Of a DNA stretch of 64,000 nt, positions 1 through 64,000 are shown in pieces. The translations under genes were made by a program, and so were the position numbers. The DNA is from Vicinamibacterales bacterium (lineage in GTDB: Bacteria; Acidobacteriota; Vicinamibacteria; Vicinamibacterales; UBA8438). The notes beneath the pieces were generated by a model. The model ran no database searches. It worked only from the letters and a program-made list of their open reading frames with translations, and was not told the DNA's origin. The stretch is from NCBI GenBank assembly GCA_963663815.1, contig OY760734.1; one strand, written 5' to 3'. Positions within the stretch are counted from its first letter, which is position 1; each line of letters begins with the position of its first letter.

Positions 1-667
1 GCAGGCCTCCGTCCTCCCCCCAGTCGGGCCGGGCGAGATCGCCGATGCCCAGCGCCGCCGGGTCGCCGACGTGCACCGGGGCGCCGTGGGCGAGCGGCTG
101 CTCGCCGCTGATGCGGACGGCGTCATCCAACCGCGATGCGGGAATGGGCCTCATGCTGACCACGAGGCGCCCCCGGAACGGGCCGGCCGGCTCGCAGTCG
201 CGATGGGTGACGTACATGGGGACGACGCGTTCCTCGTCCTGATGACGAAGCCGTATTCCGGCCTCGACCAGGCCCGCCTCGAACCCGAAGCTGCAGCCGA
301 GCAGGAAGGCGGTGAGATGGGGTTCCCAGACCTCCCGGACGTCCCGGCATTCCAGGTCCGGCGTCCCGCCCCGGGCGACCCGGTATCGGGGCAGATCGGT
401 GCGTAGGTCGGCGCCCGCCGCGAGCGAGTCGAGCACCGGGTGATCGCTCACTGCGAGCAGCGGACACGGGCGCGGGTTCCGCTCGCAGAACGACCGGAAG
501 TCGCCGGCGAGCGAACCCGGCAGCACGATCAGGTTAGCCTGCGCGAAGCCGGGGCAGACGCCGGAGGTCGTCCCGGTGAACCGACCCTCACGACAGGCGG
601 CGCGAAACGCGGCCGGGTCGAGCAGGGGGTCACCCGCGCCTTCCGGCTCTCGTTCGTCGGAAATCAC
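1..667 (-). CDS. putative hydro-lyase / D-glutamate cyclase-like protein (DUF1445, UPF0317 family); C-terminal part lies outside the window
   Basis: Own minus-strand translation from GTG at 667: VISDEREPEG..FRAACREGRFTGTTSGVCPGFAQANLIVLPGSLAGDFRSFCERNPRPCPLLAV... The QANL-ILP and FC-RNP-PCPLL pattern is what I remember for this family. It is missing from the ORF track because it runs off the window edge. Confidence 0.55.
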   Translation of the reverse strand, partial: MISDEREPEGAGDPLLDPAAFRAACREGRFTGTTSGVCPGFAQANLIVLPGSLAGDFRSFCERNPRPCPLLAVSDHPVLDSLAAGADLRTDLPRYRVARGGTPDLECRDVREVWEPHLTAFLLGCSFGFEAGLVEAGIRLRHQDEERVVPMYVTHRDCEPAGPFRGRLVVSMRPIPASRLDDAVRISGEQPLAHGAPVHVGDPAALGIGDLARPDWGEDGGL

Positions 668-718
668 CTGACGGCCTCGATGGAAGGCCCCTTGTCGGAG
701 TAGAGGGCCTGACGAGAA

Positions 719-773
719 TGGCGCGCCCGACAGGATCCGAACCTGTGGCCTTCGGCTCCGGAGGCCGAACGCC
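719..773 (-). tRNA. 3' fragment of tRNA-Arg(CCG) (anticodon arm, variable loop, T arm, acceptor 3' strand, CCA). Probably the att core of the adjacent element, not an intact gene.
   Basis: Reverse complement reads tcggc-CTCCGGA-gccga aggcc acagg-TTCGGAT-cctgt CGGGCGC G CCA. The T arm and acceptor end are nearly identical to the E. coli tRNA-Arg(CCG) 3' end as I remember it. The required 5' acceptor strand GCGCCCG is absent upstream (795-774). Confidence 0.6.
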
Positions 774-798
774 TTACGCATTAACCCTTTATTTGCAA

Positions 799-1902
799 CT
801 ACTTGCGGCTTGTGATAACTTTTCGTGCCAACTTTGATGGGCCAGATTGGTTATCAGGCACGATCCGCAGCATTTCGCGACCCCCCAACTGGGACTCGAA
901 GACCGCCGTCGCCGCCCGCATCGCCTCCGGCACATGGCCCAGAGTGTACCGCTCCGTCATCCGTGAATCCGAGTGGCCGAGCAGGTCCTTGACGAGCCGA
1001 GTGTCCCCACCGGCGCGGTACAGCGCCGTGCCGAAGCTGTGGCGGAGGTCGTAGGGCCGCACGCCGTGGAATCCGAGCCGCTCGGCCGCGCGGACGAACG
1101 CGCGCCGGACGGACGAGGTCGAGAAGGGGCCGATCGCTCCGAGCGACTCGAGATTCTCCAGCGCCTCGACGGCGGGCGTGCTCAGGGGTATCGTCCGCGT
1201 CCGGCCGCCCTTCCCGGTGAACACGACGAGCGTCTGGGTCTTCCGATCCCAGTGCTCGGGACGATAGCGCATCAGCTCGCTGGGCCGCATTCCCGTGAAC
1301 GCGAGCACGCGGCACCGCGCCTTCGCCGCGGATCCGTCGACGCGCGGGCGTCCCTTGACGGTCGCGCTGCCCTGGTCCGACATGGACGCCAGGATGCTGA
1401 GGATCGCGTCGTACGAGAGCCCGCGCGCCTGCGGGGCTGGGTTCGGAAACGGTGCGACATCCCGCACCGGATTCGGGGCGTCGCGTCCGTCGAGGGTCTT
1501 GTATAGCGAGAAAAGCGCCTGACGGTAGTGATTGCACGTCGACGCGGCATGCGTCTGCCGAAGCTCGGCGAGCGCGGCCCGGACATCGGACGGCGTGATG
1601 GCGTGGCGCTGAAGGTGACCGAGGCGCGCTGCCCACCACTCGAGTTGCTGGCGGCGCTCGGCGACGAGCCGCGGACGATCCGCGATCTGCCGCAAGAAAG
1701 GCTCGATGTCGGCGCCGAGTGTCGCTGGCGCGCGCTTCGTCAGCTCCAATGAGACGCGAGTATCCAGGCGCCACCGGCGAACCACATCCAGCGAGGTGCC
1801 GGGCGGGAACCGCTTGAAGCGCAACGTCCCGTTGACGCGGACGTACGCTTGGATCCGCCCCTTCGAGTCACGCCGAATGCCGGGTTCACTGTGAGGCCGC
1901 AT
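799..1902 (-). CDS. int: tyrosine recombinase / phage-type integrase
   Basis: 367-aa ORF. C-terminal catalytic region ..YDLRHSFGTALYRAGGDTRLVKDLLGHSDSRMTERYT.. (R..H-x-x-R..Y signature). It abuts the tRNA fragment. Confidence 0.9.
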   Translation of the reverse strand: MRPHSEPGIRRDSKGRIQAYVRVNGTLRFKRFPPGTSLDVVRRWRLDTRVSLELTKRAPATLGADIEPFLRQIADRPRLVAERRQQLEWWAARLGHLQRHAITPSDVRAALAELRQTHAASTCNHYRQALFSLYKTLDGRDAPNPVRDVAPFPNPAPQARGLSYDAILSILASMSDQGSATVKGRPRVDGSAAKARCRVLAFTGMRPSELMRYRPEHWDRKTQTLVVFTGKGGRTRTIPLSTPAVEALENLESLGAIGPFSTSSVRRAFVRAAERLGFHGVRPYDLRHSFGTALYRAGGDTRLVKDLLGHSDSRMTERYTLGHVPEAMRAATAVFESQLGGREMLRIVPDNQSGPSKLARKVITSRK

Positions 1903-2110
1903 CGTCGAGGAACGCCCGGATGTCGCTCTCGGAGCACCCGGCCTGGGTGAGCGCCGACCGCACGTAGGTCTCGCTGAGCCTGTCTCGCATCGGTACAGAG
2001 AGGTAGTGGGTTCCGCCGGCCTTCCGGTACAGATAGGTCCGCTTCTGCGTCGACTTGTACGCGTACCCGAGCGAACGGATCCTAGCGATGAACCGCTGTC
2101 GTGGAATCAT
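1886..2110 (-). CDS. HicA-like toxin (YcfA family), tentative
   Basis: 74 aa. ..RIRSLGYAYKSTQKRTYLYRKAGGTHYLSVPMRDRLSETYVRSALTQAGC.. resembles the HicA pattern (..G-x-H..V-P-H...L..IL-Q-AG). It overlaps the upstream partner ORF. Confidence 0.4.
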   Translation of the reverse strand: MIPRQRFIARIRSLGYAYKSTQKRTYLYRKAGGTHYLSVPMRDRLSETYVRSALTQAGCSESDIRAFLDDAASQ

Positions 2111-2402
2111 GCGACCGGACCAACGCGGGGATGAACGGGACGTCGAACCGGACGGATTCGGCGCTGTCTCGCGCAGGACCGTGTGCTGTCCATCCGCGCT
2201 CCCGCAAGAACTGGTCCAGCTCGTTGCTGGAGAGCAGGTCGTTCAGCATCGCGTCCAGGGTCAGCGCAATGTCCTCCATCAACTCCGCCCACGTCTCGGA
2301 CTCGACCGTGAGGCCGAGCGGATCGCAGATCCCGACCCAGAGCTCACTGTCGGCTCGGTCGATGCGCCATGGGATCTCGGCTTCGATGTGCATCACGGCC
2401 AT
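2082..2402 (-). CDS. HicB-like / UPF0150-type antitoxin, tentative
   Basis: Start moved to the ATG at 2402, which has GAGGAGG 8 nt upstream. ..WVGICDPLGLTVESETWAELMEDIALTLDAML.. fits the HicB N-domain pattern. 29-nt overlap with the HicA-like ORF. Confidence 0.4.
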   Translation of the reverse strand: MAVMHIEAEIPWRIDRADSELWVGICDPLGLTVESETWAELMEDIALTLDAMLNDLLSSNELDQFLRERGWTAHGPARDSAESVRFDVPFIPALVRSHDSTTAVHR

Positions 2403-2520
2403 AGTGCGTCCTCCTCGCAACTCGATTCTATCGCGTTCGATCGGTTCCCGGTCACCGGCATGATTCGCTGAAGCCGTCCCGCATCGGGCACGGGGATCCG
2501 GGTTGCGTCGAGCGTCACGA

Positions 2521-2946
2521 TCATGCTGCCGCCCAAGGATCGACGACCTCGATGTCGGCGTCCTCGAAGTCCCGAACGTTGCGCGTCGCCACCGCCATGC
2601 GGCGGGAGCGAGCGATTGCTGCTATCTGGCAGTCGGGGGTTGTGACGGGGCGGCCGGCGGAACGGCGCATGGCGGCGATGTCGGCGTACGCGCTCGCCGC
2701 GCCGCTGTCGAACGGCAGCACGCGATTCCCGAAAGCCTCGCTCAGCATCCTCTCGATGTCCGAGACCAGCATTTCCCGTCCCCGACCGGCCGGCAGGACG
2801 GCGGCGCCGTAGCGCAACTCGGCCTCGCCGACCGCGGAGAAGAACAGGTCTTCGAGGGACCGGCCGGCGGCCCACACGGCGACAGCCGAGTCGGGCACCT
2901 TGCGCATCAACTCGGAGACGACGTTGGTGTCCAGCAGCACAGCCAT
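2521..2946 (-). CDS. vapC: PIN-domain toxin VapC/FitB family
   Basis: MAVLLDTNVVSEL...FSAVGEAELRYG...IAAIARSRRMAVATRNVRDFE: conserved PIN acidic residues and typical VapC architecture. Confidence 0.85.
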   Translation of the reverse strand: MAVLLDTNVVSELMRKVPDSAVAVWAAGRSLEDLFFSAVGEAELRYGAAVLPAGRGREMLVSDIERMLSEAFGNRVLPFDSGAASAYADIAAMRRSAGRPVTTPDCQIAAIARSRRMAVATRNVRDFEDADIEVVDPWAAA

Positions 2947-2956
2947 CGCCGCAGGC

Positions 2957-3199
2957 TCACTCGAAGGAAGGCGGCTCGCGTCCGGCCTCGCGCGGCGGCA
3001 ACTCCAGATCCACGCCGTGGGCCGGTCCGAAGTGCGAGCCGATGATGCTCGTCAGATTCCGGGCACTCGGCTTGCGCCCGACGACATCGCGCAGGATCCG
3101 GCGCACCTCCTCTTCCATGGAGCGGCCGTTGTCCGCCGCCCGCACGCGCAGCCGCGTCTTGATGTCCTCGTCAAGGTTGCGAATCGTGATGCTCGCCAT
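2957..3199 (-). CDS. vapB: ribbon-helix-helix antitoxin (FitA/VapB, Arc-type)
   Basis: MASITIRNLDEDIKTRLRVRAADNGRSMEEEVRRILRD: classic FitA-like RHH N-terminus. It lies 10 nt upstream of vapC. Confidence 0.8.
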   Translation of the reverse strand: MASITIRNLDEDIKTRLRVRAADNGRSMEEEVRRILRDVVGRKPSARNLTSIIGSHFGPAHGVDLELPPREAGREPPSFE

Positions 3200-3336
3200 C
3201 CGTCACGCGCTCCGTTCGCCCAGCATCTTAGCATGCGAAGCCATCGTTGGAATCAGAACGCTAACAATGCATGCGGTCACGCCACGCGGCAGGAACCAGA
3301 GCCGATGGCGCCGGCCGCCTTCGATGCGGCTTGTCG

Positions 3337-4047
3337 TCACGTGAACGTTCTGGCCGTCCACCTGACCTCCCCGACGATATCGGCGTCGGGTGGCCAAGGA
3401 CGGTTCGGCCAAGTCAGCTTGTCGGGGTTGTCGCTGACGAGCTGCCAGACGCCCGCCGGGTCCCTGCCCGCGCGCGTGACGACCAAGCCCTCCCGGGTAC
3501 GCACGACGTAGATGTGGCCGAGTCGCCTGCGGCGGCTGGCGTGGTTGACGAGGATTGAGGAGCCGTCCGCCACGGTCGGCTCCATGGACTCTCCGACGAC
3601 GGCGATGACCCGGCAACTGCGAGCGACGAGCCCGTGGCGGTCGAGCCACCTTCTTCGGAACTTGAGGCGGCCGGTCACGCGCCGGTCGTCCGCGCCATCG
3701 CCGCCGCCCGCCGACATCGCCAGTACGTGGACACCGACGTAGTCGCCGTCGGCGGGGGCTGCGCCGCGTTCGTGCCGGTCATCGTGCGGCTCGCCGCCCG
3801 TGGCGGCGGCAAGGGCGCGCGAGAGCTGTTCGGCAGGGGCCGGGTCCTCGGTGAGCCCTTCGAGGTAGTCGGTCGACACGCCGAGCATCCTCGCGACGGT
3901 GCCCAACCTGTCGACCCGGATCCGGGAGCGGCCGGCCTCGATCATGGAGATCGCCTCTCGGGTAAGCCCTATCTTGACGGCGAGCTGGGCCTGGTTGAAG
4001 CCCCGGAGCGCGCGGGCCGCGCGCAGGCGCTGTCCGATGATGTTCAT
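3337..4047 (-). CDS. CI/LexA-like repressor (XRE HTH + S24 peptidase domain)
   Basis: Start moved to MNIIGQRLRAARALRGFNQAQLAVKIGLTREAISMIEAG (HTH). C-terminal ..VVGESMEPTVADGSSILVN...IYVVRT.. is the S24 Ser/Lys autopeptidase pattern. Confidence 0.85.
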   Translation of the reverse strand: MNIIGQRLRAARALRGFNQAQLAVKIGLTREAISMIEAGRSRIRVDRLGTVARMLGVSTDYLEGLTEDPAPAEQLSRALAAATGGEPHDDRHERGAAPADGDYVGVHVLAMSAGGGDGADDRRVTGRLKFRRRWLDRHGLVARSCRVIAVVGESMEPTVADGSSILVNHASRRRRLGHIYVVRTREGLVVTRAGRDPAGVWQLVSDNPDKLTWPNRPWPPDADIVGEVRWTARTFT

Positions 4048-4057
4048 GCCCTCATGA

Positions 4058-4070
4058 TAATCACTGATTA
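4058..4070. promoter_or_regulatory. 13-bp perfect palindrome TAATCAcTGATTA in the divergent repressor/Cro-like intergenic region (candidate operator)
   Basis: Read directly. It lies between the divergent starts at 4047 (-) and 4115 (+), in a local AT-rich patch with TTGACG just downstream. Confidence 0.5.
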
Positions 4071-4114
4071 CAGTTGACGTGTTCTGCGGTGTCTCTAAGG
4101 ATTTGGAGGCTCGC

Positions 4115-4645
4115 ATGATCACTACCGCACGGGCGATCGCCGGCCGCCTGATGGCGCTGGGGCTTTCGCAGCGCCGGTTCGCGGCGATGCTCCGGGTCAG
4201 TCAGCCCGCCTTGAACGGGTGGCTCAACGGCTACACCGAGCCGCCGATGAGAGTCGTCGGACGGGCCACCGAGATCCTGGACGTGTTGGAGGAGGCGGAA
4301 CGCGCCGCGACCGCGGCGTGGAAGAAGGTGCTCTCACGCGCGCCTGAACTACAGCCGTTCTTGATGGGATCACGCCCCCGTGGCCTCGTGGACGGCGGCG
4401 GCCATGGGTATCCGGGCGACCCGGACGCGGCGTCGAACGAGCTGCCCGACATCTTGTTTGTGAAGGACCTGGCGAAGCTGATGCGCTGCCACCCGAAGAC
4501 GATCAAGCGCCGGCTGGAGGCGGGCGACCTCCCGGTGGCGCCGATCCCGGGGATCGACAGCCGGCCGCGATGGAGCAAGGCGGCCGTGCTGAAGTGGATC
4601 GCCGCTCGCGGGGCGGCCGGCAAGCCCGCCCGGAGGCGTCGATGA
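4115..4645 (+). CDS. HTH protein: Cro/XRE-like N-terminus plus AlpA/excisionase-like (MerR-type) C-terminal HTH
   Basis: ATG at 4115 with GGAGG 6 nt upstream. N-terminus ..LGLSQRRFAAMLRVSQPALNGWLNG... C-terminus ..ILFVKDLAKLMRCHPKTIKRRLEAGDLPVAPIPG..RWSKAAVLKWI resembles Xis/AlpA. Confidence 0.65.
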   Translation: MITTARAIAGRLMALGLSQRRFAAMLRVSQPALNGWLNGYTEPPMRVVGRATEILDVLEEAERAATAAWKKVLSRAPELQPFLMGSRPRGLVDGGGHGYPGDPDAASNELPDILFVKDLAKLMRCHPKTIKRRLEAGDLPVAPIPGIDSRPRWSKAAVLKWIAARGAAGKPARRRR

Positions 4646-5018
4646 GGGTGCCGCGATGTGGACGAGAGACGGGTGGAGGTTCCCGCCGCCCGCCGTTCGA
4701 GGGTGAGCAGCCGCGCCTGCGGTTCGACGATGTGGTCGACGGTGAAGTAAGCGGACGTGGACGCGGGAACGGGCGCCCCGGTGCACAGATCCAGTACGTC
4801 GACGCGGCCGGTCGCAACGGGCGGTGCAACGTCGAGGTCGCGTCGGAACACACCGCGGCCAGACGATCCGGGCGAAGGGCAAGGCCGGCTTCGCGCTCTA
4901 CGCCGCCTAGGCACAGGCCGCCCGGACGATGCGGCGCGCGTTGGGTGGCGGAAGTGGACACAGCCGGGGGCGGCGGCCGGTTTTCGCCAGGAACCCGAGG
5001 TGATCGAGCTGTGACGCC

Positions 5019-5885
5019 GTGGAAGGCGGGTGTGGGGTGACGGGTGTCTTCCCTCTTGACATCGGGTTCGCTGCGCGAGTGCTGGCACTCTGCGCGTTGC
5101 CACGTCGAGATCCGGGCGACCTTAGCAGGTACAAGCGCGTAAACGGGCCATATCGACTCGTCGTGGTGGCGCTGGGCGACCAGGGGCTGCCCTGGGGTTC
5201 GATCCCGCGCTTGGCGCTGGCTTGGCTTTGCACGAACGTGGTGCGGAAGCGGTCCCGGGTTGTCGAGCTGGGATCGTCGTTCGAGCAGTTCTTCACCGAG
5301 CTCGGCTATCCGCTCCGGATGGGCGGGCGCAATCATCGCAACATCAAGACCCATGTCGAGCGGCTGTTCTCGGCCGCGTTCTACATGGATGTCGACAAGT
5401 GGGCGGGCGAGGACAAGTGGGAGCGCAACGTCGAGATCTGGCCGGTCTCGAAGCGGGTGCGCCTGTGGACGAGTCGCCGAGGGCTTACAGCAGGCGGCTG
5501 GACCGTGGCGTCGGTCGAGCTGAGCGAACCTCTGTACGAGGCGATCATCGAGCGGCCGTTCCCGATCAACCTGAACGCGATCAAGGCGTTGCGGAAGTCG
5601 CCGCTGGCCATTGACCTGTACCTCTGGCTGACGTTCCGGATGAAGGGGGTGCGGCGTCCTCTGCGTCTGAGCTGGGCGCAGTTGTGCAAGCAGTTCTCGG
5701 AGACCGAGGGCCTCAGCGGAGAAGCGGCGAAGAGGTTCGCGGCGAGGATGCGAGGGCGATTGTGTCGGGTGGTCGAGGTATGGCCGGAAGTCAGGATTTC
5801 GTTCGTGCGGGGTGGGCTAGTGCTGATGCCGTCGGAGCGTCAGGTAGCCCCGCGATGGGTTGCTGACCCGGAGCAGGGGTTCTGA
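5019..5885 (+). CDS. repA: plasmid-type replication initiator RepA (RepA_C-like)
   Basis: ..LPWGSIPRLALAWLCTNVV..VELGSSFEQFFTELG...NLNAIKALRKSPLAIDLYLWLTFRM.. matches my memory of the plasmid RepA family. Iterons follow immediately. The exact start (GTG 5019 or 5037) is uncertain. Confidence 0.7.
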   Translation: MEGGCGVTGVFPLDIGFAARVLALCALPRRDPGDLSRYKRVNGPYRLVVVALGDQGLPWGSIPRLALAWLCTNVVRKRSRVVELGSSFEQFFTELGYPLRMGGRNHRNIKTHVERLFSAAFYMDVDKWAGEDKWERNVEIWPVSKRVRLWTSRRGLTAGGWTVASVELSEPLYEAIIERPFPINLNAIKALRKSPLAIDLYLWLTFRMKGVRRPLRLSWAQLCKQFSETEGLSGEAAKRFAARMRGRLCRVVEVWPEVRISFVRGGLVLMPSERQVAPRWVADPEQGF

Positions 5886-5912
5886 GTTTTCCACAGAATG
5901 CCTGTGGAAAAC
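5886..5912 (+). terminator. perfect 11-bp inverted repeat (GTTTTCCACAG-aatgc-CTGTGGAAAAC) right after the repA stop: terminator-like hairpin or Rep-binding palindrome
   Basis: Read directly. There is no U-tract after it, so its function is ambiguous. Confidence 0.35.
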
Positions 5913-5923
5913 GGGAGTCTTGG

Positions 5924-6021
5924 ATGGGCGAAGTGGTCACCTTGGCCGTGGGCGAACTGGTCACCAACGTGGCAAGTGTCGTGGGCGAACTGGTCACCTT
6001 CATGTGGGCGAACTGGTCACC
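5924..6021. repeat. four 18-bp iterons (G/A)TGGGCGAA(C/G)TGGTCACC: candidate oriV
   Basis: Copies at 5924, 5948, 5981 and 6004 (spacings 24, 33 and 23 bp). Three are identical and one has 2 mismatches. They lie directly downstream of repA, in a locally less GC-rich stretch. Confidence 0.8.
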
Positions 6022-6103
6022 ATGCGCAAGACGGGACTGCGATGCAAGTCATTGCATCGACTTGTTTTAGGCCGACAGGTCGGCTGGCCGCCAAGTAGTA
6101 CGT

Positions 6104-6148
6104 CAGGTAGTTCACGAACAGGTAGTCCACGTACAGGTAGTTGTTTCG
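6104..6148. repeat. three tandem 15-bp repeats CAGGTAGTYCACGWA, part of the origin-like region
   Basis: Copies start at 6104, 6119 and 6134. They are preceded by small palindromes GATGCAAgtcaTTGCATC (6042-6059) and GCCGACagGTCGGC (6071-6084). Confidence 0.7.
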
Positions 6149-6586
6149 CTTCGCGAATGTGGATTTCGTCGACCTGACCAGCACGAGGGCCTGATGGCCG
6201 TCGAGACGCCGATGGCGAGCGAGCACCCCGCGGCGGCCTGGTTGAACGATCTCCTACACCCCGGAGGAGTCCGTAGCGGTGCTGGCCGTGAATCGCATCG
6301 GGGCCGAGTCGGCGGATATGAACTGGCAACGGACCGCGCGGGTGGCTCCGGGCGCTTTCTCGCCGAGCTGACGCGATGCAACGAGCGGGTCTCGGACATG
6401 TACGTGTCCGGTCAACCCCGTCGACCGGAGTTCGCGGGATAGGAGCGTGTCGGAGGTGAGGCGCCTCCGGTCTGGACCTGGGCGCCAGTGGGGACGAGTC
6501 GGTGAGGGCGCTGATGGGCGACTGCCGCGCCGGGAAGCTGTCGCATCCGGTGGTGGTGGTGCGCACGTCGCTGAGGGAGTGAAGCA

Positions 6587-6985
6587 ATGGAGAAGCAGGA
6601 GATCACGCGCGGCGGGAAGAGGATTGTGACCCTGTGGCCGGGTTCGCTTGAAGACTACCGGGCGGCGATGACGGCGGGCGCGAGCCACGTGAATCTGACC
6701 GAGGAGGAGGTCCGGGCGTGGGGGCTCGACGTCGAGCTGGTGCCGTTGACGGGGGAGGCCGCGGCGGATGCGGTCTTCGCCGGGGGCGACGCGTTCCACG
6801 CGCTGCTGGACAACCTGGAGCCGGTGGTGTCGGACACGGACCTCCTGAACCTGACGGACGAGGAGCTGGGGCGGATGCTCCGGGAGACGGGGATCCTCCA
6901 GGGGGAGCCGAAGCCCGGCGGTGACGACGTGGAGCCGTGGAGCATCGGCTGCGGGGACGAGGGCGCCGGCGTCGAGGCCCGGTGA
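6587..6985 (+). CDS. hypothetical protein
   Basis: 132-aa ORF with GAGGGAG upstream. It begins a co-oriented operon, and its stop overlaps the next start (ATGA). Confidence 0.5.
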   Translation: MEKQEITRGGKRIVTLWPGSLEDYRAAMTAGASHVNLTEEEVRAWGLDVELVPLTGEAAADAVFAGGDAFHALLDNLEPVVSDTDLLNLTDEELGRMLRETGILQGEPKPGGDDVEPWSIGCGDEGAGVEAR

Positions 6986-7722
6986 TGGTTCGGCGTGAGG
7001 AGCCGGCCCTGGGCCGCGGGGATGACCTTGTGGCGGGGATGTCGAGGGAGCTGACGGACACGCTTCGGGCGATGGGCGCCCGCGGGTACGACCAGGGCTA
7101 CCTGGCCGGGGCCGTGCCGCATCGGCGGGAGCCGTGGAGCTCGGCGCGGGAGTCGGTGGGCCAGTTCGCCGGCGAGAGGACCCCGCCGGGCGTCGAGGTG
7201 CGGTTCGTCCTCGAGCGCGCGCACGCGGCGGGCTACGAGCTGGGGTTCGGCGACCGGATGGCGGGAAGGCCGGCGCGGGCGACGCCGCGGTCGAAGGCTG
7301 CGCCGGAGGTCGGGGATCGGGCGCGGGCCCTGTGGGAGCAGCTGCGCGAGTTGCAGCGCGAGCACGGCGGCGCCGCGTATGTGCAGGGTTACGACGAGGG
7401 AGCGGCGGGCGGGCCGGCGCGGCCGCAGGCGCGGGATTTGCCGGGCGGCGCGCGGGGCCTCGATGCGGCGTGGGACTTGATGCGCGACGTGCGCGCCCGC
7501 GGCTATGAGCGGGGACACGCCGAGGGCGTCAGCGGGGTGATGAAGCGCGACGTGGCGGTCGGGCGGGCCGAGATCGCGGTGTCGTACTCGGCGGTGGCGA
7601 GGTTCGGCAAGCACAACGAGGCGCGGCAGGCGGAGCTGGCGCGGCGCGGCGAGGACCGGGCGCCGGCCGGACGGGCACGGGCGGGAGAGGCGCGCCGGGA
7701 CGTTGGCGGCCTGTCGCGATGA
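6985..7722 (+). CDS. hypothetical protein with four internal (A/R)xGY(D/E)xG(Y/F/H) repeats
   Basis: Start moved to the coupled ATG at 6985. Repeats: GARGYDQGYLAG, AAGYELGFGD, AAYVQGYDEG, RARGYERGHAEG. Confidence 0.5.
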   Translation: MVRREEPALGRGDDLVAGMSRELTDTLRAMGARGYDQGYLAGAVPHRREPWSSARESVGQFAGERTPPGVEVRFVLERAHAAGYELGFGDRMAGRPARATPRSKAAPEVGDRARALWEQLRELQREHGGAAYVQGYDEGAAGGPARPQARDLPGGARGLDAAWDLMRDVRARGYERGHAEGVSGVMKRDVAVGRAEIAVSYSAVARFGKHNEARQAELARRGEDRAPAGRARAGEARRDVGGLSR

Positions 7723-7896
7723 CGGGGATCGACGGTGAGGAGCGGAGAAGGGAGGTGCGGGTCCCGGAGGAGAGAAGACGGCGGCGGGAGAAGGGCGGTG
7801 AAGGTTCGAGTCCGTGTGTATTCGCGTGGGTGCCGGGGCCGCAGGCCCGGTGTCCGGCCCCGAAGGGGTCATTCGGTGGCGTGAAGGAGAGACGAC

Positions 7897-9402
7897 ATGG
7901 CATTCCAGGGCGGAAGCAGGGTCGATCCGAACGAGCAGATCAAGGACGTGGACCAGCAGATCGTGATGGGCATCCGGGAGGGGACTGCGTTCCACCAGTC
8001 GCCTACACTCGAGAACGGTCCGTACCGGTCCCGCGTGCTCGGTCCGGTGAACCCGCAGCACGAGGGGAATCTGTTCTCGGCCTACAACGCCTCGGTCCTG
8101 CACACGCAGGTCGCGGAGCGGGGCTTGGAGTCGCCGGAGTTCGTGAAGTCGGCGGTGCTCCGGGAGCTGGGGCACGAGCGGAAGGAGGACACGCGGTTCG
8201 AGAAGCAGTACTGGGTGGCGCCGAACGGCTCGCGGATGGCGGCGGTGGGCGGCGGGACGGTGAAGACGACGGGCACGCCGCACGCGTACCTGCACGTCGA
8301 GACGCAGACGACGCTGCCGACGAAGGCGTTCCCGCTGAAGGGCAAGCTGGATGAGAAGGGCGTGGCCACGGCGGTCGAGACGGTGGCGAAGCTCTCGGGG
8401 GTGAAGCTCCAGTACGCGAAGGACGACCGTCTGGTCCACAAGGACGGGAAGGCGGGTCCGACGGTGGTGGTCCCGACGCCGGACAAGTTCGGGAGCCGCG
8501 ACGCGTGGGCGTCGGCGGCGCTGACGGGGGTGGCGTCGGCGGTGCAGCGGAGCCCGCGGCTCCGGAGCGAGGTCGAGGTCGACGCGGTCGAGATGGCGGC
8601 AGTCCGGTTGGAGAACAACCGCCGCGGGAGGTCGAACTACCAGCGGCGTGAGGCGGCGCGGGACCAGGGCGGCGAGCCGGGCCGGGGCCAGGCGCGGGTC
8701 GGTCCTCAGACGGACCTGAACGGCTATCTGCGGGTACGGAGCGACGCGTCGGCGGCGGTGTTCACTGAGGCGCTGACGAAGCTCGCGAAGGAGCGGGGCG
8801 TGACCCTGGACCTGGAGGGCCGCAACGGGGAGGCGTCGTACGACGCGAAGACGAAGACGTTCACGGCGGCGGGCCGCGGCGAGTTCCGGGGGCCGGCGAG
8901 GAACGCGGATTGGAAGCAGCGGGCGCTGTCGGACCTGGCGAAGGCGGTCGGCGGCAAGGGGATGGCGAAGGCGGTCGACGAGGTGCGGCGCGGGGACCGT
9001 TACGCGGTGGTGAAGGCGGTGGGCGCCGGGAACTTCCGGCCGGAGCCGACGCTGGGGACGGCGGAGGAGAAGGCGCGCGCGGACCTGGTCGGCGGGCTCG
9101 CGGCGAAGCGTCTGGCGGAGCAGGTCGGGATCCGCTACGAGCCCGGCGTGGCGACGCAGGCGGACCGCGACCGTCAGGCGGCGGTGGCGGAGAAGTTGGG
9201 GTACCGGTCGTTGTGCGCGCAGGCGGAGCAGACGAAGAACTACCTGCTGGACGTGAAGGACCGGCCGCGGACGCCGGAGCGTCAGGCGTCGATCGCGCAC
9301 TCGGCGTCGAGCCAGACGCTGGAGATGGCGCAGGCGCGGCCGGCGGCGCAGCCGCCTGCGCAGGAGCGCGCGCAGCAGAAGGAGCAGCCGCGGAGTCGCT
9401 GA
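7897..9402 (+). CDS. ArdC-like protein (DUF1738-like N-terminal ssDNA-binding region, degenerate ArdC C-terminal motif), tentative
   Basis: N-terminus ..VDQQIVMGIREGTAF..GNLFSAYNASVLHTQVAERGLESPEF.. resembles ArdC-N. C-terminus ARADLVGGLAAKRLAEQVGIRYEPG resembles the ArdC EELVAE-GAAFLCA-LGI motif. No HExxH seen. Confidence 0.45.
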   Translation: MAFQGGSRVDPNEQIKDVDQQIVMGIREGTAFHQSPTLENGPYRSRVLGPVNPQHEGNLFSAYNASVLHTQVAERGLESPEFVKSAVLRELGHERKEDTRFEKQYWVAPNGSRMAAVGGGTVKTTGTPHAYLHVETQTTLPTKAFPLKGKLDEKGVATAVETVAKLSGVKLQYAKDDRLVHKDGKAGPTVVVPTPDKFGSRDAWASAALTGVASAVQRSPRLRSEVEVDAVEMAAVRLENNRRGRSNYQRREAARDQGGEPGRGQARVGPQTDLNGYLRVRSDASAAVFTEALTKLAKERGVTLDLEGRNGEASYDAKTKTFTAAGRGEFRGPARNADWKQRALSDLAKAVGGKGMAKAVDEVRRGDRYAVVKAVGAGNFRPEPTLGTAEEKARADLVGGLAAKRLAEQVGIRYEPGVATQADRDRQAAVAEKLGYRSLCAQAEQTKNYLLDVKDRPRTPERQASIAHSASSQTLEMAQARPAAQPPAQERAQQKEQPRSR

Positions 9403-9473
9403 CGGCGGCGTTCACGCGGCCGGGGGAGGCGGTCTCTCCCGGCCGCGGCGTTCGACCAGGGGATGTTCCGCCG

Positions 9474-9629
9474 ATGAGGTATGCGCGGTGCGTGGCGGCG
9501 TTGACGTTGCTGGTTCCGGTGTTGGCTCTGCTGTGGACGTTGGGCCGCGTGATCCGGTTCCTGGGGGCGCTGAGCCGCGTGGTGAGGCGCTGGGGCGCGG
9601 GCTCGGCTCGTCTGGATGGCGCGGGGTGA
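9474..9629 (+). CDS. possible small membrane protein (51 aa)
   Basis: MRYARCVAALTLLVPVLALLWTLGRVIRFLG..: one clear hydrophobic helix. No convincing RBS. Confidence 0.3.
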   Translation: MRYARCVAALTLLVPVLALLWTLGRVIRFLGALSRVVRRWGAGSARLDGAG

Positions 9630-9644
9630 CGATTGGAGGGCTGG

Positions 9645-10256
9645 ATGGTGATGTCAGCGGTCACACGGCTTTGGGCAGTGCTTGACGATCTGGAGCGAAT
9701 CGGCTGGTCCGAGGAGTGTGCGGTGATCGAGGTCTTGGCAATCCCGTCCGATCACCGCGAGCGCATCCAGAGGGAGCGTCGCCGGCGCCTCGAGGCTTGC
9801 GCTTGGTTCGCCCTGGCGGTCGATGAGCATCCTGAACTGGGCATTGAGTGGGATCTCACTCCGGAGAGCATTACGGCGCTGGAAGCCGTTGACCCGGAAG
9901 CCGCGGCGGCGTTCAGGTGGGTGGGGTCCGAGGAGTGGAAGCAGGTCGTGTTCGTGACCGGGGAGAAGACGGTCCGCCTGTACGTGGACGGTCGCTACGC
10001 ATACACGGTGAAGGTGGGTTCGTCGCTTCTGCTCAACCGTGGCGTCGGCGCTCGACGCTGGGAGATCGTGGACTGGCGCTGGTGGTGTCTCGGGGACGTG
10101 ACCGACATCGCTTCATGGGTTCTGGAGGAGCACCCCGACCTGGCGGAGGCGTGGCGTCAGGTCACGGTGGGGAGCACGGAGACGGAGAAGAGACACGCGG
10201 TAGACGGGAGTGCTCCCCTGCTTATTCTTCCGCGTCGCGAGGACGGTGCGGGGTGA
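9645..10256 (+). CDS. hypothetical protein
   Basis: ATG at 9645 follows GGAGGG. Ordinary, W-containing amino-acid composition. Same strand as the operon. Confidence 0.5.
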   Translation: MVMSAVTRLWAVLDDLERIGWSEECAVIEVLAIPSDHRERIQRERRRRLEACAWFALAVDEHPELGIEWDLTPESITALEAVDPEAAAAFRWVGSEEWKQVVFVTGEKTVRLYVDGRYAYTVKVGSSLLLNRGVGARRWEIVDWRWWCLGDVTDIASWVLEEHPDLAEAWRQVTVGSTETEKRHAVDGSAPLLILPRREDGAG

Positions 10257-10258
10257 CG

Positions 10259-11494
10259 ATGGCGCGCACATGTTCGGGCTCGGAGCACGCGACGAGCGGC
10301 CTCGTCCTGGAGACGGCGGGCGCGCGGCTGCTGTCGGACGCGGCGGCGGGCCGGGCCTGGCACCAGTTGTCGAGCGATGACGAGGGTCCGTGCCGGGTCC
10401 GGTTTCGGGACGGGGAGCGGAAGCGGAACGTGGTCTCGCTGGTTCACGAGGTGGTGCTCCGGCAGGCGATGGCGGACCGGGGCTGGCGGGTTCCGCAGTT
10501 CGTGCTGCAGGAGGGGCCGGGTCGGCGGGAAACGTGTCTTGAGCCGGTGTGGCTGCCGGCGGCGCGCTGGTGGTTCGAGGCCGGGGACGGGGAGGCGATC
10601 CCGGTGTTCCACTGCGAGGAGGCGGGCGTGGAAGCGTCGCCGGCGGGTTGTTTGGCTGGCGGCGGCGAGGCGTCGCCGATGGCGGACAAGCTGGTTCGGG
10701 CGGCGGGTCTTCAGGCCGGCGGCCGCTCCGGCTGGTCCGGTGAAGTTGCCGCCGACGTTCGAGTGTCGGAACGGATCCGGTGCTCGCGGGTCGCCGCGTT
10801 GTGGACGCCGTCCGAGATCGGGTTCTCGACTTGGCTGCGGAAGTTCATGGCCGAGCTGGCCGGCTCCTATCCGGTGACGGTCGAGGCGGCGTCGTGGGCG
10901 CTGGTGCGGAAGGCGGCGAGCCTCGGCGGCGCGCGTTCGGCGGGCACGGTCCGCGCGGGGCTCGCGGGCTGCTACTGGGCGGCGGTCGGCCGGCTGTCGG
11001 AGGCCTGCGGGCTGACGGTGGTGCGGGAGCCCGGGGACCGCGTGCTGTGGGAGGCGGTGACGCGGACGCTGATCCCGGTGGAGGTTGCCGGTTCCGGGGA
11101 GGGGACGGCGGCGCGGGCGCTCTTCGAGGCGGCGCTGGTCTCGGGCCGGCCGGCGTGGGCGGAGATGGCGCGGCGTCGCGACGTCGTCGGTCTTCTGCGG
11201 GAGTTGGGCCTGGGCGGCGTCCTGGCGCGTCCGGCGGACTTCTCGGGCCCGGCGTGGGCGGCGCGCGCCCGGGTGGTTGGGGCGTTCGCGGCGAAGCGGC
11301 TGTCCGAGCTGTGCGGCGTCCGGTACGAGGCGGCCTGCGACGTGGAGGTCGACGTGGGGCTCAGGGCGCTGGCGGAGCGCGAAGGGTGGGCGTCGGTGGT
11401 GACGGAGGCAGGGAACCTCGCGACGTGGCTCGTGGACGGGGTCTCGGGCCGTCGGGGCGGCAGCGTGTCGGCGGCGGACGATGCTGGCGCTTGA
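10259..11494 (+). CDS. hypothetical protein carrying the same ArdC-like C-terminal motif
   Basis: Start moved to the ATG at 10259, 3 nt after the previous stop. C-terminus ARARVVGAFAAKRLSELCGVRYEAA parallels 7897..9402. Confidence 0.5.
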   Translation: MARTCSGSEHATSGLVLETAGARLLSDAAAGRAWHQLSSDDEGPCRVRFRDGERKRNVVSLVHEVVLRQAMADRGWRVPQFVLQEGPGRRETCLEPVWLPAARWWFEAGDGEAIPVFHCEEAGVEASPAGCLAGGGEASPMADKLVRAAGLQAGGRSGWSGEVAADVRVSERIRCSRVAALWTPSEIGFSTWLRKFMAELAGSYPVTVEAASWALVRKAASLGGARSAGTVRAGLAGCYWAAVGRLSEACGLTVVREPGDRVLWEAVTRTLIPVEVAGSGEGTAARALFEAALVSGRPAWAEMARRRDVVGLLRELGLGGVLARPADFSGPAWAARARVVGAFAAKRLSELCGVRYEAACDVEVDVGLRALAEREGWASVVTEAGNLATWLVDGVSGRRGGSVSAADDAGA

Positions 11495-12368
11495 GGTGCT
11501 GGTGCGCGCGGCGGAGGGCGACGGCGCCTCGGTGCGCTCGGTCGCCGAAGAGGTGAAGCAGGTGGGCTGGCGGGACTGGGCGCGTGAGGCGATACGGACG
11601 CGGGTCGACCCGCTGCTGGCGGTGGCGGCGCTGCCGGCGCCGGCGCGGGTGGAGGTCGCGCGTGCGCTGGTGGTGTTCTACGGCAACTGGGGCGGTTGCT
11701 TCCCGCGGGAGTACCGGCGCGTGCGGCGGGAGTGGCGGGTGCTACGGGACCGGTGGCAGGACGGCGGCCGGGCGCGGGCGTACGGGGAGCTGCTGGCGGC
11801 GGTGGGCGCTCCCGCGCCGGCGCTTGCCGGCTCGGCGGCCGACGCCTGCACCCGGGCGGGGTCGGCTTTCGTGGCCGCGGCCGCGGGCGAGAACGGGAAA
11901 GCGGGCAGGCGCCCGTCGCCAGCGAGGGCCGTGGAGTCGGCGCCGCCGACGGGCGGCGGGACGGGAAGTGAGGCGACGGGTGCGGGCGGCACGGCGGGCA
12001 GCCTTGTGCTCGACGAGCAGCTTCCCCCGGGGGCGGCCAGAGACACGGCTGTTGATGGTGGCGGTGACGCAGCCGGCGACGGCGTCCCGGCGCGGGAAGA
12101 AACCGGTGAGGAGGGCCTCGGGGACGTGGTCGCCGGCGCGTCGGACGGGGTGCTCCCGGACGGTTCGCAGGTCGTCTCGGTGGTTGGTCCGGAGGCGGCC
12201 GCGGATGCGCCGTGGGTGGAGCGGTTGCGCGGGGCGGCGGGCCGCGAGCCCTCGGTGGCGGCCGAGGCGCGCGAGCTGTGGCTCGATGCGGAGTCGGACG
12301 GGGAGGGCTGGCTCGGCGAGTGGCTCGAGGCGGCCGTCTCCAGGTCCCGGGAACGGGCAGGCCGGTGA
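11481..12368 (+). CDS. hypothetical protein (Ala/Gly-rich, acidic C-terminal half)
   Basis: 295-aa ORF in the operon orientation, overlapping neighbours at both ends. Confidence 0.45.
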   Translation: MLALEVLVRAAEGDGASVRSVAEEVKQVGWRDWAREAIRTRVDPLLAVAALPAPARVEVARALVVFYGNWGGCFPREYRRVRREWRVLRDRWQDGGRARAYGELLAAVGAPAPALAGSAADACTRAGSAFVAAAAGENGKAGRRPSPARAVESAPPTGGGTGSEATGAGGTAGSLVLDEQLPPGAARDTAVDGGGDAAGDGVPAREETGEEGLGDVVAGASDGVLPDGSQVVSVVGPEAAADAPWVERLRGAAGREPSVAAEARELWLDAESDGEGWLGEWLEAAVSRSRERAGR

Positions 12369-13393
12369 TGGACGCGCGGAGCGTGGGTGAAGTGCGGCGG
12401 GTGTCCCGGACGACGGGCGTGGAGCGGTCCGTGCGCGCGGTGCCCGTCGTGCGCGACCGGGAGGCGCCGGAGCGCCGGCGGGAGCGGACGGCCTGGATCG
12501 GGCGGGTCGTCGACCCCTCGCTGTTGCGCAGGGAGCCCGGCGCGCGGCGGGACGCGGGCCGGCGTGACCGCGATCGCGAGCGGGTGCGGCGTCGCTCGCA
12601 GTCGGAACGCATGCGCGAGGTGCTGGAGCTCCTCGCGCAGCTCCGGGTGGTCTCGTACCGGAGCGTGGTCGACGCGGCGTTCGACGGGCATCCGCACACG
12701 GCGCGGCGCGGCATCGGCGTGCTCGAGCAGCAGGGGTTGATCGAGCGCCGGTCGGTCAAGCCGATCGGGTCGAAGCGGAACGGCGATGCGAAGTCGTTCC
12801 AGGTCCTGGCGCTGACCGCGAAGGGCGCGGAGGTGTGCGAGCGGAATCGCCGGGAGACGGGGGACCCGGGTGGCCGGGTGTGGTCGGGCTTCGTGCGGCC
12901 GCGGGAGCTCGCGCACGACGCGGCGGTCTCGGACCTCGTGCTCGCGGTTTGGGAGCGGGTGGAGGCGTGCGGCGGCGCGGTGCGCGGCGTGCGCACGGAG
13001 GCGGAGCTGAAGGGCGCCCTGGCCCGGGCGGAGGAAGCGGCCGGCGAGGACCGGGGCGCCCGTCGGAAGGCGCGGGTCGGCGCGGCGGCGGCGCTGGGGG
13101 TGCCGGAGGTGGACGGCGAGATCCACCTGCCGGACGCGGTGGTGGAGGTGACCGACGACGCCGGCCGCGAGACGGGCATCCAGCTGGAGGTGGCCACCGG
13201 CCAGTACTCCGCGGCGCAGGTGCAGGCGAAGCTGCAGGCCGGGATGGTGGTGGCGTTCGCGGGCGCGACGCGGAGCTTCGCACGCCGGATGGAGCGGGCG
13301 GTCCTGAGCATGGCGATGTCGTCGAAGCGGATCCCCGGGCGCCGCCCGGGCGAGTTCGCGGAGCGGTTGTTCGAGGTGGGGCGGGTGCGATGA
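12368..13393 (+). CDS. winged-helix DNA-binding protein, possibly replication-relaxation (Replic_Relax) family
   Basis: Coupled ATG at 12368. ..REVLELLAQLRVVSYRSVVDAAFDGHPHTARRGIGVLEQQGLIERRSV.. (wHTH), then ..LAHDAAVSDLVLAV.. and ..LPDAVVEV.. as I recall for that family. Confidence 0.4.
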   Translation: MDARSVGEVRRVSRTTGVERSVRAVPVVRDREAPERRRERTAWIGRVVDPSLLRREPGARRDAGRRDRDRERVRRRSQSERMREVLELLAQLRVVSYRSVVDAAFDGHPHTARRGIGVLEQQGLIERRSVKPIGSKRNGDAKSFQVLALTAKGAEVCERNRRETGDPGGRVWSGFVRPRELAHDAAVSDLVLAVWERVEACGGAVRGVRTEAELKGALARAEEAAGEDRGARRKARVGAAAALGVPEVDGEIHLPDAVVEVTDDAGRETGIQLEVATGQYSAAQVQAKLQAGMVVAFAGATRSFARRMERAVLSMAMSSKRIPGRRPGEFAERLFEVGRVR

Positions 13394-13710
13394 CGCCGGG
13401 GCGGTTCTCGTTGGGGATGACGCTGGTGATTCTCGTCCTCGGGGGCACGGCGGCCGCGGTGGAGTTCGGGTACCTGTCGGTGTTCCGGCCCTACGTGGTC
13501 GGGGAGCACGGCCTGCGGCTCGGCGTGATGGCGTCGGCGGTGTTCCTCGCGGTGGCGAGCGGGACGTACCAGTTGGCGAGGGTCCTGGCGCTGGGCGAGG
13601 TGGGCGAGCGCGTGGAGCTCCTGGAACGCACGATGCGGCGCGGCAAGGGCGGCGACCCGGAGCTTCGGGAGGCGTTGGCCCGCGAGGAGTCGGGGGACTA
13701 CGTCGAGTGA
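13390..13710 (+). CDS. small membrane protein (2 TM)
   Basis: Coupled ATG at 13390. MTPGRFSLGMTLVILVLGGTAAAVEF...GVMASAVFLAVASGTY.. Confidence 0.45.
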   Translation: MTPGRFSLGMTLVILVLGGTAAAVEFGYLSVFRPYVVGEHGLRLGVMASAVFLAVASGTYQLARVLALGEVGERVELLERTMRRGKGGDPELREALAREESGDYVE

Positions 13711-13751
13711 CCGGGGCGGGGGAACGTCTGTCCGGTGGCTGGAGGTGAACG

Positions 13752-14135
13752 ATGGCGTTGAGGGGAAGCTCCTGCAGGGATTGGGCGGCCCGGACCGCGC
13801 GGCGGGCTGGCGAGTTCGTGGACCGGCACGGTTCTCTGTTGCTGTGCGTGGTGTCCCTGCTGCTGGTCGGCTCGACGGCGGCGGAGGCCACCACCGCAGC
13901 GGACATGACGCCGTGGGGCCTGGCTGCCAAGCAGATCTGCGTCCTGCTGACGGGCATCGTCGGGAAGTCGCTGGCGATCGTCGCGGTGGTGGTCGCGGGG
14001 ATCGCATATGCGATGGGTGAGGGCGCGAGCAAGGCCATGCTCGGGGCGGTCGCGTTCGGGGCGGGCATGGTGCTTCTCGGACCCGAGGCGATCTCGTTCT
14101 TCTTCGGGGTCGACGTGATGTGCGGGGTGGCGTGA
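13752..14135 (+). CDS. virB2: T4SS pilin VirB2/TrbC family
   Basis: GGAGG upstream. Long leader, then ..TPWGLAAKQICVLLTGIVGKSLAIVAVVVAGIAYAMGEG..AVAFGAGMVLLG.. (two hydrophobic helices, typical VirB2). Confidence 0.75.
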   Translation: MALRGSSCRDWAARTARRAGEFVDRHGSLLLCVVSLLLVGSTAAEATTAADMTPWGLAAKQICVLLTGIVGKSLAIVAVVVAGIAYAMGEGASKAMLGAVAFGAGMVLLGPEAISFFFGVDVMCGVA

Positions 14136-14160
14136 GGCTGCGGCTCGCGGATGCCTTTCG

Positions 14161-14343
14161 TTGTGCGGCCGGGGATTCGTGCCGGCGAGAGTGGTTCCGA
14201 TGAGCATCGCGCGTCGAGCCGTCCAACTGGCGGTGATCTTGTCGGCGGTCGCGGTCGCGGCGCGGGTGTCGTGGATGTTCGGAGCGGCCGTCGCCGGGGT
14301 CGCGGTCTGGGCCGAGGCGAACCGCTGTTCGTTCTGGCGGTGA
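14161..14343 (+). CDS. possible small membrane protein
   Basis: ..MSIARRAVQLAVILSAVAVAARVSWMFGAAVAGVAVWAE.. lies between virB2 and virB3. Weak evidence. Confidence 0.25.
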   Translation: MCGRGFVPARVVPMSIARRAVQLAVILSAVAVAARVSWMFGAAVAGVAVWAEANRCSFWR

Positions 14344-14401
14344 GCCGCGGTTGACGACTTGGCGCGGGTGATCGTCACGCGGCCCGGAGGGAGGTGAGCG
14401 A

Positions 14402-14731
14402 GTGCCGAGAGGTGCGAAGGTCCGGGACGCCTACGGCGGATTGAACCAGGTCCTCACGGTCCTGGGCATCGAGCGGAAGGCGTGCGGGCTGGCGGCGATG
14501 TTCTCCGTGGTGCTCTTCGCCTCCCTGGACTCGCTGATGTTCGGGGCGGTCGTATTCGCCGGGCTCTGGTGCCTCGTGTGGGGCGCGATGAAGTACGACA
14601 CGCGGTTCATGGAGATGTTCCGGGACGCCGTGAAGCATCCCGGGGGCTGGTACGACCCCGGCCGGCTGCCGGACAACCCCTGGGCGATGGAGGTGCGTTC
14701 GGCGGCGGAGCGGGAGGAGGAGAAGCCGTGA
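14402..14731 (+). CDS. virB3: T4SS protein VirB3
   Basis: GTG start after GGAGGGAGG. ..GLNQVLTVLGIERKACGLAAMFSVVLFASL..GAVVFAGLWCLVWGAMKYD.. Size, topology and position before VirB4 all fit. Confidence 0.65.
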   Translation: MPRGAKVRDAYGGLNQVLTVLGIERKACGLAAMFSVVLFASLDSLMFGAVVFAGLWCLVWGAMKYDTRFMEMFRDAVKHPGGWYDPGRLPDNPWAMEVRSAAEREEEKP

Positions 14732-17214
14732 AGCAGGTCTTGGCCGCGGACGCGTTCCGGGGGCGGCCGCTGTCGGAGGAGCTGCCATGGTGGGGGTTCT
14801 GCGACGACCGGGTGTGCCTGCTGCGGTCGGGGCGCCTGCTGGCGGTGTCGCGCGTGGAGCCCTTCGTGGCGGACGGGAGCGATGCGGAGACGCTCGACCG
14901 GGTGGTGACCAGCTGGTCGCGGACGCTGGCCTCCCTCCCGTCGTCCGGGCGCCTGTGGTGGGTGGTGGAGCGCTCGCGGCTGGAGACGCCGGCGGCTTCG
15001 GGGGCGCTGGACATCGCGGGGCTGGCGCGGAGCAAGCGCGCGGCGTACGTGGCGGAGCGGGCCCGCCGCCATGCGGTGTACGTGGTCTGGGAGTTCGACC
15101 GGGGTGTCCTGCGGAAGATGAACGAGGACCCCGACGCGGCGGTCGGAGCGCGTCTCCTCGGCCTGGCGCGGGAGCTGCTGCGGCGTCGCCGGCAGCCGCA
15201 CCTGTCGGTGGTGGTCCGCCGGGTGTTGGAGGAGGCGGTCGGCGAGGTCCGCGACGAACTGGCGAGCCTGGAGGCGCGGCTGTCGGACCTGACGCGGGTG
15301 TCTGCGGTGCCGGCCGCGGAGGCTGCCGGCGTCCTCTACCGGATCGTGAACGGGGTGTCGGAGCCCTGGTCGCCCCCGGCCGTCCTCGGGCACGGCCTGA
15401 ACTGGCGCCTGGGGATGCGGGAGGTCGAGATCACGGTGCGGAAGGGTCTGCGGGTGGGCGAGCGGCGCGCGCAGCTCTACTCGCTGGTCTCGGTGCCGAC
15501 GCTGGCGGTGGCGAACTGCCTCGACGAGCTGTACTCGCTCGACGCGGACCTGTCGGTGGTCCTGGAGTGGCGTCCGATGGAGAAGGCGATGGCGCGGGCG
15601 GTCATCCAGAACACCCGGCGCCACTACTTCCAGGGTCGCTACTCGATGCAGGCCCACATGCAGGACGCGGCGGGGACGACCGAGGCGCTCGAGGACGTGG
15701 GGGCGTCGGCCGAGGTGGAGTGGATCGGCGAGGCCCTGGTCGACCTGCAGCAGGGCGGGCTGTCGTTCGGCGAGGTGGTGATGTCGGTGGCGGTCTGGGG
15801 GGACTCGCAGCGGGAGTTCGAGACGGCCGGCGCCGAGATCGGGCGGATCATGGGCTCGATCGACGGAAAGATGATCCGGGAGACGTACGGGACCGCGCCG
15901 GTGTGGTTCGGGCGGATGCCGGGTCAGCCGCGGGGGCTGTCGGGGCGGACGCTGATGGTGTCGTCGGCCCTGGCCGCGTCGGTCGCGCCGCTGGCGGGCC
16001 CTGCGGTGGGGCACGCGCGGTGCGAGCACCTCGACGCGCCGTGCCTGGCCGAGTTCGAGACGTCGTGGCGGACGCGCTACGGCTTCGACCTGTTCGGCGG
16101 GGGCGACGTCGGCCACACCCTCATCCTCGGGGCGACGGGGTCGGGGAAGTCGTTCGTCCTCAACTTCCTGCTCATGCAGGCGCTCGGCTACGACCCGCGC
16201 ATCCTCATCCTGGACCTCGGGGGCTCCTACCGGCACCTCACGCAGTTCGTGGGGGGCGAGTACATGGGGCTCGACCGGGGCGCGAGCCTGGAGGCGGGGT
16301 CTGGGGGGACGGCGGGGTTCGGCCTCCAGCCGTTCGGGCTGCCGCACTCGGTGCGGACGACGCAGTTCCTCGTCCGGTGGGTGGTGTCGCTGCTGGCGAT
16401 CGGGGGCTACGAGGCCGAGGGTGAGGACTCGACGGACGTGGGCGAGCGGATCGAGGAGATCTACCGGCTGCCGCGTGAGCGCCGGACGCTGGGGGCGTTG
16501 CGGCAGAGCCTCCCGCGGACGATGTGGCCGGCGCTGTCGCGGTGGGTCGAGGGCGGGCCGTGGGCGCGGTGGTTCGACGGTCCGCCGGCGGCGGGCGACG
16601 CTGGGTTCGGGTGGTGGCAGGTGATCGATCTCGAGGGCGCGGACCGGTACGAGGACTGGTGCGAGGCGGCGCTGTGGTTCTTCCTGGAACGCCTGCGGCT
16701 GGTGATGGACGACGAGGGGGAGCGGAGCCGGCTGAAGGTGATGGTGGTGGACGAGGCGTGGCGCTACCTGTCGGACCCGATGGTGGCGGGCCAGCTCCTC
16801 GAGGCGGCGAAGACGTGGCGGAAGCGGAACGGGGCGCTGGTCCTGGCGACGCAGTCGGTCGGGGACGTCCTGAAAGGCGGGCGTCAGCTGCTGGAATCGC
16901 TGCCGACGAAGGTGTTCCTCGCGAACCCGGAGTTTCCGGACGAGGCGGCGCGGGTGCTGGAGCTGTCGGCGGCCGACGTCCGCACGATCCGCGAGCTGGA
17001 GCCGAAGCGGGAGCTGTTCATCCGGCGCGCCGACGAGACGTCGGTGGTGACGCTGACGGTCGACCCGGAGAGCTACTGGCTCTACACGTCGGACCCGGTT
17101 GAGGCGGTGCGTCGCGAGAAGGCGATCGCGCGTTGGGGTCTCGAAGGGGCGCTCATGCGTCTGGCGGCGGGGGTCGACGAGGGCGAGGTGGGGGCGAAGG
17201 AGGTCGTGGCGTGA
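14728..17214 (+). CDS. virB4: T4SS ATPase VirB4
   Basis: GTG at 14728 coupled to the virB3 stop (GTGA). Walker A LILGATGSGKSFVLNFLL, ..VMVVDEAW.. Walker B-like. About 828 aa. The track ORF start at 14482 would overlap virB3. Confidence 0.9.
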   Translation: MKQVLAADAFRGRPLSEELPWWGFCDDRVCLLRSGRLLAVSRVEPFVADGSDAETLDRVVTSWSRTLASLPSSGRLWWVVERSRLETPAASGALDIAGLARSKRAAYVAERARRHAVYVVWEFDRGVLRKMNEDPDAAVGARLLGLARELLRRRRQPHLSVVVRRVLEEAVGEVRDELASLEARLSDLTRVSAVPAAEAAGVLYRIVNGVSEPWSPPAVLGHGLNWRLGMREVEITVRKGLRVGERRAQLYSLVSVPTLAVANCLDELYSLDADLSVVLEWRPMEKAMARAVIQNTRRHYFQGRYSMQAHMQDAAGTTEALEDVGASAEVEWIGEALVDLQQGGLSFGEVVMSVAVWGDSQREFETAGAEIGRIMGSIDGKMIRETYGTAPVWFGRMPGQPRGLSGRTLMVSSALAASVAPLAGPAVGHARCEHLDAPCLAEFETSWRTRYGFDLFGGGDVGHTLILGATGSGKSFVLNFLLMQALGYDPRILILDLGGSYRHLTQFVGGEYMGLDRGASLEAGSGGTAGFGLQPFGLPHSVRTTQFLVRWVVSLLAIGGYEAEGEDSTDVGERIEEIYRLPRERRTLGALRQSLPRTMWPALSRWVEGGPWARWFDGPPAAGDAGFGWWQVIDLEGADRYEDWCEAALWFFLERLRLVMDDEGERSRLKVMVVDEAWRYLSDPMVAGQLLEAAKTWRKRNGALVLATQSVGDVLKGGRQLLESLPTKVFLANPEFPDEAARVLELSAADVRTIRELEPKRELFIRRADETSVVTLTVDPESYWLYTSDPVEAVRREKAIARWGLEGALMRLAAGVDEGEVGAKEVVA

Positions 17215-18236
17215 TGAGGGCCGAGACGGTGATGACGGCGGTGCTGGTGCTGGGCCTGGGTGCCGGGTTCGCGCTCCCTGTGGCGGCGCAGCCGGGCCGG
17301 TCCGACGACGGGACGCCGGGGTTGGGCGGTGCGGGCGTCGACGATGGCCGAACGCCCATCCGCACGGTGCAGGCGAGCGAGACGCAGCCGGTGCGGATCT
17401 GGACGCGGGTGCGGACGGTGACCGCGATCGTGCTCCCGGAGGGCGAGTCGGTGGTGGAGACGGCCTCGGGGGACGCGGAGAACTGGGACGTCACGCCGGC
17501 CGGGGCCGTGCTGTACGTGAAGCCGCTCCTGGTCGGGATGGTGAGCAACCTGACGGTGCGTTCTGCCACGGGCCGGGTGTTCACGTTCACGATGGTCGAG
17601 GACAGCAACGCCGTGACGGACTACGTCGTGACGGTCGAGGCGCGGGAGGACGCGTTCGCGCCGGAGCTGGACGACGCCGCCCTGGCGCTCGTCCCGACCG
17701 CGTACCGCGCGGCCGGGCTCGCCCGCGGCCACGACGAGCGGATGTCGGCGTTCGAGGCCGACCGGCGGGCGGTCATCGCGTCCTCGGCGCGGGACGTGGC
17801 GGCGGTGTGGGAGCGCGCCGAGGCGCGGCGGGAGGAGTACCGGCGCGACTTCGCGCTGCGGGTGCGGCTGCCGTACCGGCTGACGGTCGAGGCGTTCGAC
17901 GTGCCGTTCCAGGTGCGGGACATGTGGACGGACGGGCGGTTCACGTATCTGCGGTCGGAGGGCCAGGAGCTGCCGGCGTTGTTCAGCTACCGGGGCGGCG
18001 AGCGGGAGCTGGTGGAGTTGGACGTCGAGCCGGAGGGCCTGCTGGTGGCGGACCAGGTGCTGCGTCACGGGATTCTGTCGCTGGGCGGCCGGGAGGCGTA
18101 CTTCGGGCTGGCGTCCGAGGGAGGTTGGATGCCGCAGGAGCGTCCCGGCTGGTGGCGCCGGCAGTTCGGGGAGCCACCGCGGATGTTCTGGAGCTGGGGC
18201 GCGGTGCTGGGCGGCTTCGTCCTGCTCATGCAGTGA
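17214..18236 (+). CDS. virB9: T4SS outer-membrane core protein VirB9/TrbG/CagX family (copy 1)
   Basis: Coupled ATG. Signal peptide MRAETVMTAVLVLGLGAGFALPVAAQ. ..RIWTRVRTVTAIVLPEGE..NWDVTPAG..LYVKP..NLTVRSATGRVFTFTM.. C-terminus ..VRDMWTDGRFTYLR.. Confidence 0.75.
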   Translation: MRAETVMTAVLVLGLGAGFALPVAAQPGRSDDGTPGLGGAGVDDGRTPIRTVQASETQPVRIWTRVRTVTAIVLPEGESVVETASGDAENWDVTPAGAVLYVKPLLVGMVSNLTVRSATGRVFTFTMVEDSNAVTDYVVTVEAREDAFAPELDDAALALVPTAYRAAGLARGHDERMSAFEADRRAVIASSARDVAAVWERAEARREEYRRDFALRVRLPYRLTVEAFDVPFQVRDMWTDGRFTYLRSEGQELPALFSYRGGERELVELDVEPEGLLVADQVLRHGILSLGGREAYFGLASEGGWMPQERPGWWRRQFGEPPRMFWSWGAVLGGFVLLMQ

Positions 18237-18270
18237 GCGGGGCGCGGCCGAGCCGGGGGAGAGAGCGGCT

Positions 18271-19218
18271 ATGCGGAGAGGGTTGCGGCGGGCGTCGGCG
18301 GCGGCCGTCATGGCGTCGGCCCTGGCGGCGGGCGCGCCGGCGAGTGCTCAGGTGCCGCAGGGCGCGGCGATGGCGGGGGTGCGGTCGGGGGTCGCGCTCC
18401 TCGAGGTCATCACCCGGGTGGGGTTCGAGACGACGGTGGTGCTGCCGCGCGCGTGGCGGGTAGTGGAGCGCCGGGTCGGCGACCCGCGGCGTTGGGTGGT
18501 GACCGGGGAGGGGCATCTGACGATGGTGCGGCCGCTGGTCGCCGATGCGAAGACGAACCTGAACCTCGTGCTCGCCTCGGGCCGGGTGGTGTCGGTGGGC
18601 CTGCGGGAGAACCAGGTGCTGCCCGTGCACACGGTGGTGCACCTCGACGTCGCCGGCGGCGTGTTCGCCGAGGATGGCGCGGGGGCCGGTGCGGAGGCGT
18701 TCCGGGAGGACGTCGTGGCCGGCACGTCGGGCGAGGAGGACGCGGCGGTGTTCGTCTCGGCCGTCGACGTGGAGGGCATCCGGGAGCGGGAGGCGCGGGC
18801 GCGGGAGTCGGTGGAGCGCATCCGGAGCGAGGCGGCCGACCGCCTGGCGGACGCGGTGCGGGCCGCGAACGCGGAGGCGGAGGCGTTCGAGACGGCCTAT
18901 CCGACGCAGCTGCACTTCGTCTTCGAGTTCAACCCGGAGGTCGACGTGGGCGGGGCCCCGTACTTCGTGGAAGGGATGTGGCACGACACGGAGTTCACCT
19001 ACATCCGCTTCCGGCAGGTGCTGGCCGAGGACGTGGTGGTGGCGGGGTTCCTCGAGGACCGTTCGGCGCGGGTCCTGGCGCACGAGGTCCTGGGCGTGGG
19101 CCAGGTGATCCGCGTGGCGGGGGTGGTCGAGGCGGGGATCCTCGGTGTGGGGAGCCTGGGCGCCGGCGTGCCGTGGCGCATGCGGGGCCGGGAGGAGCCA
19201 TGGCGAAGTGGACGGTGA
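18271..19218 (+). CDS. second VirB9/TrbG-like paralogue
   Basis: Signal peptide ..ASALAAGAPASAQ. ..VGFETTVVLPRAW..RWVVTGEGHLTMVRP..NLNLVLASGRVVSV.. C-terminus ..VEGMWHDTEFTYIRF.. Confidence 0.65.
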   Translation: MRRGLRRASAAAVMASALAAGAPASAQVPQGAAMAGVRSGVALLEVITRVGFETTVVLPRAWRVVERRVGDPRRWVVTGEGHLTMVRPLVADAKTNLNLVLASGRVVSVGLRENQVLPVHTVVHLDVAGGVFAEDGAGAGAEAFREDVVAGTSGEEDAAVFVSAVDVEGIREREARARESVERIRSEAADRLADAVRAANAEAEAFETAYPTQLHFVFEFNPEVDVGGAPYFVEGMWHDTEFTYIRFRQVLAEDVVVAGFLEDRSARVLAHEVLGVGQVIRVAGVVEAGILGVGSLGAGVPWRMRGREEPWRSGR

Positions 19219-20615
19219 CGGACCGCATCCCGAAGGGGATCCCGAAGAACCTGCCGGTGTACGTGGGGCTCGGGCTGTCGGCGTTCGTGATCATCGCGAT
19301 GCTGCTGACGACGGACACGGGGACCGGAGTCCCGTCGGAGGACGCTCCTCTGGCGGATTTGCCGCTGGTCACCGGGTCCGACGCCGAGGGGGTGATGGCG
19401 GCGCTCTCGGTAGAGGCGGAGCGGGCGCGTCAGGCGCTGGCGGAGCTGGAGCGCGAGCGGGAGGAGGCGGAGCTCCTGCGGCGGGAGGAGGAGGACCGCC
19501 GCCTGGCGGCGGAGCGTGAGCAGGACCGGGTGGAGCTTCAGGCGGCGCGTGAGGCGCTGGAGCGTGCGACGCAGCTCCGCGCGGAGTCGCAGCAGCAGGA
19601 CCTGTCCCCGAACCGGCGGCTGGAGCTCCTGGGGGCGGTCGGGTCGGTCGAGGAGGAGCAGCTGCGGGAGGCGATGCGGCTGGCGGAGATGGAGCGGTTC
19701 GCGAACTCGATGCGGGCGCCGGCGATGGTCGGTGCGGTGATGGCGCAGGCGGCTCCCGTTCCGCCGCCGGCCCCGGCGTCTCGGGAGAGCGACCTGGAAC
19801 GCCTCGTCCGGCTCGCCCAGGAGGCCGAGTCGGTGGAAGGTGCCGCCGCGCCGTCGTCCGGCGGGGCGCCGCCCGGTGCGCCGCCTCTGCGCGGCGACTC
19901 GCCTCCTCCCGGGGGATCGATGATGACGGTCCAGGCGGCGGCGGGCGGGCTGGCCGCGGCCCCGGTCGACGTCTATCCGCCCCTGGGTGCCGCGGAGGTG
20001 ACGGAGCAGTCGGGCGCGAGCTCGGCCGCGGTGGCGCGGTGGGGCGAGGTCCCGGAGGGTGCCGACCTGGTCTACCAGGGCCGGATGCTCCAGGCGACGC
20101 TCCAGACGCAGCTCTCGGGCGAGTTCACGGGTCCGGTGCGGGCGCTGGTGTCGATCCCGGTGTGGTCCCGCGACCGGCGGCACGTCGTGGTCCCGCGCGG
20201 CACGCTTGCGCTGGGCGAGGCGCAGCAGGTGACGGGGGCGTTCCAGGGCCGGCTGGCGGTGGGCTTCGACCGGCTCGTCTTCCCCGACGGGCGCACCGTG
20301 CGGATGTCCTTCGCGGGGCTCAACGCCATCGGGGAGGCGGGGCTCGCCGACGAGGTCAACCGGCACTACGTCTCGACGTTCGGTGCGGTGGGCGCGGTGG
20401 GGCTTCTGGCGGGCCTGGTGCGCGGCGGCGGGAGCGATTCGTTCTACGACCCGGTGAGCCAGCAGTTCGCGTTGACGGCGACGCAGCTGTTCGACCGCTA
20501 CATGAACCGGCTGCCGGAGATCACGGTCCGGGCCGGGCATCCGATGCGGATCTGGCTGACGCAGGACCTGATCGTGCCTCGCGGCGACGCGGGCCGGGAG
20601 AGGGGGCTCCGATGA
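19200..20615 (+). CDS. virB10: T4SS protein VirB10/TrbI
   Basis: Start at ATG 19200. N-terminal TM, coiled/Pro-rich linker, C-terminus ..GRMLQATLQTQLSGEFTGPVRALVS..VVPRGTLALGE..RLAVGFDRLVFPDGRTV..GEAGLADEVNRHY.. Confidence 0.85.
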   Translation: MAKWTVTDRIPKGIPKNLPVYVGLGLSAFVIIAMLLTTDTGTGVPSEDAPLADLPLVTGSDAEGVMAALSVEAERARQALAELEREREEAELLRREEEDRRLAAEREQDRVELQAAREALERATQLRAESQQQDLSPNRRLELLGAVGSVEEEQLREAMRLAEMERFANSMRAPAMVGAVMAQAAPVPPPAPASRESDLERLVRLAQEAESVEGAAAPSSGGAPPGAPPLRGDSPPPGGSMMTVQAAAGGLAAAPVDVYPPLGAAEVTEQSGASSAAVARWGEVPEGADLVYQGRMLQATLQTQLSGEFTGPVRALVSIPVWSRDRRHVVVPRGTLALGEAQQVTGAFQGRLAVGFDRLVFPDGRTVRMSFAGLNAIGEAGLADEVNRHYVSTFGAVGAVGLLAGLVRGGGSDSFYDPVSQQFALTATQLFDRYMNRLPEITVRAGHPMRIWLTQDLIVPRGDAGRERGLR

Positions 20616-20749
20616 CGAGAATGCGGTTGGACGATGTGTTGATGCTGGCGCTGGCGGAGCGGCTCATGGAGACGGGTCATGTGTTCGGCGCGGCGTTCGT
20701 GGCGGGGGCGGTGGCGTTTGTCTGGTTTTTCCCGAGGAGGGCGAGATGA
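20612..20749 (+). CDS. small membrane protein (45 aa), coupled on both sides
   Basis: MTRMRLDDVLMLALAERLMETGHVFGAAFVAGAVAFVWFFPRRAR. ATGA overlaps at both ends. Confidence 0.4.
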   Translation: MTRMRLDDVLMLALAERLMETGHVFGAAFVAGAVAFVWFFPRRAR

Positions 20750-21711
20750 CGAGGAGGGCGCGGCTGGCGTGGGCGGTGGCGTTGATGCTGGCGGTGATGC
20801 TGGTCGGCACGCGCCGGCCTGCGCAGGCGTTCCTGGGCCTCGACCCGGCCTCGTGGATCGTGGTGGGGCAGATGGCGTCGGTGGTGTCGCAGATGGTGGC
20901 GGTGCGGGACAGCATGATGCGGCTCCGCGACGAGGCGCTCAGCCACGCGCGGGGCTTGATCGAGCCGGTGGACGACTTCGCGGGTGAGCTGAGGTCCGCG
21001 CTCAAGGGCGGCGACTGGTCGGCGTTCAACGCCGGCGACGTCCCGCATCCCGAGGACACCGAGATCGGGGCCTGCCCCGGCGGCACGCTGCCCCAGACGG
21101 GGTCGGCGGCGGAACGAGTGTGCGTCCCGGACGACCTGCCCGAGCTGACGGCGAACATGGCCGGTGACGGCGTGCCCGCGGAGGCCGCGGAGGCGTTCCG
21201 GCTGAGGCAGGCTCTGGTCGAGGCGGAGCACGACCGGCTGCGGTCGGAGAGCGAGTACGCGCGGCAGCTGGTCGATGCGGCGGCCGTGAAGATCGCCAAC
21301 TGGCACGGGTGCGAGACGGACCCGGGGGCGGGGTCGAGCGCCATGCGTTGTCCCGACGGGGTGGCGGAGACGGAGGGTGGCCGGGCGCAGCTGCTCGACG
21401 CGCTGGATGCGCTCTCGTCGGCCGACTGCGAGGCGGCCGGCGGCGACGGGTCGGGCGGCGCCTGCCCGTCGATGGCGCAGCTGCGGTCGCTGATGGTGAC
21501 GGGGTTGCAGTCGATGGCGGCGTTCGCGGCGGCGGAAGCCGAGATCGAGGCGGCGGAGCTCGACATCGCGCGGCGGGACGAGGAGGCGCGGCTGCTCCAG
21601 GAGGCGCTCCGCCGTCAGGAGGCGGTCGAGAGCCTCGAAGGCATCGAGGCGCTCTTCGACGCCGACGTGTCGAGTCCGGCGTTCGCTGGCGGCCCCCTGG
21701 CCGGCTGGTGA
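20746..21711 (+). CDS. secreted VirB5/TrbJ-like protein (copy 1), tentative
   Basis: Signal peptide ..LVGTRRPAQA. FLGLDPASWIVVGQMASVVSQMVAVRDSMMRLRDEAL resembles the TrbJ/VirB5 N-terminal helix. Position is before VirB6. Confidence 0.45.
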   Translation: MTRRARLAWAVALMLAVMLVGTRRPAQAFLGLDPASWIVVGQMASVVSQMVAVRDSMMRLRDEALSHARGLIEPVDDFAGELRSALKGGDWSAFNAGDVPHPEDTEIGACPGGTLPQTGSAAERVCVPDDLPELTANMAGDGVPAEAAEAFRLRQALVEAEHDRLRSESEYARQLVDAAAVKIANWHGCETDPGAGSSAMRCPDGVAETEGGRAQLLDALDALSSADCEAAGGDGSGGACPSMAQLRSLMVTGLQSMAAFAAAEAEIEAAELDIARRDEEARLLQEALRRQEAVESLEGIEALFDADVSSPAFAGGPLAGW

Positions 21712-21740
21712 CGCGTGTTCCCCGGTTTCGGAGGTGAGTG

Positions 21741-22739
21741 ATGACTGACAGCGGCCAGGACATCGAGGTGCGTCGGCGACGTCCGAGGAGTTCCCGGCTG
21801 ATGCGCGGGGCGGTCGCGGTGGGGCTCGTGTGCGTGTTGTTCCTCACCGTGCCGGCGCGCAGCGATGCGGGCTGGGCGGGGATGCTCGTCCAGATGGTCT
21901 CGGTCCTCGAGAACCTGCGCCGGATCGTTCAGACCGCGGAGGAGATGACGGCGAACGCGACGGCCGAGTTCCGGGGGCTGCTCGACCCCGGTGGGGTCGT
22001 GAGTGGAATCCAGAGCCTGTCTGACTGGCGCGGGCTCTACCGGCAGTTCCTGGAGGTGCCGGAGGTGTGGGAGCTGGCGCCGAAGAGCGCGGAGCTGGTC
22101 GCGGAGGGTCTCGGGGACTACCGGACGGCGGCGCAGCTCGCGGGAGGCGATGGCTGGTCGGCGTACGACTTCAAGTCGCTGGCGGGGTGGAACGGCTTCC
22201 TCGAGAGCGGTCCGTTGTCGTGGACGGGCGGCATCGGGAGCACGATGGGCGCGTTGGAGAGCCTCGACGTGGTCGACGCCGAGACGCTGAGGGCGTTCCG
22301 GAGCGCGGTCGAGGCGGAGTCTGTGATTCACGGGATGCGGTATGCGCGTTCGCTGGAGAGCCGGCTGGCGTCCGCGGCGCTGTTGGGCTCGACCGCGGCC
22401 GACGGCGCGCAGGCGCTGGGCCCCGACGAAGGGATGCTCGAGGCGCTGGAGGAGGTCGTCGAGGAGGCGGTGGAGGTGAGCTCGGCCGAGACGGCCAGCG
22501 ACGCCGAGCAGAGCAGCGGGCAGACGATGGTCGTGGCGGGCCTGGCGTCGACGGCGGCGGGCACGCTGGGGGTCGCGGCGGCGCGGTTCAAGGGGGCGAT
22601 CGAGGAACGCGACCGCAAGCTGTGGGAGGCCGCGCAGCGGCGTTCGGAGATGGCGCGCGGCCTCCAGCGCATTGCGGAGCTCGACTTCACCGTGACAGGC
22701 ACGCCGGCCCCGTTCGGGGCGTCGGACGACGAGGACTGA
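21741..22739 (+). CDS. secreted VirB5/TrbJ-like protein (copy 2), tentative
   Basis: GGAGG upstream. Signal ..LFLTVPARSDA, then GWAGMLVQMVSVLENLRRIVQTAEEM, parallel to copy 1. Confidence 0.4.
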   Translation: MTDSGQDIEVRRRRPRSSRLMRGAVAVGLVCVLFLTVPARSDAGWAGMLVQMVSVLENLRRIVQTAEEMTANATAEFRGLLDPGGVVSGIQSLSDWRGLYRQFLEVPEVWELAPKSAELVAEGLGDYRTAAQLAGGDGWSAYDFKSLAGWNGFLESGPLSWTGGIGSTMGALESLDVVDAETLRAFRSAVEAESVIHGMRYARSLESRLASAALLGSTAADGAQALGPDEGMLEALEEVVEEAVEVSSAETASDAEQSSGQTMVVAGLASTAAGTLGVAAARFKGAIEERDRKLWEAAQRRSEMARGLQRIAELDFTVTGTPAPFGASDDED

Positions 22740-22740
22740 C

Positions 22741-23868
22741 GTGGCGAATGCTGCCCGCCGCCGGCACCTCGTCGCGGTAGTTGCGCTGAGCCTGGTGGTC
22801 CTGGGCGTTGCGCCGGCATTGGCGCAGCCGACGGATCCGGGGTCGACGCAGATCGACGATGCCCTGGAGGCGGTGGGCGACCGGATTGTCGGGGGCGGCG
22901 TCAGCTTGCGCGACTGGTTCTACAACCTCGGTCTCTCGCTGTGGGGGGCGCTGGCGTTGAGCATGGTGGCCTGGCAGGGGATTCAGGTCGCGCTCGGGGG
23001 GCGGTTCGAGATAGGTGACCTGGTGAAGTTCCTCTTCTGGCTCGCCGTCCCGAGGATGATCCTCGAGGGGTTCTACACGGACTACGAGCTGTTCGGGAAC
23101 CAGACGTTCGTGGCCATGGTGACGAACCAGGGGCCGGCGATGGCGTCGGCGCTCAATCCCGGAGGGGGGCCCTGGACGGAAGCGATGAATGCGGTGCTGA
23201 CCGCGGTGGGTCAGATGCTCGGAAAGGTGCTGCAGATCTCGGTATTCGGGGATGCCGGTCTGTTCAGCGGGCTCGCCGTGCTGGCGCAGCTGGCGTTGAT
23301 GTACGTCGTATTGATGATTGTCACCGTCCTCGGGTTGGTGTTCGTTCTTGTGGCGCTGGTCCTGGTGTATGTGCAGACGCTCTGGGCCGAGGTCGCGGTG
23401 GGGATGATGTCGCTGGCCGGCCCGGTGTTCGTGCCCTTTCTCCTGGTCGAGCAGCTCAGCTTCATGTTCTGGTCGTGGTTCAAGGCGATCCTCCATTACT
23501 CGTTGCAGGCGTTCGTGGGGGGCATGATGATGGCGCTGATCGGCGAGTTGGCGCTGGGACCGATCACGAACATGGCGGCGCTGGTTGCGGCTATCAGCCC
23601 GGTGCCCGGAGACGGCGGTGTGAACCTCCAGGTCGGCCGGCTCTGGGACGATCTCATTCTGCCGACGCTCCAGTGGTTCCCCATCATGGTGTGCTGCCTC
23701 TTCATGTCGCTGAAGGTGGGCGAGTTCACGGCGGCGCTGGTGTCGGGCATGGGGGCGCCCACCTCGGGCATGGCGGGCGTGGCGTTGGCGGCGATGACGG
23801 CGGGCAAGAGCGTGGCGCTGCGGGCCGGGGCGATGGCGGCGAAGCGCTTCACGAGGGCGGGAGTCTGA
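22741..23868 (+). CDS. virB6: T4SS inner-membrane protein VirB6/TrbL
   Basis: 375 aa, signal-like N-terminus, then at least 6 hydrophobic helices (..LSLWGALALSMVAWQG.., ..VLAQLALMYVVLMIVTVLGLVFVLVALVLVY..). Confidence 0.7.
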   Translation: MANAARRRHLVAVVALSLVVLGVAPALAQPTDPGSTQIDDALEAVGDRIVGGGVSLRDWFYNLGLSLWGALALSMVAWQGIQVALGGRFEIGDLVKFLFWLAVPRMILEGFYTDYELFGNQTFVAMVTNQGPAMASALNPGGGPWTEAMNAVLTAVGQMLGKVLQISVFGDAGLFSGLAVLAQLALMYVVLMIVTVLGLVFVLVALVLVYVQTLWAEVAVGMMSLAGPVFVPFLLVEQLSFMFWSWFKAILHYSLQAFVGGMMMALIGELALGPITNMAALVAAISPVPGDGGVNLQVGRLWDDLILPTLQWFPIMVCCLFMSLKVGEFTAALVSGMGAPTSGMAGVALAAMTAGKSVALRAGAMAAKRFTRAGV

Positions 23869-23871
23869 CGG

Positions 23872-24504
23872 ATGGCCGGTGCGCGGGAGTTCGCGGAGAT
23901 CTGGGGCGAGGAGATGCACCGTGCCCGCCAGTACCGCGCGGTGGTGTTGCTGTTGACGTTGGGGCTGACGGCATCGGGGGCGGGGCACTGCGCGGCCGCT
24001 CTGGAGCCCGAGCCGCCGCCGCTCGTGGTGCGCGTCGACGAGGTGGGGCGCGCCGAGGTGGTGGACTACCTGCCGGAGGCGGTCGCGCCCACGTCGCCGG
24101 AGACGCTGTTCTTCATCCGCCGGTTCGTGGTCGACCAGTACGAGCGGCGCGCGGCGGTGGTGGAGGAGCGCTGGGGCCGGTCGTTCCACTTCGTGTCGCA
24201 GGAGGTGGCGGACGCTCTCGTCGCGGACCACTCCGGTGAGGTGACGGGTTACCTGTCGGGCCGGTTGACCGACGAGGTGCGGGTGGAGGACGTGGCGATC
24301 CGGGTGGTCCCGGGCCTCGAGCCTCCTTACGGCGCGGAGGTGCGGTTCGACCGGGTGACCTACTTGAGAGGACGAGAGACTGCGCGCGCCAGCGTCACGC
24401 TAGGGTTGCAGTTCTCGTTCACGGCGGTGGACCGGACTCTCATCTTCGACAACCCGATCGGGCTCGTGATCAGCTTCCTTGAGGCCAGCGAGGTGGTGCG
24501 GTGA
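23872..24504 (+). CDS. virB8: T4SS protein VirB8
   Basis: N-terminal TM (RAVVLLLTLGLTASG), then ..FIRRFVVDQYER..W..SFHFVS......NPIGLVISFLEAS (NTF2-like VirB8 pattern). Confidence 0.7.
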   Translation: MAGAREFAEIWGEEMHRARQYRAVVLLLTLGLTASGAGHCAAALEPEPPPLVVRVDEVGRAEVVDYLPEAVAPTSPETLFFIRRFVVDQYERRAAVVEERWGRSFHFVSQEVADALVADHSGEVTGYLSGRLTDEVRVEDVAIRVVPGLEPPYGAEVRFDRVTYLRGRETARASVTLGLQFSFTAVDRTLIFDNPIGLVISFLEASEVVR

Positions 24505-25487
24505 TGGAGAGTGGGGAGGCGCGGGCGCGGTCGGAAGAGATGGCCGGTCGGCTCCGGGAGAAGTTCGGGCTGGACCAGGAGGAGGCTGAGTTCGTCGTGC
24601 TCGTCGGGCGGAACGGGGGGGTGTGTCTAGTAGGACAGGTGGCTGCGTGGTGCCGGGCTCGCAAGTTGGCGGCATCGCCCCCGGCGGTTTCGAGATGGAT
24701 CAATGGCCTTCGCGACAAGTTGGGCGCGGGTTTCACAACGTGCCCTCTGGAGCGCGAGGGCACGCGTAGCGTGCAATTACTTCAGTTCGTGGGCCGGAAG
24801 GTCTATGCGGAGCTTGGGATGGATGAGAGCCGCTGGCGGCGCCCGGCGCAGAGGAAGGCGACAATCGTGGAGATCAAGCGCCGGCTGGTGAGTGTCGGTG
24901 CGGTCCTGTCCCGCTGGTGGTATCCGTGGCTCGGCACGGTGGAGGCATCGGTGGGGTGGTGCGACGCCCTCGGGATCGACCGCGCGGTGCTTCCGCAGAC
25001 TCGCTACGGGACGGGTGGCAAGAAGAAGCCGAGCTACTTCGCGGACCGCTCGCCGCACGCCGCGGAGGGCAACCTCTGTCTCTTCGTCTGCCCGCTGGTG
25101 GTCGAGGAGAGGGACGAGAGCAGGGGGCTCCGCAAGTGGGGCCGAAGCTACGCCCCCCTGTGGCAGGCCCTGGGCCGCGTGGGCGTGCAGACGACGGTCG
25201 TTGTCGCGCGGAGCGCGCAGACCCTGTCGGTGCCGGTCGCGGACGTGATGAGCGGCTGGGAGGCGGGCGGCGAGAGCCACCGGGCGGTGCGGGGCATCTG
25301 GTTCGATACCCAGCTCGACTACGTGCTCGCGGGGAACGCCCCGGCCGTGCTCGAGGCGCACGGCGGGCCGGAGGGCGTCGCCCGCCGGCGCCGCGAGCTG
25401 GCGGCGGCGATCGAGGCGGCGCGGACGGAAGTGGTCCGCGGGGTGGCGAAGACCGAGGAGCTCGTGCTGGAGGAGGTGCCGGCATGA
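24501..25487 (+). CDS. hypothetical protein inside the T4SS operon (between VirB8 and VirD4)
   Basis: 328-aa ORF coupled at both ends. No family recognised. Confidence 0.55.
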   Translation: MMESGEARARSEEMAGRLREKFGLDQEEAEFVVLVGRNGGVCLVGQVAAWCRARKLAASPPAVSRWINGLRDKLGAGFTTCPLEREGTRSVQLLQFVGRKVYAELGMDESRWRRPAQRKATIVEIKRRLVSVGAVLSRWWYPWLGTVEASVGWCDALGIDRAVLPQTRYGTGGKKKPSYFADRSPHAAEGNLCLFVCPLVVEERDESRGLRKWGRSYAPLWQALGRVGVQTTVVVARSAQTLSVPVADVMSGWEAGGESHRAVRGIWFDTQLDYVLAGNAPAVLEAHGGPEGVARRRRELAAAIEAARTEVVRGVAKTEELVLEEVPA

Positions 25488-27589
25488 TGACGCATCTGGG
25501 GCGGCTGCTGACCTGGAAGTTCAACGCCGCGGTCGGGGTGACGGCGGCGTGGTGCTGGTACTTGCCGTGGCCGGCGGAGGACCCGGCGGTGCGCCTCGTG
25601 CGGTTGCAGTCGCCGATGTGGTACCAGGCGCTCTGGGCGTGGTCTCTGGTGAGCCCGGGCGTCATCGTGCTGATTCTCGCGCTCATCGCGGAGTCGGTGA
25701 AGCGGGTGTGGTTCGAGTCGCAGGTCTCCGAGGTCTTCGGACGCGGGGAGCTGCCGGCCTGGCCGCAGTCGCCGGACGACCCCGACCCGTCGCTCGTGAT
25801 CGGCGAGCAGCACCACCGGACGCGGTTCGAGGAGGTCCGGAACCCCCGCTGGCTGGTGATACCGAAGAAGGGCCTGTTCACCGGGCTTCTGATCCTGGGG
25901 GCGGTCGGCACGGGGAAGACGGCCGGCTGCATGCGCCCCTTCGTGCGCCAGCTCCTGACGTGGCAGGCCCGCGACAGGGCGAAGCGCGCGGCGGCGCTCT
26001 GCCTGGAGGTCAAGGGCGACTTCTGCTTCGACGTGAAGAAGATGCTGGACGACTGCGGCCGGTCGGAGGACTACATCGAGCTGAACATGGAGCCGGCCGG
26101 CTACGCGTGGAACCCGCTGGCGGCGCCGTGGCTGGATCCCTCGTCGCTGGCCGGCACGATCGCCTCGCTCATCAACCAGCTCTACGGCAAGGGGAAGGAG
26201 CCGTTCTGGCAGCAGGCGTACACGGCGTTCGCGCAGTGGGTGATCGTCTTGAAACGGCTGGAGTATCCGTCGTGGGTGACGATGGCGGACCTGTACCACT
26301 ACGTGCTCGAGGAGGAGAGGATCACCGAGGACATCGCGGCGATGAAGAAGCGCCTCGACGAGCGGTGGGCGAAGCCGGACAGGGTCGACGTGTGCGTCGA
26401 CGCCGAGCTGTACGAGGCTCACTCGGAGGAGCTCGCGAACTGGGTGTGGGAGCCGGCCAGCAACGGCCGGATGGCGGCGCGGATCGCGGCGGGCCGCGAG
26501 GACCAGGTCGAGCGCGCGGCCGAGGACTGCCGGCACCACCTCGGGGTCGAGCCTGATGTCTACCCGGTGGGCTACAGCGACGCCGAGCCCGGGCACACGA
26601 AGGAAGAGTACGAACACATGGAGCTGACCCAGCGCGGCGAGCTCGCGTCGGTCGAGCTGTGGCTGGAGAAGGACTGGAAGCAGCTGGCGGAGCAGACGCG
26701 CACGAACGTGGCGACGGGTCTGTCGGTGTTCCTGGGGATGTTCGACCTGCCGGAAGTGAAGGCGAAGTTCTGCCCGCCGTGCCCGGACCCGGCGGGGAAG
26801 AAGGGAGTCCCGGTCGGCGGCGGGGCCAGGGCGAGGGCGGCCGCGCGCCTGAAGCCGCTGCCTTCTCTGGATGAATTGATCGAGCAGGGCAGGGTCGTCG
26901 CCCTGAACCTGCCGGCGGGGAAGAACCCGAACCTCGGTCGGGTGATCGGGGTGATGCTCAAGCAGGGGTGGCTCGGCACTCTGCTGCTGCGGCCGGAGAG
27001 GATGGCGAAGCGGCCCGGCTGGGAGCCGCGTCCGGCGGTGTTCATCTGCGACGAGTACCAGGCGTTCGTCACGGCGGGCGAGGGCGGCGACGGCGGCGAC
27101 GACAAGGCGTTCTCGTTGACGCGGCAGTCGCGGTGCATCCCGATCGTGGCGACGCAGTCGTTGTCGAGCCTGCGCTCCGTGCTGGGGAGCTCGGAGGCGT
27201 GGCGGACGTTGCTTCAGACGCTGCGGAGCCGCATCTACCTGTCTCAGGCGGACGACCAGTCGGCCAAGATCGCGAGCGACCTGTGCGGCCAGGTGTCGCG
27301 GATGCGCGAGAGCTGGTCGGTGCAGGAGCAGACGGGCCGGGCCGGAGCGAGCCTGCTGTCGGGGAGGATTGGCGGGGCGGGGACGTCGGCGGGCATCACG
27401 AAGTCGTTCCAGGACCGGAAGGAAGCGCTCTTCGGCGCGCGGGAGTTCACGGTGCTGGAGAACTACTCGGGCATCGCGCAGATCTTCGACGGGAACGAGG
27501 TCCACGACGCGACCCGGGTGTATCTGAAGCCCGACTACGTGGCCAAGGACCTGACGTACTGGCGGGCTCGGGAAGCGGGGAAGCTCTGA
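25484..27589 (+). CDS. virD4: type IV coupling protein VirD4/TraG/TraD family
   Basis: Start at ATG 25484. Two N-terminal TM helices, Walker A LILGAVGTGKTAG, ..AVFICDEYQAF.. Walker B-like, ..IVATQSLSSL.. Confidence 0.85.
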   Translation: MMTHLGRLLTWKFNAAVGVTAAWCWYLPWPAEDPAVRLVRLQSPMWYQALWAWSLVSPGVIVLILALIAESVKRVWFESQVSEVFGRGELPAWPQSPDDPDPSLVIGEQHHRTRFEEVRNPRWLVIPKKGLFTGLLILGAVGTGKTAGCMRPFVRQLLTWQARDRAKRAAALCLEVKGDFCFDVKKMLDDCGRSEDYIELNMEPAGYAWNPLAAPWLDPSSLAGTIASLINQLYGKGKEPFWQQAYTAFAQWVIVLKRLEYPSWVTMADLYHYVLEEERITEDIAAMKKRLDERWAKPDRVDVCVDAELYEAHSEELANWVWEPASNGRMAARIAAGREDQVERAAEDCRHHLGVEPDVYPVGYSDAEPGHTKEEYEHMELTQRGELASVELWLEKDWKQLAEQTRTNVATGLSVFLGMFDLPEVKAKFCPPCPDPAGKKGVPVGGGARARAAARLKPLPSLDELIEQGRVVALNLPAGKNPNLGRVIGVMLKQGWLGTLLLRPERMAKRPGWEPRPAVFICDEYQAFVTAGEGGDGGDDKAFSLTRQSRCIPIVATQSLSSLRSVLGSSEAWRTLLQTLRSRIYLSQADDQSAKIASDLCGQVSRMRESWSVQEQTGRAGASLLSGRIGGAGTSAGITKSFQDRKEALFGAREFTVLENYSGIAQIFDGNEVHDATRVYLKPDYVAKDLTYWRAREAGKL

Positions 27590-27605
27590 TGGAGGGGAGG
27601 CTCTG

Positions 27606-28847
27606 ATGGAACGGCAGCTCTCGCTCGGGGACCTGGTGGACTTCCTGCCGGAGCTCGGTCCGCTGGTGGCGGACGACTCGGTGACGGAGATCATGATCAA
27701 CGGGCCGGGCTCGCTCTATGTGGAGCGCGCCGGCAAGCTGGCGCGCGTCGAGGGGGTCTCGGAGACGTTGACGGCGGCGTCGCTCCGGTCGGCGGCGATG
27801 CAGGTCACGCGGCCGTTGGGGTTCGACCTGCTGCGCGACTCGCCGATCGTGGACGCGCGGCTCGAGGACGGTTCCCGGGTGGCGGTGGCGTATCCGCCGG
27901 CGACGCCGGAGGTGGCGATCACGATCCGGCGGTTCGGGAGGAAGTTCCTGACGGCGGACGACCTGGTGGGGATGGGCTCGCTGCCGCGTTCGGTGCTCGA
28001 GGCGATGGCGCGGGTGGCGTCCTCGGACGGGAACATCCTGATCGCCGGGGGGACGGGCAGCGGGAAGACGACGCTGCTGAACGCGGTCGTGGGCCTGCTC
28101 CCGCGGGAGGACCGCATCGTCGTGATCGAGGACACGATGGAGATCCGTTGCAACCACCCGAACTGCGTCCGCCTTGAGGCGCGCGGCGCGTCGGGGGGCG
28201 GGGTGGCGGTCCGGGACCTGGTCAGGCACACCCTGCGGCACCGTCCCGACCACATCGTGATCGGCGAGGTCCGCGGGGCGGAGGCGGGGGACGTCCTCCA
28301 GGCGCTGAACACCGGCCACGGCGGCTCGATGACGACGATCCATGCGTCGACGTGCGAGAGCGCGCTGTCGCGGATGGCGAACTGCGCGATGCAGGCCGGT
28401 GACGGACTGCCGTGGGACGTGACGTGCGGGAACGTGGCCCAGGCGTTCTCGATGGTGGTGCGCCAAGCGCGGGTGGGCGGCGCCCGGGGCGTTCGGGAAG
28501 TGCTGTACGTGGACGGCTACGACGCCGTCGAGCGGCGGTGGGTGCTGCGGGAGGCGTGGCGTTCGCCGCGGGCGGCGGAGCTGGGCACGGACGGTCCGGG
28601 GTGGCGTCCCGTCGAAGGCCTGCGCGGGGTGAAGGCGGGTCCTCGGGAGGAGGTGACGGTGGCTTCCCTGTTGTTGGCGCTGGGAGGGTCGTCGGCCGGG
28701 AAGAAGTTGTGGCGTGCCCGCCGCCGGCGGGCAACGGGCAGGGGCAGCCGCGGGCTGGCCGCGGTCCCGGTGGTCCGTCCGCAACGGGCGGCCGGCGCGG
28801 CGAACTCGGACGGGACGGCTGGGGAGGAAGAGGAGGCGGAGGCCTGA
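27606..28847 (+). CDS. virB11: T4SS ATPase VirB11 (secretion ATPase superfamily) with a C-terminal extension
   Basis: ..VTEIMINGPGSLYVER..ILIAGGTGSGKTTLLNA..IVVIEDTMEI..RHRPDHIVIGEVRGAEA..LQALNTGHGGSMTTIHA.. Confidence 0.9.
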   Translation: MERQLSLGDLVDFLPELGPLVADDSVTEIMINGPGSLYVERAGKLARVEGVSETLTAASLRSAAMQVTRPLGFDLLRDSPIVDARLEDGSRVAVAYPPATPEVAITIRRFGRKFLTADDLVGMGSLPRSVLEAMARVASSDGNILIAGGTGSGKTTLLNAVVGLLPREDRIVVIEDTMEIRCNHPNCVRLEARGASGGGVAVRDLVRHTLRHRPDHIVIGEVRGAEAGDVLQALNTGHGGSMTTIHASTCESALSRMANCAMQAGDGLPWDVTCGNVAQAFSMVVRQARVGGARGVREVLYVDGYDAVERRWVLREAWRSPRAAELGTDGPGWRPVEGLRGVKAGPREEVTVASLLLALGGSSAGKKLWRARRRRATGRGSRGLAAVPVVRPQRAAGAANSDGTAGEEEEAEA

Positions 28848-29069
28848 ATGGAGGGCGCGAGCTTGTGGTTGATTATCGGCATCATCGGCGTCGGCGACGC
28901 AACCGTCTTCTGGCGCTTGGTGAGGGAGATCCTGGTCGAGGACGACGACAGGTGGATGGTGTTGTTCGGGTTCGGGATGGGGTGGACGTTGTTCTGCGCG
29001 GGGCTGTACCTGCTGTTGCAGGAGAGAGCCTGCTGTGAGCAGGGCAATGACCCTGGATGCGAACGGTGA
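28848..29069 (+). CDS. small membrane protein (2 TM)
   Basis: ATG directly after the virB11 stop. MEGASLWLIIGIIGVGDATVFW...MVLFGFGMGWTLFCAGLYLLL.. Confidence 0.45.
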   Translation: MEGASLWLIIGIIGVGDATVFWRLVREILVEDDDRWMVLFGFGMGWTLFCAGLYLLLQERACCEQGNDPGCER

Positions 29070-29132
29070 GGACCGCGGGGCGGCTGCTCGAGGTGACCGT
29101 GGGGGCCGGGCTGGCGTGAAGGAGAGGTGGTG

Positions 29133-30071
29133 ATGGCTACGGAGGCGGTAGATGCGGGGCAGGCCGCGACGAGTGTGCCCGGTCTGAAAGAAGGCGCCCG
29201 GGTTCCCGCCAAGGAAGAGGATTGGATCTCCGACACGAAGGGGGACGGAGACGGGAACGGTACGCCCCCTGCTGAGAATGCGCCGGCCGAGCAGCAGGGC
29301 GAGGGGAGTTCTGCACGGGGGAGAGAGAGTGCCGGGCAGGGCGCGGGGGACTCGGCGGGGTCGGGGAAGGGCGGCGGGCAGGAGCGAAGCCTGGCGTCGA
29401 CGGCGACGTCGGCGTCGGACGATTCGGGTGAGCTGATAAGGCTGCTGCGTGACTTGGAGTCGGGTGACCGTAGCCTCGGCCCGGACCGCGCGCTGCTGGC
29501 GGCGGAAGCGGTCGGCGCGCTCTTCTCGGCGCCGGGCGGGATGTCGGTGCGGGAGAACGCGGCGCTGGTCATCCGGGAGCTGGCGCGCGCGGGGGTCGAC
29601 GTCGGCAAGATGCTCGCGGCGATCGCGGAGGTCTCGGCCCGGGACCGCACGGCGGTGGTGGCGGGTGAGCTGCAGGAAGGCCTGAAGGACGTTATCGCCC
29701 TCGTGCACCGGATGGCGGCGGCGACGTCGTCGCGCGTGGGCGCGCATCTGAGCGGCTTCGACGAGCGCGCCCAGGGCGTGGTCACATCGGCGCTGATGGC
29801 GCAGGCGGTGCTCGACCAGGTGGAGGCGAACAGCCGGAAGTTGATCGTGCGTTTCGACGAGGTCAAGCGGACGACGGAGGGCCTGGGGTCCAGGGTCGGC
29901 GCCGCGAAGGTCGAGGTCCAGGCGGCGGCGACGGCGGCCGAGGGCTGGGTGGAGAACGCGGGGACGCTGGGCCGCGGCGTGTGGTGGTGGGCGCTCGTGG
30001 GCGGGGTCATGGGCGGGGTCATGAGCGGCGCGTTCGCCGGTCTCATCCAGAGGGCGCTGGCGGGGCTGTGA
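29133..30071 (+). CDS. hypothetical protein, disordered Gly/Ser/Glu-rich N-terminus, helical middle, C-terminal TM
   Basis: GGAGAGG upstream. C-terminus ..GVWWWALVGGVMGGVMSGAFAGLI.. Confidence 0.5.
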   Translation: MATEAVDAGQAATSVPGLKEGARVPAKEEDWISDTKGDGDGNGTPPAENAPAEQQGEGSSARGRESAGQGAGDSAGSGKGGGQERSLASTATSASDDSGELIRLLRDLESGDRSLGPDRALLAAEAVGALFSAPGGMSVRENAALVIRELARAGVDVGKMLAAIAEVSARDRTAVVAGELQEGLKDVIALVHRMAAATSSRVGAHLSGFDERAQGVVTSALMAQAVLDQVEANSRKLIVRFDEVKRTTEGLGSRVGAAKVEVQAAATAAEGWVENAGTLGRGVWWWALVGGVMGGVMSGAFAGLIQRALAGL

Positions 30072-32986
30072 TGGCTCAGAGGGACGGTACTGCGCGGTCC
30101 GCGACGGCGTTCGACGGCGAGGACCTCGTCCGCCGGTTGACGGGAGCCGGTGGCGACGAGCGCGCCGAGCGGAAGGCGGTCGGCCAGTACCTCGCGGAGC
30201 TGTCCGCGGCCGCCCGTGGGGCGAAGCTGGACGCCCTCCGGTCGGGCGTGGCGGAGGCGCGGGCGCGGCGCGAGAAGGAGAACCCGCCGCCGGACTGGTG
30301 GACGCTCGCCAACGGGATCGAGCAGAAGGAGGCGGAGGTCGGTCGCGAGTGGCGGCTCCAGGCGAAGTCGGTGGCGGGGGCGCTCGAGGAGTTCGCTCAG
30401 GCCGACCGGGGCAAGGACCGCGCCTGGCTGCGGCAAGAGGTCGCGGCGCTCAAGTCGCCGGAGTACGACCCGTTCGCGGAGAGGCGCGGCGGCGCGGCGG
30501 AGCGGGAGGCGGCGACCGCAACCGTCTCCACCGCGGGCACGGGTCGCGCGGCCGCGGCGCTGCAGGTGGACGGAACGCCGGCCGCGGTGGGCGGCGAGAA
30601 GGGGAAGGGCGATCGATCTCCGGAGCCGGGTCCGTACAGGAGGTCGCTCGCCGAGCGGCTCGTGGCGAACCCCGAGCACCCCGAAACGGTCATCAAGCAG
30701 GCCGTGCACGAGTACCTCGAGGAGGCCGGCTCAAAGTACCTGGAGCGGCTCGAGAAGGCCCTCGACGCGAGTCTGCGCACGCCCGCCGCCAAGGCGCTGG
30801 CGGAGTGCGACGCGGCGAAGCGGGAGTTCCGGGAGACGGAGCGGACGGTGGTCGTTCAGGCGGCGGGCGTGAAGCAGGACCTCAAGGAGCAGCCGGAGCG
30901 CCAGTCGGCGGCGCGCGAGCCGTCGCCGGCCGGGCCCGCGGGCGCGATGCGTGAGCGCGTCGGCACAGGGGAGAGGGGCCTGGGTCGTCGGTCCCTCGAC
31001 GCGGAACGCACCCGCGAGGCGCAGGCGGACATGGAGGGCGGCCCCCGCGCGTTCGCGGCCGGCGTCACCTACCGCCTCGGCCTCCAGGTCGCCGCGGCGC
31101 GCGGCGAGGACGCGCTGGCGCGGATGGGAGAGCGGATCGAGGCCTCGACACGCGCGCAGGCCGGGCTGCGCACGGTGGGCGCGGACCCGCTCCTGGTGGC
31201 GGCCGCGGCCGACGCGATGGCGCGCAAGCGCGGCGACGGCTCGTCTCAGGTCGCCGACGTGCTCGAGGGGCGGACGGCGGAGCCGGTTCGGACGAAGACG
31301 GCGATCCTGGCCGTGGACATGCTCCACGCGCACCGTCGGGAGTGCTCCGAGTTCCCGGACCGGGCGGCGGCGAAGGAGGAGGTCTGGGAGCGCGGGCGGC
31401 GGACGCTGGCGGCGGGCCCGGCGGCGGAGTCGGCCGCGCGGGGCTCGCGCACGTGGGGAGCGGCGTGCGCGGTGGAGATCGCCGCGGCCCGCGGCGGCCG
31501 CGTGGAGAAGACGCCGCCGGCGGACTGGAAGCCGGGTCCCGGCATGGAGGGCCTGGCGTTGTCGGACCGGGGCCGGGCGGCGGTGGGCGTCGCGCGGAAG
31601 AAGGACTCGGCAGCGCTCCGGCAGCACGACGCCGCGGCGGGGCCGGTCGTCGAGGGCACGGGCCGGGGTTCGGTCCGCAGCCTCGCGGGCCGGCGGGCGG
31701 AGGGCTTCAACCGGGTGCGGCAGCTGGCGGACGGCTTGCCCGGGCGGCTGATGGCGCCGGTGTCGCGCAGGCTGGTGACCTGGGCGGCGCGGGGGGACGT
31801 CACGCGGCTGAAGCGCGTTGGGGCGGTCATCGGCCGCTCGAAGTGGCTCTCGGCCGGTGTGGTCGCGGCGCGGGTGGACCCGGCACTCGTCGCGGTGGCG
31901 GTGTCGCGGCAGTGCGCGACGTCGCTCGCGGAAGGGAAGGGCTGGACGCCTCGGGCGGGCGACAACCGGCGCCTGAGCCAGCTGGCGGTGGAGGCGTTCG
32001 AGCGGCACGACCGGCGGGAGTCGGGCGGCGCGCCCGGGGAGAGGGAGGCCCGCGAGGAGCGCTTCGGCGCCTGGCGGGCCGGCGTGTCATCTGGGGTTGC
32101 GAAGGAGCTCCGGGAGGTCCATGCCGGTTGGGACCGGCGGAAGAACCACGAGTGGTGCGAGTTCGGGGACCGTCAGGCCGATGCGGCCCGCGCCCGGGCG
32201 GGCAGGGACGCCGAGGTCCACGACGACGTCGGCCGGGTCAGGAACGGCGAGAAGCTGTGGGCGCAGCCGAGCGTGGCGAGGACGGAGAAGACGGAGAGGA
32301 AGTCCTTCTCGGAGCTCTTCACGCGGGCGGACGTGCCGGACGCCGACGGCGGCCGCGTGGTCTTCACGGCGAAAGCGGGTGTCGAGCCGAAGACGCGTGA
32401 GGTCTTCGCGCAGCTGCTGCAGCAGTCCGGCTGTGAGCTGGCGGTCTCTGACCAGGGCGACGGCCGGATCGTGGTCGAGCCGAGCAAGCGTCGGGTGGTG
32501 GTCGACCGCGAGGCGCTGAAGGGACCGGACGCCGGCTCGGTCCTGCTGGTCGCGGCCGCGTCGGCGTTCGTCGCGGCGCGGAGTGACGGGGCGCGTGTCG
32601 ACCGGGGGGACGGCCTGACGGCGGCGGGCATGGTCGCGTCGAGAGTCGCGTGCGAGCAGGGCCTCGACTACCAGCCGCCGAGGGTGTTGAGGGAGCTCTC
32701 GGTGGACCGGTGGTCGGAGAAGGCCGTGGCCGAGGGGAGCCGGCACGCGCGGGCGGCCGCCGATCTGGTGGCGAGCCGGCTGGACGGCCGGGACCGGCCG
32801 TCTCCGGAGGCGCAGTCGCGGATCGACGAGGCTCACGCCGCGGTCCGGCGGGCGGCCATCGACAGCGCGCACGATCGGGTTGCCGGCCGCGAGCTCGACC
32901 GGGGCCGCGTCCAGGCGCAGGCGCGCGACCTGCCGACGACGCAGACCTTGAACCTGCCCGCGCCGGCGGTGGCGCCGGCGAGGTGA
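30071..32986 (+). CDS. large (about 971 aa) hypothetical protein, Ala/Arg/Glu-rich, with an ArdC-like motif near the C-terminus
   Basis: Coupled ATG at 30071. No relaxase, helicase or primase motif recognised. ..LTAAGMVASRVACEQGLDYQPP.. parallels the motif in 7897..9402 and 10259..11494. Confidence 0.55.
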   Translation: MAQRDGTARSATAFDGEDLVRRLTGAGGDERAERKAVGQYLAELSAAARGAKLDALRSGVAEARARREKENPPPDWWTLANGIEQKEAEVGREWRLQAKSVAGALEEFAQADRGKDRAWLRQEVAALKSPEYDPFAERRGGAAEREAATATVSTAGTGRAAAALQVDGTPAAVGGEKGKGDRSPEPGPYRRSLAERLVANPEHPETVIKQAVHEYLEEAGSKYLERLEKALDASLRTPAAKALAECDAAKREFRETERTVVVQAAGVKQDLKEQPERQSAAREPSPAGPAGAMRERVGTGERGLGRRSLDAERTREAQADMEGGPRAFAAGVTYRLGLQVAAARGEDALARMGERIEASTRAQAGLRTVGADPLLVAAAADAMARKRGDGSSQVADVLEGRTAEPVRTKTAILAVDMLHAHRRECSEFPDRAAAKEEVWERGRRTLAAGPAAESAARGSRTWGAACAVEIAAARGGRVEKTPPADWKPGPGMEGLALSDRGRAAVGVARKKDSAALRQHDAAAGPVVEGTGRGSVRSLAGRRAEGFNRVRQLADGLPGRLMAPVSRRLVTWAARGDVTRLKRVGAVIGRSKWLSAGVVAARVDPALVAVAVSRQCATSLAEGKGWTPRAGDNRRLSQLAVEAFERHDRRESGGAPGEREAREERFGAWRAGVSSGVAKELREVHAGWDRRKNHEWCEFGDRQADAARARAGRDAEVHDDVGRVRNGEKLWAQPSVARTEKTERKSFSELFTRADVPDADGGRVVFTAKAGVEPKTREVFAQLLQQSGCELAVSDQGDGRIVVEPSKRRVVVDREALKGPDAGSVLLVAAASAFVAARSDGARVDRGDGLTAAGMVASRVACEQGLDYQPPRVLRELSVDRWSEKAVAEGSRHARAAADLVASRLDGRDRPSPEAQSRIDEAHAAVRRAAIDSAHDRVAGRELDRGRVQAQARDLPTTQTLNLPAPAVAPAR

Positions 32987-33011
32987 GGGGTGAACGACCA
33001 GGGAGGGGGCC

Positions 33012-35321
33012 ATGAGTTTCTCGAGGGCGTTTCGGCGTGCGGGCGCGGCGGTGGTCCTGGCGGCGGCCGCGGCGCTCGTGTGGGGAGAGTCGGACGAGGC
33101 GGCCGTGGTGCGGGCGCAGCAGCTGGCCGTCGTCTGCGACCAGGACTGGAGCACGGCGGTCAAGGGCCGCGTGAACTGCTTCGTCGACAGCGCCGGCCGG
33201 GGGCGGCGGCTGCGGCGTCGTCATCCGGTCCCTCCGCCGGGCGGGAGCGCTACGAACGTCGGCAACTTCCAGGCCGGGGCCCAGTACTGGGACTACCGCG
33301 TCCGCCGCCGGGGCGGCTTGCCGCTCCTCTACTGCTCGGCGTCGACGCCGGTGCGTGGCCCGGAGCCGCCTTGGCGCGCGGAAGCGATGGGGGGCGCGAT
33401 CCGGATCGGTGAGCTGGACTACGGCCGCGTTCAGGCTCCGGCTGACTCCGACCGGCTGGTGGAGACGTTCTGGGGCGGGCGGACCGACACGCGGCGGTGG
33501 ACTCGGCGCAGCCGGTACGACCGCGAGGGTGGCCGCTGGGAGGCGGAGACCTGGGAGGTGGAGGGCGCGGGTCCGGACCCTGACGAGGACGGGGAGTCGG
33601 ACGGTACCGCCGCCGGCGGGCGCGACGGCCTGGCGGCGGGCTCTCCGGGCGCGAGCTGCCCCGAGGACGGCCTGCTCGTGAATCGGTTGGTGACGGCGGG
33701 GCGGCTCCTGGGCGGTTGCATGGCGGGGAGCCCCGCCGGCGAGCACTGGATCCACGACGGCGGCCGGTTGCGGGGGGAGGCGCGCTACCGCCCGCGCGGA
33801 CAGGACGGCGGGGAGGAGGACGACGACGAGGAGGAGGGAGAGGACGACGACGGCGGAGCGGACGAAGACGACGATGAAGGGAACGACGGCGACCCCGACG
33901 GGGGGGGCGACGAGGACGACAACGACAACTGCATGGAGGGCGGTGAGAACAACGCCGTCAACGAAGGCTGCCTGGACGACCAGGAGGAGGACTCGGAAGG
34001 CGGGGAAGGCAACCTCGGCGATGGGCCGGAGACCGGGAACGGCGGGGTCGACGATCCCCTGTCGGGCGGGGATGGGTCGCCGGGCGGCGGAGTGGGCGAT
34101 ACCGGGGACGGCATCGACTACCAGGACGGCGCCGGCGTCGTGGCCGTCCGCCACAACCTGGCGTGTCTCGAGCTGAACGCGTGGGAGGTGAGGGAGCGGG
34201 TCGTCGTGGAGACGGTGGACGTCTACGACCCGAGCTGCGACCTCGGCGGGAACGGACTCAGGGACCCGTCGTGCGACCTCAGGGGCTTCGACGCGAACGG
34301 CAATCTGCAGCGGGAGGAGTCGCGGCGCGAGCTCTACTGGGCGCGGATTCGCGGCCCCGAGAACGTCCCCTGGGCGCGGGTGTTCTGGGAGGGCCTGCCG
34401 TCGGAGATGGGCGGGCCGTTCGGGTCGGACGGGGCCGGCGCGGTCGTGATGGGCCAGGACGGCAGCGGCTATTGCCTCCTCCGGCAGGGGCTCGTCCGGA
34501 ACCCCGCCCTGCCCGGCGTCGTGCCGTCGGTGTCGCGGTACCTCGCCGGTGTCTGGGCGGAGCCCTTCCGCGGGAGCGTCGCGGCGGTGTGCCCGCCGCA
34601 GGAGGACTCCTTCGGCGCCTCGGTGGCGGTCGCCGGCGCCGGGACGTTCGGTGCGGCCGATGCGCGGTTCGATGTCCGGGTCTCGGTCGATCACGCGCCG
34701 GCCGTCGGGCAGCCCGGGCTCGACGAGGACCGACCGCAGGCCGACTATCGGTCGATGCGCCCCTGCGCCGACCATCCCGAGGGCGCGACGGGCTGCGGCG
34801 AGGCCTTCGCGTCGAGCGACGCCCGCCGGCAGCGCCTGGCCGAGGCCGAGCGGCTGATCGGGGTGGAGGAGTCGCGGGGCAACACCCGTTCCTGGTCGGT
34901 GGGGAAGGACGCGGAGGTCGTGGCGTTCGACTGGCGGCTCGCGGACACGTTCAATCGGCCGCACGTGGACGGCGTGGACCGCGTCCTCGCCCTCGAGACG
35001 GACCACGTCGACGCCGTCGGCGACTTCGGGTCGGCGACGAGCAGCGAGTCCCGCGTGCTGGCGGGTCCGTGGTTCGGGTGCGGGAGCCTCAAGGGCACGA
35101 TGTTCGGCGACTCGGACTCGCTGATGAGCTGGTGGAAGGGGCGCGGCGCGAACCTGCAGGACGAGCAGCTGGCGTTCGTGGCGGCCGTGCAGCCGCTGGC
35201 CGACGCGGTGGTCGCGGCGGAGACGGAGGCGGCGCGCGCGGGTGCGCGGGCGGCGTTCGAGGCGGCGGTCGCCGAGCGCTATCTCGAAGCCCGGGGCGAC
35301 ACCCGAGGCATCTGCGGGTGA
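33012..35321 (+). CDS. secreted 769-aa protein with an extremely acidic Asp/Glu/Gly low-complexity core
   Basis: GGGAGGGGG upstream. Signal peptide MSFSRAFRRAGAAVVLAAAAALVWG. Residues about 262-375 read ..GGEEDDDEEEGEDDDGGADEDDDEGNDGDPDGGGDEDDNDN... Many Cys. Confidence 0.6.
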   Translation: MSFSRAFRRAGAAVVLAAAAALVWGESDEAAVVRAQQLAVVCDQDWSTAVKGRVNCFVDSAGRGRRLRRRHPVPPPGGSATNVGNFQAGAQYWDYRVRRRGGLPLLYCSASTPVRGPEPPWRAEAMGGAIRIGELDYGRVQAPADSDRLVETFWGGRTDTRRWTRRSRYDREGGRWEAETWEVEGAGPDPDEDGESDGTAAGGRDGLAAGSPGASCPEDGLLVNRLVTAGRLLGGCMAGSPAGEHWIHDGGRLRGEARYRPRGQDGGEEDDDEEEGEDDDGGADEDDDEGNDGDPDGGGDEDDNDNCMEGGENNAVNEGCLDDQEEDSEGGEGNLGDGPETGNGGVDDPLSGGDGSPGGGVGDTGDGIDYQDGAGVVAVRHNLACLELNAWEVRERVVVETVDVYDPSCDLGGNGLRDPSCDLRGFDANGNLQREESRRELYWARIRGPENVPWARVFWEGLPSEMGGPFGSDGAGAVVMGQDGSGYCLLRQGLVRNPALPGVVPSVSRYLAGVWAEPFRGSVAAVCPPQEDSFGASVAVAGAGTFGAADARFDVRVSVDHAPAVGQPGLDEDRPQADYRSMRPCADHPEGATGCGEAFASSDARRQRLAEAERLIGVEESRGNTRSWSVGKDAEVVAFDWRLADTFNRPHVDGVDRVLALETDHVDAVGDFGSATSSESRVLAGPWFGCGSLKGTMFGDSDSLMSWWKGRGANLQDEQLAFVAAVQPLADAVVAAETEAARAGARAAFEAAVAERYLEARGDTRGICG

Positions 35322-35353
35322 CCGGGGGGTTCCGGGGCCGGTATCCCTGCGCG

Positions 35354-35539
35354 ATGTCGGTGCGGCTGACGCGGGAGCAGCTGGAGGAGCTGGATCGGTT
35401 GAGCCAGGAGTTCCGGGTGTCTCGGGCGCAGCTGCTACGGGAGGCCATCGACCTGGGGTTCAAGCCGATGGTGAAGCGCCTTCGCCGGGACCGCGGCGGG
35501 ACGGGACCCGGCGGCGGTCCGGTGAACGGGGCGGATTGA
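35354..35539 (+). CDS. ribbon-helix-helix (CopG/Arc/MetJ-type) DNA-binding protein
   Basis: MSVRLTREQLEELDRLSQEFRVSRAQLLREAIDLGF: canonical RHH beta-alpha-alpha pattern, 61 aa. Confidence 0.6.
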   Translation: MSVRLTREQLEELDRLSQEFRVSRAQLLREAIDLGFKPMVKRLRRDRGGTGPGGGPVNGAD

Positions 35540-35557
35540 AATCGAAAGGGGTGGGGG

Positions 35558-36217
35558 ATGGATCTCGTTGGAGTGTGCGGCAGTCCGGTGGGTGCCCTCC
35601 TGGTGACGGTCTGGTTGCTGGCGTGGTGGACGGCCGTCGTCCGGGTCCGCGCGGCTCGGCGCGCTCCGGACGGGCGCCGGCCGGCCGGGGCGGGCTTGCG
35701 CGAGCTGGTTCATGTGCGCAGAGCGGCGGGTCGGTCCGTACGGCTCGACGCGGCTGCGGCCGGGGCGTGTGTGCTGTTGTTGACGTCGGCCGGCGAGGCC
35801 GCGGCCGCGGTGACCCTCGAGGACGTGCGCCGCGCGCCGCGGCTTCAGGAGCTCGGCCCCGCGGTGCCGATGGTCGAGGACGAGGCCCTGGTCGACTGGG
35901 CGACGGACTGGCAGCGGCGCTTCGAACCGCTGTCGCCGCAGTCCATCGACCGTCTGTCGGTGGGTCGTCGCTCGGTGTGGCGCACGGTGGCCGGCGTGGT
36001 GCTCGTCGCGGCCGCGGGCTACGTGGCCTACGAGAGCGTTCGGTGGCACCGGCAGGAAGCCGGCCGCGTGGTCGGGGGCGGCGGCCGGGCGCGCTCGGCC
36101 TGGAACCACGTCGGTCTCGCTGGCGGTCTGACACTGGCGGGCATCACGGGCGGGACAGGCCGCATGATGCTGGGCCCGTGGAGCCGGGTGCGGGTCATCG
36201 AGCAGGGGTATCTGTGA
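35558..36217 (+). CDS. membrane protein, hypothetical
   Basis: GGGGTGGGGG upstream. TM helices ..VGALLVTVWLLAWWTAVV.. and ..WRTVAGVVLVAAAGYVAY.. Confidence 0.5.
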   Translation: MDLVGVCGSPVGALLVTVWLLAWWTAVVRVRAARRAPDGRRPAGAGLRELVHVRRAAGRSVRLDAAAAGACVLLLTSAGEAAAAVTLEDVRRAPRLQELGPAVPMVEDEALVDWATDWQRRFEPLSPQSIDRLSVGRRSVWRTVAGVVLVAAAGYVAYESVRWHRQEAGRVVGGGGRARSAWNHVGLAGGLTLAGITGGTGRMMLGPWSRVRVIEQGYL

Positions 36218-36639
36218 ACAGACGGCGGAAGCCGCCGCGCTTCGAGGTGATCACCCGCGCGGACGGGCGGGAGTACCTCCGGCGCTGGCGCCTGTGGCGC
36301 GGGAGGTTCTTCTCGGTCTACCTCCACCGCTTCATGGCGCCCGACCAGTCCGAATGCGCGCACGACCATCCGTGGCCGTTCGTGTCGCTGGTGCTGTGGG
36401 GCGGCTACGTCGAGGAGGTCTGGCCGGACGGCGGTTCCGCCGCGGCGGAGCGCGTCCGGCGTGGGCTGCTGTCGCTCGCGTCGCGCGACGCGCTGCACTG
36501 CCACCGGGTGGTGGCGTGCCGGCCGGGCCGGACGTGGACGCTGGTCCTGACGGGGCCGCGGCGCAGGCTGTGGGGGTTCCGGACGCGCGCGGGCGGCTGG
36601 GTGCCTGAGGGGAAGTTCGATCCCGCGGTGGACTGCTGA
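36214..36639 (+). CDS. conserved hypothetical protein with HDHPW..H-x-H motifs
   Basis: GTG coupled to the previous stop. ..YLRRWRLWRGRFFSVYLHRFMAPDQSECAHDHPWPFVSLVLWGGYVEE...LHCHRV.. I recall similar small phage/plasmid proteins but no name. Confidence 0.5.
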   Translation: MNRRRKPPRFEVITRADGREYLRRWRLWRGRFFSVYLHRFMAPDQSECAHDHPWPFVSLVLWGGYVEEVWPDGGSAAAERVRRGLLSLASRDALHCHRVVACRPGRTWTLVLTGPRRRLWGFRTRAGGWVPEGKFDPAVDC

Positions 36640-36708
36640 CGGGCTCGGCGCGGATCCGGACGCGGCCGAGGCGGCGTCCGTCGGCGTCGACGGGGAGAGG
36701 TCAACTCG

Positions 36709-36843
36709 ATGGGTACGGCTGTCGAGACGTGCGAGACGGCCCTGGCGGTCGTGCTGGTGGTCGGCTTCCTGTTGGTCGCGCACTTGGTCATGGTGCTGGA
36801 CATGGCTCTGGCTCGCCGGCGACGTCGTGCTCGGCGACGTTGA
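36709..36843 (+). CDS. possible 44-aa single-TM peptide
   Basis: GGAGAGG 7 nt upstream. MGTAVETCETALAVVLVVGFLLVAHLVMVLDMALARRRRRARRR. Below the ORF-track size cut-off. Confidence 0.3.
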   Translation: MGTAVETCETALAVVLVVGFLLVAHLVMVLDMALARRRRRARRR

Positions 36844-36847
36844 GTGG

Positions 36848-36870
36848 GCGCTCGTCGAGCTCGCGAGCGC
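36848..36870. terminator. GC-rich palindrome GCGCTCGtcgagctCGCGAGCGC between convergent genes (bidirectional terminator candidate)
   Basis: Read directly. It sits between the plus-strand stop at 36843 and the minus-strand stop at 36870. Confidence 0.35.
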
Positions 36871-37262
36871 TACGGCATGGGCGTGATGAATCTCAAGATC
36901 GCAAAGGTCAGGGCCGCCGTCGTGAGGACGGTGCCGACCATCCACTTGATGAGGCGGGTCTCGAGGTTCGCGATCTCGGTGCGCACGCCGGCGATGTCCG
37001 TCCGCTGCTCGGCACGCAGGTCGGCGACCTCGGCGCGTTGCTCCGCAACTTGCCCGGCGAGCTCGGCGATCTGCCCCGTCAGCTCAGCCCGCTGCCCGGC
37101 CATCTCGGTCCGTAATTCCGCGAGGCCGGTCTTGAACTGGTCGGACGTGACGTGGTCGCCGCGTTCGGCGGCCAGCCGCACTGCATCAGTGATGGCGTCG
37201 GCCTGCGCCGGTGTGAACTCGGCGTTGGTCAGCGACCGGGCGACGGCGTGCGTGTCGAGCAT
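36870..37262 (-). CDS. DUF1640-family coiled-coil membrane protein
   Basis: MLDTHAVARSLTNAEFTPAQADAITDAV..., coiled coil, then C-terminal TM ..WMVGTVLTTAALTFAILRF.. This is the DUF1640 pattern (FDT..L...GF...QAEAI). Confidence 0.6.
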   Translation of the reverse strand: MLDTHAVARSLTNAEFTPAQADAITDAVRLAAERGDHVTSDQFKTGLAELRTEMAGQRAELTGQIAELAGQVAEQRAEVADLRAEQRTDIAGVRTEIANLETRLIKWMVGTVLTTAALTFAILRFITPMP

Positions 37263-37350
37263 CGATGCCTCTCCAGAGGAGCTGTTCTCAGACGCGCTGT
37301 ACGGGGCTCGGTGCGGTCAAGGTGCCCATTCCGAGGTTCCGGCGAAGACG

Positions 37351-37785
37351 CTACAGGCCGTTCTCGCCGGCCTGAGGGGCTTGTTCGGCTGCGGGTTGCG
37401 AACGGTCCGCGCCCGGGACCGGGACGCAGGCCGGAATGCGGATCGGCGGCGGCGTGGAGACGGACCATCGGACGTCGCGCGCCGTGTGGTCGTGGCATCC
37501 CGGCCGCTGGACGAGCAGGTCGAAGTCGTCGTCCATCGGGGCCATGAGGGTGAAGTGTCCGGCGGGGTCGGTCCAGGCCTCGCTCGGAGCCTCGGGGTGG
37601 GAGCCCTCGATGTAGACGCGGACGAGCGCGACGGCGTCGTCGGGGGCGACGATGCGGGACGTGCCGATGACCTGGACGGGGAGGGTGCTCATGGCAACGA
37701 GGATCATGGCGGCGCTGAAGGGCAGCATCGACAGGCGCACGAGGATCGATACCGCCTTCTGGCTTCTCGGGCTGGTCGTGGTCAT
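37351..37785 (-). CDS. secreted protein with carboxypeptidase-regulatory-like (CarboxypepD_reg) beta-sandwich pattern, tentative
   Basis: GGAGGA 6 nt upstream of the ATG at 37785. Signal ..MLPFSAAMILVAMSTLPVQV.. ..VRVYIEGS...TDPAGHFTL.. Confidence 0.5.
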   Translation of the reverse strand: MTTTSPRSQKAVSILVRLSMLPFSAAMILVAMSTLPVQVIGTSRIVAPDDAVALVRVYIEGSHPEAPSEAWTDPAGHFTLMAPMDDDFDLLVQRPGCHDHTARDVRWSVSTPPPIRIPACVPVPGADRSQPAAEQAPQAGENGL

Positions 37786-38374
37786 CGTCTTCCTCCGGTG
37801 GACGGTTACGCCCGGCGGGTCGAGCCGCCTCGCGGACTTCCTGGCGTGGGTCCAGGGCCAGGGCGCCGTCGGCGCGAACCTCTCGGATTATATGCCGTCG
37901 CGGATCGAGACCGCCGAGCGCATGCTCGAGGTCGCCGGCGTCGGTCCGGACCAGGTGTTCCTGGACATCGGCTCGGGCGACGGCCGCCTCGTCGTGCTCG
38001 CGGCCCGCGCGGGGGCGGAGGCCATCGGCATCGACCGGCAGGAGCTCCTCGTCGAGCGCGCCCGCGACAACGCGGCGATGGCGGGGGTGGCGGACCGCGC
38101 GCGGTTCGTGCACGCCGACGCGCTCGACGTCCCCTCGATCGTCGAGCGCGCCGACGTCGTCGCGGTGTTCCTGACCATCGCGGGGCTGACGGTGGTCGGG
38201 CCGTACCTGGCCGAGGTGTTGCGCCCGGGCACGGTCGTCGTCTCGAACACGTTCGCGGTCCCGGGGTGGCGGCCGGAGTCGGTGACGATGGTGGAGGTCG
38301 ACCGGCGCTGGGGCCGGACCCCGGTGTACCGCTACCGGGTGCCGGAGGCCTTCGCCGGGAACGCGGGGGACTGA
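37691..38374 (+). CDS. class I SAM-dependent methyltransferase with N-terminal TM helix
   Basis: GGAGGG 7 nt upstream of the ATG at 37691. ..VFLDIGSGDGRLVVLAARAGAEAIGIDR.. (motif I) ..RFVHADAL.. Confidence 0.7.
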   Translation: MATRIMAALKGSIDRRTRIDTAFWLLGLVVVIVFLRWTVTPGGSSRLADFLAWVQGQGAVGANLSDYMPSRIETAERMLEVAGVGPDQVFLDIGSGDGRLVVLAARAGAEAIGIDRQELLVERARDNAAMAGVADRARFVHADALDVPSIVERADVVAVFLTIAGLTVVGPYLAEVLRPGTVVVSNTFAVPGWRPESVTMVEVDRRWGRTPVYRYRVPEAFAGNAGD

Positions 38375-38376
38375 GG

Positions 38377-40110
38377 GTGGCGTCAGAGGGCCGGGTCCTG
38401 GTCGTGGTGGAGTCGCCGGCGAAGTGCCGGACGATCCAGCAGTACCTCGGGTCGTCGTACGTCGTGCAGGCGAGCCTCGGGCACGTCCGGGACCTGCCCG
38501 CGAAGGGGAAGCGTGGCGGGCCGTGGGAGGAGCTCCCCGGTCTCGATCCGGAGAACGGCTGGGCGGCGCGTTGGGAGGTCCTCGACGGGAAGCGCGACAC
38601 GGTCGCGCGGCTGAAGAAGCTGGCCGGGCGCACGCGCGTCGTGGTGCTGGCGACGGACCAGGACCGCGAGGGCGAGGCCATCGCCTGGCATCTCTGCGAG
38701 CTCCTGGGCGGCAGGCGGGAACGGTTCCGGCGGGTGACCTTCAACGAGATCACGCGGTCAGCGATCGAGCGGGCGTTCGCGCGGCCGCGGCGCATCGACG
38801 GGCGGCTGGTCGACGCGCAGAACGCGCGGCGCTTCCTGGACCGGGTGGTGGGCTACCGGGTGAGCCCGCACCTGGGCCGCCGGCTGGGCGCGGGGCTGTC
38901 GGCGGGGCGGGTGCAGTCTCCGGCGCTCCGGCTCGTGGTCGAGCGGGAGCGGGAGATCCAGGCGTTCAAGCCGCAGGCGTACTGGGAGGTGGTCGTGGCC
39001 GCGCGGTCGTCGGACGGAGAGCTCGTCGAGTTCGAAGTGGTCGACGGAGACGGGTCCGCCGCGGCCCCGCGCGGGGGCCGAGACCGGGCGCTGCGGTTCC
39101 TGGAGGAGGCGGCGGCGTCGCGGGTGGTGGAGCGGGTCCGCGAGGCCGGCCGCGTGGCGGTGCGTTCCGTGCGGTCGGCCGAGGAGGTCCGGAAGCCGCC
39201 GGCGCCGTTCACGACGTCGACGCTGCAGCAGGCCGCGTCCGCCCGGCTCAAGCTCGGCGTCGCGGAGACGATGGAGGTGGCGCAGAAGCTGTACGAGGCG
39301 GGCCGGATCACCTACATGCGGACGGACTCGACGGCGTTGTCGGCCGAGGCGGTCGAGGCGCTGCGCGGGGAGATCGCCGCGAAGTGGGGCGAGGAGGCGT
39401 TGCCGCCGGGCCCGGTCGCGCATGCGTCGGCCGCGCAGGCGCAGGAGGCCCACGAGGCCATCCGGCCGGCGGACGTGACGCGGTGCGTCGCCGGCGAGAG
39501 CGACGTCGCGGAGCGGGTCTACGACCTGGTCCGCCGTCGGGCGCTCGCCTCCCAGATGAGCGACGTCGTGCTGCGCCGCACTCGCGTCGGGGCGGAGTCC
39601 GCTGGTGTTGGCCTTCGGACGCGCGGAACCGTGGTGGTCCGCTCGGGGTGGTACGCGGCGTGGCCGCCGGACGAAGAGGAAGAACGGCTGCTGCCGCCGA
39701 TCGGGGAGGGCGACGAGATGGTGGTCGAGGCCGTGAGGTCGGTGCGGAAGCGCACGAAGGCCCCGAAGCACTTCACGGAGGCGTCGCTGGTGCGCGAGCT
39801 CGAGAAGCGGGGGATCGGCCGGCCGTCGACGTACGCGGCGACGCTGAAGACACTGGCCCTCCGCGAGTACGTGGTCGCCCGTCGGCGCGACCTGCTGGCG
39901 ACGGAGAAGGGGTGCTCGGTCGTGGACTGGCTCGGACGGGCCTTCCCCGAGCTGCTCGACTACGGCTTCACGGCGCGCCTCGAGGAGCAGCTCGACCGGA
40001 TAGCGGCGGGCGGCGCGGACTGGAAGCGGCTGCTGGACGTCTTCGACAGCGAGCTGCGGAAGCGGCTGTCGGCCGCGCCGGGCGAGGCGGCCGAGGGAGT
40101 GGGAGCATGA
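38377..40110 (+). CDS. type IA DNA topoisomerase (short TopA/TopB-like, no Zn-finger tail)
   Basis: GTG at 38377. ..LVVVESPAKCRTIQQYLG..LGHVRDLP..VLATDQDREGEAIAWH..AQNARRFLDRVVGYRVSP..GRVQSPALRLVVERE..ITYMRTDS.. The 1088-aa track ORF is an upstream read-through. Confidence 0.9.
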   Translation: MASEGRVLVVVESPAKCRTIQQYLGSSYVVQASLGHVRDLPAKGKRGGPWEELPGLDPENGWAARWEVLDGKRDTVARLKKLAGRTRVVVLATDQDREGEAIAWHLCELLGGRRERFRRVTFNEITRSAIERAFARPRRIDGRLVDAQNARRFLDRVVGYRVSPHLGRRLGAGLSAGRVQSPALRLVVEREREIQAFKPQAYWEVVVAARSSDGELVEFEVVDGDGSAAAPRGGRDRALRFLEEAAASRVVERVREAGRVAVRSVRSAEEVRKPPAPFTTSTLQQAASARLKLGVAETMEVAQKLYEAGRITYMRTDSTALSAEAVEALRGEIAAKWGEEALPPGPVAHASAAQAQEAHEAIRPADVTRCVAGESDVAERVYDLVRRRALASQMSDVVLRRTRVGAESAGVGLRTRGTVVVRSGWYAAWPPDEEEERLLPPIGEGDEMVVEAVRSVRKRTKAPKHFTEASLVRELEKRGIGRPSTYAATLKTLALREYVVARRRDLLATEKGCSVVDWLGRAFPELLDYGFTARLEEQLDRIAAGGADWKRLLDVFDSELRKRLSAAPGEAAEGVGA

Positions 40111-40712
40111 CGGGCGGAGAGAAGGTCGTGGGTCGCATCGCGGTGTTCGTGGTGATGGGCGTCATCCTGTTCATGGGGGTGCGGTACGTGAGGTCGGAGG
40201 GAGCCTCGGCGCCCGAGCTGTTTGCCCGGGCAGCCGGTGTTCCCGCGGACCCGTGCGCGCTCGATGGCGTCGAGTGTCCGGACCTGCCGGACGGGGGACA
40301 GGCGTACGTCGGGGTCTTCGACGCGGCCGACGTCCAGGGCCGGTTCTCGGGGCTGTGGATCGGCATGTCGTGCCTGCGGGGCGCCTGGGCCGTGGAGTTC
40401 GGGGCGGACGGGCTCGAGCGTGCGCTGCCGGGCCCGGTGGAGGTCTCCTGGGGCTGGTCGGGGATGGCGCCGGAGGACGCGCTGCTCGTCCAGTGGCGCC
40501 TCGAGGCGGGACGGGTGCTGACCGACCAGGGGCACCACGTCGTGAAGGAGCTCGCGGAGCGGTCGCTCTACGCGCGGGTGCTCGACGCGCTGGACGTGAA
40601 CGTCTTCCTCGCGCAGATCTCATCGAGGGAGGGTGAGGTACTCGTGCAGGGCGCGTTCGATCTGCGCCGCCTGCGCCGCTACGTGGCCACCGTGGGCGAG
40701 GTCTGTGTGTAG
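40107..40712 (+). CDS. membrane-anchored hypothetical protein
   Basis: Coupled ATG at 40107. ..VGRIAVFVVMGVILFMGV.. TM, then a soluble domain. Confidence 0.5.
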   Translation: MTGGEKVVGRIAVFVVMGVILFMGVRYVRSEGASAPELFARAAGVPADPCALDGVECPDLPDGGQAYVGVFDAADVQGRFSGLWIGMSCLRGAWAVEFGADGLERALPGPVEVSWGWSGMAPEDALLVQWRLEAGRVLTDQGHHVVKELAERSLYARVLDALDVNVFLAQISSREGEVLVQGAFDLRRLRRYVATVGEVCV

Positions 40713-40796
40713 GCGGGCCGTTCGGAAGGGATCTCCACCGCGCCTTCGCGGCCCGGTGTTGGAGCGGGCATCGTCACTCAACGAGGTGGAGGAATC

Positions 40797-41170
40797 GTGA
40801 AACCCATGACCGCCGCAATCGTAGCCGCCGTCGCGATGGCGTGTGCGCCCGCTGCCCAGGTTTCGATCCCGACCGTCGGCAATCTCGAAGCGGTGCGGGA
40901 CGGTCGTTGGCTTCGCCCTGTCCTGCGACGGCGCACGCCCGCTGATGACCGTGTACCTGGGACCGTTCCCGGCGCGACTCCAGGCCCTGCAGCTGACGAC
41001 TCGCACCTCCGTCGGCGCGGTGACCCGATTCGGGGAGGCGTTCCGCGCTGACGCCGCGAGCGGGTTCCACAGCCCCCGGCTCGCGGGTGACGACCTCGAC
41101 GGGTTCCTGCAGGCGGTGATCGAGCCCGGAACCCTCGTCTCGAACGGATACCGCTCCTATCGGGAATCGG
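40797..41170 (+). pseudogene. remnant of a secreted-protein gene: one frameshift near 40905 and 3' end lost at the IS remnant
   Basis: Frame A: MKPMTAAIVAAVAMACAPAAQVSIPTVGNLEAVRDGRW. Frame B continues VGFALSCDGARPLMTVYLGPFPARLQALQL..GTLVSNGY. After about 41170 the open frame is only the antisense of the transposase. Confidence 0.3.
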
Positions 41171-41986
41171 TAGGGTCCTTTTGCGAGATGGTGGCGATAG
41201 CGCGTTCGGCGTCCGCAGTTCGCACGGGTCCGCTCTCCCAGGCCTGGTCGTTCTTCCGATACGGCCTGGACCGCGTCAGCTCGATGCCGTGCTCCTGGCA
41301 GAAGCCGATCAACACCTCGTTGAGAAACTCGCTGCCGTTGTCCGAGTCGATCCCCCGCAACGGAAACGGAAGGGCGCCGCGGAGCCGATCCACCGCGTCG
41401 ACCACGACGCCTGCTCCACGCACGAGCAGCGGTACGCATTCCGTCCAGCCGCTGGCGATATCGGTCAGCACCAGCGTCCAGACGAAGCTGCCAGCCATCG
41501 ACGATCCACACCACGAAGCCCGGTACCGGATCCTGCCAATCGCCGAACGTGCACACCGGAACCCTGCCCCGTACGCGGTCGCCCCCGGAACGACGGTGCC
41601 GACCCTGACCGGCCGTCACCGCCCTCGCGGACGCCAAGCGGCGGTCGATCGTGGCGGCGCTCACCGCCATCAGTTGCTCGCGCACCCGCGGGTCCAGGGT
41701 CACGTGCCCGTGCCGCTCGAGTGCCGGCACCAGGGTCGGCAGCAGCGCCTTCAGGCGCTTCCCGCACACGCGGTCCGATGCCTCCCACAGCACGACCGGC
41801 CCCTCCGTCACGGCCTCGTCGTACACAGACCGGCGCCCCCCGCCGTACTGCCGGCATTGCCGAGCTTCCGTTCAGGACTCGGATGGCGTGCTTGCGGTGG
41901 TACCCGGTGAGCGCGACGAACTCGTCCAGGATCCGCCCCCTCTGGGCTGGCGTGCTCCGCTGATACCGCTCCGTCACCGCCGTCAC
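41157..41986 (-). pseudogene. decayed DDE (rve-type) transposase: N-terminal HTH, middle and DDE core lie in three different frames, 3' end missing
   Basis: Frames read ..ILDEFVALTGYHRKHAIRVL.. / ..VVLWEASDRVCGKRLKALLPTLVPALERHGHVTL..MAVSAATIDRRL..CTFGDWQDPVPGFV.. / ..LVLTDIASGWTECVPL..GIDSDNGSEFLNEVLIGFCQEHGIELTRSRPYRKNDQAW.. Confidence 0.7.
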
Positions 41987-42008
41987 CCACTCCTGCCGCG
42001 CTTGCGGA

Positions 42009-42389
42009 CTTGATCGCCGACATCGTGCCCTCCCTTCGGTAGCAGGCCGGTCGCTGGGTCAGGTCGTCGCCGTGCTCGACGCTTTCGCCAAGGCAAGCGT
42101 CGCCTTCGTGGCCCTGGAGGCAACATCCGCGTCGCGGGCAAGCGCGACATCCAGACCCAAAGGTCATGACGACGGCTCTTGGCGCTGTTCGCCGAGGTCG
42201 AGCGCGAGCTGATCTCCGAGCGCGCCCGCGAGGGCCTCGCCCGGGCGAGGTCGGAAGCTCGGTCGCCCGAAGGACTCACTGGGCGTCTCACGGCTCGACG
42301 GCAAGGAGGACGAGATCCGGGGCGCTTCCTCGATCTGGAACGTCTCCAAGACCGCCATCGCCAAGTTGTGGTCGCACTCCCAGAGGTGA
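42009..42389 (+). pseudogene. serine recombinase (resolvase/invertase) remnant 1: catalytic N-terminus missing, at least 2 frameshifts
   Basis: ..SLGQVVAVLDAFAKASVAFVALE.. / ..LFAEVERELISERAREGLARAR.. / ..GRKLGRPKDSLG..VSKTAIAKL.. are read in different frames. Confidence 0.6.
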
Positions 42390-42433
42390 CTATACACTTG
42401 ACACCGCTTGACGCGGGCGGCTACCGTGCGCGG

Positions 42434-42868
42434 ATGATTGATGGCGGATTCCTCCTGGGTCTTGTCAGATCAGCCGTTCAGATGTGGAAGAGGGTGCGTA
42501 TGGCCCTCCCCTTTTCGCAGGAACGGAAGGCCATGTGGCACATCCAGGGGCACTGTGACGACATCGAGTACCTGCTCAGGGAGGACGACCCTTTTCTGTT
42601 CCAGATTAAGTTGAGAGACGTTTATCCACAACTCGAGCGCTATGGCGTCACCATGCCTAGAATCGACCCGGTACCTCAGAACGAGGACGACAACACCATA
42701 TGGGTTGAGTGGCACACGTTGTTCTTGAAATTGCTAGAAAGGGAAATTCGGAATGAAACTTTCAACCTTATGCAATGGAATCACACGGTGAAGGCTAACG
42801 ACACCTACAACGGTCGGATCAGAGCAAAACAGCGAAACACCTATGCGACGCGGTTGGTCAGGAAGTAG
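42434..42868 (+). CDS. hypothetical protein (144 aa), first gene of the low-GC cassette
   Basis: ORF in a region of clearly lower GC. ..HIQGHCDDIEYLLREDDPFLFQIKLRDVYPQLERYG..WVEWHTLFLKLLEREIRNETF.. No family recognised. Start uncertain (several in-frame Met). Confidence 0.5.
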   Translation: MIDGGFLLGLVRSAVQMWKRVRMALPFSQERKAMWHIQGHCDDIEYLLREDDPFLFQIKLRDVYPQLERYGVTMPRIDPVPQNEDDNTIWVEWHTLFLKLLEREIRNETFNLMQWNHTVKANDTYNGRIRAKQRNTYATRLVRK

Positions 42869-42873
42869 GGCAC

Positions 42874-43506
42874 ATGGACGGCGAACCGGAGATTTGGCTG
42901 AGAGTGGGCTCGCGCGTGATTCGAGTTTTGAATCCCCGAAGGCCCAGTTTTTTGGCGGAGAATGCAGAGTCTATTTTCGCGATAGGCATGTTTTGGATAA
43001 TATTTGGAGCTGTGTTCTTCAGCGCGACCGACTGGACGGTCACGACAACGATTGTGGGCTTGTGCTTTTCCGTCGTCCTGGCTCGATTGTTCGTGTGGCA
43101 ACAACTGCATGTGCCGTTTTTTTTCCAGGACCGAGATCATTCCACCAGGCGGCCGGCCTTGTATTTGACCTATTCAATCTACTCTGACGGCGTCAGAATT
43201 TCCGAAGCGGAGCATGGTCGCCAGCCCGTCGGTATACGTCCAGAATTAGCCAGAGCGCTCTGGGTTATGTCCACGCTGTTGGTACTGATGTTCTCGTTCG
43301 CCACTAAACCAGACCTGTTCAAGCTGGAGGTCTTCGGGCGACTCGGGTTTCTAGGCGCCCAGCTACTATTTGGCGTAACTCTGATCTTTGGAGTCATCGC
43401 ACTGCGCTTTCTTTCCGTATTTCTCATACCGGACCGGTCTGGCGTATTCCGTAATCTGATAACTGAACTACGGGAACTCGTTGCCAGACGCAAAAGGACA
43501 CCCTGA
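42874..43506 (+). CDS. membrane protein (about 4 TM), second gene of the low-GC cassette
   Basis: ..IFAIGMFWIIFGAVFFSATDW..TTTIVGLCFSVVLARLFVW.. and ..ALWVMSTLLVLMFSFA..LGAQLLFGVTLIFGVIALRFLSVFL.. Lies 5 nt after the previous stop. Confidence 0.6.
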   Translation: MDGEPEIWLRVGSRVIRVLNPRRPSFLAENAESIFAIGMFWIIFGAVFFSATDWTVTTTIVGLCFSVVLARLFVWQQLHVPFFFQDRDHSTRRPALYLTYSIYSDGVRISEAEHGRQPVGIRPELARALWVMSTLLVLMFSFATKPDLFKLEVFGRLGFLGAQLLFGVTLIFGVIALRFLSVFLIPDRSGVFRNLITELRELVARRKRTP

Positions 43507-43566
43507 CGAGCTTGAGAGTAGTCCCTGTCTCGCAAGAAAGGGCAACGAAATGGGATAGAGGTAAAG

Positions 43567-44328
43567 ATGTACAAAGAACACCCGCTACTCAAACCACCAA
43601 GCGACAGCGCGTCCCTTTGGAGGTACATGAGCTTCCCAAAGTTTGTGTCGCTACTAGAGAGGAGGGCGCTCTTCTTCTGCGCGCCCGAGGTGCTTGGTGA
43701 CCCGTTTGAGGGTTCAATATCAAGAGCAACACCCGCATTGACAGCAACAGTAGCCGACTCGAACCTTCGGATCGCGGATAGGAAACCGGCCAAAACAGTT
43801 GAAATCGATTTGCGGGATGTAACTAGGCATGTACGAGTGAGTTGCTGGTACAAGAACACACACGAATCGGTGGCAATGTGGAATCTGTATGCACGCGAGG
43901 AGCTTGGACTCGCCATCAGAACGCGCTTTGAAGATCTGAAGGACGCACTGATCGGCGCACAAGAAGTGTCAGTGACAGAGGTTGTGTACTATGACTACGA
44001 GACGGAACCCCTTGCATTCAGTAATCCAATGGTGCTGCTGACGCAGAAGCGGAAGAGCTTCGAGCACGAACGAGAAGTGAGAGCATTGCTGCTGGACGAG
44101 AGTGAGGACGCAACGAGAAGTCGGGGCTGCTACTGCGAGGTAGATCTTGACAAGCTGATCAAAGAGATTTACGTCGCTCCGTCCAGTGAACGATGGTGCG
44201 TCGAACTGGTGCAAGCCGTTGCAAAGCGGTACAATCTGGAAGATCGGATTCATCCGTCAAAACTGGGAGGCGAGCCCATATTTACAGCACGGATCCTAAT
44301 TCCCGAGACAAGAACCAGTGCAAAATAG
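43567..44328 (+). CDS. DUF2971-family protein, third gene of the low-GC cassette
   Basis: GAGGT upstream. ..SLWRYMSFPKFVSLLERRALFFCAPEVLGDPFEG.. matches the DUF2971 N-terminal pattern (Y-x-s....L....L-x-f-s....-DP-x-E) as I remember it. Confidence 0.6.
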   Translation: MYKEHPLLKPPSDSASLWRYMSFPKFVSLLERRALFFCAPEVLGDPFEGSISRATPALTATVADSNLRIADRKPAKTVEIDLRDVTRHVRVSCWYKNTHESVAMWNLYAREELGLAIRTRFEDLKDALIGAQEVSVTEVVYYDYETEPLAFSNPMVLLTQKRKSFEHEREVRALLLDESEDATRSRGCYCEVDLDKLIKEIYVAPSSERWCVELVQAVAKRYNLEDRIHPSKLGGEPIFTARILIPETRTSAK

Positions 44329-44666
44329 GGTACCGACCAGATCCGTGCTGAAATGCACCCCAAGGGTTCAACTCACGCCCTCGGGTGCTTGCGAGCCGGC
44401 CTCCGGGGCGCAGGATACCGCTAGAGCGGCGGCGAGACCGGTGCGGCTCGGTCAGGAACAAACGAGCGTTCTAACCGAACAGTCTCGGTTCGATCTCACT
44501 CTCCCTACGAGACTCGGATGCCGACAAGGGAGTCGGGCTCGACAAGGGTGACCGTCCTGATGGTCGTGGGTCAAGTCGATGGCTACCGAATCTGTTTTCG
44601 CTTGGAGGCCTTGTGAGTGGGTGGCGCGAACCCGGCCCCTCATGTCCGGGCTGCCGGACGCCCACT

Positions 44667-44702
44667 AGCTTGGCTTAGCTAGATGAATTAGCTAAGCAAG
44701 CT
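44667..44702. repeat. AT-rich imperfect palindrome AGCTTGGCTTAGCTA-gatgaat-TAGCTAAGCAAGCT at the right edge of the low-GC cassette
   Basis: Read directly. 14/15-bp arms with a 7-nt spacer, immediately before resolvase remnant 2. Confidence 0.6.
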
Positions 44703-44704
44703 CC

Positions 44705-44891
44705 GGGGTCGCCTTCGTGGTGTGTGTGGACGCTCAAGGAGAACATCCGGGTCGAGGGCAGTCGCGACATCCAGACGAAGGTCATGGCCGAGGTTGAGCG
44801 CGAGCTGATCTCGGAGCGCACCCGCGAGGGCCTCGCTCGGACCAGGGCCGGAGGCCGGAAGCTCGGCCGCCCCGGGCCGCGCCGTCGGTGA
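44705..44891 (+). pseudogene. serine recombinase remnant 2 (direct, diverged repeat of part of remnant 1)
   Basis: GVAFV.. then LKENIRVEGSRDIQTKVMAEVERELISERTREGLARTRAGGRKLGRPGPRRR*. Internal deletion and frameshift relative to a normal resolvase. Same strand as remnant 1. Confidence 0.55.
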
Positions 44892-45156
44892 CGACCGTGC
44901 ACGGGAACAATGTGACGTCGGCGCCGGCGCGTTGATGCCGGATTCGACGAGCGGGTGGGCTTCGACTGTCCGGGCGTCGTGGCGCGCCATTTCGCGAGGT
45001 CAGCCCGTCGTTCCGCCTCCCACAAGCGCTGGACGAGCCGACCCGGGAGATCACGCCCCGGCGCCATGGCCGGGGCGTGTAACGGGTAACGGCGTCAGCG
45101 AAGCCCGGCGGCTCGGCCGGTCCGGCAGGACGCGCGGCGCCGCGTCTCGGTAACGG

Positions 45157-45858
45157 TTACCGGCTCTCCTCCTCGAAGCTGCGCAGGTAACGGGACACGG
45201 TGATCGGCGCGCAGCCGATCGCCTTCGCGATGCGCCTGAAGCCGAGGCCCTGGGCCCGAAGCTCGACCATCCGCGCGACGGCCTCGGCCGACATCGGCGG
45301 GCGCAGGAACCCGCGCCTGACCGTCACGCGGCCGCGCCGGCGCAGGACCCTCCGGTCGGCGAGGGCCGGCATCGAGCGCTCGTCGTCGTCAACCTCGGGT
45401 GCGTGCTTCGCCACCTCGTGCCAGTCGACGGCGGCGCGCGTCGGACCGCCGTTGACGGGCTCGGGGTCCGGCATCTGGTCGAGGAGGCCGTCGCCGCCGC
45501 GCCACGCGACCTCGAACTCCTGCTCGGGGCCCACGACCGACTCGCGGACAACCGTCGTCAGCGGCTCGACCCGGTGGTAGACGACCGACAGCCCCGTCGT
45601 GTGGCCGGCGCCGGTGCGATACGACACGTCGGCGAGAGCCGAGCTCACGGCCGGACTCGCCAGCGCCGCGGCCAGCGCGGAGCCCTGGAGGCGCAGCTTC
45701 GTCGCCACGCGCAAGGCGCGGATCGTCGAGCCGGCGCCGTCGATCGAGCGGACGACGATCTCGGAGCCGACCCGGAGCGGCCGGCGCTCCCGGAACGGAT
45801 TCCCGCCGCCGTCGCGGAACCGGTCCCTCCTCGAATTGCGGACGCGAGTGCTGGCCAT
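45157..45858 (-). CDS. hypothetical protein with C-terminal resolvase-type HTH (HTH_7/23-like)
   Basis: AGGAGGAG RBS 7 nt upstream of the ATG. C-terminus ..MSAEAVARMVELRAQGLGFRRIAKAIGCAPITVSRYLRSF.. Confidence 0.6.
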   Translation of the reverse strand: MASTRVRNSRRDRFRDGGGNPFRERRPLRVGSEIVVRSIDGAGSTIRALRVATKLRLQGSALAAALASPAVSSALADVSYRTGAGHTTGLSVVYHRVEPLTTVVRESVVGPEQEFEVAWRGGDGLLDQMPDPEPVNGGPTRAAVDWHEVAKHAPEVDDDERSMPALADRRVLRRRGRVTVRRGFLRPPMSAEAVARMVELRAQGLGFRRIAKAIGCAPITVSRYLRSFEEESR

Positions 45859-46746
45859 CGTTCACTCCTCCTGCGGCGAGTCGCGTCCGGCCTCATGCCG
45901 ACCCGCGCTCGGTGCGCACACGTCGCGCCGCAGGACCCCTGCCCGCGATTCCGGGGTCAGGGAGCCCCGGAGGGGACCGCTGCCCGGGGTGTCTAATCGA
46001 CCGGCCGATGCTTTTCGGCGCCGGCGTTCAGGCCGGCCGGCCCGGGAGAGCGGCCCCTCGTCGGACACGGCGGTGGTGGTGGGGAGGGCGGTGGTGGTGG
46101 GGGGGAGGAGCCGGCCTGCGGCGAAGCCGCGTTTCTTGCCGGCGCCGTCAAGGTGAAGGAGCGGAGATTCGACGGCCCGGGCGTTCAGCGGCGGCGGTCG
46201 CTCTTCGCTTCCGCCGTCCTTGACGCCGGAATCTGCGAGAGGCGCACCCGTCTGGCCGGCCCGCTCTTCAGGCCGGCCGGGTGCGCCGTCGCAAGGGCAG
46301 GGGTTCGCCGCCCATCCCGTGGCCGTCGCCCTTCACGGCCTCGGGATGGAGGCCGGACCGCAGTCCCAGGTCCGGCCGGGGGCGGCGTCCGCCCCGCCGG
46401 CGGAGCCGGCGTTCGGAGCGGGTGACGTCCAACCCGCTCCGGGGGCGGATGGGACGACTGTGCGTGCAAGCCAACCTCTCGACCTGGCACGGCGTGAAGC
46501 AGGGGAGGACGGGGCGGCCCGCCCCGAAGCGGCGGGCCGGCAGACCCGCACGCGGGCCGCGGCGGACGGATCGGATACAGCGCGGCCCGCGTCGCTCGCG
46601 GGCCCTGTCCGGCCCGCCCTGGTCAGCATCCGGCGGGTGGGGCTCGGGGAGGGTCGTCCTCCCCGTGGAAACTGGAGGGGTTGCAGGGGAGAGCTTTGCT
46701 CACCCCCCTGGAGAATGAGCCGGACCTCTTGCGGTCCGCCAGCCAG

Positions 46747-47239
46747 CTAGGTGTTCGGCTTGGCCTTGGCGTTTCGCCGCGTGCCGAGCACGCGGTTCAT
46801 CAACGATTGCCCCGACACCTCGTCGACGGCGTTGTCGATCATGGCCCGCGTCCGCTCCTCGTTCACCGAGGCGGTTCGGGCTACCGTTTCCTTGAGTCCG
46901 GTCACCTCCGCCTTGATCTCCGTGATCGCGGAGACTTCGTTGGCGATCGCCGCGATCCGGGTCTCCATGGCTCTGAGCGCGGCCGTGATTACGCCGGGCT
47001 CGGACTATTGAATCGTCTCGGTTGCCGTCTTGAACGCCGTGACGGCCTCGCTGAGCTCGTCGACTCCCTTTCGGGTGGTCGTGATGAGCTTCTTGACTTC
47101 GCGGGCGAGAGCTTCGAGCCCCTTCCGGGTCTCGTCGAGGGACTTGTGGAGCGACTCCCTCTTCCAGCTGGCGGATGACCTCGCCGGCTTTCTTCTCGGT
47201 CTCGTCAAGGCGCTCGATCACTTGCTCCATCGTGTCCAT
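46747..47239 (-). pseudogene. coiled-coil protein gene interrupted by one frameshift (about 47165) and one in-frame TAG (47005-47007), or 2-3 tiny genes
   Basis: MDTMEQVIERLDETEKKAGEVIRQLE | ..SLHKSLDETRKGLEALAREVKKLITTTRKGVDELSEAVTAFKTATETIQ* | SEPGVITAALRAMETRIAAIANEVSAITEIKAEVTGLKETVART.. Confidence 0.35.
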
Positions 47240-47248
47240 CTGCTTTCC

Positions 47249-47716
47249 TCAGAATGCGTTCTCCGAGATCAGCGTTGTATACTCGTCGGCGCGGCGCGTG
47301 TGGGCTCGCCCGATGTTCTCGACCAGCCGTCCGAGTCTGCGGGCCCCGAGTATGGCGCGGACACGGTCGTCGGGGTGATCGTGTACACGGACGATGGCTC
47401 TCTTCGTCAACGGATCGAACTCGGGTCGCTCTTGGCGCAGCTCCAGGAGTTCGGCGGTGAGCGGTGGCCCGAGTTCGGGGGCGTACTCGGCGCTCAGGTC
47501 GAAGAGCGTCTCTACGGCGGCGTCGATCTCGCGTTCGGGGATGGCGTACTTGTGTTTCGCCGCGCCCAGGGCCGCGGCGATGCTCTGGCGAGTGGTCGCG
47601 TGGTCGTGGTCGGAGCACATCGTCTCGGCGACGGCGCGGGCCAGGAGCAGCCCCGGGTGGTCGGCCTGCGATTCGAGGGCGCGGATACACAGGCCGCGCA
47701 GCTCGCCGGCTTCCAT
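47249..47716 (-). CDS. hypothetical protein. The reading frame stays open and protein-like upstream to about 47830 without any start codon, so it is probably a 5'-truncated remnant.
   Basis: In-frame upstream translation ..QVRVLQEGLGSEYIRELLAAETVKFPPWWDLVRKVKNE-MEAGELRGL.. No RBS before the ATG at 47716. Confidence 0.4.
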   Translation of the reverse strand: MEAGELRGLCIRALESQADHPGLLLARAVAETMCSDHDHATTRQSIAAALGAAKHKYAIPEREIDAAVETLFDLSAEYAPELGPPLTAELLELRQERPEFDPLTKRAIVRVHDHPDDRVRAILGARRLGRLVENIGRAHTRRADEYTTLISENAF

Positions 47717-47827
47717 CTCGTTCTTGACCTTGCGGACGAGATCCCACCACGGTGGAAACTTGACGGTTTCGGCCGCGAGGAGTTCGCGAATATACTCTGA
47801 TCCTAGGCCTTCCTGCAGGACGCGGAC

Positions 47828-48040
47828 TTGAGCGAGCGGCAGGCCGAAGCGTTGGTAGACGTATTCAGCAATGCCATCGGCGAACCCATAACGAGAACGG
47901 ACCTGGACGCCTTCAAGTCGGACATCAGAGCCGAAATCGCAGCGCTCGACGCCCGCATCGGTACTCTGGAGGCGCGAATCACTTGGCGAATCGTGCTCGC
48001 CCTCGGGGCATTCGCTGCTCTAGTTCGCCTGATGCCCTGA
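47828..48040 (+). CDS. DUF1640-like fragment (lacks about 10 N-terminal residues; TTG start in track)
   Basis: ..LSERQAEALVDVFSNAIGEPITRTDLDAFKSDIRAEIAALDARIGTLEARITWRIVLALGAFAALVRL.. Same architecture as 36870..37262. Two stop codons (TGA, TAG) lie in frame about 20-30 nt upstream. Confidence 0.4.
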   Translation: MSERQAEALVDVFSNAIGEPITRTDLDAFKSDIRAEIAALDARIGTLEARITWRIVLALGAFAALVRLMP

Positions 48041-48059
48041 ACCGCGCCCTAGACAAGCG

Positions 48060-49859
48060 TCAGAGCGTCTCAAACCACGCCTTCATCTTCAACGCCATGA
48101 GTCTGCGCCGCTCTTCCAGGAACTCATCGTAGGCAGGGATGACACCGTCAAGCAGCGACGCCGGAAGACAATGATCTGACAGGTTCTCGCGCAGGTTTTG
48201 TGCGTCTGTTATGCCGCCGTACCTCTTGCTTCCGCCGTTGCACTGGGCCGCGACCTCGGGAAAGTACGTGGCTGGTGGGTCGTCACCGATGGCGATATTG
48301 ATCTCGCTCTGCGCGATCACCAGATTCGCAATCTGGTTGTAGCGGCCGGCCGGCAGATGCATCGTCTTCTTGAGGTAGTTCCTGGGAAAGACATGATGCC
48401 GATCGCTTCTGTACGTCAGCAGGTCGTTCACGGTGATGTCCCTGGACAGGAATCCTCTGTCGCCCTGCTTCACCTGCGCGGCCTGGTACGCCAAGAAGTA
48501 CGGACTGTTCGACGATGACGTTTCCATCAACTGCGGGAGCATGCCGGTCCAAAAGCTCTCGGAAAGCTCATTATCGATCAGCATGCCGGCATACGCCGCC
48601 AAGCCCCGGGACTCGATCTGTCGGATATCCGTGTCGAAGGTCGTCTCAGGGTTTCCTGTGTAGCGCCTCCGTAGGGTTGCCATCACGTACCATCGCCTGA
48701 CGAGTCGTTCGAGGTCGGCAGCCGGCATCTTTTCCGCCCGACCGCGAAGATAGATGATGTACGCGAAATTGACGGCGTTGAGTCCACCGATCAGTGCGCT
48801 GCTCACGAAGCCCCCCGAGCGCAGGATCATCGTGATGCGATCGAAGTGGGTCTTGTTGACGAAGGCCAGGATGCCCTTTTTCAACCGCGCGAACGACGCC
48901 TCGGCGATGGCCTCCTCGTACTCCTTGGTCTCGAAGTTGCGGCCCGAGAGCAGCGCCACCAAGTCCTGCAACCGGCCGCGCCCGAACTCGGACGTGAACG
49001 CGACCCGCAGCATGTCCGTGTAGGTCGGGTCGTAGATGTCGTCGTTGACGTCGCTCAGCCAGCGCATGCGGGGGAGAAACTCGGATGTCGCGAAGGCCGT
49101 GTCTCCCTGCTCGATGCGTGACAGAAACTCGGGCGCCACGGCAAGATGGCAGAAGTAGTCGATGGCCTTCCGGAGAAGGTTGCCCCCGTACTTTTCGCTG
49201 GCCGCGATTTTCGACATGACGAAATCGGCTTGGGAGAGTTCCGCGCCCGCTGAGTTCACGCGGATGAAGATCTCGGTCACCGTCTCAATGTCGAGATCCT
49301 CGGCCAGCTCAATGATGCCAACGGAGTTGTTGACGATCTTCCGGAGTTTCTCCAGCACGAGCGACACGCGCCGTCGGTCGGCGTGGACGTTCTTGGCTGT
49401 GTAGGCATCGGTCAACTCAACCAGGTTGGCGTGAGGCGCGAAAACGTCGGCCACGTCCTCGATCCAGGACGCGTCCTTGCGAATCGCCGGGTTGGCAACT
49501 TCGAACCGCTCCTCAACGGGGTGGAAGGCGATGCTGATGCGAACGATCTCGTAGTCCTTGGTCAAGACCTCTTGACCGAGAAGCGCCGCCATCAGAGCGG
49601 TGACGCGTTGCTGACCGTCGATCAAGATCCGCTTCCCGGCCGAGGGTGTCCCGTCCTTCAGCTTGACGGTCGGATTCCGCCAAGCGATCAGGTAGCCGAC
49701 GGGGTAGCCGCGATAGAGTGAATCGAGGAGATTGCGAACTTTGGTCGCATCCCAGACGAACGGACGTTGGATCTCCGGAATCGCGATCTCGCCGGACTTC
49801 ACCCAGGTGAGCAGCGTTTCGATGGGATGGGGCGTCACCGAGTACCGTTGAATTACCAT
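48060..49859 (-). CDS. DUF262 (ParB-like, DGQQR) + C-terminal His-Me/HNH-like (DUF1524-type) protein: GmrSD/SspE-like type IV restriction enzyme candidate
   Basis: Start moved to MVIQRYSV (49859). ..[37 protein letters not shown].. C-terminus ..[11 protein letters not shown]...[18 protein letters not shown].. GC visibly lower than the flanks. Confidence 0.75.
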
Positions 49860-51517
49860 GAGTCGGACTCTTCCTCCCGCAGCCTCGCTGAGTTCGCAGG
49901 CGGGGCCAGCAATCGCGGCTGGCGGTGCCTTCCCGTGCATAGGGCACGGCGTTCCCGTGCATAGGGCACGGCGGCTGGCGCGCAACCCGAGATGGTACCA
50001 CGTCGTGTTGCTCGGGCAGGCGCTTCGACTCGAGGAAGCCCGTGCCGCACAGCAGAGCGGTGGCGAGCATCCGGCAGACCACCGGACGGCGCCGGCACCA
50101 CGACGGAGTCGTTCTGCTTCAGCGCGCTCAGGATCGCCTCGCCCTGGAACGGGCGGAAATCCCGTTTCCGGAAGATGTTCCGAAGGAACAGCGTCAGCGC
50201 CGGGCGCGCGTCAGCGTACGTTTCGGCCACCGCCGGGCGGCGGTTCCGGTCGTAGGACTGTCGAGTCGCCATCGGCGGCGGGATCGACGCGGGACGGATG
50301 ATGAAGTCGGGTTCTCCGGTTCGGTCGATGGCGTCGAACGGGCTTGAGTCGAATTCCACGGCGATGCGGAGTTTGTCGCAGGCGTTGGCCGGGGCGGCCG
50401 GCTCGCCTCCTTCAGACCTGTCGGCCGCATCGGGCGGCCAGGTGACGGGCGGGTTGTCGCCGGCGTGCACGGTGCAGGCTCTCGGCGCTGTCCGGGTGCC
50501 GTAGAGTGCGTCGAGCGCCGCGATCATGTCGAGAGCGTCGGTGACGCCTCCCGCGGCGGCTGCGCCGGCGCCGGTAACGGTGACACGCCAGTCGGCGCCG
50601 CGGGTAAGCCAGCCGTACTCGACGGCCCGCGCGAGCGCGAACTGGACCTTGGATGCCTTGGCGCACTCGATGGCCAGCGCGGCGGGTTCGCTGTGGCCGG
50701 CCGGCGGGAACGCTTCGAGCGCGGCCCGGGACCGCTCCTGGATGCGGTCGAGCGCCGGGCCGCGGCCGCGCATCACCTCGTCGTTGGTGACGCGGACGAC
50801 GTCGATCCCAACGTCGTGCAGCTCCTTGTCTCGGACGCGGTCGGCGTCGGGGTCGTGCTCGGGGCCGTCGAGCTCGACCGTGAACGGCCGGCCGGCCGGA
50901 TGGCAGAACAGGAAGTCGCTCCGGCGGGCGCCGGAGCCGTCTCCGAGGCCGGCGGCCTCAAGGAGCGTGTCGAGCGGCGCCTGCGGCGTGAACCAGTGTC
51001 CCCCCTCGGGTCCGAGGGCCTCCGGCACCCACCTTTTCAGGAACACCGCCTCGGCGTCGCTATCGACGAGCGCGTCGGTGTCGCCGGGCGTGCCGTCGAA
51101 AGACGGGTCGAGCGTGAACACGCGCTTCCTGAGCGCTTGCGCCAGGATCGTGTCCGCCCTGGCGCTGAGAGCGTCGTTCAGCTTCTCGCGGTTCCAGCCG
51201 ACCTCATGCGAGTCCTCGCCGAGTTCGGCGACCTGGTCGGTCAAGGCACCGGCCTTGAGCGCCGCGCGCTCGACCCCGAGCGTCGCGAGCGGGGTCCGCC
51301 CTCGGCGGAGGATCTTGATCAGCAGGCTGCTCGTGAACCGGGCGTCCGTCGTGCCTTCGAGCGACCGGCTGGAATTCGACAGCACGAGCGTCTGGCACAG
51401 CACCTTGCGCAAGCGGTTCGCCTTCGCGAGGTGGCGGTGGAGGATGCCGGGGAGCGAGCCGATGGAGACGTACTCGGCGGCGAAGCCGGGGCGACGTTGG
51501 GGCGTTTTCCGGTCCAC
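49853..51517 (-). pseudogene. N-terminal portion of a DUF559(Vsr/endonuclease-like)-RecQ-like helicase. Sensible sequence stops about 20 residues into helicase motif I (about 50080); the rest of the ORF is a nonsense tail.
   Basis: ..FLFCHPAGRPFTVELDGPEHDPDADRVRDKELHDVGIDVVRVTNDEV.. (DUF559 pattern). ..[38 protein letters not shown].. (RecQ Q-motif/motif I entry), then [13 protein letters not shown]... No Walker A lysine and no further helicase motifs. Confidence 0.5.
49930..49973. repeat. perfect tandem duplication of a 22-bp unit TTCCCGTGCATAGGGCACGGCG, each unit a 6-bp-stem hairpin (CCGTGC-atagg-GCACGG)
   Basis: Read directly. 71-114 nt upstream of the DUF262 gene start and inside the nonsense tail of the truncated helicase ORF. 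Confidence 0.85.
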
Positions 51518-51904
51518 TCGACCGGGAGGTCGAGCATCTGCCGATTCGTCGGTGGCCCGGGCGGGCCGCTCGGGCTGGGCTTCTTGCCCGTCTCCGGGCG
51601 GTCTAATGCGCGAGGACGCCGGCGCCGGCGGCGGGTCGGTCGGGGCTCGTCGGTCGCGATGCCGGGCGGGGGCGAGGTCGCGCGGGTTGTTCGCGTGTTC
51701 GCATGGGTCCGCGGGAATTGTAGGCCGGATGCGCTCGATGCATTGCGCCCGCCACTCCTGGGATGAGGCATCGTCGAATGGGCTCAGGCGACTCGCGTCT
51801 GGGAATGGCTGCCGGGAGGGAGGCGGTGGGCCCTTGGGGAGCCGTGGGTGCGCGCCCCGCTTTGCTCCCGAGGACGACTGCCGCTGGCGGACGCGAGGCG
51901 GCTG

Positions 51905-52174
51905 TCAACCGAGCCCAGCCACGTCGAGAGCGTCCGGCCGGGATGCGGTGCCTTGGGTGATGCGCTCCTCGAGGAACAGCTTGGCGTCGCGCCGCTTCGC
52001 GAACGCGGCCGAGGGGCGCCACTCTTCGGGCTGATCGGTTGCCTCGTGAACCTCCCAGCGGGCGGAGTCCGGTTGCGGTCCGGACTTCGTTCGTACGAGC
52101 CGCCAGCGGCCGTCGGGGGTGCGGTACTCTCGCCGGCCGTTCTTGCCCGGCTCGTGTCTCGGTGTCAGCTTCAT
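51905..52174 (-). CDS. small hypothetical protein
   Basis: MKLTPRHEPGKNGRREYRTPDGRWRLVRTKSG..WEVHEATDQPEEW.. Last gene of the primase operon. Confidence 0.4.
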   Translation of the reverse strand: MKLTPRHEPGKNGRREYRTPDGRWRLVRTKSGPQPDSARWEVHEATDQPEEWRPSAAFAKRRDAKLFLEERITQGTASRPDALDVAGLG

Positions 52175-52206
52175 GCGTTCGTGCTCTGTCGTTCCGCCGG
52201 CTGCTC

Positions 52207-52437
52207 TCACGCGCGCCCGGTCGTCACCCGTGCGATTCCACCCCCTCGGCGGGGAGCCGTCGTCTCGACGTCGCCCACGTGTGCGCCGACGTCGCCGGCG
52301 CCGAAGAGCGGGAGCTGGCGGAGCGCCTGGTCGACTTCGGCGACGGTGGCGGCCCTGAAGCCGTTGCCCGTGTCGACATCGACTCGAACTACTCCTGCCT
52401 CGTCGGTGGCCAGGACCCGCCAGCGGAGGATGGTCAT
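52207..52437 (-). CDS. small hypothetical protein (76 aa)
   Basis: ATG at 52437 coupled (ATGA) to the primase stop. MTILRWRVLATDEAGVVRVDVDTGNGFRAATVAEVDQALRQLP.. Confidence 0.4.
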   Translation of the reverse strand: MTILRWRVLATDEAGVVRVDVDTGNGFRAATVAEVDQALRQLPLFGAGDVGAHVGDVETTAPRRGGGIARVTTGRA

Positions 52438-53324
52438 GAGGGGCCTGCTGCCGTGACCAGGTTGCTCTCGCTCCGCACCCACTCGACGAGGGGCGCGACG
52501 TCGTCGGCGGCCCAGGCGTCCCAGGCGTCGAATCCCTCGGTCGCCGGCGCCCACCAGGGGAGGCCCGTCCTCACGGCGGCGTCGATGCCGGGACGGACGC
52601 CGTTCTCGTCCGGATGGTCGTGGTCCGCGATGACGGCGGCCGGGCGCCGGCCGAGCCGTCTGGCCGTCTCGAGGAGTCCGTTTCGGGAGAGGCAGGCCGC
52701 GACGCCGAGCGGCGGGTCGGTGATGCAGAGGGCGACCGCGAGGGCGGAGGCCACCCCCTCGGTGAGCAGGAGCGGTCCCGCCGCGCGCCAGCGGGGCGAC
52801 GTCGCGAGTCCAGAGAGCCGCAGGTCGCGCTGAAACCGCTTGGCGCCGTCGGGTAGGATGAACTGGGCGCCGGCGATGCCGGGAAGCAGCTGCCCGCCGG
52901 CGAAGGGCTTCAGCGGCACGAGCCACATGTCGCGGTGCGTCCAGACGAGCCGCTCGGAGTCGGGGAACTTCCGGCGGAAGTACGTCGGCTGGCCGCGGTG
53001 GGCGACGGCGAAGAGCCGCCGGGCGCGGCGGGCCTGGTCGGAGAGTGTCGGGTCGGCGAGCTCGACCGCGACGGTGGCCGGGCGCCGGCGCCGCGGCCGA
53101 ACCCGGGTGTCGAACGAGTCGCCGAGCAACGCGCGGTGCAGTTGCCGGTACGTGTGTCCGTGCCGGCATCGCGCGAGCACGGGTTGGACGCGCCCGGGCT
53201 TGATCCAGAAGCGGTCGTCGCCGGTCTGGCAGATCGGGCAGGGGCCGCAGTGCTCCTGCCCGCGGCGGCGGAGCGTGATGCCCTGCCGGCGGCACGCATC
53301 GATCCAGTCGTGGACCGTGGGCAT
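52434..53324 (-). CDS. primase-like protein: CHC2-type zinc finger + Toprim domain
   Basis: Start moved to MPTVHDWIDAC. ..EHCGPCPICQTGDDRFWI.. (Zn finger) ..LLLTEGVASALAV..AVIADHDHPDENG.. (Toprim E and DxD). Confidence 0.65.
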   Translation of the reverse strand: MPTVHDWIDACRRQGITLRRRGQEHCGPCPICQTGDDRFWIKPGRVQPVLARCRHGHTYRQLHRALLGDSFDTRVRPRRRRPATVAVELADPTLSDQARRARRLFAVAHRGQPTYFRRKFPDSERLVWTHRDMWLVPLKPFAGGQLLPGIAGAQFILPDGAKRFQRDLRLSGLATSPRWRAAGPLLLTEGVASALAVALCITDPPLGVAACLSRNGLLETARRLGRRPAAVIADHDHPDENGVRPGIDAAVRTGLPWWAPATEGFDAWDAWAADDVAPLVEWVRSESNLVTAAGPS

Positions 53325-53475
53325 GACTTGGTTCCGTTTCGATCGGGCCTGCAGGGCGCTCGAGCCCGGAGTGACGACCGTGGGGCTGTCCGAAGCCGGC
53401 ACCCTGCTGTCCGGCATGATATCCCGTCCTGTGCGCGCCGGAGCGAATCACTCGTCCAATCGGAGGGGGGCCTAC

Positions 53476-53991
53476 ATGAGATGGAGTTCGCTCGACACGG
53501 CCGCGCTGGTTGTCGCGGTCGGGGCGGCGCTGGCCGGTTGCGCATCGAGGGGGCCTCGCGCGGCCGAGATGGAGCAGGTGAGCGAACAGCGGGCCTGCCA
53601 GGTCCGCCCGGAGGCGTGCGGTCCGGAAGCCGGACTGGAGGCGTGGGCGGCGGGGCTGCGCCGCCTGCGTGCCGAGCAGTGCGGGACCGATCACGGTCTC
53701 GGACCCGGCGCGGCCGAGTTCGTTTGCGAGGAGCCGGCCCGGTTCGTGCGCTACGACTTCGACCTGATGCCATGGATGAACACGGACTGGGCATCGCGGC
53801 CTGGCCCCGCGCGCCGCGGTGCGCTCCTGTGCCGGGAAGGCGGCGGCTTCGCGGCCGTGGACAGCAGCTTCGGGGAGTTCTGGGTGCCGGTGCAGTACTA
53901 CCGGCAGGATCGCCACCCGCTGGTGCGGCTGATCCCGCAGCAGCGGATGGCCGGGTTCATCGCCTGGGCGCGGCGATCTTGCGCGGGGTGA
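53476..53991 (+). CDS. lipoprotein, hypothetical
   Basis: GGAGGGGGG upstream. MRWSSLDTAALVVAVGAALAGCAS = lipobox L-A-G-C. Confidence 0.6.
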   Translation: MRWSSLDTAALVVAVGAALAGCASRGPRAAEMEQVSEQRACQVRPEACGPEAGLEAWAAGLRRLRAEQCGTDHGLGPGAAEFVCEEPARFVRYDFDLMPWMNTDWASRPGPARRGALLCREGGGFAAVDSSFGEFWVPVQYYRQDRHPLVRLIPQQRMAGFIAWARRSCAG

Positions 53992-54002
53992 CTGCCGCGC
54001 AT

Positions 54003-54670
54003 TCACGGTTGGGATTCTCCGGCGAGATTCTCCAGCCGCGTCCGCTCGTCTTCGAGTTCCCTCAGGTAGGTGATGACTATGGAGCGGGCCGACGCGCCGG
54101 GGTTACCGGTTCTCGCGAGGGCGAAGGCGTCCCATGTATCGTCATAGAGCCGAGACGTTCCGGGGCCGTCATTGAAGTAGCCCCGGGCTTGGTCGAAGGC
54201 CATCTGGCTTCGGTCCGGGCGGCTTCAGCCTGGGCGGCGGTCGAGGCTGCGTGCTCTACCCGTTGCTCAAGCAGGTTCAGAACCTGCTGCTGAACTACCT
54301 CGACCTCGTCGAGGGTGACCGCCACTTCGTCGGAGCATCCGAGGACGTTCACGATTCGACAACCGGCTCTGCTGCGCAACCACCAGGACGACAGGCTGCT
54401 CGTGGCGGTTCGTCCACGCGATCGCCGTAAAGGGCTGCACCGGCGCGAAGCCCAGGGTCGCGAGGAGGTCGTTGACCTGGTCGACGGCGGGCGGGTGCTT
54501 CGTGAGCTCGTGCTGCTCGATGTCCAGGTGGTACTCTGCGGGGAGGGTTCCGAGGTAGTGGGCGTCGTCCTCGTACGCGGCTTCGATCGTACGGGGGTCG
54601 AGGTCGCCGGGGTGGTCGGGGATGGCGCAGACGATGAGCGGGTCCGCGTCCGAGGCTGAATGAGCGTCAT
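54003..54670 (-). pseudogene. coding signal that changes frame three times (ATG 54670 / good frame 54660-54400 / 54400-54210 / 54203-54003): decayed gene or several tiny genes
   Basis: MTLI | SASDADPLIVCAIPDHPGDLDPRTIEAAYEDDAHYLGTLPAEYHLDIEQHELTKHPPAVDQVNDLLATLGFAP..VVLVVAQQSRL | IVNVLGCSDEVAVTLDEVEVVQQQVLNLLEQ.. | MAFDQARGYFNDGPGTSRLYDDTWDAFALARTG.. Confidence 0.3.
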
Positions 54671-55071
54671 TGGTCCGTGCGGCGCGTCGTCGCCGCCGAA
54701 AGGCAGTCGTTGGCGACGAGGCTCCAGGAGTCCCTGACTGCGCCATCCCTTCCGGGCCACACGGTCTTGGTGAGGTCGCCCATCAGGCAGACCCCGCTTC
54801 CCTTCCTGCACTTCGCGAGCCGCGCGGCGGCGTCCCGGAAGGCGGTGACGTCGAGGAACCACGTCTGCGGTTCGGGCGCTCGGGGTCCGGTGACGTTGAC
54901 CGCGACCCTGGCCGTCGTGTAGTTCGCGCCGGCCTTCGAGGTGCGTTCGACGGGGTCGGCGACGAGCCGTCCGAACGCGGAGATCTGGACGTTGGGGGTC
55001 GGTGGAGCCGGCGGCGACCCCGTCGTTGTTGTCGTGGCCGGCGTGTCCGGGGCTGGCGCGTCAGCAGTCAT
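54667..55071 (-). CDS. ssb: single-stranded DNA-binding protein (OB fold), plasmid/phage type
   Basis: ..VQISAFGRLVADPVERTSKAGANYTTARVAVNV...WFLDVTAFRDAAARLAKCRKGSGVCLMGDL.. is the typical SSB strand pattern. Confidence 0.55.
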   Translation of the reverse strand: MTADAPAPDTPATTTTTGSPPAPPTPNVQISAFGRLVADPVERTSKAGANYTTARVAVNVTGPRAPEPQTWFLDVTAFRDAAARLAKCRKGSGVCLMGDLTKTVWPGRDGAVRDSWSLVANDCLSAATTRRTDQ

Positions 55072-55085
55072 CGGGTCGGAGCCTG

Positions 55086-55415
55086 TCAGGGAACAGCGGG
55101 AGCCTGGGGGAGCACGGCGCGTTCGAGTGTTTCGAGGCGCTGCTCGACCTTGCCGAACTCGATCTCGACGTTGCGAAGCCGGGTGTTGAACTCGCGATGG
55201 TCCTCGCGCATTTCGCGATGGTCCTCTCGCATGTCGCCGCGGAGCGTGTCGAGCCGACGGTCGACGGATTCGACGCGACCGTTCAGGGCGTCCATCTGAC
55301 CGGTGATCGTGGCCAGATGGTCGTTGATTCCGCTTGCGACGATAGCGATGGTGCTCACGATGATCGTCGTGATCGCGAGCCCGGTTCCGATGATGGTCAG
55401 GTTCGTCTGGTTCAT
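55086..55415 (-). CDS. N-terminally anchored coiled-coil protein
   Basis: MNQTNLTIIGTGLAITTIIVSTIAIVASG.., then heptad-like ..LRGDMREDHREMREDHREFNTRLRNVEIEF.. Confidence 0.5.
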   Translation of the reverse strand: MNQTNLTIIGTGLAITTIIVSTIAIVASGINDHLATITGQMDALNGRVESVDRRLDTLRGDMREDHREMREDHREFNTRLRNVEIEFGKVEQRLETLERAVLPQAPAVP

Positions 55416-55422
55416 CTTGGCC

Positions 55423-55713
55423 TCACATTACCACGGCCCGCCCCATCGGGGCCGTGCCTCCCTCCGGTCCGCTCCGAGCCTCCCGGGCCCGTGCGGCGTT
55501 CCCGGCCGGACGCTCGCCGGTGGGCACCTCCAGACAGCCCGGGCAGTCCACCTGGCCGTCGTCGGATGCCAGCCGTTCGTCGGCTGTCGGCAGGCCGCAA
55601 GCGGTCAGGGTCTCGTCAGTCTCGTGCCACTCGTGAACCCAGGCTCGTGAACCCGGTGGCGTTGCGGGTTCGGCCGCGAGCGCAGCGAGCGGACGAACGA
55701 ACCAGGCCCTCAC
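55423..55713 (-). CDS. small hypothetical protein with a CxxC pair
   Basis: ..WHETDETLTACGLPTADERLASDDGQVDCPGCLEV.. First gene of the minus-strand operon. Confidence 0.3.
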   Translation of the reverse strand: MRAWFVRPLAALAAEPATPPGSRAWVHEWHETDETLTACGLPTADERLASDDGQVDCPGCLEVPTGERPAGNAARAREARSGPEGGTAPMGRAVVM

Positions 55714-55804
55714 GTCGTTCCGCGGTTCGGATTCCCTCCATCACGCCACTCTAGCCCCCCCTCCCCCCCTGTGCTCGCAGGCTGCAACTCGCGGCGCGAT
55801 AGTG

Positions 55805-56290
55805 GGGCCCCGACCCGGCGGGCCAGGGTCGTCCGGCGACACTCGACCCGCCGACGTGACCGGCGGGTCGCTCGTGATGGTCGGTCGCTTCCGACCCCGC
55901 AGGACATCGCGGGGTCGTCCATGGTGCGCGCGAGGAAACAGCCCTCTGGTCGTGGTCCCGACCCGGCAGGCCAGGTCGTCCGATGGCGTGATTGTGAGGT
56001 CCCGACCCGGTGGGCCAGGGTCGTCCAGGCGGAACTCGACCCGCCGACGTGGTCGGCGGGTCGCCGTTGATGGTCGGTCGTTTCCGACCCCGCAGGACAT
56101 CGCGGGGTCGTCCAGGGTGCGCGTGAGAAACAGCCCTCTGGTCGTGGCCCCGACCCGGCGAGCCGGGTCGTTCGACGAAGCTCGATCCTTGGCCGGGTCG
56201 CCCGGTGCTGGTCGGTCTCCCGACCCGGACGGAAGAGCCGACCCGAGCGGCCGGGTCGCTCGAAACGCGCCGATCCGGGTCGTTCCGGAA
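55805..56290. repeat. array of GC-rich hairpins built on CGACCC(N)..(N)GGGTCG: 192-bp unit x2 (about 88% identity by eye) plus a degenerate third part
   Basis: Units start at 55805 and 55997. Examples: CGACCCGCCGacgtgacCGGCGGGTCG, CGACCCCGCaggacatcGCGGGGTCG. About 10 hairpins in the 650-bp divergent intergenic region before the ParB-like gene. Confidence 0.85.
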
Positions 56291-56370
56291 CCGGTTGGCC
56301 CCCACGAGCGTGTGTGGTACGTTCGGCCCCTCGGGGCGTTCCGCGTGAGACTGTCGCGGGAGTGGGGGAG

Positions 56371-57591
56371 ATGGATTCAGAGCACGAGGCGCAGGACGAG
56401 CTGGTCGAGATCGGCGGCAGGCAGTACCGGGTCCATCCGGCGGCGGCGATGTTCCCGATCATGTTCGGCCGCGAGTTCGACGAGCTGGTCGAGGACGTGC
56501 GCGTCAACGGGCTGCGCGAGCGGGTCGTCGTCAGGGGCGACCAGCTGGTAGACGGGCGGAACCGGGTCCGAGCGTGCGCGGCTGCCGGTGTCGTCCCGGA
56601 GGTCCGGGAGCTGGAGCGCGGGACCGACGTGGCGTCGTGGGTGATGTCGGTGAACGTGCACCGGCGTCACCTGGACGCGTCGCAACGGGCCCTGTTGGCG
56701 AGCCGCCTGTCCGCGCTGAGCGGTGAGGTGACGTTGATCCAGGCCGGGGAGCTGATGGGCGTATCGCGGGCCTCGGTGGCACGGGCGGCCGCGGTCGAGA
56801 AGGGCCCCGAGCCGCTGAGAGCCGCCGCCCGCGACGGCGTCGTGTCGGTGGGCGACGCCTACGAGTCGCGCGGCGAGGCGCCGGAGACCATCGAGCAGCT
56901 GGTCGAGGACGTTCGCTCCGGCGCGGCGCCGAATCTGAGGGCCGCGAAGCGCCAGCGGGGCATCGCGGACAAGCCCCGGAAGAAGGACCCGCGGGGCCGG
57001 AAGCCGAAGACCGCGGCCACCGACGCAGGGCAATCGTCGGGCGAGACGGGCGATGGCGGCGGCGGGGTCGCGCTCGGGCGGCTCGTGGATCCGGAGGAGC
57101 CGGGTCCGGGGCGTCCACCGACGTCGCTGGGTTCGGAAGCGGAGACGCTGTTCTCGGGAGCCGAGGGTCTCGCAGCCGGTGAGGCGAACGTCGCCCCGAA
57201 CCCGGGAGATCTGCGCAGCCGAGCGGAAGCCGCCCTGGGCGGAGACGGGGCCGTGGAGGGGTCGAGCATCGGCGAGGGAGCCCCGTGGCCTGCCGAGGGC
57301 GGCGTGGTGTGGCTGACCGGGGAGGGCGGTCTGGACGGGGTAGTCGAGCGGGTAGTGGACTGCGTCAAGAAGGTCTCGGAGTCGGGCGGGGTGGTCGTGG
57401 CCGGGCCTGCGGACGTCGGGTCAGCCGCAACGCAACGCCTCATGGCTCTCCCGGAGCTGACCGCGGTGTCGTTCGAGCGTGCGTCGGGAGGTGAGCTTCC
57501 GCGGATGCTGTGGGGGTTCCGAGTGGGGCTGGGCGACTTCAGAAGGGCGTGCGACGGGTTCGGGGTCGTTCTGGAGACGGCGTCTCGGTAG
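56371..57591 (+). CDS. ParB-like nuclease-domain protein (ParB/Srx fold + HTH) with a long disordered C-terminal half
   Basis: GGGGGAG upstream of the ATG at 56371. ..YRVHPAAAMFPIMFGREFDELVEDVRVNGLRERVVVRGDQLVDGRNRVRAC.. ..IQAGELMGVSRASVARA.. Confidence 0.6.
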   Translation: MDSEHEAQDELVEIGGRQYRVHPAAAMFPIMFGREFDELVEDVRVNGLRERVVVRGDQLVDGRNRVRACAAAGVVPEVRELERGTDVASWVMSVNVHRRHLDASQRALLASRLSALSGEVTLIQAGELMGVSRASVARAAAVEKGPEPLRAAARDGVVSVGDAYESRGEAPETIEQLVEDVRSGAAPNLRAAKRQRGIADKPRKKDPRGRKPKTAATDAGQSSGETGDGGGGVALGRLVDPEEPGPGRPPTSLGSEAETLFSGAEGLAAGEANVAPNPGDLRSRAEAALGGDGAVEGSSIGEGAPWPAEGGVVWLTGEGGLDGVVERVVDCVKKVSESGGVVVAGPADVGSAATQRLMALPELTAVSFERASGGELPRMLWGFRVGLGDFRRACDGFGVVLETASR

Positions 57592-57683
57592 GCGCGTGCC
57601 GAACCGGCGGGCGGCGACGCGAGCGGTCCGGCCGCGACCCCGTACCGTCGAGCTCAGCCGGACCGTTCGCGTGAACGGGGCGG

Positions 57684-58601
57684 TCACGGACGCATGGGCG
57701 AAGCAGTAGCGCCGGCCGGGGGCGGTGCGGGGAGCTCGAAGGGCAGGGCGTTGGCCGGGCTGTAGACGGGCATGCCGTCCTGGCCGGCCTCCTCGGGGCT
57801 GTCGGCGCCGGCCCCGTCGGTGTCTCGCGTGACGCAGAGGCGTTGGCCGGCGGCGCGCAGGGGCTCGAGAAACGCGATAGGCGAGACGGTGGCGACCTCG
57901 GTGGAGGCGATGCCGTGAGCGGTGTTGATCTGGCGGACGTACCGTGCGGCGTCACCCCAGTGGTAGAGGCGGCCGTCAGGGCTCTGCAGCATGTGGATGT
58001 GCGGCGCGTCCGCGTTGGTGTGGCAGATGACCCGGCTCCGGGCCCAGGGCAGCGGCCAGGCGTAGGGACGGGGCAGCGATGTGAGGCGCGCCACGGCGGT
58101 CTGGTCGAGGAGCAAGCTGTCGTCGAGTGCCTCCCATGGCGGGGGCGTGGCCGACGCCTGCCGGGGGTCCGCTTCCGGCGGCTCATGGGAATCAGGGGCG
58201 GCCTCGTCGGGCCGGCGTTCGGGCTCGGGCGTCTCGCTTGCCGGCTCGGGCACGTCTACGTCAACGCGGCTGGCGACGACGGCGGGGGAGTCCGGTTCAA
58301 CGATCTCGGCGGCCGCCGGTGGCGGAGCGGTGGGCACCGATGTCGTGACGGCCGTCTCACCGGGCTCGACGACTTCGTCGGCGAGTTCCGGCTCGTTGTC
58401 GGGCCCTCGCGGCGTGAAGATCACGAGCAAGGCCAAGGCCAGCAGAGCGACGGCCGCGTAGACCACGGGCGAGTGCGTTGGCGGCAGGCGTAGCCGCAGT
58501 CTGGGCGGCGCGGTGAGCTTGGGCAACCGCAGCTTGAAGCGACGGGCGGGGGCAGCAGGCTCGTCAGGAGCCGGTGCGTCGGGTCGGTTGTGCTCGGTCA
58601 T
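57684..58601 (-). CDS. membrane-anchored hypothetical protein (Pro/Glu-rich linker)
   Basis: ATG coupled (ATGA) to the parG-like stop. TM ..VVYAAVALLALALLVIF.. Confidence 0.5.
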   Translation of the reverse strand: MTEHNRPDAPAPDEPAAPARRFKLRLPKLTAPPRLRLRLPPTHSPVVYAAVALLALALLVIFTPRGPDNEPELADEVVEPGETAVTTSVPTAPPPAAAEIVEPDSPAVVASRVDVDVPEPASETPEPERRPDEAAPDSHEPPEADPRQASATPPPWEALDDSLLLDQTAVARLTSLPRPYAWPLPWARSRVICHTNADAPHIHMLQSPDGRLYHWGDAARYVRQINTAHGIASTEVATVSPIAFLEPLRAAGQRLCVTRDTDGAGADSPEEAGQDGMPVYSPANALPFELPAPPPAGATASPMRP

Positions 58602-58915
58602 TGGTGGTCGCCCTCGTGGTCGTCCAGGTACTCGACGATCGCGTCGATCACGATGTCTCGGGCCGCGCGGTCGGCGTCGATCGCGTAGTGGCGCAGCCGC
58701 CGGTGGAGCTTGCGCGGCATTAGGATGTTCATTGTAACGGGGGCGGCCGGCTGCGGCTCGGGTCGGGCCGCGCGTTGCGGCGCCGCGGCCGCGGGAGGCG
58801 TTGATGGCGGTCCGGAAGGCATCGGTGTCGGCTTCGCGGGCGGGGGCGCCGGTTCGCTCTCGGCGTCTTCGTTGAGCTTCTGGAGGGCGTCGGTGAGGTC
58901 CTTGCGGTCGGTCAT
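58598..58915 (-). CDS. ParG-like centromere-binding protein (disordered N-terminus + C-terminal RHH)
   Basis: ATG at 58915 overlaps the parA stop. C-terminus ..MNILMPRKLHRRLRHYAIDADRAARDIVIDAIVEYL.. is an RHH pattern. Confidence 0.55.
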   Translation of the reverse strand: MTDRKDLTDALQKLNEDAESEPAPPPAKPTPMPSGPPSTPPAAAAPQRAARPEPQPAAPVTMNILMPRKLHRRLRHYAIDADRAARDIVIDAIVEYLDDHEGDHQ

Positions 58916-59655
58916 GCAGTCTCCTTGGTGTCTGCCTGCGGTAGCGCCCGGACGGAGACGAGCCAGTCGTAGAGCTCGACGAGCTCTACGGCGGCCTTGG
59001 TGCCGGGCTCGGTCTCGGCGGCGCAGCGGCCGGAGTTGAAGGCGTGGCTGTGGGCGATGCGTTGATGCAGCGTGACCGGGCAGATCGCGACGTCGGCGGC
59101 GGCCAGGATCCGGTGGCTCTGCGCGATTGTCGGGTGGTTGACGATGGCGCGGTTGATGACGACCGTGGCGGGTGTGCCGGCGCTCTCGGCGATCTGGATG
59201 GTCTGGTGAATGGCCCGGAGGTCGGGAGCGGAGGGCTGGACGGGGATGAGGATGTGGTCGGCGACGGTGGCCACCGTGAACGCGTCTCCTCCGGAATGCG
59301 GAGCGGTGTCGATCACGCAGAGCGTGGCGCCCAGCGGCGCCATTCGGCCCAGCATTCGTTCGAGGCGGTTGGCGTGAGCCGGGAGGACGTCGGGGTGCTC
59401 GAGGCCGGCGTCCTGGCGGAGGTCGTGCCAGTTGCAGGCGCTGCCCTGGGGGTCGACGTCGAGGAGGACGGCTCGGTGCCCGGCCTGTTCGGCGAGCGCG
59501 GCAATCGCGCAGGACAGGGTGGTCTTGCCGGTGCCGCCTTTCTGCGAGAGCACTGCAAGCACAGGAGGCCTGGTGGGCTTGATGACCAGTGACGGCATGC
59601 CAGCAACGGAAACATCCGCAACTGTTGTGCCATCCGGTGACGATGGTCTCTCCAT
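58912..59655 (-). CDS. parA: ParA/ParF-type partition ATPase (deviant Walker A)
   Basis: ..LAVLSQKGGTGKTTLSCAIA..VLLDVDPQGS..CVIDTAP.. An alternative start at 59598 (MPSLVIK..) is possible. Confidence 0.85.
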   Translation of the reverse strand: MERPSSPDGTTVADVSVAGMPSLVIKPTRPPVLAVLSQKGGTGKTTLSCAIAALAEQAGHRAVLLDVDPQGSACNWHDLRQDAGLEHPDVLPAHANRLERMLGRMAPLGATLCVIDTAPHSGGDAFTVATVADHILIPVQPSAPDLRAIHQTIQIAESAGTPATVVINRAIVNHPTIAQSHRILAAADVAICPVTLHQRIAHSHAFNSGRCAAETEPGTKAAVELVELYDWLVSVRALPQADTKETA

Positions 59656-59689
59656 GACTCTTCATGATACCAGGGCAGTTGACGGAAGG

Positions 59690-59790
59690 CCACGATGTTG
59701 TTCTGTAGTGCGTTACGGGCGTTCAGAGTGTATTGTCAGTGTCAATGGTTATGAGTGTAGTATTTGTAATGGTTGATTAAGATGGAATAT
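59690..59790. promoter_or_regulatory. AT-rich region upstream of parA with two adjacent approx 26-bp imperfect direct repeats (GAGTGTA..TTGT..AATGGTT): candidate partition site/operator
   Basis: Repeats at 59726-59752 and 59753-59777. This is the most AT-rich stretch in this part of the window. Confidence 0.45.
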
Positions 59791-60331
59791 GCGCTCTATG
59801 ACTTTCATGCGGGAGGCTCTGCGGCGGCCGGGAGATCGGCCCTGACGGTGCGCGGAGACGGTGGGCCATGCGGAGGACTCCGTGGGGGGGGCCGGGCCCT
59901 GGCGGGCCGCGAGGGCTCTCCTCGTGGTCGTGGGGCCGCGGCTGACCGTGCAGGCCCAATCGGTACGCCTGCATGTGGACCGAACCGACGGAATGGGGCC
60001 TCAACGCCGGCGCGGCGGCTCTCGCGATCTTCCGGTCGCTCCAGCCGGCCTCGACGCCGATCTGCCACCGCGCCCGGATCCGGCGCAGCTGCGACTCCGT
60101 CCACGGGTGCCGTCGCCAGCGCGGCGGCCGGTTGCGCCAGACCCAGGCGCGCAGGGCGGCCGCGGTCCGGCCCATGCGCGTGGCGAGACGCTCCCACTCG
60201 ATCGCCGGGACGTTGTGGCGCCAGCGCACCGTGAGCTCGTCGACCTGGCGCCGGTCGTCCGTCGTCCAGGCGGTGCGGTGTCGATGGTCGCCTCGGGACC
60301 ACGCCCAGGGGCGTTGGGGCATTGGCCGCAT
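59777..60331 (-). CDS. hypothetical protein with two Trp-spaced Myb/SANT-like repeats
   Basis: Start moved to the ATG at 60331 (GGAAGTGAGAGA upstream). ..WTTDDRRQVDELTVRWRHNVPAIEWERLATRMGRTAAALRAWVW.. and ..WTESQLRRIRARWQIGVEAGWSDRKIARAA.. Confidence 0.4.
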   Translation of the reverse strand: MRPMPQRPWAWSRGDHRHRTAWTTDDRRQVDELTVRWRHNVPAIEWERLATRMGRTAAALRAWVWRNRPPRWRRHPWTESQLRRIRARWQIGVEAGWSDRKIARAAAPALRPHSVGSVHMQAYRLGLHGQPRPHDHEESPRGPPGPGPPHGVLRMAHRLRAPSGPISRPPQSLPHESHRAHIPS

Positions 60332-60494
60332 TCTCTCACTTCCGCGGAGCGGACAAATCCAGCCTGAGCGACCCCCGCGGTGCTGACCCAGGAGTGACAC
60401 CTTGGTTTCACGCTCTGGGTCAGGAACGAGTAGTACGTAGCGGGGTCGCTCAGGTGTTGCTTTCCACTGCCTATGCGGAGCTCTGCATAGGCAG

Positions 60495-60580
60495 TGCTAT
60501 GCGGAGTTCGGGACTATGCGGAGTTGGCTCGGCGGGCCGCGTTGACTAGGGCATTTGCGTGGAGCGGTACTCCGCATAGT
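60495..60580. repeat. left terminal inverted repeat of the RIT element
   Basis: Contains three copies of the CTATGCGGAG / CTCCGCATAG motif. The inner end overlaps the stop of the third recombinase. Confidence 0.75.
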
Positions 60581-61581
60581 CAGAGGCCTTCCAGGAAGTT
60601 GAGGAGCCGGTCGGTGGCGGTGAACCGGAGTGGCTGAGGTGCGGGATCGTCGACGCACCGGAGTGCCGCCTCCTTCATGGCGAGGTCGGCTTCGACGTAC
60701 TGGTGGGTGGTGGCGGTGTTCTCGTGGCCGAGCCAGAGGGCGATGACGGTGATGTCGACTCCGGACTGGAGCAGGTGCATCGCGGTGGTGTGGCGCAGCG
60801 TGTGGGGCGAGATCCGCCGCGTCGCGAGCGACGGGTGACGCTCCGCGGCCTTTCGGCAGGCGACGCGCAGTTGATGTTCGACCCCGGAGCGCGACAAGGG
60901 CTTGCCCGCGCGATTGGGGAACACGGGGGCGTCGGGGTTTCCATCGATTCGGAGGAGCCACCTCCGCAGTTGCGCTACGGTGCTCTTCCAGAGCGGGACG
61001 ACACGCTCCTTGCGTCCCTTGCCGTGCAGAAGCAGCGAGGACGCCCGGTCGACGAGCACGTCGGCGACGTGCAGCCGGGTGATCTCGGAGACGCGGGCGC
61101 CGGTGTTGTAGAGCACGGCGAAGAGGACGGCGTCGCGCTGCCCGCTCCAGGTGGACCGGTCGGGCGCGTCGATGATCGCCGTGATCTCGTCGCGGGACAG
61201 GTAGCCGAGGACGGGCCGGTCGAAGCGCTTGACGGGAATCGCGAGGACGCGTTGCGCGACGGGCAGCAGGGGTGGCTCGCGCAGCGAGGCGTAGCGCATG
61301 AAGGACCGGATGGCGGTGAGCCGGAGGTTGCGGGTGCGCACGGAGTTGCCGCGTTCGGTCTCGAGATGGTCGAGGAAGCCGAGGACCATGGGCGCACCGA
61401 GATCCGAGAGGGTCAGCGCCGAGGGGGTGCGTCCGGTGCGCTCTGCGGCGTATCCGAGGAACAACGTGAAGGTGTCGCGGTAGCTGGCGATCGTGTGCGC
61501 GCTGGCGCCCCGTTGTGCGATGAGGCGCCCGTGGAAGAACTCCTGCAGGAGTGCGGGGAACGCCCGCTCGACGGAGGTCAT
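60580..61581 (-). CDS. tyrosine recombinase, third of trio (RitC position)
   Basis: Start moved to the ATG at 61581, coupled (ATGA) to the upstream stop. ..GARVSEITRLHVADV..ISPHTLRHTTAMHLLQSGVDITVIALWLGHENTATTHQYVE.. Confidence 0.85.
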   Translation of the reverse strand: MTSVERAFPALLQEFFHGRLIAQRGASAHTIASYRDTFTLFLGYAAERTGRTPSALTLSDLGAPMVLGFLDHLETERGNSVRTRNLRLTAIRSFMRYASLREPPLLPVAQRVLAIPVKRFDRPVLGYLSRDEITAIIDAPDRSTWSGQRDAVLFAVLYNTGARVSEITRLHVADVLVDRASSLLLHGKGRKERVVPLWKSTVAQLRRWLLRIDGNPDAPVFPNRAGKPLSRSGVEHQLRVACRKAAERHPSLATRRISPHTLRHTTAMHLLQSGVDITVIALWLGHENTATTHQYVEADLAMKEAALRCVDDPAPQPLRFTATDRLLNFLEGL

Positions 61582-62537
61582 GACGGGCGCTCCGACACTC
61601 GGTGGGCGAAGCGTTCGAAACGCTGCCCGGTGGTGGCGAGCAACTCGGGGACGGCGGTGCAGTACCAGTAGGTGTGGGCGACCCCGGTGTGGCCGAGGTA
61701 GGTTGCGAGAGCCAGGATCTTGCGATCCACATCTGCGCCTTCCTGGTGCCAGCGCAGCAGCCGACGAACGACAAAGCTGTGGCGCAGGTCGTGGATGCGC
61801 GGTTGGGACGTACGCCCTTGCGCGGTCCAGCCGAGACGCCGCCTGAGCTTGCGGAACATCCTCTTCACAGCGGTGTGAGTGAGCCGGGGCGAATGCTCGG
61901 TGCGGAAGAAGTACTGAGACCCGGGTGCGGCAAGACACGCGTCACGGCGGTTGGCGTAGCGACGCAGTGCCCGGGTCGTGGTCGGATGGAGCGGGACGAG
62001 CCGGGACTTGCGGAACTTGGTCTCGCGGATGGTCAGGATGCCGTCGGCGAGGTCGGCGTCGTCGGTCGTGAGACGGCAGGCCTCGGACAGCCGCAGGCCG
62101 GTCGACGCCAACAGGGCGAAGAACGCGACATAGGTCGCGGGTCGCAACCCGCCTCGGGGCCGCAAGCAGCGTGCCTTCTGCAGGAGCGCGGCGATCTCCG
62201 CCTCGGTATAGATGTGGGGCGTGGAGCGGCGCGTCGGGATGCGTCCCAGGAGCCCGACCGGCGGCACTTCGGTGGCCGGTTCGACGAGTGCGCGGTACCG
62301 GGCGAACTGCCGCACGATCGTCAGTCGGCGTGCAGCCTGCGCCGGATTGCTTGAGCGTGAGGAGGATCGTGCCCACTGGACCGCGAGCTCGATTGTCACG
62401 GGCCCGCTGTGTCCGACCCGCTCTGCATGGCGGGCGAAGTCCCTCAGGAACCACTCCTGCGATTCGAGGCCGAAGCCCAGTCCGCGGCGCGCGGTGAGGT
62501 ACTCGTCGACCAGATGATGGAAGTTTGGAGGCGTCAT
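61578..62537 (-). CDS. tyrosine recombinase, second of trio (RitB position)
   Basis: ..GLRLSEACRLTTDDADLADGILTI..IHDLRHSFVVRRLLRW..LATYLGHTGVAHTYWY.. Confidence 0.85.
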   Translation of the reverse strand: MTPPNFHHLVDEYLTARRGLGFGLESQEWFLRDFARHAERVGHSGPVTIELAVQWARSSSRSSNPAQAARRLTIVRQFARYRALVEPATEVPPVGLLGRIPTRRSTPHIYTEAEIAALLQKARCLRPRGGLRPATYVAFFALLASTGLRLSEACRLTTDDADLADGILTIRETKFRKSRLVPLHPTTTRALRRYANRRDACLAAPGSQYFFRTEHSPRLTHTAVKRMFRKLRRRLGWTAQGRTSQPRIHDLRHSFVVRRLLRWHQEGADVDRKILALATYLGHTGVAHTYWYCTAVPELLATTGQRFERFAHRVSERPS

Positions 62538-63457
62538 CGGCGCACCTCCGGCCAGGGGAGCGCGACCTCACGCAACCGCGGCAGGTCGAGCTTGGCGTAG
62601 ACCATCGTGGTGTCGAGGCTGCGATGGCCGAGCACGTCAGCGACCTCCTTGAGGCTGGCTCCCGCTCGCACCATGCTGGTGGCGACGGTGTGCCGGAAGA
62701 CGTTGGCGCCGGTGTGCGGCGCGTCGACTGCCGCCCGGCGAACCGCGAATGTCGCGACACGTGACACGGCAGGGCTCGAGAGCGGCTTGCCGCGACGATC
62801 TCCCAGGTGGACGACGAACACCCGGCGTTCGTCGGTCGCCGGACGCTCCCGGCTCAGATAGGCGACCAGCGCCTGCCCCACCACGCGGGGCAGCGGCAGC
62901 ACGGCGCCTCGACGGTTCTTGCGGGTGCGTATCTGCAGGGTGCCGCCGCGCCAGTCGATGTCGTCCAGACACAGGTTGGCGACCTCGCCGGGCCGCAGCC
63001 CCAGGGTCGCCAAGCACTGCACGATTGCCTGGTCGCGATGCCCGCACGGGGTGGAGGCGTCGAACGACGCGAGCACCTGCTTGACCTGTTGCTCGGTCAG
63101 GGAACGAGGGAGCGTCGCAAGCCGCCAATGGGCGACGGTCGGGAGAGCCGCTTCAAGTGCGTCGCCGCAGAATCCCTCGACGCGCAGGAACCGGAAGAAC
63201 GACCGCAACGATGACCGCGCGGTCTGCATCGACGCGGGAGAGAATCGGTGACGCAGCGACGTGATGAACGCCACCACGGCGGCCGGCGTCAGGCGGCTGG
63301 GGTCGATCGGGTCTGCGCCAAGAGTGGCCCGGACGAGCTTCTGGGCGAACCAGGCGCGGATGCGCAACGTGTGAGGGCGCAAGCCGCGCGTACGTCGTTG
63401 GTGGTGGGTGTACTCGTCGACGAGGCGGTCGACGGTCCACGAGCCGTGAACGGTCAT
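62534..63457 (-). CDS. tyrosine recombinase, first of trio (RitA position)
   Basis: ..GLRPGEVANLCLDDIDWRGGTLQI..HVFRHTVATSMVRAGASLKEVADVLGHRSLDTTMVYAK.. Confidence 0.85.
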   Translation of the reverse strand: MTVHGSWTVDRLVDEYTHHQRRTRGLRPHTLRIRAWFAQKLVRATLGADPIDPSRLTPAAVVAFITSLRHRFSPASMQTARSSLRSFFRFLRVEGFCGDALEAALPTVAHWRLATLPRSLTEQQVKQVLASFDASTPCGHRDQAIVQCLATLGLRPGEVANLCLDDIDWRGGTLQIRTRKNRRGAVLPLPRVVGQALVAYLSRERPATDERRVFVVHLGDRRGKPLSSPAVSRVATFAVRRAAVDAPHTGANVFRHTVATSMVRAGASLKEVADVLGHRSLDTTMVYAKLDLPRLREVALPWPEVRR

Positions 63458-63503
63458 GGGCGTGCTCCTTTCCGGCCAATCTGGCCGGATAGAAGCATCC
63501 CAA

Positions 63504-63610
63504 ACTATGCGGAGTACCCCGAACCGGTCAGCTCACGTAACCCTCGTCTTGACAGGTACTTGAGAGCGAACCCTCAACCGACTCCGCATAGTCCCGAACT
63601 CCGCATAGCA
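63504..63610. repeat. right terminal inverted repeat of the RIT element
   Basis: ACTATGCGGAGTACC at the inner end, ACTCCGCATAGTCCCGAACTCCGCATAGCA at the outer end. Confidence 0.75.
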
Positions 63611-64000
63611 GTCAGGCGGTGACCCAAACTGTGTTGTTGTCGCAGTCGTAAGTGTCTATTTTTCAGTAGTTTGAGTTGTGGGGAGCATGGAATCAGGTCC
63701 ACACTAGGCGTGGAAATTGGGTCAAGTCGATGGATTCCACGGTTTGGGTCACTCAGAGGAGAAATCAAGGGCGTTTTTGGTACCTTGAACTCGGGGTTGT
63801 GTGGGTCACGGCGTGCAGGTACGGGAGAGTATCAATTGATATTCCATCTGTGTCTCGATGATAGTGCCTGTGTTCATCCCGACGGCGTTCTGCGCTCTCT
63901 GTACAAGCAACTGGCCCAGTCATGCATGAGCTGGCGTCTGCGTTCGAAACAAGTCGGATCGGGCGTACGCCGTCTCGGTGTGGTTGCGAACGGCGTGGGC

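Follow-up and report, generated by a model that had tools for sequence, protein, structure and literature searches.

A Vicinamibacterales-like acidobacterium, uncultured, of soil or sponge type and not an actinomycete, carries a T4SS-type conjugative element in which the gene for a large helicase-nuclease was confirmed to have had its middle overwritten by about 2.3 kb of foreign DNA bearing a restriction gene. The analyzed stretch of 64,000 nucleotides (the window) contains the following features at this locus.

46747..47239, minus strand: pseudogene of a 164-aa coiled-coil partner, 3' of the helicase gene (alignment to L001 13829-14323)
47249..47819, minus strand: 3' helicase remnant, the last ~190 codons and the stop 47251..47249, with no start or promoter (P0137 match; 91% nucleotide identity to L001/L010)
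47813..47819, minus strand: 3' recombination junction, microhomology CCTG(C/G)AG (three-way alignment of the window, the donor-like L003/L004 and the helicase gene of L001)
47820..50098, minus strand: foreign replacement segment, 2,279 bp, GC ~0.60 (unalignable to intact helicase loci)
47828..48040, plus strand: 5'-truncated gene for a DUF1640/CCDC90-like small membrane-anchored coiled-coil protein (DNA alignment to L003/L004)
48060..49859, minus strand: intact gene for a predicted 599-aa GmrSD-like (BrxU/HEC-05-like) type IV restriction enzyme (matches to Pfam and PADLOC models and to BrxU)
49860..50098, minus strand: GmrSD leader carried in with the gene (sequence, repeats and comparison with L003/L004)
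50099..51704, minus strand: 5' remnant of the DUF559-RecQ helicase-nuclease gene (blastn matches to L001/L015, 90%, and L010, 87%, end at 50099)
50735..50884, minus strand: predicted DUF559 (Vsr-like PD-(D/E)xK nuclease) segment, motif RRxDFLF...VELDGPEH...RD (Pfam PF04480)

Both blastn and alignment showed that homology to the intact helicase relatives ends at 50099/50098, is picked up again at 47819 and continues to the stop codon at 47251..47249. The loci of L001/L015 and L010 align to 51704..50099 and 47819..46741 of the window with 87-91% nucleotide identity, and they hold 1.64-1.66 kb of helicase core at the place of the GmrSD segment; compared with the intact loci, the window lacks about 1.65 kb of core and has 2,279 bp instead. 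The conjugative element is also present in L010 as a sister copy (86-91% nucleotide identity over 60459..45153), with an uninterrupted helicase core. The GC profile was 0.70-0.75 in the flanks and 0.59-0.63 in the insert. An earlier note on this DNA had proposed that the helicase gene was gutted by an inserted defence gene. The loss of the core was borne out; the event is a replacement rather than a simple insertion, and the GmrSD gene came as a fragment of a cassette. As that note had also argued, correction of a single frameshift cannot restore the helicase.

The window belongs to a metagenome-assembled genome, and its samples also contain related helicase copies, seen in X3 and X5 as minor variant contigs at 50095-50157, which could have led an assembler to join the helicase locus to an unrelated GmrSD locus. 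Such a chimera is extremely improbable. The region was present in five runs from five samples and two studies, and independent per-run assemblies from four of these runs contain the arrangement. Single unitigs of X1, X2 and X3 (47699-50785, 47681-50257 and 47198-50157) enclose both junctions with no differences and with a uniform, flank-like depth. The arrangement is therefore not a misassembly, because independent run assemblies span both junctions.

The segments 51704..50099 and 47819..47249 (both minus strand) are the 5' and 3' parts of one gene for a protein of about 1,260 aa, laid out as an optional Zn-ribbon, an N-domain, a DUF559 nuclease, a RecQ-family helicase and a tail of ~400 aa. 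A full-length homologue, which had been suggested as a check on the two flanking fragments, was found in the intact P0137 (1,262 aa). Residues 56-527 of P0137 correspond to the N fragment of the window at 72% identity and residues 1074-1262 to the startless C fragment at 74%, and ~549 core residues are gone relative to P0137. The frame at about 47830..47249 had been suggested as a possible helicase C-terminus; this holds from 47819 down, whereas the stretch upstream of 47819, open as far as 48019, is no helicase sequence and runs antisense to the fragment of the DUF1640 gene. The helicase start had been placed at 51517, where a minus-strand ORF of 554 aa (51517..49853) begins with GTG. This placement was wrong, as the native ATG is 51704..51702 and is put out of the 51517 frame by a 1-nt deletion at ~51697 and a 2-nt insertion at ~51500. 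In a comparison with eight relatives, both frameshifts are found only in the window, and contigs assembled independently from X1 and X3 confirm their sequence.

The N-terminal region had been recognized as carrying a DUF559/Vsr-like segment, in agreement with a PF04480 match at aa 212-261 of the 554-aa ORF (E 1.8e-6; 28.2 bits, cutoff 20.6), which is restricted to profile positions 55-106 of 109, the C-terminal half. D201, E215, D217, G218 and H221 are invariant in the alignment of the helicase-nuclease family, and the AF2 model gave weak matches to VRR_NUC / I-Bth0305I-like folds. By its Pfam gathering score and its conserved acidic residues, the region qualifies as a predicted DUF559/Vsr-like endonuclease domain. 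The RecQ-type entry that had been seen to dissolve at about 50080 is the start of the helicase domain, with homology ending at 50099/50098. Only the Q-motif region (FRPFQGEAI) is left, and the divergence precedes motif I (LPTGGGKS in relatives). A complete RecQ SF2 core (motifs I-VI, DEAD and Helicase_C) was not found in the window sequence. The intact relatives do have such a core: P0137 has DEAD and Helicase_C domains, and P0016 scores 236.4 bits on TIGR00614 (cutoff 219.8).

A donor-like sequence for the replacement segment is present in related genomes: window positions 49949..47813 are 90% identical to a GmrSD+DUF1640 cassette of L003/L004, where an intact 89-aa DUF1640 gene lies convergent to the same GmrSD gene. 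In accordance with the DUF1640 fragment in opposite orientation described before, the window keeps the last 70 of the 89 codons (plus strand, 47828..48040); the junction removed the promoter and the start codon together with ~16-19 codons at the 5' end, the number depending on whether translation uses the in-frame TTG at 47828. The intact 89-aa gene in L003/L004 matched PF07798 with E 7.8e-8, and the intact L004 orthologue scored 32.8 bits against a cutoff of 33.5. The window fragment gave 14.3 bits (E 0.038) and no full-length PF07798 match above the cutoff, so that its DUF1640 assignment follows from orthology to the borderline L004 match. The insert is truncated at both ends relative to a 2.9-kb unit common to L003 and L004. 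At the 3' junction, CCTG(C/G)AG is common to the donor cassette and the helicase gene, and at the 5' junction the nearest donor-like sequences (L003/L004) diverge over the adjoining 150 bp. A repeat and gene search of the window detected, at 47820..50098, neither genes for an integrase or transposase nor terminal inverted repeats or a target-site duplication. Since the 3' junction lies in microhomology and transposon ends and an integrase are absent, these sequences point to replacement by illegitimate recombination rather than simple insertion, with the GmrSD+DUF1640 cassette seen in related genomes as the donor.

Delivery by a site-specific mobile element, with an integrase or transposase targeting the helicase gene, was also considered. 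The L003/L004 cassette adjoins P4-type integrases and ~110-bp repeats, its L004 copy sits between fragments resembling a split MmeI-type gene, and several other genomes have a disrupted helicase gene, in one case beside an ISL3 transposase. However, the segment itself carries none of the hallmarks searched for, the window cassette is shortened at both ends, its junction cuts the DUF1640 coding sequence, unlike a site-specific event, and the other disrupted helicase alleles are broken at positions different from that of the window; this route is very unlikely. Two separate events may have taken place, as the nearest donor-like sequences diverge in the 150 bp beside the 5' junction.

Overall, a fragment of a GmrSD cassette very probably replaced the helicase core by illegitimate, microhomology-mediated recombination within the conjugative element. 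The ancestral element would have borne two genes, one for the ~1,260-aa helicase-nuclease followed by one for the 164-aa coiled-coil partner. Into the helicase gene, a 2.28-kb piece of another defence cassette would then have recombined, displacing the ~1.65-kb core and bringing along the leader, the BrxU-like GmrSD gene and the 3' part of the convergent DUF1640 gene. The type of event is ordinary defence-gene turnover.

The lower-GC gene at 49859..48060 had been described as a DUF262 and HNH-like gene, and the DUF262 part of the description was upheld. The GmrSD_N/DUF262 domain PF03235 was matched at aa 15-218 with 101.8 bits (cutoff 33.2; E 7e-29; profile positions 3-198 of 199). DGQQR at aa 81-85 (49619..49605), which is a nucleotide hydrolysis motif in BrxU and HEC-06 (bioRxiv 10.1101/2024.01.29.577857), is invariant in 22 relatives. 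The C-terminal HH...N...N motif (aa 488-521) is the invariant H488-H489-x-x-P492...N508...N512...E519-x-N521, with HHVFP at 48398..48384. Full-length relatives at 94% identity exist, and both motifs are invariant in relatives at least 79% identical. The best PADLOC family was HEC-05 (E 3.3e-31), with the best stretch only at aa 9-61, and the closest solved structure was BrxU 7P9K, with an alignment limited to aa 13-61 and 159-220. The C-terminal 246 aa gave no Pfam, NCBIfam or PDB sequence match even at E 10, and the AF2 model (pLDDT 46.8) was too poor for a fold search; for these reasons, the predicted nuclease activity is drawn only from the conserved motif. By analogy with BrxU and GmrSD, nucleotide binding and hydrolysis would fall to the DUF262 domain (DGQQR), and the C-terminal His-Me-finger motif may cut modified-cytosine DNA, for example that of hypermodified phages. 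This protein is presumably the only working product at the locus.

The leader has a ribosome-binding site, GGAGG, ~14 nt before the GmrSD ATG, which is the same in L003 and L004. A 22-bp unit with the palindrome CCGTGC-N5-GCACGG is tandemly duplicated in the window (repeat family D2, 49970..49927), compared with a single palindrome copy in L003 and L004, and may have a regulatory function. A sigma-70-like promoter was not found by a scan that may not apply to this phylum. Expression of the GmrSD gene would rely on its own leader or on transcripts reading through from the former helicase promoter.

The 554-aa ORF from 51517 might alternatively be alive, as a new stand-alone DUF559 nuclease cooperating with the overlapping GmrSD gene or regulating it. 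The 480 codons after 51517 have no stop or frameshift, compared with two lesions in the 164-codon partner gene, and dN/dS against the closest relatives is not elevated (0.39-0.43). The truncated helicase frame ends at 49855..49853 and thereby overlaps the GmrSD start (ATG 49859) by 7 nt, which is compatible with translational coupling. However, the two frameshifts cut off the native start and a nearly invariant PVxW motif, and the C-terminus of the ORF consists of 74 residues of out-of-frame leader sequence. Moreover, similar stubs elsewhere (a fusion in L006/L007 and a 339-aa stub in L008) look like plain decay, and no stand-alone family of such proteins stands out among the search matches. 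A live nuclease seems improbable. Across both remnants, dN/dS was 0.29-0.43, against 0.30-0.45 between intact helicase copies; because the values for the remnants are no higher, relaxed selection is invisible in substitutions.

The partner pseudogene carries a 2-nt deletion (47159/47158) and a CAG>TAG nonsense codon (47007..47005), and its sequence is backed by contigs of runs X1 and X3. The old system of helicase and partner is dead, because the helicase remnant and the partner gene carry four further lesions.

Intact 3.8-kb helicase genes were found in L011-L014, L016, L017 and ~50 other genomes. Family matches of at least 1,000 residues are mostly ~1,200-1,320 aa, and many shorter entries look like fragments. 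A coiled-coil partner of 140-180 aa lies directly downstream of the helicase gene in 53 of the 61 family loci. The hosts of the pair include Acidobacteriota, Latescibacterota, Gemmatimonadota, Chloroflexota, Pseudomonadota, Verrucomicrobiota and Bacteroidota, among others. The surroundings of the pair vary, and some loci hold Lamassu LmuA, HEC-01, type IIG RM, Ppl-like or PDC-S01 genes. No description of a module of this helicase with a small coiled-coil protein was found in the libraries and papers searched. The destroyed module may itself have been a defence system. The gene may tentatively be viewed, at somewhat short of an even chance, as part of an undescribed two-gene anti-phage or anti-plasmid system; the ~1,260-aa protein, with its novel N-domain and conserved ~400-aa tail, would be one component and the coiled-coil protein the other.

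In summary, the window offers a base-resolved case of defence-cargo turnover on a conjugative element, in which a gene was probably pasted in by microhomology and the leftovers decayed, and the uninterrupted allele in the sister genome L010 allows comparison. If the destroyed gene was a defence system, the window records one such system overwritten by another. Other defence loci are reported to harbour embedded GmrSD-like genes, 96.7% of them in the same orientation (bioRxiv 10.1101/2024.01.29.577857), and this nesting is extended here to a destructive case within a coding sequence. Two families are flagged: a GmrSD lineage with at least 79% identity across many phyla, and a widespread, unstudied pair of a helicase-nuclease and a coiled-coil protein, which behaves as a defence module would. 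The latter module, often found among defence genes, is the more novel outcome.

Among known systems, Hhe, reportedly from the work of Gao et al. in 2020, is said to combine DUF4011, an SF1 helicase and a Vsr/DUF559-type nuclease; Nhi and Hna are other single-protein helicase-nuclease defences. Like Hhe, the destroyed gene joins a Vsr/DUF559-type PD-(D/E)xK nuclease and a helicase in one large protein, and its family, like Hhe, Nhi and Hna, is sporadic, with variable neighborhoods that often include defence genes. Unlike in Hhe, the helicase is SF2 of the RecQ family, the nuclease is N-terminal and a small coiled-coil partner is obligatory. In PADLOC, no Hhe match was obtained for the window fragment, P0003, P0016 or P0137, and no model matched the N-terminal 480 aa of the destroyed protein. 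The DpdF and PsyrT (PsyrTA) models match the helicase core of the intact relatives (E 4e-87 and E 3e-60), although residues ~490-890 of 1,262, the generic RecQ core, are all that these matches span, and the score on the DpdF NCBIfam model, 170, is far under the cutoff of 550. No PsyrA-like or dpd genes lie beside the helicase family, and its N-terminal DUF559 region and C-terminal 400 aa are specific to it.

The restriction protein shares with Eco94GmrSD / EcoCTGmrSD and SspE the architecture of a DUF262 NTPase plus a His-Me-finger nuclease, the latter being predicted from its motif in the window protein. A weak profile match to SspE 6JIV (E 0.78) covers the DUF262 core, there is no significant match to these proteins beyond that core, and no ssp or dnd genes are nearby. 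The closest counterpart is BrxU (E. fergusonii pEFER; PDB 7P9K; equivalent to PADLOC HEC-05), a type IV restriction enzyme of the GmrSD family. Like BrxU, the window protein is a single polypeptide of ~590-600 aa with an N-terminal DUF262, a helical linker and a C-terminal (D/H)HxxP...N motif, together with DGQQR and an xLxDS motif (NLLDS in the window protein, RLFDS in BrxU). Its predicted nuclease motif is HHVFP, compared with DHIYP in BrxU, and sequence similarity is seen only at aa 13-61 and 159-220, both of them short and N-terminal. BrxU and other GmrSD-like genes are likewise found embedded in other defence loci (bioRxiv 10.1101/2024.01.29.577857), as is the same GmrSD family between hsdM and hsdS in L090-L093. 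The window gene differs in its position, which is inside a coding sequence that it destroyed instead of between genes of a functioning system.

The DUF559-bearing minus-strand frame that the earlier note had followed from 51517 into a RecQ entry was recovered by six-frame reading and Pfam as a 554-aa ORF (51517..49853) with a DUF559 match at residues 212-261 (28.2 bits against a cutoff of 20.6). Its recognisable part ends at the entry to the RecQ-type helicase domain, and the open minus-strand frame that ends at 47249 lacks a start codon. A query with the N-terminal 480 aa led to relatives; two of these, P0015 and P0016, are C-terminal halves with the same terminal sequence as this startless frame, and the core of P0016 lies above the cutoff of the RecQ-family model TIGR00614 (236 bits against 219.8). 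The exhaustive HMMER search yielded 452 cluster representatives, and most of those with at least 1,000 residues were 1,200-1,320 aa long. One full-length homologue, P0137 (1,262 aa), covers both fragments, its residues 56-527 matching the N fragment with 72% identity and its residues 1074-1262 the C fragment with 74%, and the startless frame is thus the orphaned helicase C-terminus, as had been proposed. The domains of the family are arranged as follows.

N- to C-terminus: optional topoisomerase-type Zn-ribbon, N-domain, DUF559, middle domain, DEAD and Helicase_C, tail of about 400 aa

About 549 residues are consequently missing from the window, among them all helicase motifs from motif I onward.

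The blastn comparison of relatives with the window gave two blocks, 51704..50099 and 47819..46741, of 87-91% identity, between which the relatives carry 1.64-1.66 kb of helicase core, whereas the window carries 2,279 bp (50098..47820). The GC content is 0.70-0.75 in the flanks and 0.59-0.63 at about 47.8-50.0 kb, in agreement with the lower GC noted earlier for the DUF262 gene. A locus from a Vicinamibacterales MAG, L010, aligns collinearly with window positions 60459 to 45153 with 86-91% identity and has the helicase core in place, which indicates that the intact gene is ancestral at this very site. Its only flaw, a frameshift near the position of the 3' junction, seemed suspicious; it is a 1-nt homopolymer indel unconnected with the replacement. 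Both the observation and the interpretation of a helicase-nuclease gene gutted by another defence gene hold.

The insert segment 49949..47813 showed 90% identity to a segment in two integrase-bearing islands (L003 and L004), in which a GmrSD gene 94% identical to that of the window precedes a convergent 89-aa DUF1640/CCDC90-like gene. These loci have a 2.9-kb unit in common, and the window version is trimmed at both ends. The oppositely oriented DUF1640 fragment described previously corresponds to the 70-aa plus-strand ORF 47828..48040 that follows the GmrSD gene. The sequences meeting at the 3' junction are ...GTCCGCGTCCTGGAGC... in the donor, ...GACTACCTGCAGGAAGG... in the helicase and ...GTCCGCGTCCTGCAGGAAGG... 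in the window, which places the crossover in CCTG(C/G)AG at 47819..47813; this cost the DUF1640 gene its start codon and first codons. The 5' junction is at 50099/50098, where the same three-way analysis was not available because the donor-like sequences diverge in the adjoining 150 bp. Terminal repeats, an integrase and a transposase were looked for in the insert and none was found. On the simplest reading, the replacement would have arisen by microhomology-mediated illegitimate recombination.

The arrangement is not an assembly artefact. In five public runs (five samples, two studies), 98-100% of the words sampled from 47500-50400 were present, and independent per-run assemblies gave single unitigs spanning 47699-50785 (X1), 47681-50257 (X2) and 47198-50157 (X3), with zero differences from the window and flank-like depth. 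Variants of minor depth were also detected: at 50095-50157 in runs X3 and X5, the sequence from 50095 continues into an intact helicase motif I (LPTGGGKS), and at 51661-51800 in X2 and X4, a 1-nt deletion after the start codon is restored, with 5 SNPs. The same samples contain either a second copy or a co-existing strain whose allele is less damaged.

Comparison with eight relatives revealed two frameshifts in the window, a 1-nt deletion immediately 3' of the native ATG (51704) and a 2-nt insertion near 51500, which cut the remnant off from its native start and from the conserved PVxW motif. In the 164-aa partner gene downstream, 2 nt are deleted at 47159/47158 and CAG has become TAG at 47007..47005. 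The positions of the lesions in remnant and partner are the same in independent contigs, and by these lesions the old two-gene module is evidently decaying. The dN/dS values of the remnants against intact copies (0.29-0.43) and among intact copies (0.30-0.45) revealed no relaxed selection; accordingly, the replacement may be young compared with the divergence among the available relatives. The helicase gene has decayed independently in other genomes: in L006/L007, a deletion adjoining an ISL3 transposase fuses the N-terminus to the partner gene, and in L008 a 339-aa stub is left.

The genome scan identified 65 strong loci of the helicase family in about a dozen phyla, mostly in complete MAGs, and the gene (about 3.85 kb) is unbroken in nearly all of them. 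Flanking-ORF clustering showed a single conserved neighbour, a coiled-coil protein of 140-180 aa directly downstream on the same strand (53 of 61 loci, median gap 8 nt), while every other neighbour recurred in at most 8 of the 61 loci. The similarity between the window and another helicase locus, L001, is restricted to these two genes, with flanks unrelated even at the protein level, indicating that the module moves as a unit. Among eight hand-picked proteins searched in PADLOC (six neighbours, one copy of the partner and P0137), the neighbours matched Lamassu LmuA, HEC-01A/B, a type IIG RM enzyme, a Ppl-like ATPase and PDC-S01; as the sample was not systematic, this defence-island evidence is illustrative and no statistic. 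The N-terminal 480 aa had no match in PADLOC or NCBIfam, the N-terminal region had no relative in plasmid or phage collections, and searches of the literature on DUF559 with RecQ, or helicase with defence, found no account of the family. The AlphaFold2 model of these 480 aa (pLDDT 69, pTM 0.70) gave zero Foldseek matches in the PDB at E <= 0.001; its predicted nuclease part gave weak VRR_NUC/homing-endonuclease-like matches. In one relative of 1,643 aa (P0167), the DUF559-RecQ body is fused behind an N-terminal Ser/Thr protein kinase domain and an ExoX-like C-terminal motif. The predicted nuclease-helicase architecture, the mobility and the neighbours would be compatible with a defence module.

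A Streptomyces-like host, assumed from the GC content of 70-75%, was ruled out by the genome scan, in which the nearest relatives were Vicinamibacterales MAGs; despite its Streptomyces-like GC, the host is Vicinamibacterales-like (Acidobacteriota). A prophage context was likewise rejected: PHROGs matches were limited to an SSB, an integrase and a faint terminase-like P-loop, whereas Pfam identified VirB4/TraG-type and coupling-protein ATPases. The 40-64 kb part of the window had no near match in phages. The window belongs to a T4SS-type integrative conjugative element (14398-35321 and 60580-63532). Genes of the element and of a low-GC segment within it are as follows.

14398-17214, VirB4/TraG-type (P-loop) ATPase
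24827-27589, coupling protein, TrwB/TraG-type
42874-43506, plus strand, possible membrane protein (low-GC segment 42122-44865)
43567-44328, plus strand, DUF2971 gene (low-GC segment 42122-44865)
54667-55071, SSB
60580-63532, three tandem tyrosine recombinases (right end)

The 2.6-kb segment 42122-44865 (GC 0.50-0.53) is flanked by two direct repeats of about 150 bp (42122-42269 and 44742-44865; 82-89% identical), each coding for the C-terminal end of a serine recombinase, and its counterpart in L010 is only about 290 bp; here the element appears to have received a second cargo insertion. Between the partner gene and the gene that both elements share next, L010 itself carries about 2 kb (14129-16165; one 533-aa minus-strand ORF) that is absent from the window, where 46747 directly abuts 46733.

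The incoming gene (49859..48060, minus strand) encodes, as previously read, a 599-aa protein with a GmrSD_N/DUF262 domain (Pfam, E 7e-29) and DGQQR at residues 81-85, and is full length for its family. All 8,000 scored candidates had E <= 1e-10, and the best 120 of them were 598-600 aa long and 79-94% identical; named sources among the relatives listed were Burkholderiales, Gammaproteobacteria, Gemmatimonadales, Chthonomonas and Acidobacteria. Nucleotide matches of 70% were found on Meiothermus and Pseudomonas plasmids. The lineage is unusually uniform across several phyla, which implies very recent, frequent horizontal transfer or very strong constraint. DGQQR, NLLDS and the C-terminal HHVFP...N...N are invariant in the alignment of relatives; no profile searched recognised the C-terminal domain, and the AlphaFold2 model (pLDDT 46.8) was too poor for use, the alignment being shallow (22 relatives, at least 79% identity). 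The N-terminal domain thus gives good support for placing the protein in the GmrSD family, while for the putative C-terminal nuclease the support is at the motif level only.

The gene came with its own RBS and leader, and the truncated helicase frame stops 4 nt past its ATG. The leader contains a tandemly duplicated 22-bp unit (49927-49970; palindrome CCGTGC-N5-GCACGG), present in L003/L004 as one copy with a different loop; the duplicated unit may be an operator. The RNA fold of the leader was no more stable than shuffles (z = -0.15), and a sigma-70 promoter scan of the insert, which may not apply to this phylum, found none. In four Burkholderiales MAG contigs (L090-L093), a copy 81% identical separates hsdM from hsdS in a type I RM operon. 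This operon, a dense embedded-defence locus, also holds an AAA_14/DUF4143 ATPase, neighbouring DarT and macrodomain (DarG-like) genes, and a Schlafen/AlbA_2 gene. In L004 (7208-14693), a 77-aa MmeI_C-like fragment and a 470-aa MmeI_Mtase/TRD gene of the same strand flank the GmrSD-DUF1640 cassette together with a P4-type integrase; an island with this GmrSD gene may have split a further defence gene there.

The main value of the locus is the clean before/after pair of L010 and the window, together with the pointer to a two-gene helicase-nuclease module that is uncharacterised. As defence-island turnover, the replacement is of an ordinary and well-documented kind, and the incoming gene belongs to a known enzyme family. 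The nearest PADLOC family of its product is HEC-05 (E 3.3e-31), which is BrxU-like (Payne et al., bioRxiv 10.1101/2024.01.29.577857), and the sole solved relative is BrxU (7P9K). By analogy, the protein would likely cut DNA with modified cytosines in a nucleotide-dependent manner.

Follow-up and report, generated by a model that had tools for sequence, protein, structure and literature searches.

A conserved array of split palindromes beside a ParB-like gene in a Vicinamibacterales conjugative element: a candidate binding platform for a ParB-family protein

What is the role of a block of about 500 bp that is filled with short inverted repeats of the type CGACCC...GGGTCG, lies between two inferred diverging promoters and directly precedes a gene for a ParB-like protein? 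The block is located in a 64,000-nt stretch of Vicinamibacterales DNA (the window) which its sequence identifies as an integrative conjugative element (ICE) whose secretion system is of the Gram-negative VirB/VirD4 type. VirB9, VirB10 and VirB11 of a diderm type IV secretion system (T4SS) are present, while a TraB/FtsK-type translocase is absent, and related ICEs reside in the chromosomes of Vicinamibacterales (Acidobacteriota). A phage or Streptomyces plasmid context was ruled out, because similarity to phage or plasmid records and structural PHROGs are absent and a diderm T4SS is found instead. Searches of the large unassigned ORFs of the window against Pfam, NCBIfam, PHROGs and PDB sequences recognised no relaxase. 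The Vicinamibacterales are abundant in soil but uncultured, and hardly any work has addressed gene transfer among them; the array offers a first handle on the regulation of a conjugative element family of this lineage. A parS-like platform for the ParB-like protein was among the options listed in the initial annotation of this DNA, and it is the reading that fits best: with a probability of roughly 0.45, the array is a multi-site loading and operator platform of the parS/bisS/OB type for the adjacent ParB-family protein. The pairing of array and protein is suggested by their adjacency, the protein fold and the conservation pattern.

Tandem Repeats Finder detects a repeat at 55793-56175 with a period of 193 bp, 2.0 copies and 89% matches, and an independent repeat search of the window also returned a 192/193-nt register. 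The hairpin array with a 192-bp duplication that the initial annotation had described is thus real, and each unit is indeed built from four elements (A, B, C, A'). Unit 1 spans 55793..55984 and unit 2, which is 89% identical to it, 55985..56176. In unit 1, element A1 (55811..55831) is an imperfect CGACCCGGC-GGG-CCAGGGTCG, B1 (55844..55870) has a stem of 10 bp around the centre ACGTGAC, C1 (55892..55917) a stem of 9 bp around the centre AGGACATC, and A'1 (55959..55978) reads CGACCCGGCAGGCCAGGTCG, with one C.A mismatch on the + strand. In unit 2, A2 (56003..56023) matches the pattern, B2 (56037..56063) forms a perfect 12-bp stem with a GTG loop, C2 (56085..56110) has the same sequence as C1, and A'2 (56151..56170), CGACCCGGC-GA-GCCGGGTCG, is a perfect 20-bp palindrome. 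The tail (56177..56290) had been taken for a degenerate third portion of the repeat; it is not a decayed third copy, however, and holds elements of its own, D, E and F, which every intact orthologous locus also has. Element D (56183..56200) is CGATCC-TTGGCC-GGGTCG, whereas E (56221..56258) consists of a lone left arm (56221-56228) followed by CGACCCG-AGCGGC-CGGGTCG (56239-56258). In element F (56271..56282), located 12 bp upstream of a predicted -35 box, the half-sites abut (CGATCC|GGGTCG), as they do in parS, NBS and bisS.

In the non-coding gap, the two units and the 115-bp tail together contribute 12 elements that fit CGACCC-N(0-15)-GGGTCG. The related pattern CGACCC-N(4-30)-GGGTCG has 12 matches in the whole window, compared with 1.4 expected and a maximum of 6 in shuffled sequences, and nine of these 12 fall within 55811-56258. 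The array contains 19 GGTCG and 10 CGACC words (about 29 copies), mostly arranged as inverted pairs, with about nine extra GGTCG words outside such pairs on the + strand; the core word is gCCgGGTCG. The hexamers of a pair are separated by 0, 5-9 or 13-16 nt and successive right arms by an irregular 24-61 nt. The flanks of the elements are asymmetric, the + strand being pyrimidine-rich on both sides (YCC-CGACCC...GGGTCG-YYC). In A, C and, in the lineage of the window, B, complementarity extends 3-6 bp beyond the common hexamer, with a different sequence in each. Five of the elements are perfect hairpins with stems of 9-12 bp. For the 521-nt stretch as a whole, folding is only slightly more favourable than for shuffled sequences (z = -2.6 and -3.0), and the two strands are equal in this respect. 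Codon-position GC bias is absent from 55650-56320 and present in both flanks; hence the ORFs drawn across this region, already suspected on compositional grounds, are spurious. CRISPR, likewise doubted at the outset, was rejected, since the elements are heterogeneous, the spacers homologous between units and the spacing irregular. An iteron-type oriV would contain direct repeats of 17-22 bp in helical spacing next to rep; it was discarded because the repeats here are inverted and 24-61 nt apart, and the RepA_C gene (5019-5885) is 50 kb away.

The left edge of the module is formed by a conserved header (55743..55792), a C-rich block plus CTGTGCYCGCAGGC..GCGATWGT, which is kept in all related loci, including copies without an array. 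Read by eye, it probably carries the 5' UTR and the -10 region (CACTAT/GACAAT, - strand) of a leftward operon. This operon starts with a gene for a small Cys-rich (CxxC-type) protein (55423..55742, - strand), followed by genes for a 109-aa protein (55086..55415, - strand), which is N-terminally hydrophobic by eye and has coiled-coil family matches, and for a single-stranded DNA-binding protein, SSB (54667..55071, - strand; PF00436, E 1.3e-12). A Toprim-like, possible primase is also encoded leftward; its assignment is weak, with CxxC, TEG and DxD motifs seen by eye and a PHROG 510 match at E 0.003. On the right, a predicted sigma-70-type promoter of the ParB-like gene (56295..56323, + strand) consists of TTGGCC and TACGTT separated by 17 nt, with GTGTGG in front. 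It was read from the sequence and is strongly conserved in seven loci, but was missed by a strict consensus scan of both strands, which returned no promoter-like and no terminator-like site; both promoters of the array region were placed by eye and from conservation. The ParB-like gene itself (56371..57591, + strand) encodes 406 residues. At 1.3 kb from it lies parA (58912-59655), whose operon partner is a parG-like gene for an RHH protein (58598-58915), forming a separate type-Ib-like partition operon (58598..59655, - strand). The ParG-like protein had been considered as a second potential binder of the array, but this is unlikely because another set of repeats, AT-rich and of the type AGTGTA (~59700-59790), sits directly upstream of parA and serves as the parA-parG operon's own.

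Is the downstream product a ParB protein at all? Its predicted structure, an AlphaFold (AF2) model with pLDDT of ~90 for residues 1-200, identifies it as a genuine member of the ParB/Noc/KorB fold, in line with its initial annotation as ParB-like. Foldseek matches the model to ParB-CDP, Spo0J, Noc and KorB (6sdk, 1vz0, 7nfu, 6t1f, 8qa9) with E values of 2e-8 to 5e-5 (about 3e-5 for KorB structures) and a probability of 1.0, covering the N-domain and HTH with a target TM score of at most 0.57. A profile search of PDB sequences gave the same Noc/ParB alignment, albeit weakly (E 0.027). The protein combines a ParB N-domain with GxxR (G62-R65) and an HTH domain with a basic linker that is disordered and a small alpha/beta domain at the C-terminus. 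Among 76 homologues, G62, R63 and R65 of the motif DGRNRVRA are invariant, as are R98 and R99, and N64 is nearly so; these residues correspond to GxxR and to the N..R box of ParB. Pfam returned no match at E<=0.01, the ParB models remaining below threshold, and NCBIfam parB_part (TIGR00180) matched weakly (E 0.003, 17 bits against a cutoff of 58). The protein represents a divergent branch, whose distant relatives are ParB_N-methyltransferase fusions; an exact-sequence look-up of the window's protein retrieved no record.

Seven intact ICE copies share one order: header, (A-B-C)n, A'-D-E-F, promoter and ParB-like gene. Across these loci, the mean pairwise identity of the array is 0.93 for the hexamer arms, 0.80 for centres and loops and 0.74 for spacers, while in the adjacent ParB-like gene it reaches 0.80 for third codon positions and 0.92/0.91 for positions 1/2. 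Thus, the arms are conserved like non-synonymous sites, and loops and spacers drift like third codon positions. In the seven-locus alignment, 96% of the stem cells pair and one compensatory pair is found, a value equalled by 134 of 500 shuffles and hence not significant. The conserved arms, the drifting loops and spacers, the lack of significant covariation and the confinement of the word to the array together indicate that the arm sequence is the target of selection. In the distant relatives L003, L204 and L205 (67-70% protein identity), GGGTCGTCC words occur upstream of the same conserved promoter; the left arms decay and GGGTCGTCC persists. The close relationship and shared ancestry of the copies mean that their common array-gene adjacency is not independent evidence. 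Nor is there independent evidence of co-evolution, because the regions upstream of ~60 distant ParB-like homologues yielded only coding-sequence repeats (L030, L024) and L056, a member of the same family.

The number of repeat units varies. The 192-bp duplication occurs in the window and L001 but not in L002, L006, L008 or L009, and a DNA sequencing run shows it to be polymorphic; units of ~148 bp are repeated in L007, and other units in L010 and L011. The copy number has expanded independently in several lineages and is polymorphic, which speaks for the platform reading. Such recurrent, unstable expansions would be expected of a generic REP/MITE-like repeat or of slippage-prone palindromes without an element-specific role, and isolated palindromes matching an A-type 20-mer were found at 80 or more metagenome loci, many on GC-rich contigs, where this frequency fits chance. 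All 80 of the metagenome matches listed are single palindromes, and none of them is accompanied by an array or a ParB-like gene; the scan is informative only as evidence against REP elements. In addition, the hairpin pattern is nearly restricted to the array within 12-21 kb of flanking DNA at 10 loci, and the array 8-mer occurs 18 times outside the array compared with ~14 expected for the whole window, i.e., it is not enriched elsewhere. The REP-like cluster envisaged in the initial annotation is disfavoured by this distribution across the 64-kb window and the flanks, and a generic repeat is also hard to reconcile with arms that are conserved like non-synonymous sites next to drifting spacers; we consider this explanation highly improbable.

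According to the preferred platform reading, the ParB-family protein encoded directly downstream would bind the array as double-stranded DNA, at clustered sites whose half-sites its HTH domains would recognise. From these many sites a ParB complex, of higher order or clamp-like, would be nucleated or loaded, as happens at parS, bisS, OB and sopC, and this complex would cover the ~480 bp that separate the diverging promoters. The ParB-like gene, with element F immediately in front of its -35 box, would be autoregulated, and the leftward operon for the Cys-rich protein, the coiled-coil protein, SSB and the possible primase, an operon reminiscent of the establishment (leading-region) genes found on conjugative elements, would be repressed or timed by the complex. 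Repression would be absent just after cell entry and would rise as the ParB-like protein accumulates. We infer this regulatory outcome, the promoter positions and any nucleotide dependence of the ParB-like protein. In the NBS sites of Noc, the arms end in CCC|GGG. The arms of the array and of the ICEclc site bisS, GAGCTATCCCCnGGGGATAGCTC, end likewise (PMC12409273), which argues for the platform. Against it, the element carries no further sites elsewhere, unlike the OB sites of KorB, and the variable half-site spacing would be incompatible with a rigid ParB dimer seated on a 14-16-bp palindrome. The known CTP-clamp ParBs use one or few perfect palindromes, not at least ten split ones. The asymmetric flanks, the stem extensions of A, B and C and the sub-threshold family matches of the protein count against it as well, and the binder could also be another DNA-binding protein of the element.

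The element-specific stem extensions of A, B and C look like the result of selection for pairing, as hairpin or cruciform, and not for the half-site alone. A ParB-fold protein might therefore recognise extruded hairpins or cruciforms, or the hairpins of an incoming single strand, turning the array into a strand-sensing platform that would couple the arrival or conversion of transferred DNA to ParB-like loading and to the shut-off of establishment genes. This idea would account together for the conserved sequence at the stem base, the variable loop length and the element-specific stem extensions, yet we consider it quite unlikely. If the hairpin form were active, ParB-type proteins would be linked to the single-stranded phase of conjugation.

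As a platform, the array can be compared with three groups of known systems. In the Pseudomonas element ICEclc, ICE genes are under the control of BisD, a CTP clamp of the ParB-like kind (PMC12409273). Both cases involve an orphan ParB-fold protein with GxxR and HTH on an ICE, a role that is regulatory rather than segregational (as proposed here), inverted repeats centred on CCCC-n-GGGG and sites in the regulatory/ssb part of the element (PMC12409273). However, bisS is an 11-bp inverted repeat in two identical copies, which lie inside genes at a distance of 2 kb, whereas the array consists of at least ten heterogeneous split palindromes in 500 bp of intergenic DNA. BisD is also equipped with an activator domain and works with a partner, BisC; no counterpart of either was seen here. 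KorB of the IncP plasmid RK2 is a repressor of backbone operons with a ParB-CTPase fold, acting from palindromic operators near to or far from diverging promoters (PMC11790492). Its operator OB is a single 13-bp palindrome found 12 times around the plasmid, in contrast to the array with all sites in one place; KorB pairs with IncC (a ParA) and KorA, whereas the ParA encoded here pairs with an RHH protein. The RK2 operons under KorB control include one that contains ssb. Repeated centromeres are known from F (sopC, 12 x 43 bp with an inverted repeat in each), R1 and pB171 (parC) and TP228 (parH). They share with the array the variable copy number, the reiterated binding sites beside a partition-type gene and the use as operator, of which binding and operator use are predictions in our case, but their units are uniform, regularly spaced and located in the operon of the cognate ParA, while the array is heterogeneous and irregular. 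Nucleotide-gated regulation of mobile elements is increasingly recognised as a role of ParB-fold proteins (KorB, BisD, VirB), each with one or a few perfect palindromes as the cis site; at least ten split, variably spaced palindromes between diverging promoters would reveal the extent of flexibility in site recognition and loading by this fold.

The same neighbourhood can be explained differently if the hairpins act in single-stranded DNA during conjugation, by ssi-like priming or as a roadblock, which we regard as unlikely, but with an appreciable chance of being correct. The initial annotation had named an oriT/ssi-type region among its options, and the context lends this some support. The + strand would be nicked at ~46.4-46.5 kb and transferred, so that 46.7-55.7 kb would enter first as the leading region, and the array at its far end would fold into ~10 GC-rich hairpins. 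These would prime the complementary strand, perhaps with the Toprim-like protein of the element, or stall synthesis and prolong early expression, as has been reported for the ssDNA promoter of the F plasmid. SSB and the weak primase-like protein encoded leftward in the window, together with RadC, large ParB_N proteins and DUF4326 encoded leftward in L003, are a typical leading-region set, and the + strand is the template of all leftward genes, in agreement with the general use of the T-strand as template by leading genes (PMC11541004). The 45.9-46.75 kb region, where an inverted repeat is followed by a 40-nt core, favours folding of the + strand, and single-stranded DNA structure is known as a roadblock for F (bioRxiv 10.64898/2026.01.09.698686). 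GC3 skew is positive in the + strand sense for genes of both strands, but chromosomal replication could also cause this skew. While the stem extensions past the common hexamer, which differ in sequence between A, B and C, fit this account, what is conserved is the stem sequence and not merely pairing, covariation is not significant, the stem of element B is only 6 bp long in five of seven loci, and the distant relatives lose the left arms while keeping GGGTCGTCC. An excess of G.T wobble pairs on the + strand (~10 versus 5 A.C) is attributable to a C-to-T mutation bias of that strand, and the relaxase and nic site were not found in the window, which makes the identity of the transferred strand conjectural.

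Frpo is one long imperfect hairpin of ~300 nt that recreates -35 and -10 boxes. The array resembles Frpo/ssi sequences as structured non-coding DNA heading an SSB operon, whose template could be the transferred strand (PMC11541004; bioRxiv 10.64898/2026.01.09.698686). It differs in that its hairpins are numerous, short and GC-rich, have the base of the stem in common and lack promoter boxes, and a Frpo-type promoter was rejected on these grounds and because the scan of both strands detected no promoter-like site.

A second, larger conserved hairpin-rich non-coding region lies at 45860..46750 (+ strand) and adjoins the header or array in degenerate copies. An Rfam search of 45.9-46.75 kb found nothing relevant, and the region is possibly an oriT or an ncRNA.

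The array itself could be an origin of transfer, or part of one, with inverted repeats bound by the relaxase and accessory proteins and nic nearby. Regions of oriT are intergenic and repeat-rich and often lie between diverging operons beside leading-region or partition-like HTH genes, as in stbA-oriT-trwA of R388, and the array similarly adjoins SSB and ParB-like genes. An oriT, however, normally has one relaxase-binding repeat beside nic and not at least ten equivalent ones. Neither a relaxase gene nor one for an accessory RHH protein adjoins the array, the gene of the coupling protein is 28 kb off, and the array region shows no similarity to plasmid DNA. The degenerate copies L035 and L063 keep the 46-kb region and can lose the array, which makes this region the better oriT candidate; we consider an oriT function of the array distinctly improbable.

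Transcription of the array into a structured RNA, serving as leader, sRNA or protein-sequestering RNA with repeated hairpins, had also been suggested. It would make use of the many stable hairpins, and the loops of the C elements carry CAGGACAUC, which resembles CsrA-type GGA loops. A single metatranscriptome run contained a 192-nt contig covering 56134-56318, at low depth and without direction, that could stem from DNA carry-over. The array lies upstream of both inferred promoters, and the leader function for the ParB-like gene falls because the predicted promoter is downstream of the array. No relevant match to the covariance models of Rfam 15 was obtained for the array at E<=1, the scan of both strands revealed no terminator-like site, covariation is absent with an invariant stem sequence, and both strands fold equally well. 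We consider a structured RNA improbable.

Two minor observations concern the array and its left neighbour. The array contains nine copies of the word GACCCGG, two of which belong to a complete GACCCGGA, and 8-bp GACCCGGA repeats are known from Streptomyces clt loci and TraB recognition sequences; the resemblance is probably coincidental, given the diderm VirB/VirD4 system of the element and its lack of a TraB/FtsK translocase. The Cys-rich gene at 55423..55742 is frameshifted in the window relative to L001, and the DNA run contains a 4-nt variant at 55693.

The array at 55793-56290 comprises two tandem units (55793-55984 and 55985-56176) and a tail (56177-56290), and fills the interval from the putative -35 box of the ParB-like gene (56371-57591, + strand, 406 aa) to the start of a leftward operon. 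Tandem Repeats Finder returns a period of 193 bp with 2.0 copies and 89% matches at 55793-56175, and a second repeat search gives the same register. The pattern CGACCC-N(4-30)-GGGTCG is present 12 times in the 64-kb window, compared with 1.4 expected and a maximum of six in 100 shuffles; nine of the 12 matches lie within 55811-56258, and five array elements are perfect hairpins with stems of 9-12 bp. The tandem hairpin array described in the initial annotation is real and non-random, and its occurrence is specific to this family of elements. In a codon-position GC plot, a coding signal is absent at ~55650-56320 but clear in both flanks, confirming that the long ORFs over the array, already considered absurd, are artefacts of GC content. 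Two isolated matches off the array (21983-21999 and 582-620), one of them a perfect 7-bp hairpin in an ORF of the type IV secretion region, are probably due to chance.

Orthologous loci were collected via exact-protein look-up and a genome scan. Seven intact copies share the order C-rich header (55743-55792 in the window), (A-B-C)n, A'-D-E-F, promoter and ATG, with a conserved putative promoter (TTGGCC, 17 nt, TACGTT) in front of the ParB-like start codon. Elements A and A' have the form CGACCCGG-CRRG-CCGGGTCG, B is CGACCC-N13-15-GGGTCG, in which a central GACGT is conserved, C is CGACCCCGC-AGGACATC-GCGGGGTCG and D is CGACCC-TTGGCC-GGGTCG. In element E, a solitary left arm precedes CGACCCG-N5-7-CGGGTCG; in F, which lies 12 bp before the -35 box, the half-sites CGATCC and GGGTCG abut. 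The 192-bp duplication is common to the window and the related locus L001, a single unit is found in L002, L006, L008 and L009, L007 carries an independent duplication of ~148 bp, and L010 and L011 contain further duplications. Joints of both unit loss and unit gain are present in one DNA metagenome run. The breakpoints of several loci concentrate at the header C-run/CTGTGCC, which suggests a recombination-prone junction. In L056 (1700-1860), a contig labelled Bryobacterales, the header/array begins within what appears by eye to be a P4-type integrase gene.

In the seven-locus alignment, mean pairwise identity is 0.93 for the hexamer arms, 0.80 for the element centres, 0.74 for the spacers and 0.83 for the promoter/UTR, compared with 0.92, 0.91 and 0.80 at codon positions 1, 2 and 3 of the ParB-like gene. 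The site logo reads gCCgGGTCG in both orientations, and on the + strand the two outer flanks of the sites are rich in pyrimidines. The arm sequence itself is under constraint, favouring sequence-specific protein recognition over a generic RNA or DNA fold. In the same alignment 96% of stem cells are paired and nearly all pairs are invariant, with a single compensatory pair, a level of covariation equalled or exceeded in 134 of 500 shuffles. Compared with shuffles, the whole stretch has only a moderate advantage in folding energy, alike for the two strands (z -2.6 and -3.0). One weak metatranscriptome contig is consistent with an array acting as RNA, which we consider improbable, and a functionless repeat is very improbable given these constrained arms. 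At ten related loci, each examined with 12-21 kb of surroundings, the pattern is also essentially confined to the array, and the 8-mer CCGGGTCG has 18 off-array copies in the window compared with ~14 expected for the whole window. The matches listed in a metagenome scan with an A-type 20-mer were isolated palindromes in GC-rich contigs, with neither an array nor a ParB-like gene at any of the 80 loci inspected. The scattered generic REP elements that would have spoken against a dedicated array are thus not seen in the window or in the flanks of the ten loci, and a REP reading is unsupported.

The ParB-like protein has no Pfam match at E<=0.01 and only a weak parB_part match in NCBIfam. An AlphaFold model built with a 76-sequence alignment reaches a pLDDT of ~90 for residues 1-200, and Foldseek matches its N-domain and HTH to ParB-CDP, Spo0J, Noc and KorB chains (E 2e-8 to 5e-5, probability 1.0). 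No homologue deviates at G62, R63, R65 (GxxR), R98 or R99. Judged from the model, the label 'ParB-like' of the initial annotation holds at fold level, and the protein is a divergent orphan branch. The C-terminal residues 310-395 are modelled as a small alpha/beta domain, for which methyltransferase-like Foldseek matches are not significant; more distant homologues are ParB_N fusions to MT-A70, N6_N4 or Dam methyltransferases.

The conserved part of the array is a short word in inverted pairs with ends CCC/GGG, and the array always adjoins the gene for a ParB-fold HTH protein. Repeated centromeres such as sopC are a close precedent for such an arrangement. Other close precedents are KorB-OB of RK2 (PMC11790492) and BisD-bisS of ICEclc, where the two bisS sites are 11-bp inverted repeats (GAGCTATCCCCnGGGGATAGCTC), of which one lies within ssb (PMC12409273). 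Together with the position of the array, these features point to a multi-site platform, used by the adjacent ParB-like protein for loading and as an operator, as the most likely reading (probability about 0.45), and the array is best classed as a putative ParB-family cis site or operator array with an unusual split-palindrome, hairpin-capable architecture, in a soil lineage so far unstudied. The proposed parS-like platform survives in this form, but probably not as the centromere of parA-parG. To the right of the ParB-like gene, the - strand encodes a 305-aa ORF, an RHH (ParG-like) protein and ParA. The ParA-RHH pair probably uses the AT-rich AGTGTA/GTGTA repeats immediately upstream of parA (59700-59790) as its operator or centromere. 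Since this system has repeats of its own, ParG is an unlikely binder of the array, and the array is probably not its centromere.

Two features fit the platform poorly. The half-site spacing varies (0, 5-9, 13-16 nt), and A, C and the window's B are complementary beyond the shared hexamer through element-specific bases, the expected outcome of hairpin or cruciform selection. Hairpins acting on an incoming single strand constitute a serious, if unlikely, rival. Leading-region genes are oriented for transcription off the transferred strand (PMC11541004), and ssDNA structures in leading regions serve as promoters and replication roadblocks (PMC11541004; bioRxiv 10.64898/2026.01.09.698686). The surroundings fit this, as the SSB and a possible primase are transcribed leftwards with the + strand as template, and in the related locus L003 the same holds for RadC, large ParB_N proteins and DUF4326. 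However, the stems lack covariation and carry no promoter boxes, the left arms have decayed in more distant relatives (67-70% protein identity), although between one and five words of the GGGTCGTCC type persist there before the same promoter, and neither a recognisable relaxase nor a nic site was found across the window. That the array is itself an oriT is also quite improbable.

Left of the array, the - strand encodes a small protein rich in Cys, a second one of 109 aa that matches coiled-coil families, and the SSB (PF00436, E 1e-12). The possible Zn-ribbon/Toprim primase (52434-53417, - strand, 327 aa) shows CxxC...CxxC, TEG and DHDHPD motifs by eye and matches PHROG 510 'DNA primase' at E 0.003, with no match in Pfam, NCBIfam or PDB. 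Relative to L001, the Cys-rich gene (55423-55742) carries a 4-nt insertion (gaac) at 55690-55700, which breaks it into two frames, one of 42 codons starting at an ATG and one of 96 aa starting at a GTG; the 4-nt-shorter variant is present in the population (DNA run). A 21-nt tandem repeat (2.2 copies, 55192-55237) in the coiled-coil gene encodes a repeated MREDHRE, and a single copy of the motif GAGCGCAGCGAGCG lies to the left of the array (55678-55691), with three in L003 (9436-9530).

Measurement of hairpin density also revealed a conserved non-coding stretch of ~900 bp at 45860-46750, with at least ten GC-rich hairpins, several with CGCYCTTCA loops, as well as a G-rich run (46070-46110). 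L001 (3656-4597), L011 (4795-5274), L035 (1-640) and L063 (5245-5840 and 8782) all retain this stretch, and L010 retains part of it. Where only one side of a local hairpin has changed, the substitution gives G.U on the + strand and C.A on the - strand, which favours + strand folding. A 40-nt core, GACTGTGCGTGCAAGCCAACCTC..CCTGGCACGGCG (46443-46490), follows a 10-bp inverted repeat and recurs in L063 in a different context. The region has no Rfam or plasmid match and is a candidate oriT or novel ncRNA. The four degenerate copies L010, L011, L035 and L063 lack the whole leftward block 46750-55742 (small - strand genes, GmrSD, a DUF559 protein, the possible primase, SSB and others), and in them the 46-kb region abuts the header and array. 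The block behaves as variable cargo or a 'leading-region' island bounded by these two structures.

The window encodes a diderm-type type IV secretion system comprising VirB4 (14482-17214), VirB9/CagX (17133-18236), VirB10/TrbI (18453-20615), VirB6/TrbL (22741-23868), VirD4 (24917-27589) and VirB11 (27606-28847), along with topoisomerase III, RepA_C, a LexA-like repressor and tyrosine recombinases at either end. Close homologues of the ParB-like gene are found in 6.6-7.2-Mb chromosomes of Vicinamibacterales MAGs (Acidobacteriota). Thus, the window is an integrative conjugative element of that lineage. A phage or actinomycete plasmid context was rejected, as no phage or plasmid records resembling the window were found. 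Relative to L006, L007 and L008, an insertion of ~3.1 kb (60465-63613) carries a tandem pair of tyrosine recombinase genes on the - strand (61578-62537 and 62534-63457), and five direct and inverted CTATGCGGAG copies at its left edge (60465-60590) are possibly recombinase binding sites. Two low-GC islands, 42000-44400 and 48000-50000 (0.55 and 0.61 compared with ~0.70-0.75), are probably later cargo; their contents are a resolvase fragment plus a DUF2971 protein in one case and, in the other, a GmrSD-type restriction enzyme (48060-49985). After virB11, two large ORFs of 1001 and 769 aa (29981-35321) have a strong coding signal and no match in Pfam, NCBIfam, PHROGs or PDB sequences. Read in the + strand sense, GC skew at third codon positions is positive (0.1-0.4) for genes of both strands, independent of gene orientation; such an asymmetry could stem from the host replichore or from the strand that is transferred or displaced.
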